A stretch of 64,000 nt of DNA, taken from positions 6,036,027 to 6,100,026 of the forward strand of contig CM119270.1 of the NCBI GenBank assembly GCA_051294375.1. Direction: 5' to 3'. A program made the translations under genes and the position numbers. Each line of letters opens with the position of its first letter. The first letter of the stretch is position 1. Under the pieces are notes generated by a model. It was given only the letters and a program-made list of their open reading frames with translations, was not told the origin of the DNA and searched no databases. Shown piece by piece: positions 1-64,000 of this stretch. Source of the DNA: Paraspadella gotoi. Lineage: Eukaryota > Animalia > Chaetognatha.

Positions 1-218
1 CTAAGTTTTGAGCATTAGATGAACATTAGATGAACACAGAGGCAAACAGACAGACCAAAAGTTACTCTTCGCGGAACTAAAAAAAAATTGGCTTGTGAGG
101 ACCCAACGGAGGAAGATTTGAACATTACTTTAAAAAGGTCTGAAATTCCATAAAGTCTTTTTTTTTTTCTGACAATGATCTCAAAATGTAAAGAACTTTT
201 TTGGTTCTGACTTCTCAC

Positions 219-413
219 CGCGGATTTAAACATCGGCGATGGAACATCCGATCCATTCCAATAAACAATAAAGAGAATAAAGTCTTTTTCGTTGAAGTGA
301 TTTTTTTCGTTCCAAGTCCGCAAAGCGCATTCTCTCCCCGACGAAACCACGAACAAGAAAAGAGTCAGGAAGATGGTACAAAAGTTGGACATCTTAGCGA
401 CGGTGGGGGTCAT
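219..413 (-). CDS. First coding exon of a secreted/ER protein, possibly thioredoxin-fold (PDI-like); gene continues past the left edge
   Basis: ATG at 413; MTPTVAKMSNFCTIFLTLFLFVVSSG is a signal-peptide-like stretch, followed by RECALRTWNEKNHFNEKDFILFIVYWNGSDVPSPMFKSA and a GCG|GTGAGA donor at 219/218. The thioredoxin-like call is resemblance only (no CXXC). Confidence 0.5.
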
Positions 414-1853
414 TGTCGTCGTTTGTTATAATATCGGATGGTTCGTCTCGAGTTATTCGTCTATTGGGTAGTGGAGTGGCGTTAGAGAGTCTGGGTTTTC
501 AATGAAGTCAGATGCAACCACGATGTCGTTGGCTTCAGTCGATGCGGGTTTGAGCTCGCGACGGAACGGCCATTAATTTAATTTAAAAAAAAAAATGTTG
601 AACGCTTAGTCATGAATGGGATTGCGTTGATAAACGAGGAGCTCGCCCGGACCCAGTTTTTTTTTTTTAATCTTTAGTGCCTTTACCCTGCTCTTTACCC
701 TGCTCGACAACAAATGAAAAATTGAGGATTTTAAAGATTTTAAAGATGAAAAATTAGTTCTCGAATAGATCGACAATACAAGACTTTGCAAATAATTTGT
801 TGTTTTTTTTTACAAGGAAATTGTTTTGTCAGCCTTAAGACCAAAAAGAGCTAACGCGAATTTGGATTGTCCCCATTGTTCTGATAGTATGAACAAGCTA
901 CAAAGTGATACGCGAAGATACGAATCCAGAATCTGAGTCATGGTTTTATTATGAATTACAACCTCGATCCTCATCCTCCTCTTCCCCTCCCTCTCCCGAG
1001 GATCCGTCCTTTTTAGTCCACTCTCCGCGGTTCTCGAGTTCTACTAACTTCCTTCTTTTCTAATACTATTTCCGGCCAGGGACTTTCCCTCAATAAACAT
1101 TACCGTTGCGATATACGTCTTCTTCTTCAGACAACCATTTCAATTTGAGCCTTATCCTTCAATCTTTTTGACAGACTGGACTTACCTCCTTTCCTTATTT
1201 TCAATGAAGATCGCACAAAAATATCGACACACGATATTATAAAACAATCAAAAATCTTATTGCGCTTTGAGGAATTACAATTACGTCATGATCATTTTAC
1301 CAACAGGATCGGATCCTCAAATCAGTTTTTCATGGCTCGCCTTGCACTTTGTGGCGTTATCGTGAAGACAGGGAATTTCAACGAATCGATGACTCATCCC
1401 CACTTAACTCGATTCAGTTGGTTTTTCCCCTCGTTATTTACATTTTTACTATTTGTTGTTATTCTCCCTCATTTTTTCGAAATAAAACCCCAGATTTTTT
1501 TATTTATGTTGTCATTTTTCATTTTAACATCCAGTGCTCTTCTCCCGACATTCCAAAGTTTACAAAAAGCAAGGTCTACTCAAAATGATAATTCATAGCT
1601 GCTATTGTATTTTTAACTAGAATGATTGATATTTTATTAGAATTTAAAAACCTTTACGTGCAAAAGTAATAATTGTTTCTTTAAATTAATAGCCGGGGAC
1701 AAAAAACTAGGTTGAGTTTCTTTATTTGTAATCAATGAAAAATTGATAAAACAAAAAAAAACAAAAAATTTTCGACAGGCCGGATAGAGTCGAAGCCCGT
1801 ACGGATATTTCAAACTTTTAATGTCTAGAAAAATTTTTGAAATAAACTATAAT

Positions 1854-3449
1854 TTAAACATGATCACTTAAAATTTTAGAGAGAAACACTTTAAACTTTA
1901 ATCTATCAAATTCGTGTTTATGAAGATGCCGTTTCATGTTCCAACTCGACCAAGAAAAAAACTTACAATGACCACACTCGAAAATTTCATCCAAAGGACT
2001 TGAATGAGCATTGATTTTGTTTGCATCGTTATTAGGCATATGATCAGTATTTTCTACTTTCATTTTCTCCTCATCGACCATTTCGCAATGAAACTCGGTT
2101 TTTTCAACCGTTGGTTCTATATCATCCGGACTAACAGAGGTTAGAGTTGAGTCAGATTCAGTTATTTCTTCAGTCTCATCCGGGTTTTCATCAATCTCAT
2201 CCGGGTTTTCATCAATCTCATCCGAGCTTATATCCACGAAGTTAATAAATTTATGTCTTTTCCTCAGAGTTTTCAATCGTTCCGTTGATGGAGACTTTGA
2301 ATTTGATTCAGATTCAAGTTTCGATTTTTCTTCTTCTTCTTTGTCGTCGGTGCCTTCCTCCTTCCTCCTTTTCTGCCTTCTTAGTTTTTTTTTCTCCTTC
2401 CTAATTTCCAAACGTTTAACCAATTCCGGATTTTCTTTCCCTTTTCCATGAAAGATTATCAGATGACTTTGCAAGCTAGAAGGATAACCGGTTTTAAAGT
2501 TACAATACTGGCAAACGTGACTTAGAAGCTTTTTCCTCTGTTGATCTTTCTCTCTTTTAATTTTTAATCGTTCCATCAAACAAGTTTTTTCTTCTCCTTT
2601 TGTATGCATCATGATCCGATGAGTTTTTAGGCTCGAAGAGTAGGCCGACTTGAAGTCGCAATCATTGCAAGCGTATTTTTTAATCGTTTTATCGTGATCT
2701 ATTTTGTGCTTCTCTAATCTTTCCGGAAGATGAGTTGTATAGCCGCAAACCTCGCATGAATATTTGACTTGTAAACCCAGAGAGCAGTGAAAGTTTTCTC
2801 TTTCAAAAGTTACAATAAAAAAATAGAAGTAATAACAGGTGGACTTTAGTAAAAAAACACCAGTAAAAAAATTTGATGACAAAAAAATTTGCATTTCTGC
2901 ATTTTTGAAACCTTTCACTGTGCCCTACCTACCATCATCATTTTCTTTAGGCTTGTGCACCTTCACATGCTTAGTTAAATGAAATTTATGTTCTGTTTTA
3001 TAATTGCATTTGTCACAGGAGTATATTTTTCTCTTATCTCTAATCTCTTTCGGCTCGTGTCTCCATTTGTGCATCAAGAATTTCGACCGTTCGTGTCCTT
3101 TATAATCACAAACCTCGCAGAAATATTTGATGATTTTCTTTTTTATTTGTTTCTTTTCTTTATTCTCTTTTGGTTTTTTGGATTTTTTTATCCCGTGAGT
3201 TTCGAGGTGAGCATCCAGCCATGAATTCCAAACCGTTTTGAATTCACAAAAATCACAGGATAAAAACGGTCTCGTCTCCCCAGGAACGATCGGCCTTTGA
3301 CCCTTGGTAAGTTCCACAGAGTTTACGTTCGTTTGTTTGATATCATTTTGGTTTTCTTCCATTTTTAGCAAAGCGTTTTTCAACGGTTCCATGGCAACCG
3401 ATTCAAATGTTTCGAGTTCATTCTTGATTTCTGTTTTTAAGGGTTCCAT
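1854..3449 (-). CDS. C2H2 zinc-finger protein, 7 fingers, 2 coding exons (3449-2933, 2767-1854)
   Basis: ORFs 2925-3536 and 1854-2918 join in frame through a 165-nt phase-1 intron (G|GTAGGT ... TACAAG|TC). CxxC-x12-Hx3-4H motifs include CDFCEF..HLETH, CEVCDY..HKWRH, CDKCNY..HVKVH, CEVCGY..HKIDH, CNDCDF, CQYCNF and CGHCKF. Start MEPLKTEIKNE. Likely 5'UTR donor CTG|GTAAGC near 3781. Confidence 0.85.
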
Positions 3450-4544
3450 TTTGAGGGAGTGAGCTTTTGCCGGAAGAATAGATACAACAAAATTATGGAA
3501 AATAAATCTAAATAAAATAACCCGGAAAATGAGCAAGATAATATAACTTCATCTTCATTTTTGAGTAAAAATTTTCTAAGTTAAAATTGAAAAAGAGCAA
3601 TCGGCAATTTTAATTGAGCAAAATAAGAAAAACAAGCTTTTTCCCAGTGAAGAATATAAACAAACGTAGATTTCCATCACAAAGTACCAGCAGGCTTCCT
3701 CAGATTTTGAATAGCTAAAAGTTGAAGTGAAAATACTTGACTTGATCAAAATGCTTGTTTAACTAAACCGCGTCAGCTTACCAGATGCATTTTGTTACCT
3801 TGCCCTTGGCGACAGCGACGGCGGATTCAAACAACAATTCAGAATCTAAAAGTAAAACAAAATAAGTATTTTAAGACATGTTATTTAATTTAGTTCGATG
3901 GATAAAATTCAGATGAACTATCTCTTTAAATATTCTTATTTTTAAGCTGCTGTTCTCTCTTTTTCACATACCACTTTTAGATAACTATATCAATATTTTT
4001 CAGCCCATATTTCTTTAATTTTCTCTTTCGCTATCTTTTAATGATTATGAAGTTGTGATGCTTAAGCACATTCTTGTAGGCACCAAACAAAATTAAAACC
4101 TTTGACATGAAATATTAGATAATTTAATAATAAAACCAAAACATCAAATCAGGAGCAACGAAAACTGGCAAAATTGCAAGCAAAAAACCAAATCCTTTCG
4201 CAGACTTAGCAATCAAGGCGAGACAGTATTCATCATTAAACAAAAAAAATTATGATACGTTTGCGCCCAATGGTTCTTCGATGTACCAAGCAAATAGTTT
4301 TCATTAACTTTTCTTGAAAACAAATCGGAACAACCATACGAATATAACGAATAATCTTGATACGGGTGTGTTTGTGGCTTTAAAAGTTTGGAATATGCTT
4401 TTTTATTTAGTTGATGAGAAAACCTCTAGATTTTTTGTTCTTTTGTCAAGAAAACGAGACATAGATCGCGAAAAAATGCGATCAACTGTTCGATGCAACC
4501 AACCAGTCGATGCGATCAACGCTCTTCCATTCCTGAAACCGGCG

Positions 4545-7500
4545 TCAACTGTATCCGTAAAAGGTCGGTGCCCTGACTCCCGTGGGCGGAGGTTTTTCAT
4601 CAGATCCGGAGTTTCCGGCTCCCATGGTGGGTAGCCTGGAGTCAACCGACTGTTGAGGGGGCAAATGCGGCGACGCCATGGAGGAATTTGTGGCGCCGCT
4701 ACCCGCGGAAGGAGTCGGCAGACTAGCCGTTGCTCGTACCGCCGCCTTGGGAAGGGAGACCGGCGGGGGCTTGACGCCGGTGCCGGCCTTTCGCTCGATT
4801 TGTTGCTGCTGCTGCATCGTTTGTTGCAACTGAAGTATTTCCGTCCTGGTAGGAGGGATTTAGAAAGTTTTGCTAATCTTATTTTGGTGGGTCAACCTCT
4901 CGATCAATAGTTTTAACATTAATTTGTCTAATTTCATGATTTATCAATGCGTTTATATCTCCAACTACTACTTTTATTTCCTTTCGACTGAAACCCCAAG
5001 CCTCGCACCTGTGCCGCTGCGCCGCCGCTCTCGATTCTTCCAGCGTCGCCGCGTACTTCTCCTGCGCCTCCGCTACGGCCAATCGTGCTTCCTCGAGCTC
5101 GGACCGAAGGAGATCGTTGAGCTCCGAGTGGACGAGAAGATCGGCAGCGAGGAATGGGGAGGTAGAAGAAGAGGGAGAAAGAGCAAGGCTCTCCTTGAGG
5201 CGGGAGATCTCGGTAGAGAAAGTCTGAAGGAGAGGGATGAAGTTAAATTGCAAATTTGCTCAACATTTTTAGATGTCACAGTCAACCAGAATTAACGGCA
5301 TCTTTATATTAAATTTTCTATTCTAATTCGTGCTCAATTACCGATATATATCAAGCAATATAAAAATTATCCATTCATTTAATAAATAAGCTATCTTGCC
5401 CCTGACTTTGGGCAGGCTTTTGTGATTTAAAGCCTCCATCACTCTTACATAGCAGGTCAATCAAGCATTCAATCAAGACTCTCTCAATCTCGTTTATTCA
5501 CTCCCAGAGTACCTGGCTTCCCTATCAATGAAGTGGTATAATATTTAAAAGAATGTTTCACTTGTATGAAGACCACCAAACCACTAAACCACCTCCAAAC
5601 CAAAATTGAGTGAAGCAGTTTTTGAGACTTTCCCCCACCCACCTGCTGCAAATGTTCGTTCTTGGCCATGAGTTCCGAGTTGCGCCTCCGCGACTCGAGA
5701 AGCGCCGCTTTTTGAAGTTGGAATCTCTCTTCAAGGCCGTGGACTTTGTCGAGGGCGCGCTGGTAGTTGTGCTGACATTCCTATGGGAGGGAAAAAGTAA
5801 ATATTCAATCAATTATTTAATCAATCAATTGATTGATCGATCGACACCTGAAGCGCGTCGACAATCTCACTCAGCTCGTCCATCTTCGTCGTCGACGTCG
5901 TCGTCGTCGTCCCGATCGACTGCTTGAGAAGGTCAACTTCGTATCGCAATTCTAATTCGAAAGCACGACGCATCGTTTCCAGCATCGAGATCTGAAAGGT
6001 GATTCAGTGATGCGAAAATTCTTTAAATGTTCACGTTCCACTTTGTATCAAGCCTACTAATTCTTTATCTCTCACCTGATTCCTCTTCTCTTCCTGAGCG
6101 TCGGCGGCCAAAGTGGACTGGATGTGCTCCCACTCTTTCTTGTGCTGCTCGCGGAGAGACTCGAGGGCGCGGTGTTGGCAAGAGATCAAGCGGGTGAGGC
6201 CTTCGGTCGCCGTGTCTCGGACCTAGTGAGGTAAGGACATTGAGGTAAGGTTGCGTCCTAACACTCTGTCGTAAAATTCTAAACTTGTGGTGAATCCGTA
6301 TAGTTTGGAGAAAATCAGCTCGTCCCATTGGCTTGGACAGCTAAGTACTCGTTCACCAACTGTGAGTTCCTGGTTTAATCCCCTCACGGTCACGTGGGTT
6401 AAAGTGTGATGTTGTCGGCATAAACACGCCAGTGGTTACTGCATGTCCAAAGTCCAGAGCGCCAGCTGTACGGCGATGCCTCACACCCCGGGCATCACAC
6501 ATGTCTCCCCGTTGCCAGAAACTAAACATTATTTTAAAGCCAATGTTAACGACACAATTTTTTTTCTAAATTCCAATCTAATCTAATCATCGAAATTTAT
6601 TTTGACAAATTTATTTTAACAAAAAACTTAACAAAGTTTGATTACCATGAACAAAAAACTTATAAAAACCGCATATGACCCGCCGAAATACAGCGCGAAA
6701 CCACGATCGCTTCGCTAAATTCCAATATTGCCAAGCCAATGTCATATTAATGCGGACAATCTCGATTCATTTTTTTTCACTCGCTCACACGTCGTTTATA
6801 ACATTAACTTCGGACATCCATTCGACTCACATCCTCGGATTCGTTGTGATATCGTCTCCTCAGAGTTTCTTCGTTAATGGCGACGCGATTTTTTTCCGCG
6901 GCCGCGATCACGTGCATCATGTCCCGCTCTCGGCGGTCGGCGCCTCGAGAAAAAGGGGAAAATAAATAATAAAAATAATTTTAATTATTTGGATCGAAAA
7001 TTGCTTTAAACTTTTCATGCAAACTCGAAAAATAAAATCTCTTCTCTGCTATTAGCATGGAAAACAAAACTATGAAAACCGGTCGAGTTTTTCCAAAAAT
7101 TTCTCAGTTTTGTTAGCAGTATCAGAAAAGTCATTTTATTTTTTGACTTGGCAAGTTACCAGTCGGACTGGCGGCGGAATTCGCCGAAGCAACGACCGCC
7201 GCCGGCGTCGGCCATGCGGTCACCGCCACGGATGACGAACCCGCTTCGCCTGTCTCCTCGAGAATCGCCGTCACGGCGTCGATATTGCGCGAGAGGGCGC
7301 GATAGACGTCACTACGCGAATAAATTGGGGTCGATGAAAACGGAATGGGGCCGCATAGAAATTAAATCACGAAATGATATTTAATTTATACAAGGAGATC
7401 CACGGGTTATACATTTGTATTACATTTGTATTAGTTAGAAAATTCCAGAATTTTTTTTGTGATCGTCCTATAAAACAGATGACGTTACTTCATATATTAC

Positions 7501-10500
7501 AGTGCAAAAATTTATTCTTTAAATTATACATTTAAACATTTGCATTATTTTCGACCCGAGTATTAATTAACTATTATCTGTATGTACCGATTTGCTTGTT
7601 TTCGGACCAGCCTGAGTTACAAGAACAATTCAATGACACTGAAGGCACTTATATCGAACCTGTCGTAATAATCATCTTCATCCCCGAATTGACAGAGTTC
7701 CGCACGAAGCGACTCGAGTTGCGAACGGAAGGTCAAGCGTTCGTGGTAGAGGGTCTCCTTCAGCTGACGAGTCTCAGCCTTTGTCGCCTTATTTCAAATC
7801 AGGTGAAATCAATTTGAAACCATGTTTCTTAAAAATAACCTATCTTCATAAAAACTACTGTCATTGATCGAATCCCTGTAGTAGCATCTATTTCGCTGCT
7901 AAATCGATGTTAAACTAGAGTAAATAATTGTTTACTCACATTCACAACTCGTCAAGTTTTTAGTTTTATACTAGGTATATTTTTAATTATACATGAATAC
8001 TCCTTAAAAGTCTTTACTGGTGTAATCGTTATGCTACTAATGCTTGTAAAACTAAATTTGAAGAAGAACTCACAGAAAAAGTTTGATCGGTTTGGAAAGG
8101 CCCTTTTATGCATTTTTGACTATATTTTGGGATATTGAAGGCTAAACTGGGATAGGTGGGTGGTTATCGTAATATAAACAAATTGCATACATAATCACTT
8201 CCAAATAAATTTTAGTAAAAAAATACTTTTTTGTATGTCGATTTTTTTTTTTGAACGGGTCTTGAATGGAAGAAAATCTTTTGAAAATAGTATGGGAGGG
8301 AGAACTAAATGACGAAAATCTGAGAAGGAATGGAGAGAAGAGGACAAGGAAAAAAAAATTTTAAAAAAAGGATGAGAAAAATCATGGTAAATGGCTAAGA
8401 TAATTCTGGTGGAGCAAAAAATGGATGGCTGATAACCTTCTTTTTTCTCTTCATTATTTCTTAATCACTATTCTCGACTAAACTGAACTCATTAAATAAA
8501 AAACTGATGAATTACTCTTTTTAAAATCTGTAGAATTCTGTATCTTCAATCTTGCCTATATAATTAGCGCGTCTTAAATTGAAGAATTAGTGGCATTAAT
8601 TTTTAAAAGAAAATTTTAAAAGATTTTACTTTTCAAAACCATTTATATTATCAATAATGATTATAATCATCAGAAATTTTTTTCAGTATTTTAAAGTAAA
8701 AAAAAAAAACGGACTTCATCCCGCTTCATTACTCCCCCCCCCTCCTCAACGATCGAGCGATCCTAAGATCCAAAATGGCGGAAAAAGCGTCAAAATTCGA
8801 ATCGCGTATCGTTCAAAGTCGCGTCTTCATTCGTCACCGGTTCCTGTTTCACTTTATACTCGACGGGGTCCGAATCAACATAGTTCTGCTCTATGGTCCC
8901 GTCCGTCTGTCGCCTCCGCCGCCTTCCGGACACCGCGGGATCGAAGTGGGACTCGTCTCCCCACTCGGTCTTCACGGAATCCCCGCCGTCGTTGAAATCC
9001 ATCCGAAGACTTTCACATTTTAATTCGTGACTCAAAAGATGTTTTCTCAGGTGTCGCAAGGAGGTGGCTCTGTACCGACAGAGGTCGCAAGCGAATCTCT
9101 TTCTTTTTCCATTGGCGGATTTGGAGCCGTCCCTTTGTCGCTGGTGAATGATCAAGTGACGATTGAAATTGGACAAGTCCTCGGTCTGATAATCGCAAAC
9201 GCCGCACACGTGTTTTTTGTTGGGGACTAGAAGATGCTTCGGCTTGTGGACTTTCTTGTGTCGATGGAAGTTGGAACCGTCGAACGTTTCGTAGCTGCAC
9301 GAGCTGCAAGAGTATTTTTTCCGACCTACCCTCTCTTCCTTTGGTTGGTGCGTCAACAAGTGTCTCCTAAAATTGGAACAATCCATGGTAACGTATTCGC
9401 ACATTTGACATCCGTAGCCCAATCGAGTCTGGTTGTCCTCTTTCGGTTCGTGTTTCTTTTGATGTTTCTTGAATTCTTTGTATTCGATCGCTTCGAATTC
9501 GCAAACGGTGCATCTATACTTTTCAACCATATAGTCGTCTTCTGGTCGTTGGGAAGTTGAGCACTCTGGTTGGATCGATTCTGGTCCCTGATGAGTCTTT
9601 TTACTTTGACCTTTACCCTTTTTCGCCTCGTGCGTTTTTCTATGTTTTTCGAAATCCCCTTCGTCGATCGTTTCGAAATTGCAATCTTTGCATTCGAATC
9701 TCTTGACGGCGCCTTCTGACATGTGGGAGGCTTTGTGAGTTGCAAAACGTTGGGGGAAAGCTGTTTTGAAGTAACACAAGTCGCAGGAATAAGTGTTTTG
9801 GCTATCGTCAAAGCTCAATGGTTCGTGAGAATTTAAATGTTGTTCCAACGCGTCGAACGTCGTCGCCGTGAAGGGACACACGTCGCAGCGCATTTCGGCT
9901 CCGTATTCTGCGGACCCGAAGATCATGTTGTCAATGTCGAGCGGTTTAACTTTCGCCGGCTCCATCTTTGAGGGGGGGGGGTCCGAAATTCAAAGGAACC
10001 GATTGAAATTTTCACTTGAGAATTCGTGAGGATTTTTCTCTCTCTCACTATTTCAACTTTCGTGACTGGAGAGTTTGAATAATCCTCTTTTCAGTTTCGT
10101 GCTGTAAATACAGCAATTTCTTTCAGCTGTAAAAATCAAACGATAGAATTTCATTAATTTCAGCAGAACAAGATATTTATTTTTTTCATTCAAGAACCAG
10201 TTCTAAAATGAGGCTCAAATCAATAACCATAAATACCGTAAATAAACATTTGGCGATCAATTCGGTGATCCAGTACATGGTAGAAACGAGTTCATAGGAA
10301 ATTTATTGTAGTATCGGTGAGTTTCACATAAAAAATGTAAAAATTAAAGGCTGAGATGCCAAGTGGCCCAGGGCGGATCCTCGCTTGGATTGTTACTTTG
10401 TCTCTGACGACACCACCTCCTCTAGCGTCAGAAAATTAAATTTTGTTTTTCTGTTCTACTATTATTTAATACTAGATTATTACTATTTTTAGAGAATAAA

Positions 10501-11177
10501 AAAATATTTGAATAACCGAACAAAATATAATATGATTAACGAGTATAAAAATATTTTGCTGATATTATTTGGTGAACAGTATCATTAAATACTATATATT
10601 TATAATTTTATATATATCCTTATAAAATAGTAAAATTTAAAAAAAAAATATAAAATTTATATATATAAATATATAATATATTTATATATATTTATATTAT
10701 AAAAAAATATATAAATATATAATATATTTATATATATTTATATTATAAAAAAATATGCCATTTTCAGCATTAAAAAAGGAAAAAAAGGAAAATTTCATAT
10801 TTTTATTCTCTGTAATAAAACTATAAAATGCTATGTATAAATAATGTATAAATTTAGCCAAGTTGATCGATTTTGACAAAATTGATTAAGTTTTAAAAAA
10901 CACAAAATATTCTCTTAGATCTGAAATAGCGTTTTCGTCATTGAACTATATTTTTCCAAGTTTATCATTTATCTTTTTTAAAAATAGTTTTAAATTCCGA
11001 TGTTCTCATGTTTCCCCAGACTAGTAATTTTAAACGCGTGGGTAAAAAAAAAAGATCTTTGGCAGGAGCGAAGGTTGAGGTTCAATAGATAAAAGAGCTG
11101 AATTTTTTTTTATTTTCTTTGAGGGCAAACATTTTTTAAAATCGGATTTGATCGATTAGTTTCTTCTTTATTTTTTT

Positions 11178-11273
<96 letters not shown>

Positions 11274-14200
11274 TTTTAAAGTATAATTATTTATAGAAGG
11301 AGGCAAAACTGATAAAATGAAAAATAAAAAAAATATTTCTTCGTCATTATAGCATGAAAATAAATTTTCGAGCCGTATGGCATTTTGTTTTTATGAAAAA
11401 ACGAAAACGCACGAAAAATATTTTTTGTAGTGTAGCCTTTTTAACAAATTTAAAAAAAAACGAGACTGCTTTCAAACTAACTAATATAATATGTAATCTA
11501 CGTAAGCTTCTGCCGACGACGAAAAGCGTAAAGCGTTTCCACTCCACCAACCCCGCCAAAGGAATTTCGAGATTTTCTACCCGACACAACTCCCGCTGAC
11601 CCCCCCCCACTCCCGACCTCTCGATCAACTCACCTCCTCTTGCTCGTAGTTCTTCGCCGCCGCGAGCGCCACCATCATGTCCTTCTCCATCTGACTCAAT
11701 TCGGCGTCGTGGCGCCGCTTCTCCTCCGCCGCCGCCGCCTCCAACTCCTCCGCCCGCGCCGCCGCCGCCCGACGCTCTTCGAACCGCTCCTCGTTGATGT
11801 TTTTTTGGCGGAGTCGAGATTCGAGGAGGGCGACTTTGCGAGAAGGCGTTCCGATTCCGAGTCGAGGCTCCTGTTTCGTCGAAGAGAATTGGTTTAGAGA
11901 AATGAGATGAAATCTTACGGATTAGTGTAGAATCGACATTCGAAGTTTAGGAGGAAAAGTCGATGCTTTTGTTATTGCTTTTTTTTAAAGAGTTTTGTTT
12001 ATGGTTCTTCCTTTATTAGCGAGAGGCCGTGGAGAGAGGGGGGGGGAACTCAGAAGGATGCTGACGAGAGGAGATTGTGGACTGTTAAGGTTTTTTTCTT
12101 TATCCGTTAATTTACCAATAATCAGTGCAAAGACTAGAAACAAGGGACAAACTTGGTGGGGCCGATTTTCTTAGAAAATACATATGTATATATCCGCCAA
12201 CTTTTCTTAATCGACTGTGCGTCATCAGCTTAGCTTAGGTGAAATAAATATTTTTCTCTCTTACTGCAATATGCAAATTAGTTTTTAGGCCACAACTTCT
12301 ACCAACCTGAATCTTCTTGGCCTCTAACCGCGCGGTCTCTTCCCCCGAACATCTCGCCGTCGTTCTTGTCGCCTCCAACTCCTCATCGAAAGACGCTTTC
12401 AGCTGACGCACTTCCTCGTCGAAGGCCTGGCGAAGCCTCCCCAGCTGCTCCTCGTGCTGCAAACGCTGCCTCTCCAGCGCCAGGACTTTGTCGGCCTGAG
12501 AGAGGGATTCGCGGGCGAGGGCGTCGGCCAGAGCGGTGGGGGAGACGCTGTAATGGGGGAGGAGGAGGAGGAAGAGGAGGAGAGTTAAGAATATTTAAAC
12601 GGTTTTCGTTGTCGATGAGTTTTTCTGAGTGTAACTCAACGAAAGGTTTCTAAAAGGATTACAAAAAAAGTTTCTCTTTATATTATTCGAATTCTAGTTG
12701 AATACAACTAAACCGCCACGACGAGCTTTTTACCATGCCCATTCGGTGAAGGTTCGTACCTAACTGTTAGCCCTTGCGGTGAGGTGGCATCTATCTTGCC
12801 ATTACTAGCTGTTGTAACCACGACACAATCACAAATAAAGGGACCATTTAAAAATCTACTTCGTTTTCTTATCATCTTTAATTCTCACCATCCGTAAAGG
12901 TCTTCTCCAGCCACATCAATCCCCGCGCGGATAACATTCGAAACGGCATCGTTGGCGCCGGAATCTCTCGCCGACGCCGCTCTTCGTCTGGCGTCGGCGG
13001 CGTCGTCGAGTCGCGAAGCCAAAAGCTGAAGTTTGTCTTCGTCGGTGAGTTGATCGGCAAAGCCGGCGGCGGCTGTGGCGGCGGCTGTTGCAGCGGTTCC
13101 GGCAGCTGTTTCGGCGGCGGGGATTCCTGAATCATATTGAGAGATAATTTGAAGCGAGTGAGAGGAGAGGGAATTCGCCATGCCCATTATTGCCCCTCTG
13201 ACTGTTTGAATAGTAGTATGCCCAGTTGCCCATTGCCCAATTGCCCAATTGCCCAATGCCCAATTGCCCAATGGTTCCGTAAAATGACACCGATGGTTTA
13301 ATCTACCAGGAACATTCGGTTCCGAGATGAAGCTTGACCCCAGTGCACAATTTCGGTGCAGATGAATGGAAAAGTAATTTCCGTGGGTTAGTGAAATATA
13401 ATATATAAATACATTTTTGACATCATTTATCAAGTCAGTGTTCCCTTATTCAATTGTTCACTACTGCTCTTACCCGACTTCGGCTTTTGTCCGGCGGCAT
13501 CGGCTGCTGCGTCTGATGAGATTTTTGCGGAGAGGCGGCGCCATGCGACGTCGGCGGCGACGAAGCGAACGACGGCGCTGGCGATGATGGATACCACGGA
13601 TTCGATCTCTGAGGTGAAAGCGGCGCGTTCCTGAGAGAGAGGAGATGAATAATAAATTAATTGAATGAATAAATGAATGAATACAAAAAATAATGAATGA
13701 ATGAACGATTAAACGAATGAACGCTTGAATGAATGAATGAATGAGTGAGAAGAATGAAATGATTGAATTGAATGAAGAATGAATGAATGAATGAATGAAT
13801 GAATGAAAGAATGAAAGATGATGAATAATGAATGAATGAATGAATGAATGAATGAATGAATGAATGCCAAACAAACCTCTTGTCCGGGCAAAGGTTTTTT
13901 GACTCTCGTCAACTTCTCCTCCAATTTCTTCTCCACCGCCTCCGCCTCCGCCTCCGCCTCTGCCTCCAATCCTTCTCCACCCTCGACGATCCCCTCGACC
14001 ATAGACGCCGGGCGCCACCGAATCCGCGTCCGGCGTCGAACGGCGCTAAGTTCGCGGTCGAGGGCGCGCCGGAAGTGAACGGACGCTTCCTTGACACCGA
14101 TTCTGCTCGGTGGGAGAGAGGAGAGAAAGAGAAAATGAGAGGAAGAGAGAGAGAGAGAGAGAGAAATACAAAAAGATCGCCAGAAAGAACTGTGGTTTTG

Positions 14201-17200
14201 AACAGACAGAAACATAGAGAAACAAGCAGACAGACAAACTGACATATACCCAGAGTGACTTCCAAACACCACCTTATCGTCATGTACAGACAGACATATC
14301 TGGACAGATTGACACAAACCTGAAAGGCTTAGCCTCCAACGAACTCGTCTTCTCCTCAACGAACTTCTCCAACTCTCCCTTCATCCTCGGCACCGCTTCC
14401 CGGAGTCGCTTCTCCGCCTCCCGGAGGCGACGGCCGTCTTCGGTGCCCGTGGACGTCGTCGTCGCCGTTGTCGTCGTCGTCGTCCTCGCAGCGCATTCCG
14501 CGAAGCGTCTGGTCAAAAAGGCGAGGTGCGTTTGCAGCATCGACGACGCGACGATCGAAGGTCTGAGAGAGTTTCTTCGGAGGACATCGTCGACTGAAGA
14601 CTTGAGGAGGACCTCGTCGGGGTCGGAATCGCTCGTCGGCATCGGTCTTTCGGCAAAGTCCGTCGACGCACCGGCGCCTAACGACTCGACGGCGTCGGTC
14701 AATCGCGTCCTCAACAGGATCCTCTCTTCGGTTCTTTTCGACGAGTCTCTCAGAGACGCGGTCGAATTTTCACAACCACCACCTCCTCCGCCAACCAGTC
14801 TCGAGAACTCTTCGACGATCCTCTCCGCCTCCTCCGCTTCCCACTCCGCCTCTTCTCTTTCGCTTAACCACCCCGAGTCTCCAGCGTCCCTCAAGCGCCT
14901 CGCCAGCGCCGTCAGCACCGACGCTTCCGTCGACAGTCGGCGCCTGAGGACGTCGAGCTTCTCGTCAACCGACGACGACGAAGAAAGAGTCTCGAAGATT
15001 TGTTCTTCCAAGGCCGACCTCCGCAACTCTTCGTCCGCGGCCAGCGCTAACGCGGTCGTCGAGAAGTCGAGTCGGGCATCAACGATGGGCGCGTCGAGGT
15101 CGTCACGAAGGAGGCGGAGGTTGGCCAGGAAATCCTCGACGGACGGAGGCTTCGATGCTGCTGCTGCAGTTGACGAGGCTAACGAGGCTGGTCTCGCCGT
15201 CTTCAGTAGATCCTCGATCGTTCTCGACGCTGTCGTCAACTTGAGCCGTAGCTGCAGAACGTCGGACTCGAGGCCTTCGACGCGAAGCGAAGTGCGTCGC
15301 TGCATCTCGTCCAACGTTTGGTCGCGGTCAAATTGGAGAAAGGTCTTGTCGCGGTCGAAGGCTTCCACGTGGGATTCAAGTTCAGCCTGACGGAGAAGAG
15401 AAAATTGAGTGATTGATCGATTCTATCATTAATTTAATCATTCATGGGTGTCGTTTTTCATTCATTGACTTATTGAAACATTTATTCGTTTATTTATTTA
15501 TTACTTCATTCATTCATTCATTCATTCACCTTCAACCCCGCGTTGCTCCTCTCGAGCTCCTCCAATCCAGACTCAGCTCGCTCCAACTCTTTGTGGAGCC
15601 GGAGAATTTCTTCCTCCGACAGAAGGAGCTTTTGCTCCGCCAGCGACTCTGCTTCGGCGGCGTCGGCAGCATCGGATGCGGCGTCGACGAGCCGTTCCAA
15701 TTTCTCTACGCGCTCCTTCGAGGCGGCCAACTCGGCCGTGAGGGCGGCGCGGTCGTCATCGGATGTTTGACGCTCGGCGTCGATCTCGGATACTTTGGCG
15801 AGAAGATCCTCGATTTCCTGGGATGGAGGATGAAGCATTGCATAAGATGTTGTTATTGCTATCATTGTTGTTTTTTATTGCTTTCTTTGTTTTTATTGTT
15901 ATTCCACCCCATGTCCCCATCCTTCAACAACCCCCGGCAACCCCCACCCCCACCCCCACCCCACTATAAGAACTTAGTAGGGTGGATGACAGAAAATATC
16001 ACAGGGCCTCTCTACCGAGCCAGAACGACTACACTATAAGAGCACCCCAAATCTTCTCACCCTCAACTTCTTCTCCACCGCCGCCTCCTTCTCTCCCTGC
16101 TGATTCCTCAACTGCTCCTTCAAGAATCCGATCTCGTCTTCGCGGCTCCTGACGGCGTCCTTTAGGGCGTCGACGACGTCTTCCTCGGTTGCTCCAGCGG
16201 TCCGCCTGCTCTGCTCCAGCTCGTCTATTCTCGTGTGGAGCCGAAGCATCTCTTCCTCGGCCATCGAGACCTTTTTTTTCCAAGTTGGTAAAAATTATTT
16301 TTAAGTCTTTAGTTTTTATATTGATAAATGTTGTTTTAATTTGTCGAAAATTATGAACTTATTTCTCATGAAAGGAAGAAATTATCGACTGAAAATGAGT
16401 TTTCTCTTAACCGAGTACCCAGACTTACCTGTTACCAAATACACCGATCTTTAATTTCCTCCTTAAAGTTAACCTACCTCATCCATATAAACCTTACCCT
16501 TCTCACCTCCTCCATAATTCTTTCCTCCAACTGTGAAATGATTTCGTTTTTTTCTTCCACGATTTTTCTGACTTCGTCGTCGTCTATTTGTTTGCAGGCG
16601 GCTTCGTCGGCGGCCGTGCGGAGCTGAGGAAAAAGGGAAGGCAGTGACTCTGTCTCTGTCTGTTTGTATCTCTTTTTTTATTTCTCTCTCTATTGTTATC
16701 ACTCTTTTCCCTTTCTCTTTTACTTCTCTCTTTTTTATTCATTTATTCATTTATTTATTCGTTTATTTATTCGTTTATTCATTTTTTTTTCTCTCTTTCT
16801 CACCTTCTCTTCCAAATTCCGCTTCTGCAGAAGGAATTCCGTCCGCTCCTCATTTCGCTTCGCCGTCATCTCCGCGTTGGCGGCGACGAGTTCTTGCGCT
16901 TCTCGACCGGCGTCGACGAGGCGTTGGGAGGAAGAGGCCAACTCCGCCTTCAGATATAAGTAATAAAATGTTTTATTTATTTTTTATTAATTTTATTTAT
17001 TCGTTCACATTGAAGTTTTTCCTTTTTTTTGGTTTATTTTTCTTATTTCTTTTTTTGTTTTATTTCATTGCATTTTTGTTTCGTTTCTTTTTAGTTTCAT
17101 TTCATTATTTCTTTACTTCTGTAATTATTTATTTCTTTTATTTAACACATGTCAGAACTGAACTACAAACAGGCTAGAACTTACCCAATCGGTCAGCCTT

Positions 17201-18597
17201 ACCTTTAGCGTCTCGACCCGATCCAAGACGGCGTCGTAGTCGCTCTCGATGGAATAGAGACGCTGCAGTTCCGTCTGGGAAGGTAAGGTAATGGGTCAGG
17301 ACGCGTCGTGTCGGGAAAGACATTCATTTCGAAACTGAGACTTCAAAAATCATTACTTTATAATTAATGACCAAATCATTACTGTATAATTAATAACCAA
17401 CCTTACTTTTCCCTCCCTCTCCCTTTGCCTCACCTTCTGCTCATCCTCCCTCTCCTCCCTCGCCCTCTCTTCCTCCTCCAATTCCCTCGTCCTCTTCTCC
17501 TTCCTCTTCAACTCCTCCTCCAATCTCCTCATCTCCTTCTCCATCGTCTCCTCCTCTTCTCTCAGCTCCTCCACTTGAGTCTTGAGGTCCTCGACTTCTC
17601 TCCTCGATTCCGACTCTCTTCTCTCCAGATCCTCGAACCGTTTAAGCTTCTCTTTGAGAGAGTGGACCTGAAATATATTTTTTCGGGATGAAATAGGGGT
17701 TTTATTGATAATTTGTTAAATAATAAAATGTTTAATTGATTGATTGGTTGATTGATCTTTTTGGATGACTAATTGATTGATGAATGGTTAATTTACTGCT
17801 GGCTCATGGAGTAGTACAATTCTTTAATTGATTGAGTGATTGATCGAACGTTTGATTTAAAGTTGGAAAGTATTTTAATTAAATTTAATCACTAATTTAC
17901 TTGATTATTTTGATTGAAAGCTTGAAGGTAAATTTTAAAGTTGTTCAATTAAATTTAATCGCTAATTTATTTGATTATTTTTTTCATTTAATGATTGACT
18001 GATTAATTGAATACTAATTTTATCATTAATTCAGATGGATGACTTATTGATTGATTTATTAAGAGATTAAGTGATTAAACGATCTAAGAAATCCTGAAGC
18101 CTCTTCAATTGAATTATAAATTTCTGGCTACGTGTCGCATAAAATTTGAAACTTCTTGACATTCTCAAGACGAACAATGACATTCCCAATGACATTCCCA
18201 AGACGAACAATGACATTCCCAAATCCCCGTCTCCTCCGAACACCTGCAGCCTGTTCAGTTCGCTCCTGCTCCTGTAGTCCTTGATTCTCGGCCGCAAAGC
18301 CTTCATCCTTCCCTCGATCTCGTTCCGTGTCCGAGAGACTTGATCAACGAGGTTCAAGTGGCTCGTCAACATCTCGGGGTCGGCCTCGTCGTCCTCGTCG
18401 TCTTCGTCGTCGTCGACATCGTCGTCGCCCGTCGATCCGCCGCCGCTGCCGCTGCCGCAGCCGCTGAATGTTGCTCGCTTTGACGGGACAGTTGTTGATG
18501 AGCTTTTTTGCAACTGATGGTTGACGAATCTATAGGATATCGGGGATAGTGAAAGAGAGAGAGAGAGAGAGAGAGAGAAGAGAGAGAGATAGAGAGG

Positions 18598-18683
<86 letters not shown>

Positions 18684-18868
18684 AGAGAGAGAGAGAGAGA
18701 GGAGAGAAGAGAAGAGAGAGAGAGAGAAGAGAGAAAAGATAAGAGATAGATGAGAAGAAAAGAGAGAGAGAAGAGAGAGAGAGACGGGACATGAATATGT
18801 GATTCTCGGTGGACAGACGAGTGAATGATCACTACTTTCTATCACGTCAGGTGCGAGAGAGAGAGGAG

Positions 18869-18929
<61 letters not shown>

Positions 18930-21217
18930 AGATAGACGAACATCAATTCGTTTATTATATCTACAACGCCGCGTCATCCCCTACACTCCGACCCCACCTC
19001 AACTCCGCCTCCAACGCCTCGATGATCGACACCTCCGCTTCTGCGCCGGACGTCGACGATCCACTGGTGGAGACGGATTCGGCGTCGGCTGGGCTCCCGG
19101 TGCCGAAAGCGTCCTCCGGGGGACAGAAGTCGGAGTAGGCCGTCAGGGGAGACTTGGATCGTGAGCGGGAGCGGTTCTTGACTCGGGCGCAAGGGGCGCG
19201 GGGTGCGGTGGCCGCGGTGGACGTCTTGGTCGGGTGTTGGGAGAGACCGTCGAGCTTGTCGAGGACCTTGGGATATTGATATGGGGCGTAAGATATTAAT
19301 AATAAATAAATAAATTTAAATTTAAAAACAAATTTAGGGAAAACGTCAATGTATATCGACGACGACGAGAACGACGAGGACGACGACGATGACGACGACG
19401 ACGACGATGATTTGGACATAAGAAAATCGTCGTTAAGAAAAAAAAAATCTGAACGAAAGTATATAAATGTCAACAAAACAACAACAACAAAAACAACGAC
19501 GACGATGACAACAACAACGACGACGCACTTCCGGCTTCTCGAGCGCCGCTTCCGTCGACGCCTCCTGGATGGCACCGGCGTCCTCCTTAAGATTCGTTTT
19601 GGCGCCGAATCGAGGCGAGTCGAGCCCGTGCCAAGAGACGCGCTTGTCGACGCCGCTCGGGCCGGCGCTAGCCGAGGCGGCGCCCTTTGGCGGCGCCATG
19701 ACGCCCTGGACGGACGGAAGGGGTTGTACGGTTAGTGAGAGAGGCAAAGGCGTCGCTGGGAAAGGTTTAAGAAGACGGCCAAGATGACGAAGAAACTCAG
19801 ACGGACAGATTGATCAAAAAACTGATTGAAAAAACTTAGGTGGACAAACTGACAAAGAAACAGAAAAACTTAAACAGACAGACTGACAAAGGAACAGACA
19901 GTTTGAAAAATTGAAAAACTGAAACTAAGAGCCCAATAAAGAAACAGACTGAAGAACAAAGCAGACAGCCTGACCAAAAAAAAAAAAAAAACACTGATAA
20001 ACTCAAACTGACAGACTGACAAAAAACCAGAACGAATGACCGACCGACCGACGCAGAGACAGACGGAACAACTTCGAGAGACCTGATAACCGGCGCCGCC
20101 TTTTCTAAAAGTGACGCCGCCAGCGCCGGCGCCTTCCGAAGGCGGGATCGGTCGAGGCATGGACTTGGCGAACTGGCGCAGTCGTTGAGAAGGAGGTAGT
20201 TGCTGTTGTTGTTGTTGCTGTGGTTGTTGCTGCTGTTGAGTATCGTGTCGGGCATCGATCTCGTCGGCGTCGGGCGTCGTCGCCGACGACGACGGCAACG
20301 ACGACGACGACGACGACTTCATGCACTGAACGATGGATTGGATCCAATTCTTGCGAATTCCCGCCGTCATCGCTGAGAGAAGATAATCGCCGAAGGAGGT
20401 CGTGATGGAGAAGCCGTAGTTTCTGATGGAGAAAGATGGGAGGATGGAGTTAGATGATTGGCTGGTTGGATGCTTGGTTGAGAGGAAATCATTAGAAGAG
20501 AGAAGAGAGAAAGAAACAGCGAGAGAGTCAAGAGACAGAGAGAGAAAATATTAATAGGCCAGGTCTCTGTCCTATGTATAGCTGACAATAAGGCACTGTA
20601 ATACAAATACTACTACTTAAACAACCGTACGCGACGAACAGCAGAGAATATTAGTTACAATATCACCTGACCATCTATTTTTCTAAATAACTTTCGCTTC
20701 TGCATAATAATAGGAAAATAAACGATATTTCGGATGGAAAGAACTGGATTCGAAAATAGAAATCTTCAACACATTTAAAACTTTCAAAATTTGAAGAGGC
20801 TCGAGACTTCGTTGGGCTTTTCTATATATCGCGCCTCTTTCTTCCGATATCTCTCCCCAAAAACCTCATCCATCTCCCCACCCACCATTTCCCACCACCT
20901 CACCTCCCCATCTCCACCTCCCCCACGTGGATGCCCCTGCTGAGGTCGATGACGCCGTCCGCGTCGCCGTCGTCTTCAGCCGTCGCGTCTCTGTAGTATT
21001 TGACCGAAGATCCTCTGAGGACGAACCAGTGTTTCTTCCACTCTTTGTCCGTCGAGCCTGTGGAGGGAGTAGTGAGATAAGGGACGGGTCGGCTAGAAGA
21101 GAGTTTGGTAGATTGCGGGATTTTTTCTTTTATTAGTTGTTACTGTTAGTCAATATGTAGTATGGCAAAAATTAATCGTTTCGTAGGCTTTGTTATCAGT
21201 TTATTAGGCAGGAAGGA

Positions 21218-21265
<48 letters not shown>

Positions 21266-21273
21266 AATAATGA

Positions 21274-21310
<37 letters not shown>

Positions 21311-24300
21311 GGAAGAGAGGTAAGAAAGAAAAGGATGGAAGATAAAAGATACTTTCTAACATGAATTATGAAATTACCTTCATGTTATCCAACCTCGCTA
21401 AATGACCCTACCCACAATCCATTTCCTCTCATTCATAACTTCACCATAACCTCACCCAAACCTACCTTGCATCATGAGCCAGCCTTTCTTCATGTACAGC
21501 AGTTCGTTGAGCAACGTCGCTTCCTTCGTACTACCGAGTTGACTAATGGAGCGACACGCCTCCCGCCGAACGGAATCGATCGACTCCGCTTCCGCCGCTT
21601 CGCCGCTTCCGCCGTTTCCGCTTCTGCCTCCGCCGCCGAATAAACCGCCGGCGCCGCCTCCGCCGCGGTCGCCGCTGGGAATCACGTCGGGCGGAACGAG
21701 CGCTGGGCTGGGGAGACGGGAGGATGGTTTTTGCTGTTGCTGCAGAGGCGGCGTCGGCTGCTGCTGCTGAGAAGGAGCGCTGGGCTGCTGCGACTGCGAA
21801 CGATGAGCGTCGAGATGCGGACGAACGGCGACGGAGGCGCCTTCGGGGAGCGAGGAGCGCCGCGAATCTAGATGTTGCTGCGGTTGAAGACGATGATGCT
21901 GCAAAGGATGTTCTTGCTGAAGATAAGGACGACGTTGCGGTTCGATGTTGTGCGAATTGCTGCGCAGCAAATGTTTCGCCGTTTTGGCGGGAGGTTGGGG
22001 ATCGAGACCGCTGCCGCCGCCGACGCCGCTGCCGACGACAGAGCCGCTCATCGTCCGGTGCCGAGAATCCGATTCGTCGTTGGTCGTCGTCGTCGTCGTT
22101 TTCGTCGTCGCTTTGTTTTCTTTGAGAGATTCGGATCTCGAGAGGGATGTCGGGGGTTTGGAAGGGTCCAGCTGAATTGGGAGGATGGGAGATGGAAGAG
22201 GGCGAGGACAGAGAGAAAACGATGATGAATGAAATTGAGTTAAATTGAGTTAAATTTTAGGTTTAGAATATAGGTTAAGGATTAGGGTACGACATTTGGT
22301 TAGATATTTCCTTTTCGACCTGAGGTCAGAATTACAAAACTAAAAAGCTTAATCTAACCAATGGTGTCATTTTAATAACGCTATTTTTTTAAAACCATAT
22401 TAAACTCGCTGCCAACACCGTTAGCACAATTGTCATTCTTTTATCATCAAAACATCTCATGCGTGTAATCATGCATCACTCCGCTTCATTGACCTGCAAC
22501 GCCATCTGCCCGGAATTCAAGTTGGAAAAGTGTTTGGCCGGCGGGACTTTGGCCAGAGCTTTGTAGAACGGTCGAAGAGGTTTTTGATTTGTTTCGCCCA
22601 CGTTGTTGTTGTTTACGCTGTTGGTGTTGTTGTTGTCGTTGAAGTTGAACGAGTGCTGCGCCCTCAGTTCCGGCTTCGGCTGAAGCTGCGCGGTGCGGGG
22701 CTGCAGCTGTACGGATCCGTCGCTGTCGACCGTGTAGGATCGGGCGCCGAGGTATTTTTTGTAGCTGCTGTTGGGTTTGTTTCTGGGAAGAAAAGAATTT
22801 AATATTGTGGACGAACGCGAGAATGAAAAGAAATGTAATAGTAAGAGAGAGAGAGCAATAAAAAAAAAGCAAAGGAGAGGAAAAGAGAAAAGAAAGAAAT
22901 AAAAACAAAAGGAGAAAAAAAGGAAAAGAAGAAAAAGATAAGGAAAGGAAAGGAAAAGAAAGGAAAGGAAAGGAAAGGAAAGGAAAGGAAAGGAAAGGAA
23001 AGGAAAGGAAAGGAAAGGAAAGGAAAGGAAAGGAAAGGAAAGGAAAGGAAAGGAAAATAAAGGAAAGAAGGAATGAAAATAAGTAGAGAATGAACGGGTA
23101 TAAACTTTTTATAGCCTAATTATTGTCCACTAGAAAATTCAAGAAGTGCAGGTTTTATTTTGGTCATGCGAACAAAATCATAAATCAATTTCTACTCCAA
23201 TTTCTTTCCTCGCCTCACCTCCCGTGCATCCCTTCCTCGTTGGAGGGCAAAGGATTCCTCTGCCCGAGACTGTGAGCGCTTTGACTCCGCTTCGCCCGCT
23301 CCTTGCCCTCCTCCCGGTCCCGTCGCCCCGGCGGACCCTTTCCGAGAATTCGAGGTGCGTGGGCGGAACGAGCCTCGCCTTCGTCGTCGTTGTTTTCGTC
23401 GTCGTTGTTGTTTTCCTCCATCGACGACGGCTTGGGATCTTGGAGTTGCCCGTCGGCGGAGGCCGTCTTCGTCATCGGGGGCCTTTTGTTGCGGGTCTTG
23501 ATGCTTCGCGGGTAAACGGAGAGGACGGCGCGCCATCTTGGGAGGGGGGGGGAGTGTTGCAAGAGGAGGGAAGGGGGTAGGAGTGGAGGAATAGTCAACA
23601 GAGTCAGACACTGTGAAGCGTGAAAACTCTGACACATTATTTTCCCATCCCGCTCAGCAACAGAACCGTCGGGAACAAAAATTTCCTACGGATTTATCAA
23701 CATTATTCAACTTATATTTTGTATTGTTATATTTATCAGTATTTAGGAATACATCCGTAGCGCCGCCAATAACCTCGGCCACCTGTTGATCTCATCGCGG
23801 AAATTGGCCTTGACGTAGACGGTCATCTCCGGGAGATAGACGCCGACGGAAAACTCGTGTCGCGTCAGGGATTCCGCGTCGAAAACGTCGACGCATCGGT
23901 TCATGTCGATTTCGCCCTGCGGAAAATGATATTAATATAAATATAAATATAAATATTATTATTTATTATTTATTAATCAATCAATCGATCGATAAATCAA
24001 TCAATCGATAAATCAATCAATCGAACAATCATTCGATAAATCAATCGATAAATCATTCGATAAATCAATCAATAAATCAATCAATAAATCAATCAATAAA
24101 TAAATTTATAAATCAATAAATTAATTAATGAATGAATGAATGAATCAATCAATCAATTATTCGATAAATCAATTGATAAATCATTCGATAAATCAATCAA
24201 TAAATCAATCTATAAATCAATCAATAAATCAATCAATAAATCAATGAATCTATAAATCAATAAATCAATCAATCATTCAATCAATCAATCATTCGATAAA

Positions 24301-24733
24301 TCATTCGATAAATCATCAATCAATCAATCAAATAATATCTAACATGCTCCGATTCAATTTTGGTGATCAATGTAACAAGAAGTTATTAAATTGATGTCAC
24401 CGATTGGGTGAACCCGAGCGAATCACTCTATCCCTCGACCTGCGGAATGGTGAGCGGATTCTCGTCCACCGAAAAGGTAAGTTCTCCGTCGTCGTAAAGG
24501 ACGAACCAGCGCCGCTGCCATTTCTTGAGCGAGGCCAACTTCTCGAGCTCGAGGTCGACGGGTGCGACGAAGAGGTAACCGCATTTAGTCACTTTGCGGT
24601 CAACTGAAATGTTGGGGGGGGGGAAAGTGGGAGTCGGGGTAGGGGTGGTGGGTGGTGGGTGGTGGGTGGTGGTCGAGTGGTTGGGTTAGGGATGATTGAT
24701 TGAGGAATAATTTGATTGGGGTTAAGTGTTTTT

Positions 24734-24825
<92 letters not shown>

Positions 24826-24847
24826 CAGAGAGAGTGAAGGGGGGAGT

Positions 24848-24882
<35 letters not shown>

Positions 24883-25385
24883 GAGAAAAAAACAGAGACC
24901 TTGTAAAATCTTAGACTGAGAATTAATTTAACGAGCGGTTGAAAACTCTCACAGACTTTCTTTTTAAAGTTCTGAAAAAACTATGGTTTTTTTGGTCCCT
25001 CTTGAAGTAATTCAACAATTTTGAAAAATTTGATCACGCTATCCTTCTTTTTTTTCTCTCGCTCTCGCTCTCTCTCTCTCTCTCTCTTTCTCTCTTTCTC
25101 TCTCGCTCTCTCTCCTTCCATTATTTGTCTAAGATAAGTGGTTCAGTAGTTTAGTTTAGTTTCGCTTACTTCCCTCATTACAGATAATTCCCTCTCGCGT
25201 TTTGTCTTAATTAACTTACAACGGACACACGTGACCTCAAACACAGGCAGACATAAGGTTAAACACAAACAATATTTGTGTCAAGTGAGACTTTGAACCC
25301 TTGAACTTTAGTCGGACACAATAATACAGGAATAATACAGGATCGGAATCAGGGAGAGAGAGAGAGAGGAGAGAGAGAGAGAGGA

Positions 25386-25439
<54 letters not shown>

Positions 25440-26584
25440 CAAGTTAAGGGTTCTCACGTTTTCTTCAAAGTTTTTTTCATTGTCAAAGACATTTTTGGAA
25501 TGCTTTCATTTCTTTTGGGAGGATTTTCCATCTCAAAATAAATGTTTATCTCGGCTTTATCTTTTTGTTCATACAGAGCTTACACAAATAGTTTTTAATA
25601 TAATAAAACTCTCTGGCTCGAGTTTTCAAGCGATTAATTTTCCAACATAAACATGTATTTTGAATGTAGTCTTATTATTTGAAATAGGAATACTTTGCCT
25701 ATGTAATTTTTATGGACATGATATAGAACAAACCACTTTCTTCTCATTGAACGAGACCAATCGCCACGAGAAACAAAGAATTAGAGAATTAATGATAATG
25801 AATGAAATAATGAATTAATGATTAATGATATGATATGATATCATATCCTTTGGCTATGACGGAATGAGCCGAGGAGCGGCGAGAGAACAGCAATCCCATT
25901 TCACGAGCTTGTCATTCACGCGCAGCTTTCGTTACTCAATCCGGCATCACAACAAACGCTGACTAATTTCCATTTCCGTTTCACACGGATAAACTTTCCG
26001 ATTTCGATCCATCTAGTCCGTCCGTCCGTCCGGTGTCAGTTCTAAACATTTTTCTCATTTTTATTTTGTTTTTCTTTATAAACTTTTTTTTAATTTCTGT
26101 CTTTCTTTTCCGCCACGAATTTTTGCGGTGAGGAAACCTGAGTTAAAATCGTTAAAAAAAATCAGATGTTGAGTTTGGTTCGTTTGTTTGTTTATTTTTA
26201 TTCTCTTTCTCGCCTTGTTTTTTTTTTCAGATCGTTATTGTCCAAAATTCTAATCATTCATAAATCACTTTTTTTTAACAGATTTATCATTAACTATGTT
26301 AGTGATATTATTTCTTTTTCTTTCCTTCCTTTTTATTTTTTTACTTTCTTTCCTTCCTTCCATCTTTGGTTGAGACTTTATTTTTCTCTCTTTTTTTATT
26401 TTTCCCTTTTTTTTCCCTTTTTTTTCCATTTCTTTTTCTTTCTGTCTTCTTTGCCTATTTTTTTTTCACCTTTGCTGCTTTCCAAGGCGTCCGACGTGTG
26501 GGCCTCCTTGTTCCTGAAGCAATGTTGACATTTCGCTTTGTTGAAGATGTTGGGGACGAATTTGCGGCATTTGGAGGCGGCCAT
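4545..26584 (-). CDS. MPRIP: Myosin phosphatase Rho-interacting protein / protein outspread homolog (MPRIP/TRIOBP family), ~31 coding exons
   Basis: N-terminus [29 protein letters not shown] matches the MPRIP/osp signature. PH1: [48 protein letters not shown]2: [48 protein letters not shown]. Long coiled-coil C-terminus. Approximate exons: 26584-26470, 24603-24439, 23916-23783, 23536-23219, 22782-22494, 22172-21466, 21057-20904, 20422-20091, 19755-19529, 19267-18997, 18529-18244, 17667-17434, 17274-17203, 16947-16804, 16624-16497, 16270-16061, 15816-15530, 15386-14320, 14102-13877, 13630-13474, 13126-12889, 12547-12307, 11870-11635, 7786-7660, 7311-7160, 6943-6831, 6222-6076, 5991-5848, 5779-5643, 5223-5009, 4845-4545. 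Phases are consistent except at one junction (see findings). Confidence 0.88.
5356..5575 (+). repeat. Partial copy of the ~323-bp dispersed/tandem repeat family
   Basis: AATATAAAAATTATCCATTCATTTAATAAATAAGCTATCTTGCCCCTGACTTTGG...CCCAGAGTACCTGGCTTCCCTATCAATGAAGTGG is near-identical to the copies at 35656-35979, 43831 and 54562. Confidence 0.85.
8790..9965 (-). CDS. Intronless C2H2 zinc-finger protein (391 aa, 8 fingers) nested in an MPRIP intron
   Basis: Complete ATG-to-stop ORF with 8 CxxC-x12-HxxxH fingers (CDVCPF..HLNSH through CDLCRY..HLLSH). Starts MEP like the neighbouring ZNF gene. Confidence 0.9.
   Translation of the reverse strand: MEPAKVKPLDIDNMIFGSAEYGAEMRCDVCPFTATTFDALEQHLNSHEPLSFDDSQNTYSCDLCYFKTAFPQRFATHKASHMSEGAVKRFECKDCNFETIDEGDFEKHRKTHEAKKGKGQSKKTHQGPESIQPECSTSQRPEDDYMVEKYRCTVCEFEAIEYKEFKKHQKKHEPKEDNQTRLGYGCQMCEYVTMDCSNFRRHLLTHQPKEERVGRKKYSCSSCSYETFDGSNFHRHKKVHKPKHLLVPNKKHVCGVCDYQTEDLSNFNRHLIIHQRQRDGSKSANGKRKRFACDLCRYRATSLRHLRKHLLSHELKCESLRMDFNDGGDSVKTEWGDESHFDPAVSGRRRRRQTDGTIEQNYVDSDPVEYKVKQEPVTNEDATLNDTRFEF
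11180..11272 (+). repeat. (TTTC)n microsatellite
   Basis: Direct reading of the sequence. Confidence 0.95.
13660..13865 (+). repeat. (GAAT)n microsatellite, intronic
   Basis: Direct reading; it produces the spurious FIHS-repeat ORFs. Confidence 0.9.
18552..18930 (+). repeat. (AG)n microsatellite tracts, intronic; similar tracts at ~24740-24885, 25354-25434, 28070-28305, 29497-29600, 29847-30092, 53983-54095
   Basis: Direct reading; these produce the spurious ERER/SLSL ORFs. Confidence 0.95.
22940..23060 (+). repeat. (GGAAA)n microsatellite
   Basis: Direct reading of the sequence. Confidence 0.95.
23975..24330 (+). repeat. Degenerate (ATCA/ATAA)n low-complexity repeat, intronic
   Basis: Direct reading of the sequence. 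Confidence 0.85.
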
Positions 26585-28067
26585 CTGAAGAGGAGGCGGG
26601 GAAGGGGGGAGGAGGGGGGGGGGGAGAAAAAAAAGGAAAGGGAGAGGAAATAAGAGATTATAGAGTAAGAAATAATAACAGAAATTAGATGATATGAAGG
26701 AAGGAGAAAAGAGAGAATGTAAAGTTAAAGAGAACCAGAACGGTAATTCCAATGTGTTACGCCGCTGTGATTTTATTTTCACTTATGATATGATATGACA
26801 TGACATGACAGGACATGACTAAAAAACTTTTTTTACTCGTGTATTTATAACACTGGATCAAAAGTTCGTCTTTTATTCTTGATTGTTTAGGATTTCTTGA
26901 AGACCGACGGACAGACATACCGAGGGACCGACAGACCGACCGAAAAGTGACTTATAGAGGCGCAACTAAAAAGGGGGAATTAGTAGTAAGAAATGTGAGG
27001 AGAAGAAAATATTAAAAAAGTAAAAGAAAGAAGATGAGAGGAGGAAGGGGAAGTGATATTGAAGGCGGAGATAGAAATAAAAAAAAAATGGGCGGTTGAA
27101 AAAGGATGGAATTCGAAGAATCGTGGTAGAGACGCCTTCTCAGAATTCACGAGGGCGAGAAAACGCAGCGGGGGGCGGGTGGTGGGAGCGATGGGGGGCG
27201 AGAGTGGGCGATTCGGTGAGAGGGGGTAAGATGAGGGAATGGGGGGTTCTTGAGATTTGGGAGGCGGGGAAGCGAAAGCAGTTGATGTGACGCGAATACG
27301 TGAGAAAAGAGACGAAGAGGGATAAGTTAACGCCAAGTCTGCGGTGAACGAGAGGTCAAAATGAGTGGTGAATGCGATTGGTTAACTCGTGGGAGGATGA
27401 CGTTTCACAGAATGATAAATTATTGACGTGAAGAAAAAAATATTGAAACTTGGTGATATCCTTAACATAACCTTTTTTCAATTTTTTTTTATAAAGAAAA
27501 ACATTTTTTAAAAAAAAATTCTTTCATTTTCAAAAGACAAAAAAAGGAGAAATATAAACAAATTTAATTCTTTTTTACTCAATTTATTTTGCCTTATCAT
27601 TATCAATTCTAAGTAAATGGCGAACGGAACTCGATTCGATTCTTAAAAGGTCAAAAAACTTGTTTTGTGTCTCTTTATTTGTTTTTTCTCTCTTTTTTTT
27701 TCAATATTTTCCTTTAATGGAGAATTTTTAATTTCTGTGCCAAAATTATTCGATTCGTCTTTTTTGCTTTAATTTGAATCCTTTCCAATTTTCAATTTTA
27801 GTTTTATTGAGACAAAAAATGAAGAGAAGTATATATTTTTTTTTGTGGAAGAATTGTCGGGTTGAAAGAAAAAGAGACAAAAATTGTCAATGAAAGAAAA
27901 TATATCTGGAGATTCATAAACTCCCGCTAAAAAAAGAAAAACAAAAGGGCCCGTTTGTTCAAGAGAAAGTTTTAAAGTTATTCGAATGGCCCAACTTATA
28001 AATAAAAACAAAAACAAAGTATTAAAAAATAAAAATCGGAATTTGCAAGAGTATGCTTGCTCTCTCT

Positions 28068-28140
<73 letters not shown>

Positions 28141-28233
28141 GCTCTGATTCTCTCTCACCTTGCTGTAAATTGTGCCCCCCGAGTAAATAGAATGTTGAAC
28201 ACGCCGAATTAAAAGAGAGGGAGGGGAGATGCG

Positions 28234-28306
<73 letters not shown>

Positions 28307-29494
28307 CCAAAATTGTTTTTTATCTTTTGTAATCCATTGGTTTTTGTCGCTTTTTTTCAATCTCCTTTTATTTCTATTCGTGCTTTTTTTTTTTTTGCTT
28401 TGTCCTGGTTTTATCTTATTCTTGAAGTGTGAACTTTTTTGGGTCGATTTCTATCTTTTCAAACGAAACCAGGAAAAAAGGCGGGAATTTTCAAAACTGG
28501 TTTTCCGACGCGACGTCTCGTAAATTATTATTTTTTTGTCCACCTGAGTTACGATCCGCGCCTTCAGTCACTTTCTTAATTTGGCGCCGATTGGATAATT
28601 CAAATTTTCCCGCGCTTAGATTCGGATTCGTCTTGTCGCGATTCGTTCCATCTTTAGTCGCGTTAACTTATTAAGCTTATTATATTTCTTTGTCATTCCG
28701 TCTTTTTAAAATTTATTCTTCGATTTGGATAAAGTTCTTCGCGACATCCACATTGCGATGTCGTATGATGGAAAAACGTCGACGACCAAATCGGCAGAAT
28801 TGGCAAACATTTACTTCGTCTTTTTTTTTCATGAAATTTTTTTTTAATCCTTTTTGTTTTTGTTTGTTCCGTAGTTTTTTCATTAAAGTCCCGAATTTTA
28901 CGATACTCGTGACTTCGGTAAACTTTATTAGTTTTTTTTTCTTCTCCAAAACAGGATCTTATCTCTTAAATCCAGAGCCCGTTACGAAATCTCCCTATCG
29001 ATCCGACTCTGTTGTTGTTGTTGTTCTTGTTGTTGTTGTTGTTGACCTCTTTTGTTGCTTCAGTCGATGAGTAAGACAAAAACTTCAAAGGATTTTTTTT
29101 CTTTTTTTGCGCAATTCGTTTTATTTAAAAATAAAATAATAAGAATTTATATATATATATATATATATATTTATCTTTATTTCGTTTTTTTTTTATTAAA
29201 GAATGACGCTTTTTCATTTCACATTATTTTTTTCTGTGATTTTTTATTCGCGTCTTCTTTCCGTTTTATTTTTCATTTCGTCCTTTTTTTATCTTTTTTT
29301 GTTCCATTTGTATTTTTTTCGCCGAAACTCCGCACGGCCTCACATCCTCTTCTGTCTTCTGATCGCAAGAAAAAAAAAAGATTCAATTTATTGCAAGTGA
29401 ATTAAAAAAACATTATTTATAAAATAACACACGATGGATAGTTAAGAAAAAAACTTTCGGATGAAAAGTGGAAAAAAAAATTAGAGAGAAAGAA

Positions 29495-29602
<108 letters not shown>

Positions 29603-29842
29603 ATCGATTATTCTCCGGTCCGAAGTTCGCAAAAATTGATAAGATAAAATATTCGAACGTATCCGTTTGAACAGATAAAGAAGAACCAAAATAAAAAAAA
29701 AACTTTAATCGAGGATAAATAAAATAAAATAAAAACATATTTTTTTTTCTTTTTCCGCAGACAAAATTTAGAGAACAACTGATTTTAATTAGAGCGAATG
29801 TCTAGAACCCGACGCAGGAGAAAACTGTCTTTCGGAAAGAAC

Positions 29843-29894
<52 letters not shown>

Positions 29895-29993
29895 AGCGCA
29901 CTCTTTTACTCTCTCCTTGCTAATGCAATGATAAATAGCGAAAAATATTTGTAAACAAGACTCGCGACTTTTCCCTGTTAGAACGAAGGGATA

Positions 29994-30094
<101 letters not shown>

Positions 30095-30740
30095 AAGAAA
30101 GCGAGAGCCAAACTTGGTTCTCTTGTTTAAATCTTGGAACCGAAATCTGTAACTCGACCTTTAATGTTTTTGACCAAAAAGCTGAAGATTTTAGACGCAT
30201 TGTTTTCTGAATTCTCCTCTTTGGGGCGAGAGAGCGCGAGAGAGAGAAAATAATGAAAAGTTGTGATCATCGAATCGATATTGCGAACTGAATTTTGTAA
30301 CATACCCTCATTACTTGCATTGTTAAAAGTAAGTTCCTCGTTTGAGTCATATTATTGAATTCGTAGCGGGTAGAGTTCGTGGCAAAACCGGTACAATGTT
30401 GTTTTTTTTTTCAACGATTTGTATTTTGAAATGTATGTTGAGTATAGACTTTAACGACCGCGACCGGAATATGTTTAAATCGTTAAATTATTGTTAGAAT
30501 GGGATATAGATGCATGATTTAATTAACGAATGTATCAATAATCTTTTGTTTTTTCTTTTTTTTTAGTTGGTTCTTTTTAGTATGATTGATTTATTGATCT
30601 CACGATTTATTGATAATCAATTTTGTAAATTAATGTAGAAAATTCATGCCATCTTTATTTTAAAATTGAATTATTCAAAAAAATTCTCAACTCTGACAGC
30701 CAATGATTTTTTCCGATAGTTCGACGACAGGTGACAAGCG

Positions 30741-30784
<44 letters not shown>

Positions 30785-31601
30785 CGCGATATTCTATGAA
30801 TGGAAACTCGTTTTTTCTCCTCTCTTCGGTAATTATTCTGGGTCAGAAGCCAATTATAAAGGCGACCTGCTATTTTGGGATATCTCGAAACAGTTTTTAC
30901 TTCTAAACAAAGTTGGCTACTTCTTCGTCAAGAATTTTTCGAACCAATTCTTTGAACATTGTTGATTTAGGTTAATTTTGTCTTTTATGAATAATATTCA
31001 CTTGAAAAATGAAGAAAAAATGTCGATACAACAACGACGACGACGACAACAACAACAACACCGAAGCGAAGACGAAACGTCGTACATCTTCGCCGAAAGG
31101 CGATCGTCACGGTCGAGTTATTCCGTCTTTGTATTAATTTATTAATTCATTTAATAAAAAATATTATATTGCTTTGAGACGGTTGTTTTCTGTTTTCCTA
31201 CTATGCAGATGAGGAGGAAGATAAAACGAGGAAGTGGGAAGTCGAGAAACAGAGAACAACTTTTAACTCGAGAATTTAACAAAACAAAAAAGAGGCAGTT
31301 TTGTTTGAATTTATTACCCTAATTTAATAGACTTGTTATTTTTCCTTTCGGTTTAGTTGGTATAAGATTTAAGTCAAGAAGTTTGATTTAATATATTAAT
31401 AATTTAATATTATCAATAATGGGGAATTATCTTACAATACGTTGGAATATTGTTATATAGTAATTTAACTTTCACCGTCATCTCCCTCTCTCTTTTTTGG
31501 ATCGAATTTTTTTAGTTATAAGAAGGACAACATCAACAACGATAACGACAACATCGACGGGTGTCTCGCTTTGACACGATGGTGTCACTGTGTGCTCAGT
31601 A

Positions 31602-31651
<50 letters not shown>

Positions 31652-31726
31652 AATGCTGACCTACCTTTTTCTACTTTTCAATTTGGGCTCACTTTCGTTT
31701 AAAATCTTAAAATAAAATATTATTAC

Positions 31727-31915
31727 CGTCTTCAACTTCTTTCTGCATCGCGTTGTAAGCCTTTCATCTTGTTGCAACTTGAGCTGATGCCAGATCAGTG
31801 GACCTCAGGTGTCGAGAAAGTGTCGAGACGAGAGAATGGAATTTGTTTGCCGCCGCCTTTGGCGCCGCTGCCGCCGCCACCGCCGCCTCCGCCGCCGCTG
31901 CCGAGGAAGCGTGAG
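31727..31915 (-). other. Candidate 5'UTR exon / TSS region of the MPRIP-like gene
   Basis: GC-rich (GCC)n island ending in ACG|GTAATA. The MPRIP ATG is immediately preceded by a polypyrimidine-CAG acceptor, so an upstream exon is expected. Confidence 0.35.
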
Positions 31916-33500
31916 AAATATTCTCTACGATAAAGTTGGTTTAAAATCTTTGAGCTAAATATTTTGCCGAACAACTTGTGTATTTGTAATGTGTAATTTG
32001 AGCGACAAAAACATTTCTACTCAAATTTTGTTTTGTCTTCATGAAAGATGGATTAATTCAGGTTTGAATATTGAATTTTACAAATAATCAACGATAAGTT
32101 TAGATATTGGTAAGTTTATTGTAAGTTTAAATATAATTTATATTTTTTCGATTAAGAACAATTCCACTTAATAGGAATAATAAAGATTAGAGAAAACGAA
32201 AAAACTTTCACCGACTGAAATGAGATAAGAAAAAACATTGAATAAACAAATCTTATAATTCCATTGTTTCCGAAAAAAAAAAAAAAAAAAATAGAAAAAC
32301 TATTAAGATTTAACAAAATAATCTTCGAGTTTTGAGGAGAAAAAAAAGGGAGACAATTGGGTTTTTGATGGTCCCATTCGTGAATATTTGTAGTTATTTC
32401 ACGGGCGTCACAACTGTCATCATAGTCATAAATTTAGTCGTCGCTGTCATCGTCATTACGGTCGAGAAATGAAGTTAACTGTTAATAATTTCCTCAATAT
32501 TGCATTATTAGATGATAATTCGACTAGTAGTAGGTGACTAGGCCAATTATCGGATTTATCCCCATATCTTCTTAACAACTTTTTTTAATGTTTTGTATAT
32601 AAAAAGACTCATTTATGCTGCAGTTGAAAAAAAAAAGTGGAAAAATGATTAGGTGTTCAAATTCTTGGTTTTTTTTTTATAAAGATTTTTAAATTTTTCA
32701 AAATAAATCGATGTTCTTTTGTTTAATAATTTTGAGCCACAAGAGGCTCATCTTTAGCTAAAGCTCAAGCGTTTCTAAACAAAAGTTGTTGCTTCTAGAA
32801 AATATTGGGGGTTTTATACATTAATTTCGAAACTACTTTAACGAAAATCATGTACATATTTGAAAATAAATTGTATTTTTTCCCAGAATTTCGTTGTCTG
32901 AAAAATAAAAAAAATATTGGCGACATTGTTCATATATTTTTTAAAATAATTTAAAACAAAAGTATTTTATATAAAATTTTTTTTCCCCTTTTTTATTTTT
33001 TTTTGCGTTCCATAAGGTTTTCCAGATTTCCCATAAAAGTCCGGGCCCTTCGGCTTTGTGGAAGGTGACTAACCCTCTACACGCCCCTTTATCGTTTAAT
33101 CTTATTTTCCCTGGAACAAATCCCTCGAACCTTGATTTCTAGCTCAATCACACAACTTTTTTACCCACGGACGGACAGACATTTATCAATATGCGATGTT
33201 CTAGGATGATCTAATTGATTCAATTAGACTGTACGGGTGGACCGACTGACTTTTACAACCGAAATCTGCAATATTTCGATCGAGCTAAAAAAAAAGATAA
33301 AAGTAAATGACCCTGGGCAGATCTGGCATTATTTGAGCTAAATCGTAATTTGAATTTCAACAAAAAAAAATGTACATTTCGTCCACGTCGAAGAGAAAAT
33401 AAGAATAAATATATTCATTGACGATACAAATAGGAAAATACAGGGACACAAATAAAGCAAATGATTGCCTTTTGCCATCACAATGACGTCATTGTTGTCT

Positions 33501-36500
33501 TTAAGATCGAATGATCGAGATTCGATTTCCACAGACGTCAACAACAGGAAATTCAGCAGTTTCTCGTCCTAACGCAAATACTTTAGGAAATGGGTCTCCA
33601 TTGGCGTGGAATAAGCGACCTTCGCCGCCGCCGCCGCCTGAATTAATGTATTTAAAAAAGTCCGAATTTGTCAACTCTGCGGTCAAATTGGGTTATTAAT
33701 ATATATATGAATAATTAATAGTTTTAATACTAATTTATGCTCGAAGTTAATCGTAAAGAATCACTGCGCGCGAGCAAAGACAGTCACATAAACTGCACAA
33801 GTGCACATTTAACATCTTTAATCATTAATCAATATCATGATAATTTAACCATTCGCTCTTTCACTTTTAGACTTGTAACGAATCCTGACTCCGGCCACGT
33901 CGATTCTTCCGCTTCCCATTGAAGAAGGAAAAATGATCCCGTTCATTGTCGGACCTTGCATCCGCGTCACTTTTTGCCGCGAGACGAAATTCCACTTCCT
34001 CAGCTTCAGAAGAGACTTAAAGTGGGTGCCCACTTTGTCGGCAACGATTATGCCGAAGCTCGGATCAGTTCTGAGGTTTTGATTGATTCGAAGCCACATG
34101 GATACCTACGATCAATGTTTTGTGATGTATGAATGTATTAAATTATATAATATAATAATATAAAATATAAAATAATATATAATAATAATAATAATAATAA
34201 TATATAATATAAAATCCACTTCATTGATAGGGAAGCCAGGTACTCTGGGAGTGAATAAACGAGACTGTGAGAGGTCTTGATTGAAAGCTTGCAGGGACCT
34301 GCTATGTCATTATCTTGTAAGAGTGATGGAGGCCTTAAACCACCAAAGCCTGTCCAAAGTCAGGGCAAGATAGCTTATTTATTAAATGAATGGATAATTT
34401 TTATATTGGTTGTATGGTGGAATAAAACCCACCAACCGTTCATCAGCGGCCATTGGTGCCGGAGGCAAGTCATTCGCCTCCCAACCCAAAGGTCCGGGGT
34501 TCTAGCCCGGTGGTCGTCTGGCAGTTTAGAGGGACGGGGCGCTTAACCCGCCTGTAACATGATGTTACAGCCTGATCCGAAGCTCAGGGACTGCTTATAT
34601 TGAAGGTTCTATCACTAACTCATAACAATAATTACTGTCTCTTCATTGGTGAGCCGACTTCCGAACACAACAGCAACAACAACAATTTCAGGCGACATGC
34701 CTCAACCTGGCGATGCACTTTCCGCCCACAACACATCAGGCGACATGCCTCAACTTGGTGATGCACTTTCCACCAACAACAATTCACTGAAGAGACGCAA
34801 CAGACATCTTCCTACGGGAGGGGGATGTATGGTGGAATAAAACCCACCAACCGTTCATCAGCGGCCATTGGTGCCGGAGGCAAGTCATTCGCCTCCCAAC
34901 CCAAAGGTCCGGGGTTCTAGCCCGGTGGTCGTCTGGCAGTTTAGAGGGACGGGGCGCTTAACCCGCCTGTAACATGATGTTACAGCCTGATCCGAAGCTC
35001 AGGGACTGCTTATATTGAACGGTTCTATCACTAACTCATAACAATAATTACTGTCTCTTCAGTTGTACCAATTTCATAAAATTCAGCTCCTTGTATTTTG
35101 ATGCTAGTGCGGAGTACAATAAGTATTCCCCGATCTAATACTTAAGGGAGTGGTCTTTTCATACAATTGAAACATTCTTTGAAATATTTTCCACTTCATT
35201 GATAGGGAAGCCAGGTACTCTGGAGTGAATAAACGAGACTGTGAGAGAGTCTTGATTGAAACGCTGCAGGGACCTGCTATGTCATTATCTTGTAAGAGTG
35301 ATGGAGGCCTTAAACCACCAAAGCCTGTCCAAAGTCAGGGGCAAGATAGCTATTTATTAAATGAATGGATAATTTTTTATATTGGTTGTACCAATTTCAT
35401 AATATAAAATTATCCATTCATTCAATGAATAAGTATCTTGCCCCTTGACTTTGTACAAGCTATGACAATTAAGGCCCTGATCCCTTTAACTAGATAATAA
35501 CATAGCAGGACCCTGCAAGATTTCAATCAAGACCTCACACAATCTCGCGATTTATAACTCCTATAGCACCGAGCTTCCCTATAAAATATATTTGACGCCG
35601 ACTCTATACTATCTTTATGAAAAGTCACCAACCGGCCTATTTATCTAAGTTCTTCATGAAATTGGTACAACCAATATAAAAATTATCCCTTCATTTAATA
35701 AATAAGCTATCTTGCCCCTGATTTTGGACAGGCTTGGTGTTTAAGGCCTTCATCACTCTTACAAGATAATGATATAGCAGGGCTCCTGCAAGCTTTCAAT
35801 CAAGACTCTCTCAGTCTCTTATATTCACTCCCAGAGTACCTGGCTTCCCTATCAATGAAGTGGTATAATGTTTCAAAGAATGTTTCAATTGAAAAGACCA
35901 CTTCCTTAAGTATTAGAACGGAGAGTACGATACTGTACTCCGCCCAGCAACAACATACGTATACAAGCAGCTGAATTTTATGAAATTGGTACAACCAATA
36001 TAAAAATTATCCAGACAGACTTTGGTGGTTTAAGGCCTCCATCACTCTTACAAGATAATGACATAGCAGGTCCCTGCAAGCTTTCAATCAAGATTCTCTC
36101 ACAGTCTCTTTTATTCACTCCCAACTAATGTCTTTGCCATACAAAGTCTAGCTTACTTGAACAGTCGAGTTGGCCGGAAATTCCATTTTCCTCATCAACT
36201 TGTTATGGCTGCCATTACATTTTGATCGGGATTCCCATGTGAAATACATTTCTTCATTTGAAGGATTTTTTTGTTCTGTACATGTCAAATTAAAATCATT
36301 GATAATACATAAAATGTAATGTTTAATTCTCTAAAACAAAGAAAGAATAAAAAAATAAATAATAAATTCTTTGTATACATGTATATAACATACTATTGTG
36401 GCGGTATACTCACACCGCCTCACGTCCACCATCGTTCAGCCAAATCCATTGGCTCAGAGGGGGAACACACCATCCCAGGCGTAGTGTTCCATCCACGGTC

Positions 36501-39500
36501 CTAACGAGTTCCCTCTGCGTTGGCTAAGCGAGACCGTCCTAGGGTAACCGCGCCAGTGACTGGAGGCGTCACTGAGGGTCGGAAGCCCCCAAAGCCAACA
36601 GTGAGATGCCCCATCCCAATGGGCATCACAGGCAACCCAGCTGTTGCCATACTATACTCATTTTTTATGCAAAATTTTATTTGACATAGTCTACAGTTTT
36701 CGTTGTATGACTTTCTTACCTGAAGTGACCCAGACATTTTCCCCTAAATGAGAGGATGGTATTCCCTTTTGGCCAAGAACCAAAAGCGAATCTTCGCTTT
36801 TACCACCGACGAAAGCAACACGCGACTCTGAATTTACACAAGTTATGACTTTTAAGCCTAAAAATAGTAGACGTCTCCACAAAGCACACGGGCTCAGGGT
36901 GGAGGCTTACAAGAATAACAATTCTGTTCTGCTCGAGTTTATGATTACGTTTTCCAATTTTAAGGGTCAGATGAGAGATACTTATTAGATGACGGTGGTT
37001 GCCGAAAAGTAAGATTGCTTTGTCGGCGAGTTTCTCCGCACCTCTCTGTTGCAAAATGAATACGAAATATTTAGGTATTGGTCTTAAACTCGCTGAGCAG
37101 GGGCGGCACCCTCGCCTCAGGAGAGGTGCCCGGGGCCGGGGGGTTCAAGGGGGAGAAAAAAAGTAGGAAAGAAAAGAAGAAAAACATTATAACTGTATCT
37201 CTATTGCCGCTCATGGTTAAAAATAAGCGCTAAATCTCATCTAGTCAGTAGATTTAACAAATTTAGATCCATCGCTCAGACTAGAGCCACAATGATTGAT
37301 ATATAAAAAAAAAGGTTTCAGTAAAACACCAATGCCAAGTTGCAAGTCCTGGAGGCAGAAGTTTGAGCACTGGAGCAGGCAGAAAGTCGGTAATCGAAAA
37401 CTAAAAACTAAAATTATGGAGTGAGGGGGGAGGGGCCGGCCAGGGGGCCAGTGGAGGGGCCCGCCATTTCTCTCGCCGCCCCTGTAGCTGAGTTCCTATT
37501 CTCCAAAGCTTTACCACTTTCCATTTCTCCTTCTTCTATATATATAATTGTATTAGTTTATGTCTTATTTCCTTCTCACCTCAGGGTCGCTTTCGTTTTC
37601 ATCCGAAAACTGCTTGAAGTGGATCCATTGATTGCTCACGCAAGAATCCATCATATTCCTTGGTGAAATAAAACAAGTTTAAATGGTAAAGCTGTGATTT
37701 GTTTCTCATTTCTTATTATTTAGATTCATTTTTCAAAAGTTTTAAAAAAGGAGAAAAAGAATCATTTTTCAGTAATCGTTTTGGTTTGTTTTTTTTAGCT
37801 TAATACTTTGTAATTTTTTATAGAAAAAATATATGTAAGAAATATCAAAATAAAACTAGTTCAAAATTTTTCCTGTAAAAAATTCCGAAAATCCTGAAGC
37901 CGACTTCCAAAGGCGGCCTGGGACATTCGTCCCAAAATTTGATCAAAGCCGAGAGCGCAACAGTGGAATTAGTTCGCCGGGGAAGGGTCCATCCAATCCC
38001 TGCATCAGAGGGGACCGACTGCGTCTGAGCTATTTCTTTCCTGCGCCAATGCATTATTGCCGGCGGTGAAGGATCTTTAACTGAAAGAAATCAAAATAAG
38101 AACTAGAAAAAAAAATATAAACGATAAGGATAACGTCAGGAAAAGACGATTAAAAGCAATTAAAAGTAATTAGCGAACGAAAGTTAAGGATAGCAAAACT
38201 AACAGTATTATTTCTTTACGTATTTATCAATTACTATCGAATAGAAGAAAAAATCGGCCACTACCGTCTCCAAATAAAAAATCTTAAAAGCATAAAGATC
38301 GAGCCGCTTTCGGTAAGTAACCACAAATATTGATGCGATTGTAACCAAATATTGATGCGATGATAACCAAATATTGACGCGATGATAACCAATAATTGAT
38401 GCGATGATAACAAAATGAGCTGATGTGATGATAATCAAATGATTGATGCGATGATAGTCATTCATTGATATGATGATAATCATTCATTGATACGATGATA
38501 GTCATTCATTGATGCGATGATAGTGATTCATTGACGCGCTGAATCATTCATCGTAAATAAACAAACAAATGCGTGTATGAGTGAAGAGAGAGAGAGAAGA
38601 GAGAGAAGGAGAGAGAGAGGGCTGGACAGTTTTCCGCCAACGAAACGCATTATTAGGTCTCTCTCGTTTATATAAAGAATAATCAGAATTTTTTAGAAAA
38701 AAAATCACGAAAATCTCGGATGTAAATTGTTGATTTTGTATTGAGAAAAAGCGCGGAATAAATGGCGATAATAAAAGTTTTTAGAAGGAAAAAAAGAGAG
38801 AGAGAGAGAGGAGAGAGAGAGAAAGAGGGAGGGAGAGTGAGAAAGAGAGAGAGAGAGAGAGTTTTCCCACCAACGGAGACGCATTATTAGGTCACTCTCG
38901 TTTATATCGGTTATCCGTTGCCTCGCAACGGCGTCGTGAAATTGGGTCTATGTTGATTTTTTTTTATACACGTAACGCGTTATTAGGTCATGTTCCTCGA
39001 CATTGTTTACTTGTTGCTCCGCAACGACCACGAAATCTTTTTTTTTTTTTTTTTTCTGAAATAAAAAAGACAATTTGACAATTAAGACAATAAGAGATTA
39101 AACGATTAAACGATGAGTATTGAGCAAGAAAAATTGCACTAATGGCACTAAAAATAAAATTCAAACAATTAAGGATCATTGCGGACATTGCAAATTGGAA
39201 AAGTATTAAATATATCAATGAAAATCATGAGTGAATATTATCATTACACTAGGCCATTTGCCATTTTTTTTTAGTCATAGACAGAAACTTGGCAAATGAA
39301 AAAAAAAAAAGTAAATACTATCATTATGGTACCTAACATTTATACTAGGCCATTGCCTCTTTTTTTTTTTTTTTAAGTCATAGACAGAAACTTGTCAATT
39401 TTTTTTTTTTAACTGACCACGAAATCTAGGTTAAGTAAGTTATTGTATTTTGGGTTTTGTATTGAGATAAAATAATAATGGCGATAATAAAAGTTTTTAG

Positions 39501-39572
39501 AAGGAAAAAATCCACAAAAATTCGGAATAAATGGCGATAAAAAGTTTTTAGAAGGAAAAAAAAGAGAGAGAA

Positions 39573-39618
<46 letters not shown>

Positions 39619-41795
39619 TAGAGAGAAAAAGATTGTTCTTTTTTTAGGAAGAAACCAGACCGAGGTCAAATTTAATATTTGCATATTTAATTAATTTATA
39701 AATAGTTATCACAACTCAAATAATTATTATTTATAAAAAGTTAAAAATGATTAAATATATACACTAAAAATATTTATAAATTTAATAATAGTACAAATTA
39801 TCAGATAACAAAAAAAGTAATGTTTAATTTGACTATATCTCTCTTATCAACTCCTATTTTAGATATAATTTGCCAATAGTGGGCCAACCGGTCCAAAGTT
39901 GCTAATAATAATAAACAAAAATTTTTTTTTTTTATAATGTGATGCATGCAATTATATTATTCGGCGAAAGTGGTGCATTTATAATAGGTCACATTAGCTG
40001 ATTTATATGTGATAATGCATATCATTATGAGTTATTCTTCATTTTTTTTAAAAAATAATAATAAGAGAGAGAGAAGAGAGAGAGAGAGAGAGAAAGAAAA
40101 ACCGAATTTCTTTCCAATTATATCTCAGATATAAATTTGGGATTTTGTATTGAAAAAAAAAGCGCGGAATAAATGGCGATAATAAAAGTTTTGAGAAGGA
40201 AAAAAATAATCAGAATTTTTCAAAAAACGAACGATCGTACAGAGTGAGAGAGACAGAAAGACAGAAAGAGAGAGAAAGAGAGGCAGAAGAGAAAAAGAGA
40301 GACAGAAAGAAAGAGAAAGCTGGAAGCCAGCTGAACAGTCACTGCAGAACCTGAACTCGTTTTTTAAGGGTTCAGAAAAAGCAGCAACTGACAAATATAG
40401 GAAAGAAAATCTATATATAATTTAAAGAAATAAAAGAAAGGCAAAAATATGTTACAATTGTTTACAATTGGAAAAATTTTCCAATTTTTTTCCAATCGCA
40501 GCTTGTAAAAGTATTAAATTATATTTGTATTAAAATTAAGATATAGCTTCTCATTAAAAAAATCCTTGAGTTCCATTCTTATTAAAAATTTAAAACAAAT
40601 TTTTTGAATTTCATCTTCAATATTATATAACTGCAATATGTAAATTAGATTAAAGCATTTCTATATACTAATTTGGATATTATAAGGAGTACTTTAATTT
40701 CATTTGCATATTGCAGTAAATCATAATGAAGTGGAAATTCAAACAAAAAATACTTAAATCCAAATGTAATATGAAAATATCACAGCTATTTCAAGATGAA
40801 AAGCCATATCTAAATTTTTAACTTACTATGATCGCACACTTTTGTAAAACTTTTCATAATTATAATAATTTTTTATTTTAAAAAAAAACGGTAAGTCACA
40901 GCCAAACCTATAAAAGCGTAGTAGTTTTTATATATGAAAACAGCGTGACGGACGACGCGACGACGACACGACGACGACGACTACGTCACAAAGAAGCAAC
41001 CCTAAAACATTATAGAGCCTGACCCGGCTTCGCCGGTCAAGGCTCGATAAAAATCAAAATTATTTCACTGAACCAGCTTTCGTTAGACTCTACGGACTCT
41101 TCCCGCTCATCTCGTTCGATGTATGTGATAGACAGACTGTGAACCTGCCAACTAGCCCGTACCTTCTTACCCGTTTTTTTCGTGGCCATAAACGTTGTCG
41201 CATTAGCCCTAAAGTAAGCCGATTTCGGTTTGTGGCCTTTAAAATCTTTATCATCCGCTACATTTTTAAAGATGTGGCAAGTCGCACTTGCGTTCATTTC
41301 TTCCTACATTAAAAAAAACGGGTTCTTTGACTTTTTTCATTTTAATTTTTCATTTTTCATTATATCACGTACTCAGGATTTGACCCACAGTCGCAAACCG
41401 AACATCCATCCTCACTCACCTCTAAATAAAATCCTAGGACGTCGGTTTTTTTAAGAAAAATGACTGCGCACTCGATTTTAGAATTAACTTCAAAAGCTTT
41501 TGTTTTATAGTTTGATATTAAATCCAAACGTAAAAACTGACCTGGAGATAAAGTGAAGGAATTTGTAATTGATCTGTCGTAGCCTCGTAATAATATAATT
41601 TTGGTTTGGTAAATATACACTGAACTGAAATCAAATTGTAGATCCCTAATTCAAATTTGACTATCCATTGATGTTTCACCTCTCACCTTTATCCGGGTAA
41701 TTTTGTCCAAACCCCACACTCAGGCAATGAAAGTAAACCCAATGCAACGCAAGAAAAAATGTTAAACGAGATGTAGATGCCACCGACGGAATCAT
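33501..41795 (-). CDS. Secreted protein, tandem family paralog A (signal peptide, degenerate PAN/Apple-like module, two galactose-binding/CBM-like beta-sandwich repeats)
   Basis: Exons ~41795-41687 (MIPSVASTSRLTFFLALHWVYFHCLSVGFG), ~41541-41420 (SKIECAVIFLKKTDVLGFYLE), ~41304-41171, ~38080-37873 (HWRR..IGW..VALSALIKFWDECP), 37658-37579 (DSCVSNQWI), ~37045-36949, ~36828-36720, ~36276-36157, ~34104-33850 (VSMWLRIN..GRIDVAGV), ~33637-33501 (FPVVDVCGNRISIIRS*). Exon-by-exon similarity to paralogs B-D. Confidence 0.75.
34413..35061 (+). mobile_element. Complete TRIM (non-autonomous LTR retrotransposon) with tRNA-derived sequence in both LTRs; Helenus/TRIMp3-like
   Basis: LTR1 34413-34645 and LTR2 34828-35061 (TATGG...CTTCA) appear to differ by only a 1-nt indel. 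PBS-like TGGTGAGCCGAC at 34647; PPT GGGAGGGGGA at 34816-34825; 4-bp TSD GTTG (34409-34412 / 35062-35065). It is inserted in a copy of the 323-bp repeat whose empty site is seen elsewhere in the window. Confidence 0.9.
34446..34518 (+). pseudogene. tRNA-like (possibly Gly-CCC-derived) Pol III cassette inside LTR1; equivalent copy at ~34861-34933
   Basis: 7-bp acceptor stem GCGGCCA/TGGTCGT, A-box-like TGGTGCCGGAGG, anticodon-loop-like CTCCCAA with a broken stem, and T-arm CCGGG-GTTCTAG-CCCGG containing a B-box-like motif. Confidence 0.7.
37098..37484. mobile_element. hAT-type MITE
   Basis: TIRs CAGGGGCGGC...GCCGCCCCTG, 8-bp flanks TCGCTGAG / TAGCTGAG (7/8 match), GC-rich subterminal regions. 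Confidence 0.75.
40480..40870. mobile_element. Degraded fold-back/MITE-like inverted repeat
   Basis: Imperfect arms around ~40675, e.g. ACTGCAATATG / CATATTGCAGT and GAATTTCA / TGGAAATTC. Confidence 0.45.
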
Positions 41796-41965
41796 TTTTG
41801 TTTCTCTCAGTTGCGTCAATTTTCGGTGTCTAAAAAATGGTTGGAGGAAAATAAGGAGAACTGAAAGGGCGACGATAGATTAAAGAGTAAGGCGTAGTGA
41901 AAGTTGCAGATCAAAATTCGAATAGTTGTTCATAAACAGTCTTCTGCTAAAGATTTTCGCATACG

Positions 41966-42340
41966 CCCATACTTATACATAGTACCTACCATAGAAAATG
42001 TCAAAATTTTAAAATAGTTTTTTTTTTAGTTTTGAAAGCAGATTCGATTTCCTCATAAATAGTTGTTAAAAGAAAATATAAGTCTTAATCAAAAATTCTT
42101 TCATTGAGTTAGCTAAAAATTAAAAAAAACTATATTTTTTATACTAAAACTCAATTATAGGTTAACTATAATAGTTTTTAGGGTTTTGACCTACTTAATG
42201 AAATAATCTTCTAAAAGGAGTTATAATTTCCTTTTATCAACTTTTCGTGAGGAATTCGAATCTCCTTTCATAAATAATAAAAAAAAAACATTTTAAAATT
42301 TTTACATTTTCTATGGTGAGTAATATGTATAATTATGGGC
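41966..42340. mobile_element. AT-rich MITE with long imperfect TIRs
   Basis: GCCCATACTTATACATAGTACCTACCATAGAAAATGT pairs with ACATTTTCTATGGTGAGTAATATGTATAATTATGGGC; the arms extend inward. Confidence 0.7.
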
Positions 42341-43830
42341 TAATGCAAAAATTAAAAAAAAATAAAAATTTCATTTAAAAATACTTACAGGTACAAGCCT
42401 GTTCATGATCAAATATTCGAATTTTGATTCTACTTGATTTTAATATTTTTGCTACGCTTTATTAAAGAGTTACCTATAATAACAATCTGGTTATTCCGGT
42501 AATGCAAGTTCAAATGATGGGCATCATAATCATTCACCTTATTGACTAAAAAAACCTTTAAACGCTTAAACACTATGTGGAGCGAGAATTCGCTAACCTT
42601 CCATCCAACGACTGCCGTAATAGGATCAGGTGTCACCTATGCTGTTGGTTGCTACGCAAACTACGAAAAATATCGGGACTATCTCTCAACTTTTTAGGAA
42701 AGCACGTTTTGTTACCGTTTTCTATCGATTTTTTGTTGCGGATATAAAAAGGTTTAGAATTCAGACCTCAAAGTGTACTCATACTTATTTAAACATTTTC
42801 TGATGTAAATAAAAATTCTACAGTATATCGGTTTTCTGATAGTTTATATTCTGTAATAAATAACATGCCCATGAATACAAAATTACTATTTAGAAAAAAG
42901 CGTCAACTAAGTTTTTTTTTTTTTTAATGAAACCTATTTTAAAATGGTTAAAATCCTAACTAGATTTACTACGGGATTAATAATTAAAATGATAACTAAT
43001 AAACATAATTTATGACGTTGATATGGTATTGATTTGACGACCAATATTTTTTTTTTGGGGGGGGGGCATTTCTAAAACCAATTCTTATCCTTAACAAGCT
43101 TTTTTGTCCATCCTATTTCGTTTCAATAAAAGCCAAAGTTTTTGATTTTGAGGACATTTTTGAATTCAGTTTTTCGCTCTCCAAAAGCGGCGTGAAGAGC
43201 GAAAAATTGGCATAAAACTTATATACTAAATTTAAATTTTACTAAAATGATACTTAAATTACACTCAAAATACACTCAAATTACATTCAAAATATAAAGG
43301 TGCCCCTATGGAGTATTTTTTATAAGATTCTACTTGGTGGTCTTAACCGAAATAATGTGAAAAGATCATACATAACCTTTGTCCCCCCCAAAAAATTACC
43401 CATTCAACCTCTTTCTGTTCACCCTTCTAGATATTATGATGTTCTCATTAATGATTTCCTTACAGGAATGATGTTTGATATCTATTTAGAAAACTATGGC
43501 AGAAAGTAATATAACCTTGTATAGAAGCTCCCCATATTTCCAGAATATAACATTGACAAAATGACAACCCTCTCCTCCTCCGTTCAGATGTAGATTATCA
43601 AAAATAAAAATTAATAAAAACTAATAATAACACAATTTTCAGGCTATACATGCAAAAATAAAAACTTTTTCAATCCAAAAATTAAATTTATTTTTGATTC
43701 CAAACAACAACGAAATGAAAGGAACACTGCAAGTTTAAAAATCAAACGGAAATTAATATTCATGTTTCATATTTCATTAGTATATTAATTTCAAGACTCT
43801 TACTAATTTGCTTTAATTACCATTGTTTTT

Positions 43831-43990
43831 ATGAAATTGGTACAACCAATATAAAAATTATCCATTCATTTAATAAATAAGCTATCTTGTCCCTGACTTT
43901 GGACAGGCTTTGGTGGTTTAAGGCCTCCATCACTCTTACAAGATAATGACATAGCAGGTCCCTGCAAGGTTTCAATCAAGACTCTCTCAC
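43831..43990 (+). repeat. Partial copy of the ~323-bp repeat
   Basis: Starts at the ATGAAATTGGTACAACCAAT anchor after a T-run; truncated at the other end. Confidence 0.9.
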
Positions 43991-44342
43991 ATATATTAGA
44001 CAATTTAAAAATCTAAAGAAACTCATCGGTTGAGTAAAGCTATATTAATATGAATTAAATGTTTTCTAAAACTTTTAATTTCGTTTTAAAGGAAAAAAAT
44101 AAGAAAAAATAAAAAATAATTTCGAACTTAGAAAGAATATTCAGTAAAGCATACAAATGCGTTTTACTTATAAAAATGATCTCGAGATTTATAAATACTT
44201 TAGTAGTACGTATAGGTAAGATAATATTAGTATCCTTTAATGTATTCGTCAATGATCGTCAATGATCGTCAATGATCGCCAAGAATCAGTTGTCTTCCGA
44301 AAAGAAACCAGAAAGAAAATTCGATTGATTTCACAGATCAAC

Positions 44343-47300
44343 TCAATCACATTCGTCCTGAGCATCATTTGTGAGAGAGATTCTATTTCCGCAGTCGTCG
44401 ACAACTGGAAAATTGTTCGTTTGATTTCCGAATACAAATAATTGTGCGTGGGGTTGTCCATCGGATTTTATGAAGCGAGCCTTCTTATTATGACCATCTG
44501 AACAAACGGAAAGAATAACGAATTGGTTATAAATTGATGTTCGAAATTTTAGTTATTTTCCGATGAGTAGAGTGAGAATGGTGTGAAGAATCCAAAGAAA
44601 TCATCATCATCATCATCATCATCTAATCGCTTTTAGAGTCAAAAAGATTACCAAGTTGATTGCATTCGACTTTGATGCCAGCCAGGTCAATCCTTCCATC
44701 TCGCCCCCAGGAAGGAAAACTAAACCCAATCTCAATTTCATTCTTCGTCGTCTTCATCTCGACAGAGACGAGGTACCACGTCCCCTGTTTCATAAAGCCC
44801 TTAAAGTGGGTCACCAATGAGTCGGAGAAAACGATGCCAAAGTCCTTTTTGAAATTTCGGTTGCATCGGATCCACATGGACACCTGCGATCGAAATTTAA
44901 GCATCTTTATCAACGTTATGACTATTTTTCTTTTGAGTCTTTAAGTCAAGGACACAGTCACACGCTTTGCCAACGCAGCGGGAAGTCGTGCAATCTCCCG
45001 CTGAACCATTGGGATTGGCTGTATGAAATCGGTGAGGCGGTGAGGTTATACCGCCACAAAATACAATGGTTGCTTACCTGTACGTCAGAATTCTGCTCTA
45101 CTTCGAATTTTCGAATCAACGTTTTATTTCCCCCAATTGCATCATCACATTTGCGTCCAAATTCGAATGTGAAATATTTATCGTCATCCGAGGGATTTTC
45201 TTGGTCTGTTAAGTGTGTGTATACTAGCTTTCTGGCCCCGCAGAAAAAAAAACAAACTATGCGAACATTTAAGTTTACTTTAATACTTGAATTATTTATC
45301 GACTAAACCTGAAGTAGCCCAAACCTCTTCCCCGTTTTCAGAGATTGGAATAATCAATTTGTTCAAAATCCGAAAATAATTGTTTCGATTTCCCTTGGCG
45401 AAGGCGACCTGAGTCTCTGAAATAGCAAAATTATGAGATTGAATTCTAAGAACAGTGTACATTGAACATTTCGACATTTGAAATATTTAGCAGGTGTTTA
45501 CTTTCCCGCGTGTAAAGGGTGAGCTGGGATATGCTGATTTGGAAAGGGTGTGAGTCAAAGAAAAAGACCGCTTTGTTGTCGGTGATCTGTTGGCACAATA
45601 TAATAATATACAATATAATAAAGACAAAACATTTTTTGACTACTGATTTTTTCGAAGCGAGGCGAGAAGAAATTGAACTGGAAATTAACTAAAAGCAAGA
45701 GCGACCTAAATCTGCCTCACTCTCACTATTATTTCCTAACTTGCAATTCAATCCATTACGACTGCCAAGTAACTATTGCCAAGTAACTATTCAGTCATCA
45801 ACGACAGAATCGACGACGTGACGTCGTCTGTAAATATGATGAGACCCTGGGCCAGTTGGTTGGACGCCGCGCGCCCCGCACCCCGGGCATCACAGGTAAT
45901 CCTAACGTAGTATTTACAAAGGAAAACCATTTTAACATACTGCTCGGTACTGATCTGTACTGTGAATAACCGCTAAAGCGTAGTAAAAATTCTAAATTTA
46001 ACTTTAATTAAAATTCTAAAAGTGAGGAACGAACAACATTATACTAATTAACATTTATGTATTTAAAAATATTTATAATAAATTTTACAATTTACGTAGT
46101 AGGTCATATTTATACGAGTACTAATTCAATAAATGTTAAAATTTTAAAATAGTTTTTTGTAAGATTTTTTTTTGTAGATTCGGATTCGTCATGAAAAGTT
46201 GATATAAAGAAATATAACTCTTTTTTTAAAAATTCTTTCATTAAGTTGATCAAATATAAAAAAACCCTATATTTTAAGCAGAATATAAATATGCGAAAAT
46301 TGAAGAACATAAAATTAATTATTTTTACAAATTAATGTTCACTGATGGTATGTTATCTATAATTGATATTTAGAATTTTCGTACGTAACTTTCACTCCGC
46401 TCTATCAACCACGTGACCCAGGATCTCCATCCATAACTTCGCGAAGCCTCACCTCAGTACGATTTCCTCTCGAAACTTGTGAGACGCGAATCCACTGATC
46501 GCCGACGCAAGAATCCGTTTCAATTCTAGATGTCAAAAATAATGAATGAATCTGCGATAAATTATCGTTTTGCTTCTTGTCAATGTCAAGTGGCTTGCTT
46601 TATTTTTATTTTTCATGCGTGTCGTTAACGTTTCACTCTCCCGCCTGACGTAGGCCGAAGATCAATCCTTCTCATTCTCCCCTAGTGACGAGTGACTATC
46701 AAGTCAAGTGACCTTGGGTTAGCGTCTCATTGCGATAGTTCAGAAGTAGCGGCTGGGGGACATCGAACCCGCTTGTCGAGGCGGATTACTGTCTTATCCG
46801 AATTTCGAATAACGGGCGGTAATTTGTCCTCCCTAACTTTCACTAAAATATTGTTGTTGTTTTTGTCGTAGATGATATATATCTATATATGAAATACTAA
46901 TATATTAATATTACAGAAAAAAAGCATAAAATAAAAGGTTTTCCTGTTGAAAATGCCGAAAATCCCGAAGCCGACTTTCAGGTTGGGCTTTGGACATCCG
47001 TCCCAAAATTTGACCCAAGCGGAAAGGGCGACCCTTGTGTTGAACAGGGAATTGGGAATGCGCCAACCAATCCAAGACGATCCTGCCACGTCTCTTCTCT
47101 TCTCGGTTCTGCGCCAGTGGATCACGGTCCCTCGTGAAGGATCTTGAACTAAAACTAAAATTTGACGGAGTGGAATGAGAAAAACAATGAAGATGACATT
47201 GACTGGTTCGAAACATAATTTGAATATATTTTATGAATAAAAAATGAATACAGAGAACAAGGAAGAGTAAACTAATAACATAACTATACCATTCCAACGG

Positions 47301-49087
47301 TATCGCTGTCTTAAAGGATTTCGTGGGTGATGCAATTCTATAACGTGAACAAATGTTTACTGTGTAAAACTGCGTAAAACAAGTGGGTAGTGTGAAAACT
47401 GTGTACTTCTCGACTCTCTACTGAACAGTGCATATTATTATTACGCTATTTATTCATAACTTCGTTCGGCCTTCTGTTTGTAACTTCATATTTTATCCCT
47501 TTTTTTCTTACTCACGATAGACAAATTTCGCCATCTCGCTTTGTTCTATCCCATTCGGTTGATTACTGAAAACGTGGCAACGGATATAAAGGGTCCCATT
47601 TGTGTCCATTTCTTCCTACGCGGAGTGCGTTAAAAAAGAGCATGTTTGAGCAAACAATGCCAGATCTGCCCACGATCATTCGAAAACAAGATTAAGGGGA
47701 CGGAGCGACGGACGGACAAAGTGAATTATAGAGCCGGAGATCCGGCTAAAAAGAGGTGTGCATAAATTTTGGGAACCTCTAAATAAATATTTTATTTTGA
47801 GGCTACTTACGATCGGTCTCTCTCTCTAAACCCTTCCTCTCTCCTCTTTCTCGGTACCGGTCGGTCCCCACGGTCACTTTGCCCTAGCTTTGGCAATGAC
47901 CTTAGACTGACCGGACAAAGTAACAGAACGTTGATAAAAGAGGATAAAAGAGGACCGCTTCTATTGCATCGTCACAGTTCTTCACCCTTTTCCCCCCACT
48001 TTTATTTCTCTTATTTTCGTCTTCTACAATTTCTTTTATTTTTAGTTTCCAACCTCCAAATAGAATCCCAGATTTTCGGTTTTTTCCTTCAGAAATTCGA
48101 GAGCGCACTCCGTCTTTGATTTCACTGAAGTCGTTTTTCTTTCGTAGTTTAGATTTAATTCTGCCCGCAAAAAGTGACCTACAAACCAAAAAAAAATGGT
48201 GTCCTTCTTCAAGCTGGAATAGCAACTTTGAGACTATTGTTGATGAGATATTTTTTTGTTCATTTCATTTGATTCACCTCCCCCTGGCATAAGGGCGATG
48301 CCATCCGGTGCCATCCGGTTCCATCCGGTTCCCTTTGGAAAGCCGGAGGTGGGGGTGATGAGATATGCCGTTGCTCACTTGTTCCCTTTGTACTTTTTTC
48401 GTCTGCTTTCTTTGCCTTACCTGTACCTGTTTCCTTCACTTTTCTAGTCACACAGTTTCAGAGTCAGACTTCAGACCCGTTCCAAACGGCCTTTTACGGG
48501 AGCAATGATGCCACATCTACCAACCTTGTCACATTTTTTACAGTAGTCCTGTGGTTAGGGCCACGAGCCCCACAAGTACACCACAAGCCCAGAGACTTAC
48601 GGGCAAAGGGCCACCAAGAGGCCACAAGACCGGAGCCTCAGACTCTCGTGATGGACTCGGGACCTTTCCACAAAGCCAGTGACACAGGGCTTCACACCGT
48701 CGACGGGGCGCTGGACAAGACCGCGCCCACTTCCGGCGAAGACGAGGCGAGTGGACGACGGCGTCACCCAGTAACAGCCTGACGGGTCAACGGACGAGGA
48801 GAGGTCCACTGAGACTAGTTCGTTACTAGTTTCGTGACAATTGTGGTTCATATTCCAATTACCCCACCCCCATTTGTTTTCGGTGCTGCTTCGCCCCGCC
48901 AGCCGTTCTGCGGTCCGTTTGTTCCTTGCGCCTCCTGGCCCCGACTCTAACTCAATTGCTTCCCGCGGGGTGCTGCTGGCTGAATAAGGGAACAACCAAA
49001 ACTAATAATGAGTTTACACTCACTTATAGGTTGTTGGCCCAAGGCGACAATTACGAAAGAAGCGTATAAGCAAAATCCCAATGCCAT
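44343..49087 (-). CDS. Secreted protein, tandem family paralog B
   Basis: Exons ~49087-49024 (MALGFCLYASFVIVALGQQPI), ~48178-48054 (SKTECALEFLKEKTENLGFYLE), ~47615-47516, possible ~47337-47298, ~47148-46944 (HWRR..WIGW..VALSAWVKFWDGCP), 46525-46453 (DSCVGDQWI), ~45586-45502, ~45417-45309, ~45205-45058, ~44883-44652 (VSMWIRCN..GRIDLAGI), ~44497-44343 (FPVVDDCGNRISL..*). Confidence 0.75.
48527..48839. mobile_element. Possible LTR remnant in intron 1 of paralog B
   Basis: GC-rich ~310-bp block bounded by TGTCAC...GTGACA; no TSD found. Confidence 0.3.
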
Positions 49088-49293
49088 AAACAAACTCCCA
49101 TGAGACGAAACGAATGGGTTCGTGGTTGATTTCGTTTCATTGTTGGGCCTTTTTTTTCCAGAACGGCCCATTTTTCTGAAATTCGTAATTAAAGATTAGG
49201 TTAGAGTTTAAGGATTAGGTTTATAATGAAGGTTAGGGTTTTGGTTTGTGATTATGGTTAGGGATTAGTATTTAGGGTTAAAAAGAAAGGATA

Positions 49294-49517
49294 TGAAGAG
49301 ACAGTAATTGTTGTTATGTGCGCAGTCCCTGAGGTTAGGATTAAGCTGTAAGTTTCACCGTAGTAACACCGTAGTACAAACGGGTTCAGCGCCCCGTCCC
49401 TCTTAACTGCTAAGCGACGACCGGGCTAGAACCCCGAACTTTGGGTTGGGAAGCGAACGACTTGTCTCCGTCATCAAAGGCCGCTGATGATCGGTTGGTG
49501 GATTTTAGTCCACCATA
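49294..49517 (-). mobile_element. Solo LTR of the tRNA-containing TRIM (diverged)
   Basis: Reverse complement of TATGG...CTTCA with 4-bp TSD GATA/GATA; inserted in a TTAGGG-like tract. Confidence 0.85.
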
Positions 49518-50587
49518 GATAAAAGTTTAGGGTTAGGGTTCAGGATTAGGTGAGGGTTAAAGCTTAGGGTGAGGGAATAGGGTTAGGGAAAAAACGAACA
49601 GAAAAGGGGGAAGACTTTCGGAAAAGTGATGAAACAAAAAATGGGTCGACTGACGAAGCTCTTGCGCATGGAAGAAAAACACGCTCCGCCACTACTTATA
49701 CACGTCTAGTTTACAATCACAATTTGTATTGTTTAACTTACTTTGATTGCTTTGTAGTTTTAATTGAAGTACCAACGAGTACATACAATCAGTCCGAACA
49801 GGCTAAATAGCGTGGGGAATGAAACATCAATTCGTGTACTCAACGACATAACATCAGTCTGGGACGCCACGCAAGGTCGTCGGCATAATGTTTTTGTTTG
49901 GAACCTACGGCTCACATTATATACAATTTCATTCATTCTCTTTTTGGGAGGAGCACGTTTCGTTACGGTTTTATCGATTTTTGCGAGAGATGATCGGTTC
50001 AGAATTCAGACTGCAACATAAGACCTGTAAACACTTTTAGTAATTTGAGTTGCATGTAAAGTGTATTCATTTTAGTTCATTTTTGCGATGTTTTTACTCA
50101 CTTTATTGAGATAGAAATCAAATTAGTTACGGATTTTGTTTCGTGGTCTTATTATTGATTCCGAAGAATTCTTCGTTCAGAAAAATTAATTTTTGTTTTT
50201 GGTATTACTCTCTTTCTCTCTCTCTCTCTCATTCTTGAGAAGAAACGGTAAAGATCGATCGGTAATTTGGTCTGGTGAAAGATAAATATAAAATCTATAT
50301 GAAATCTATATAAAATATGAAAACACTATTTTTGGGTAATAAATGTGAGAAAGATATTTTAATTTCGCAAATGAGCAATTAGCTCATGAAGAAGTAAATC
50401 CTTTTTCGCTTACTCCAACTTTGCCCATTTGTCATCATCAACGTTAAACCATAAATTTCAAGCTTCTTTTATTTTGACTGAATTAATGAGAAACACGGAA
50501 TCAACTGGTACAATTTAAATAGAAAAAAAACTTTTTTTATCTCTATTTTCCCATAGTAGGGAGATCACGTGACGTCCAAAACCCAGA

Positions 50588-56167
<5,580 letters not shown>

Positions 56168-57453
56168 ATTTGTTATCCTTGGGGTTTTGTATTGTCCTGT
56201 ATTAATTTCAAAACATTTTCGCTGAAAATGGACTAAAATAAATAAGGCTAAATAGATAAAAACAAACAAAATGGAAATTAAATTATTTGTAGAATAAAAA
56301 AGTTTTCCTCAGAATTCAAAAAAATATATTTTCAACAAAGTAATTATTTTTTTCTTCTATTGTTTCAACGGTTGACTGAAAATACGATCCCCTTGCAATT
56401 TCACCGGAAAAATGTTTTCATCAGATCGATTTAATACTTTATAATATGACATAGTTTTTGTTTGATATAGTTTTCACCGGCCGATAAAGCAGCTTTTTGT
56501 TCCCACAGGTAAAACCACAACTGTTCAGTCAATTTCTTCCCAACTATTGAAGGCGAAAATTTTATAAGTCGCAAAGACGCCAATATTGATGTCGATGGAT
56601 TTCATCTTGTTTACTTTTTAGATGAGATTTTTCATTTTCCATTCCTTATTCAAACATAAGGTCCGATGAACTTCATACACCAGAATAGAAGTAGTTAGTA
56701 ATCATTAACTAATAGCTATATAAATGTTTGTAATGTAATACTGTCAAAACGAAAAAAGGAAATCAAAATCCGATATCTCATTAACGATACGGTTCTCAAA
56801 TTCCCCAAAAAAACGACCATATTTAGTTGTAGCAAACCAAAAAATTAAATTGCATATAAGTTTAGATCTACTAGTTTAAGCGATAGGAAGTTAACTTCGT
56901 ATTATAGACTAATTGAATATGAAACTGGAACGCTGTTTGTTCTCTTGTTTATTTTCCGTAGCGTTTCATAAGAGGCCGCCGCTTTTCGGCCACACCAATC
57001 TATTACTCCTTTTTTCAGTTCAGAAACTCAGCCAGTTGTCGGTAATATACTATTCTTTTAAGTTCTTTATGTAACTTGCCAAGACTGATTATTATTCAAA
57101 GAATCAATACTGAATGTGAATCACTTCGATAAAAGTGGGGATGTCACGAGGCAGTTGGGAAAAATCTCTATTTAAAACGGATGAATTTATATTAGATAGT
57201 GCTCAAACAATTTTCAATACTAATAAAAATGCTATTAAAACGTCCGCAATTTAATTCCAAAAGCTCAGGTGGATCCCAGTTTTCCTCGCCCCCCCAGTCC
57301 GCTGGCATCAAAGACGTTGGTATATAAAATTTAATTTGTTAACACAAACGAAGTACTAAAAACATGCCTAAATTCGAATAAAATCCAATGAAAACACCAC
57401 ATCTTTCTCAAACGTAAAACCTCTCATACATGAAACGAATTATAAGCAGATGT

Positions 57454-60400
57454 TCACTCAATGTTGGCCATGATTTCGATCAGCTTCTCGAAAATATCGA
57501 TGCCTTCGAGGAAGACATCTTCATGGAGGCACTCGTCGAAGGCGTGCTGGCGATCCGGCGTGTTTCGAAGCGGGGAAAATCCCACTGCTTGAACCCCGAC
57601 CGCCCTGCAAATTGACAATCACATATTTAAATTTACTTAGCCATTGAATTTTGTCAAAATATTAAATAAAAGCTTGAAGAGACAGTAATTATTGTTATGT
57701 GTTAGTGAGAGAACCGTTCAATATAAGCAGTCCCTGAGCTTCGAATCAGACTGTAACACCATGTTACAGGCGGGTTAAGCGCCCCTTCCTTCTTAAATTC
57801 TAGGCGACCACCGGGCGAGAACTCCGGACCTTTGGGTTGGGAGGCAATTGACTTGCCTCCGGCACCAATGGCCGCTGATGAACGGTTGGTGGATTTTAGT
57901 CCACCATAAGCTAATAAAAATCTTGAGACCTGAGATATTTGCTGTCGGTTCCACCGCCGCAAATGACGGGTCTGTATCTGACCCCGAGCTTCTTCAAAGC
58001 TCCGTCAAACGCCATCCAATATTTGGAGTCAGAATTAGTTTTAGTCGCAACCTGGTGAGGATGAAGAGAAATAATACGAAACAGATTCGAACAAAAGGGA
58101 AACAAAAATGTTATTTGATGAAAAAAAAAAGACTTTGGACAAAAATCCTAATTGTTTGATGATTGCCTTAAATAGACTTTTGACCAAAGGCGCACGTTTT
58201 AATTTATTTGCTAAACTCACGGTATTTCCGGAACGTTGAATTGATTTCACTCGTACTCCTATGAGAGAGAGAAGAATACGACAATCTTTCACTAGTGAAA
58301 AATCGTATTTCATCATGACAACCACGCTCATATCACATTCACCCAGACCATACTTACCTTCTCCTGCATCGGCGACCCACTCGTGGATCCGCTGTTCCAT
58401 TTCTATGACGCTGTGATTCGGAGAAACGCGACAGTCAAACGTGGCCGTGATGTCCGTAGGTATCACGTTTGACTGGATGCCACCTGGCGGGGTGAGTGAA
58501 GTAAGTAACAGCGTCGCATTATCGTATCGCTTACCGATTAGCGCGCACCTGCAAAAAGCTTACATGCCAGGACTATAATGCATCAAAACCGTCAATATCG
58601 AAATACGATACGAATTATTTAGAATGACGCTTTCCCCGACATCAATTTTTTTTTCTTTTATAGCTAATTTATTAGTTCTGAAGCCTCCGGAATGAAAACT
58701 AAATCGGGCGGCCTTAGTATTTTAAATACATTCAAATACTTTAATTCGAACTTTACCTAAATAACAAAAACACATTTTTCAATATTTCAGAGCTTATTCG
58801 AGATGCTCTCGTTAAGGTCCGATCAGTATTTTAACTTTTATTAGAAATGTTTCGAGGTGCTCTCGTTAAGGTTCGATCGTTTTTTGCCTCTGTAGAATTT
58901 TGTATTTTTCACTCTCTCTCGCTTTCTTGTTTATTTGCTGACGCGAAATAAATTCTTTAAAAGAAGATTCCTGCTTTTCGATGTTAGTATAGCTCAGGAA
59001 AAGGGAGCTCTTCAGTTCTACGACTCACCGTTAACCATCGTGAGGTTCACGGTCGTGACTTCACCGAGAGTGAGATGGGGATTTGACGACAACAAAGCTT
59101 CTTGTTCTCGTCGGAAAATTGAAACCGAGTTTAAAAAGCGTCGAAATTTTTCTAAGGAAAAAAAAAAGAATAGCACGATTCAAAATTTTTGACAAAACGT
59201 TTAGTATGAATCACTGTGATAGTAGGTTTTAAAAAAGTTAAAAAAGCTTTACTATATAACATGCTACTTTGTTTCGGTTTTAGAACCGACACAAACCACA
59301 CACCAGCGGCGGCGTTTTGCACGAAGCGTGAGCCGTGGCCAGGGTTGCCCGTGAAAACGATCGTAAATTTGTGCCCAATACGCTCGGCATAGTAAACGCT
59401 ACAAACCGAGTTGCCTTCGCCTGTAAATAGAGAATGGAAGAGTTTTTTTAATTCCAAGATTAGAGAAGCTAATATTCAAAATAAGCCAAATCATATAACC
59501 TGCAGCGACGGACTCGTCAAAAGAAAAGCCAATGTTCAAACTCTGTATAAATTTTGATTCCACCAAAGCTTTCATGCCTGATTGGAATATAAATAAAGTA
59601 ATTTTTATTCCTATAAATGCAGTCGAAAATAAAACAATTTGAACAATGAACGTAAGCTTAGATTATTTGAACCTATTATGGTGGACTAAAATCCACCAAC
59701 CGTTCATCAGCGGTCATTGGTGCCGGAGGCAAGTCATTCGCAAGTCATTCGCAAGTCATTCGCCAAAGGTCCGGGGTTCTAGCCTGGTGGCCGCCTTGCA
59801 GTTAAGAGGGACGGGGCGCTTAACCCGCCTGTAACATGGTGTTACAGCCTGATCCGAAGCTCAGGGACTGCTTATATTGAACGGTTCTATCACTAACTCA
59901 TAACAATAATTACTGTCTCTTCACTATCAAGTTGTCGAAAACATAAAAATGCTATTACGATATATATACCCTCACGTCATAATAAAAAGGCACTGTGGTT
60001 TATTTCTCATGTTTACCTTTATGTCCCCCAACCTCCTCGTCGGGAACAAAAGTAAGCACGATGGTTCTCAAGAGATACTTGCCCGCCTCCTTGAGCCGAC
60101 GCACTGCTTCGAGATGCTGCATTCCAATGCCCTTCATATCCTACGCAGTATAAAATGTTTTAATGAACCATTACTGAGATATGCGTTATCCTTTTTTTGA
60201 ATAACTATGTTTGCCAGTTTGGGGCACTATTGTAAAGACTCGGTGCACTTCAAAAAAAAAAAAAAATAACGGGCTAACTTGTAAATTAACACAATTAACA
60301 CTATCCTGCTATCGTGATCCAGGAGAGTCGACACCTCAAGCACCAACGAGCATCAACGAGCTTTCATCAAGCAACGAGCATCACCGAATTCTCCCCCCCC

Positions 60401-61145
60401 CGATTACCTGAATTCCCCGACCGTATATCATTCCGTCCTCGGTCTTCGCTGCCTCGAAGGGAGGATAAGTCCATTTCTCGGCGTAAACTGGCTTAAGATT
60501 TAAAAATCGTCTGCTTTTAAAAAAAATTCAAATACCGAACGCTATTTATTCTTTGGGTTGGTTTTTTGCTCTTATAGTTGATACCGGCTACGACGTCCAT
60601 GTGCGAATTGAGCAGAATCGCCTCTTGCGACGGGTCCATTCCTCTCAATGTCATAACCACGATCGGGTCCCCGCCTAAATTCAAATAAACGGTTAATGAA
60701 GGACAATGAAAACATACGATTGGAGGACAGGAAATTTAAAATCTACTTCGTTTCAATTTTTATTTGAATACATGAGCCATGATTATTAGTTGAGATTGTA
60801 ACGGTAATTTCATTTAGATATTTATCCACATTATTATTTCTTTTGACTTACCCGGGTTAACTCTCTGACAATCGAGGCCAATATCCGTGGCCTGTTGCAT
60901 CAGAAAGTCGACAGCCTTCTCGTACTTTGGATTTGGGTGAGAAGTGTCGATGCGGAGGTAATGTCGCAGTCTAGTCACCGACGCATCTTCGCCATCCTGA
61001 GTGATATTATGAGATGGAAAATGTTTGAATATTTGAAAAAAGATCTTTTTAGCTTATGAAGGTACATAGAAGAATAGGAAAGAAAAGTATTTTAATCATA
61101 TCATTTTAAATGGAACTGTCGTTTACTCACTATTGCCATCGCCAT
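57454..61145 (-). CDS. ACY1: Aminoacylase-1 (M20A N-acyl-L-amino-acid amidohydrolase), 12 exons
   Basis: Motifs [129 protein letters not shown]; Zn ligands and the catalytic Glu are present. Approximate exons: 61145-61131, 60996-60852, 60675-60585, 60487-60408, 60140-60017, 59577-59500, 59421-59304, 59151-59029, 58483-58358, 58258-58221, 58051-57930, 57604-57454. Confidence 0.93.
57675..57908 (-). mobile_element. Solo LTR of the tRNA-containing TRIM, in the last ACY1 intron
   Basis: 234-bp reverse complement of the LTR with 4-bp TSD AGCT/AGCT. Confidence 0.9.
59677..59923 (+). mobile_element. Solo LTR of the tRNA-containing TRIM, in an ACY1 intron
   Basis: TATGG...CTTCA with 4-bp TSD CTAT/CTAT; internal triplication of GCAAGTCATTC. 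Confidence 0.9.
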
Positions 61146-61841
61146 TGCAGTCAAAATGCGGGTTATGATTTTTAAATAGAAGTTTCTTTTTTAAGATTTT
61201 TATTTTTTGTGTCAAATATAATTTTTTTGAAATCGTTCTCAACGGGAATGCAAGAGAGAAGCTTGACTCTCATCAACAGTCAATGGATTATGATATTCTT
61301 ACTGTAACCGGTTCTTGAAAACAATTTTTTAAGCTCAGTGTATCTACTTACAAAACATTTCTGACTCGGGTTTACATTTTTAAAGATATCTTTTCTAATG
61401 AGAATCTGAGTGCTTGAGTCCTTATTTTTTAGAGCCAGCTTCTTTGATAGGACTCACTCAGCTCCTCAGCTCAGGTCATCGACCCGTTTCAGTTATAATT
61501 AGCCTCGGTCGACATCCTTCTAGAAGACCGCCAACACTTTCATTACTCTCATTTTATATTAAATGTTTTCGTTATTTTCGTTTATATCTATTTTAAAATG
61601 TAATTCCCTGCCTAATTATAAAGTGTCAAGCTTCGTGCACAACTTATAAAAAAAAAAAATTAAAAACTGTGAAGTTTTATTAATTTGTAAAATGAATAGT
61701 ATTCGATTACAACGCTCGATGTACAATTGTAAATATACAAAATTTTTGACTTTTTATTTTTACTTTCGCTTTTACTTTTTCTCTAGCTAAATACCAATAT
61801 AGTGAATAATATCCGGTCATTTATTCTAAAGACTTCATTTA

Positions 61842-63048
61842 TCAATTTTTATTTTCCTGTCGAAGTTGTTCTCTCAATGGTTTACAGGAAGATGGAAAAA
61901 TTTTGACATTTGAAGCGAGTTGTCCAAAATCGTCGACAGCTCGGTGTTTCACTTGAAGGGATAAAATAATGTTTCAACAAAATAGATTCATTTTATCAAT
62001 GAAATTTGAAAATATTAAATAGATGAAGCAATCAACGGACGCATATAGCGTATCTCACCTTTCCCGTCGACCATCAAATGTAATCCAGCGAGGTCAACTC
62101 TCGCCCGAGGATCCGTTGGGAAATGAAATCCAAAATCAAACTCTTTTTCCTCTTCTTCGATTTCGGTCTCGCGAGAAACGAACGCCCATTGTCCCGGCGT
62201 CAAGAAAGGTAAAAAGTCCTTTATCAATCTGAGAGGAAAAGGGCAGAGAAAGAGGAGAGAAGAACATTTTTAATCTTGGATGGCGAGTGACATTTGACCA
62301 CTGATTCGTCTTTATCAAAAAACTATATAAAATAATATATAATAACAAGAATTTATAATATACATAAAATATATTATAAATAATTAAAATATATAAAATT
62401 GAATAATCATTATAATTACTTTGTCCCTAACTGGAGCACTGGTCCTTTATCGTCTTTGGAGTAACGATCTACACGAATCCACGTCGAGACCTGAGAAACA
62501 AAGAAGCGAATGCAATTCTGCGGACGACGACGACGACGACGACGACAACGATGAAGGAAGAAATAAATCCCAAATGGCGAGATTTAATGTCACATCTTTT
62601 CGCTCGGTAATCAATGTCATTAACCTTCACTTTGGATTCGTTATTTTTTGAATATTCCTGCCAAACGACTCTGGCCACGTTCGACGTGCAATTTTCGTTT
62701 CTTTTCAAGAAAATAAGGTCGTCTTTTCCTGTTGGGTTCGATTCGTCTAAAAATTAAGATTGATGAATGAATGAATGAATGAATGGATGAATTCAATCAA
62801 TCAATCTTGATTCACTTTTTTTGCCATTTTACTTTCTTTTTATCAGTTTTTGCAATCATTTAAATATAATGAATCAGCCCATCAGTAATCAGCCAAGTAT
62901 TGTTTTTTAATTTGTCCCTGAATAAAGATACGCCACCGGATGTCACGTAAAAGTTTCCTCCGTCGTGAAAATGAGGAAAGAGAGGCAACTTTCTTCTCAC
63001 TTCCAAGGATTCGTCTGGTCTCCCGTTTACGAAGACTGTTTTGCGCAC
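61842..63048 (-). CDS. Tandem family paralog D, 3' exons only (5' part not in the window)
   Basis: Exons ~63048-62937 (VRKTVFVNG..FYVTSG), ~62746-62625, ~62490-62420 (VSTWIRVDR), ~62228-62059 (GQWAFVS..RVDLAGL), ~61952-61842 (HRAVDDFGQL..*). Same exon order and phases as paralog C. Confidence 0.75.
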
Positions 63049-63469
63049 TAGATCAACGAGAAAATAATTGGTAAAGTTTGAAAAAAATTGAAAAAATAAA
63101 CTAAAAAGAATTCTAATAATTGTTTGTACAAGGACAAGTAAAAAAAAGATTTTTCCTTTTTTAATTTATCTGAATTTAAAAAAAAAAACTGGCTTGTCAT
63201 AAGAATGTGTTTATTTAAGTTTTATATGAAATTGGTACAACCAAAATAAAAATTATCCTAAGTTGTAGTTCATTCAAATAGCGATGTCGCCGGCGATTCA
63301 CGCACGAGTTGCAGGTGTGGTTCTAGTTGGTTGGCGACTTCGCCATGGCGATATCGCCAGGGCTTTGGCGATTTCGCCAGTCCCCCCACTGGCGACCTCG
63401 CCAGTGATAAAAGTAGCGAATATAATGAAAAGCGCAGCTAACACGGGATGAGCATCACCTACAGGCTCC

Positions 63470-64000
63470 TCTCCCAACCCTAACCCTAAACCAAACCTCC
63501 CGTTCAACTCTGTGCCTCTCCCCTAACCCTAACCCGGGCCTGGGCCTCCCGTACATCTCCATGCCTCAACCCTAACCCTAACCGCCTTTGTTGCATCAAC
63601 CACGGCCCCTCCCCAACCCTAACCCTAAACCAAGCCTTCCGTTCAACTCCGTGCCTCAACCCTAACCCTAACCGCCTTCGATGCATCAACCACGGCCCCT
63701 CCCCCAACCCTAACCCTAAACTAAGCCTCCCGTTCAACTCCATGCCTCTTCCTAACCCTAACCCAGGCCCGGCCTCCCGTACATCTCCGTGCCTCAACCC
63801 TAACCCTTACCGCCTTCGATGCATCAACCATGGGTCCCTCCCCCAACCCTAACCCTAAACCAAGCCTCCCGTTCAACTCCATGCCTCTCCCTTAACCCTA
63901 ACCCAGGCCCGGCCTCCCGTACATCTCCATACCTCAACCCTAACCCTAATCGCCTTTGATATATAAGCCACGGGCCTCTCTCCCAACCCTAACCCTAAAC
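63470..64000 (+). repeat. Higher-order minisatellite containing telomere-like (CCCTAA)2-3 blocks
   Basis: ~45-bp subunits each anchored on AACCCTAACCCTAA, alternating three spacer types (~140-bp higher-order unit); runs to the window end. Confidence 0.85.

Follow-up and report, generated by a model that had tools for sequence, protein, structure and literature searches.

Organization of the locus

The window analysed here, by which we mean the whole 64-kb stretch of Paraspadella gotoi DNA, carries on its forward strand a 649-bp element that is almost certainly a miniature LTR retrotransposon (TRIM), inserted in a tandemly repeated host sequence. The element consists of the following parts:

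34409..34412 (+), left target-site duplication (TSD) GTTG, 4 bp
34413..34645 (+), 5' LTR, 233 bp, TA...CA
34415..34434 (+), 5' hairpin, predicted part of U3, with a 6-bp stem in the 5' LTR and a 7-bp stem in the solo LTRs
34446..34518 (+), degenerate tRNA-like unit with a Gly(CCC)-like loop, a worn box A at about 34454-34465 and a box B at about 34498-34508
34552..34570 (+), inverted repeat, perfect in the full element and with an 8-bp stem and 3-nt centre in solo LTRs A and B
34646..34827 (+), non-coding core of 182 bp, including a (CAA)n patch and, at 34688-34783, two tandem units of 48 bp
34647..34658 (+), primer-binding site (PBS), likely of tRNA-Trp type; other copies have one extra C after 34653
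34816..34827 (+), PPT (34816-34825) followed by a 2-nt spacer, TG
34828..35061 (+), 3' LTR, 234 bp, TA...CA, with a second tRNA-like unit at 34861-34933
35062..35065 (+), right TSD GTTG, 4 bp

A BLAST comparison of the LTR with the window returned three further copies, all of them solo LTRs:

57675..57908 (-), solo LTR A, 92% identical to the 3' LTR, TSD AGCT
59677..59923 (+), solo LTR B, 94% identical to the 3' LTR, TSD CTAT
49294..49517 (-), solo LTR C, 86% identical to the 3' LTR, TSD TATC, older and with indels

The remainder of the window contains a few features that can be named:

57400-61050 (-), aminoacylase-1-like gene of several exons (Pfam M20_dimer; PDB 1q7l)
1854-3548 and 8790-9989 (-), C2H2 zinc-finger reading frames
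41953-42461, 45974-46275 and 40600-40746, possibly MITE-like elements in the form of long inverted repeats, with a further copy close by

Solo LTRs A and B apparently lie in introns of the aminoacylase-1-like gene, an exon of which gave 43 matches that are at most 60% identical; the protein-atlas clusters it matched comprise bacterial M20 proteins only. The exons of this gene, split by introns, and the arrays of C2H2 zinc fingers indicate a eukaryotic and probably animal host. A search with one of the C2H2 frames yielded no homologue at E ≤ 0.001, and none was found with a short exon at 26468-26590 (-), the start of which we take to recall the N terminus of MPRIP/outspread. Solo C is surrounded by degenerate CCCTAA (telomere-like) repeats (49250-49560), and a satellite of about 140 bp containing CCCTAA repeats occupies 63452-64000 and reaches the end of the window.

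Structure, termini and target site of the element

The original prediction described two direct repeats of about 234 bp differing by one indel, and the LTRs agree with this description: at 233 and 234 bp they show no substitutions and a single 1-bp indel after 34604, where a base is missing from the left copy. Since solos A and B have the form of the right LTR, this deletion is either private to the left copy or an assembly slip. The predicted 182-bp core, opening on a TGG PBS-like motif and closing on a PPT with a 2-nt spacer, was likewise recovered at 34646-34827. It begins with T-TGG, ends with a 10-nt purine tract followed by TG, and holds only short open stretches in six-frame translation, as expected of a TRIM, which lacks gag and pol. 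With its PBS adjoining the 5' LTR, its PPT adjoining the 3' LTR and a total length well within the limit of about 1 kb for TRIMs with two direct terminal repeats, the element conforms to the TRIM architecture throughout.

Taken by itself, the full element can be read with a duplication of 2, 4 or 6 bp, because its flank repeats the first letters of the LTR. The three solo LTRs settle the matter in favor of TA...CA ends and 4 bp, so that TG...CA ends with a 2-bp duplication and the 6-bp reading, which fails in all three solos, can both be rejected. TA...CA termini and an exact 4-bp duplication, for which the chance is about 0.005 per site, are found in each of the four copies in the window. The ends had been called unusual; they are real, but a TA start is already known from published Helenus families. 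The duplication had also been said to be confirmed by empty sites in sister copies of the host repeat, and GTTG is indeed single in six of the seven stretches usable for this comparison (from a total of eight), the remaining one being diverged. Contigs assembled from public sequencing runs join 34408 directly to 35062, skipping the element (six contigs in run X1 and one in run X5).

Six substitutions (34422, 34428, 34517, 34520, 34527 and 34562) occur in both LTRs and in none of the three solos, a pattern to be expected from reverse transcription of one RNA and not from two separate insertions. The hallmarks of SINE2 elements (TSDs of variable length, a simple-repeat or A tail, and 5' truncation) are replaced here by fixed ends and a 4-bp TSD in all four copies.

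Within the LTR, the 5' hairpin anticipated by the original prediction does fold (z -2.4) and is kept in five out of five LTR copies, and some 130 bp with three hairpins extend downstream of the tRNA-like unit. The palindrome described as perfect is so in the full element, yet it constitutes a minority variant that hinges on A34562: this position is G in the three solos and in more than 97% of contig depth in all three public runs that cover it. The arms of this inverted repeat (34553-34569) resemble the TGTAAC...GTTACA ends of many published animal Helenus LTRs, and one may speculate that they are a relic pair of LTR ends. A 12-nt word at 34544-34555 and 34959-34970 can also be seen by eye in both published Ajax LTRs, probably by chance. 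No T4 run occurs anywhere in the element, the first one downstream being at 35096; on its own this absence is not significant, having roughly one chance in four (an estimate from a T fraction of 0.23).

The primer-binding site

The PBS, previously described as similar but not identical to a Trp-type PBS, lacks one base relative to the Trp-type PBS given in Fig. S2 of PMC10886601 (cited here and below from the parts available to us) for Gypsy-32_NVi, a wasp Gypsy, and for Helenus-2_SyJa. The missing base is supplied by the extra C after 34653, which accounts for 26% of depth in X1, 40% in X5, 43% in X9 and 29% in X2, and with it 12 of 13 positions match. Judging from this resemblance, the primer is likely to be tRNA-Trp, with an Arg-type primer as the alternative. 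Self-priming by the tRNA-like unit was discarded, as the best duplex leaves the TGG of the PBS unpaired with a 3' CCA.

tRNA-likeness of the LTR segment

The 72-nt tRNA-like fold originally proposed for each LTR stands as a tRNA-like segment, but not as a complete fold. The segment spans 73 nt (34446-34518), and only its acceptor and T stems pair, whereas the D and anticodon arms do not; an intact acceptor stem, the T stem and a CT-NNN-A loop all lie at the expected places. The presence of just two paired arms suits a decayed promoter and not a working tRNA. In solo B, moreover, the anticodon loop has been replaced by a short internal duplication (net +13 bp).

Dedicated tRNA finders give a mixed picture. 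With default settings ARAGORN found no tRNA; with relaxed settings it reported a Gly(CCC) pseudogene at 34446-34518 with a score of 86.8, which is reached by 7 of 1000 shuffles of the LTR and 1 of 1000 shuffles of the segment, and is exceeded by two unrelated sites in the window (87.9 and 87.5). Rfam returned no tRNA at E ≤ 10 on either 901 or 95 bases, so the covariance-model similarity to tRNA on which the original prediction had staked its reading of 34446-34518 did not materialize; an Rfam match to the snoRNA sR38, which at 14.6 bits stays below the cut-off of 50, is attributable to chance. A covariance model of our own, built on 13 phage T5 tRNAs (18 aligned, five of which were dropped as poorly aligned), assigned the segment 5.2 bits (E 0.16), as the best match inside the LTR, full length and in register, whereas two genuine tRNA-Gly genes scored 41.7 and 22.3 bits. 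The same model gave nothing at 34446-34518 when the whole window was searched and no full-length match in solo C; it is not ideal, because it derives from phage and expects a CCA end.

Evidence for tRNA ancestry comes from 20 textbook invariant and semi-invariant tRNA positions (with pairing ignored). Without any gap, the segment agrees with 17 of them, a value attained by 1 of 3000 shuffles, which is the top score over both strands of the window and is found in the two LTRs only; real T5 tRNAs score 15-20 by this measure. If flexible spacing is allowed, 17 is reached by 5 of 300 shuffles and at four other positions in the window. The segment has lost A14, R24 and R57. In the box A region it retains T8, R9, G10, Y11, R15, G18 and G19, while the motifs TRGCY and YGG, typical of most Helenus families and not required, are both absent. 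Box B reads GGTTC at 34498-34502, as it does in solos B and C, and is changed in solo A; a loosened pattern combining boxes A and B is present in the LTR and solo B and absent from solos A and C. No covariation is seen among the five LTR copies, which are too few and too close to tell, and one of the covariation alignments, with helix 4 off register by one and two helix 5 pairs on gaps, has meaningless rows. From these features of its sequence, we regard a tRNA origin of the segment as quite probable.

Distribution of the family

Contigs were examined from four public runs of one organism (X1, X5, X9 and X2, of which X9 is only guessed to be RNA). Contigs with unrelated flanks depart from the LTR directly behind the terminal CA (108 in X1, 69 in X5, 36 in X9 and 7 in X2) and directly ahead of the first TA (10 in X9 and 14 in X2), and the core is covered along its full length, with recurring variants in tens of contigs. 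Although contig depth does not amount to copy number, both the LTR family and the core are clearly multi-copy. Together with the 4-bp duplications of all four copies in the window, these contigs lend support to the original view of a young TRIM that generates 4-bp duplications and solo LTRs.

The run of a second organism yielded a 151-nt contig (depth 5.4) spanning the LTR end, PBS and core with 7 differences and one gap, and another contig that stops at the CA; these may come from a close relative or from contamination. A stretch of the core had no cover in runs X11 and X14, which does not prove absence there. Elsewhere, the LTR start had no match in viral contigs or in prokaryote genomes, and a plasmid search for the family gave none. 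Eight metagenome loci matching the 20-nt LTR end do so over 20-23 nt only, as expected by chance, and 17 matching phage records are all short chance matches, none of them on a tRNA. A two-motif pattern taken from the tRNA-like unit hit 120 viral loci, including only two tRNA genes, both of them Gly-CCC as the pattern forces, and is uninformative.

Relation to known TRIM families

The closest published counterpart of the element is Helenus (TRIMp3), the TRIMs with tRNA-derived sequence in their LTRs described by Kojima (2024, Biology 13:119, PMC10886601), for which the parts available to us give a size range of 311-1263 bp and, in animal families, a 4-bp TSD. The element shares with them the non-coding LTR-PBS-core-PPT-LTR arrangement, a length within the published range, a tRNA-like piece in each LTR with GGTTC as box B, the 4-bp TSD and the formation of solo LTRs. 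Its Trp-type PBS recalls that of Helenus-2_SyJa and Helenus-2_SyUm, and its TA start that of five wasp families (1_MeDo, 3_MeDo, 3_TheEle, 2_EuAn and 4_MusRap). It departs from them in a box A more worn than in most of the published families seen, and in the placement of its tRNA-like unit, which lies close to the beginning of the LTR, is followed by about 130 bp and has no T-run behind it, whereas many of the published LTRs in those parts show by eye a T-rich patch just behind the unit. Four motifs specific to the family had no match in the whole supplement of PMC10886601, where line breaks may hide a motif, and no resemblance to published animal Helenus consensus sequences was apparent by eye in the parts of the supplement at hand.

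According to the same source, Cassandra and Ajax also bear internal promoters derived from small RNAs in TRIM LTRs; the present element differs from them in having no 5S match (Rfam, E ≤ 10) and in its TSD, that of Ajax being 5 bp. PbTRIM of Pogonomyrmex barbatus is, on the available parts of PMC3532108, another animal TRIM (480-781 bp) with a 4-bp TSD, many solos and AT-rich targets, but its PBS is of Leu type and a tRNA-like LTR piece is not mentioned in those parts. As far as the available text of PMC10886601 goes, Helenus is known from computation only, and Pol III transcription has been demonstrated for Cassandra alone. In the literature accessible to us, only passing citations of Helenus or unrelated papers were found beyond PMC10886601, and the available parts of PMC12859917 and PMC13570524 contain no added experimental test of Helenus.

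In the LTRs of Helenus-2_SyJa and Helenus-2_SyUm, the two families with a Trp-type PBS, an apparent hammerhead ribozyme core can be discerned behind the tRNA-like part (by eye and unscored), a feature that is not mentioned in the portions of PMC10886601 available.

Alternative explanations

The original prediction itself named two adjacent SINEs as an alternative, alongside which a local tandem duplication or an assembly artefact may be considered. The window does contain three single-repeat copies for one with two repeats, and a tRNA-like head is present in each. The constant 4-bp duplications, the lack of tails and 5' truncation, the PBS and PPT adjoining the repeats, the six private changes common to both repeats, and a core that likewise occurs in many copies and is connected to LTR ends across independent runs refute the adjacent-SINE reading, and leave this group of explanations hardly any credence. 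A different question is whether the LTR of a TRIM took up a complete SINE or a small-RNA head made of two parts, in which case the later hairpins would be a SINE body or a decayed small-RNA piece. This refines the best explanation instead of opposing it, and agrees with the 130 bp and three hairpins that follow the tRNA-like unit, with a second weak ARAGORN fold at 34509-34596 (82.1), and with SINE insertion as the origin of Helenus proposed by Kojima in the parts of PMC10886601 seen. Yet the score of 82.1 lies inside the window background, the 3' part of solo B matches nothing in Rfam at E ≤ 10, and the window holds no free SINE form with a tail, all of which make such a capture quite improbable.

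The alternative that must be taken most seriously is a conventional TRIM transcribed by Pol II and derived by deletion from a Gypsy-type element, in which a GC-rich LTR segment is tRNA-like by chance or through long-dead ancestry. The failure of covariance models, the worn box A and an ARAGORN background that attains an equal score all speak in its favor, and TRIMs that make 4-bp duplications and leave solo LTRs are known from animals, PbTRIM being an example (PMC3532108, in the parts available). Set against this are the 17 invariant positions in exact register, matched by 1 of 3000 shuffles, and the correct placement of an intact acceptor stem, the T stem and the CT-NNN-A loop; on this evidence we deem the Pol II reading unlikely but not negligible.

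We therefore return to the reading of the locus as a young, multi-copy, non-coding TRIM whose LTRs contain a likely tRNA-derived promoter, which is likely to be copied by Pol III with a Gypsy-type helper, and which probably represents a new Helenus-type family. The assignment to Helenus is itself a probable one, while the chances that Pol III drives the element appear evenly balanced.

Proposed mechanism and implications

According to the mechanism that we envisage, TFIIIC would bind boxes A and B, the tRNA-like piece acting as a promoter and not as a tRNA, and RNA synthesis would start near 34446, leaving a U3 of 33 nt. Since the element has no T4, transcription would continue through the core and the 3' LTR and terminate in flanking DNA. 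Synthesis of DNA would then be primed at the PBS by a host tRNA, likely Trp, and carried out by borrowed enzymes, reverse transcriptase and RNase H, which would restore a pair of identical LTRs from the PPT. Integrases trim two bases adjoining the PPT, and the TG spacer would correspond to these two bases, with insertion following on a 4-bp stagger; recombination between LTRs would ultimately leave the solo copies. The helper is presumed to be a Gypsy because, in the available parts of PMC10886601, animal Helenus families have PBSs that resemble only those of Gypsy elements, and make 4-bp TSDs. A bolder version of this scheme, which we put forward tentatively and consider somewhat doubtful, is that of an independently born and still active TRIMp3 family in an animal lineage without listed members. 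Its layout would be one so far undescribed for Helenus, with Pol III initiating 33 nt inside the LTR at a tRNA promoter that has all but eroded, no internal terminator and an end in the flank, so that almost the whole LTR would serve as R.

The TRIMp3 design with tRNA-derived LTRs was already published in 2024; the element is likely to be one more Helenus family and not a new kind, and it leaves the understanding of retrotransposons unchanged. A young and abundant family does nonetheless offer a convenient test case for Helenus and would extend its host range. Should the doubtful active-family version be true, the element would make it possible, for the first time, to test directly in an animal whether Pol III can drive LTR retrotransposition. 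From the standpoint of annotation, finders that require TG...CA ends would miss the element, and its solo LTRs would be taken for SINEs or tRNA pseudogenes.

The host repeat

The repeat in which the TRIM is inserted (34216-36123) has a tandem unit of 322 bp and recurs at 5352-5576, 43827-43991, 54558-54712 and 63222-63258. Its copies also occur inverted and dispersed; their starts vary, and most of them end at one A-rich point. The match of this repeat to the Rfam family Twister-P5 scores 25.8 bits, short of the cut-off of 37.6, with E 0.0046 in a search of 901 bases, and the twister-like stretches are located as follows:

34322-34364 (+), twister-like stretch
35297-35339 (+), twister-like stretch
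43892-43934 (-), twister-like stretch
54623-54665 (-), twister-like stretch

When the repeat is compared by eye with the Rfam consensus, pairing is preserved in both pseudoknots despite altered letters. Stem P1 is a loopless 6-nt palindrome, and a ribozyme of this form might therefore be active only in dimeric form. The public runs contain the repeat family in abundance. Possibly a twister-bearing repeat, either retrozyme-like or associated with Penelope elements, it may be more surprising than the TRIM itself.
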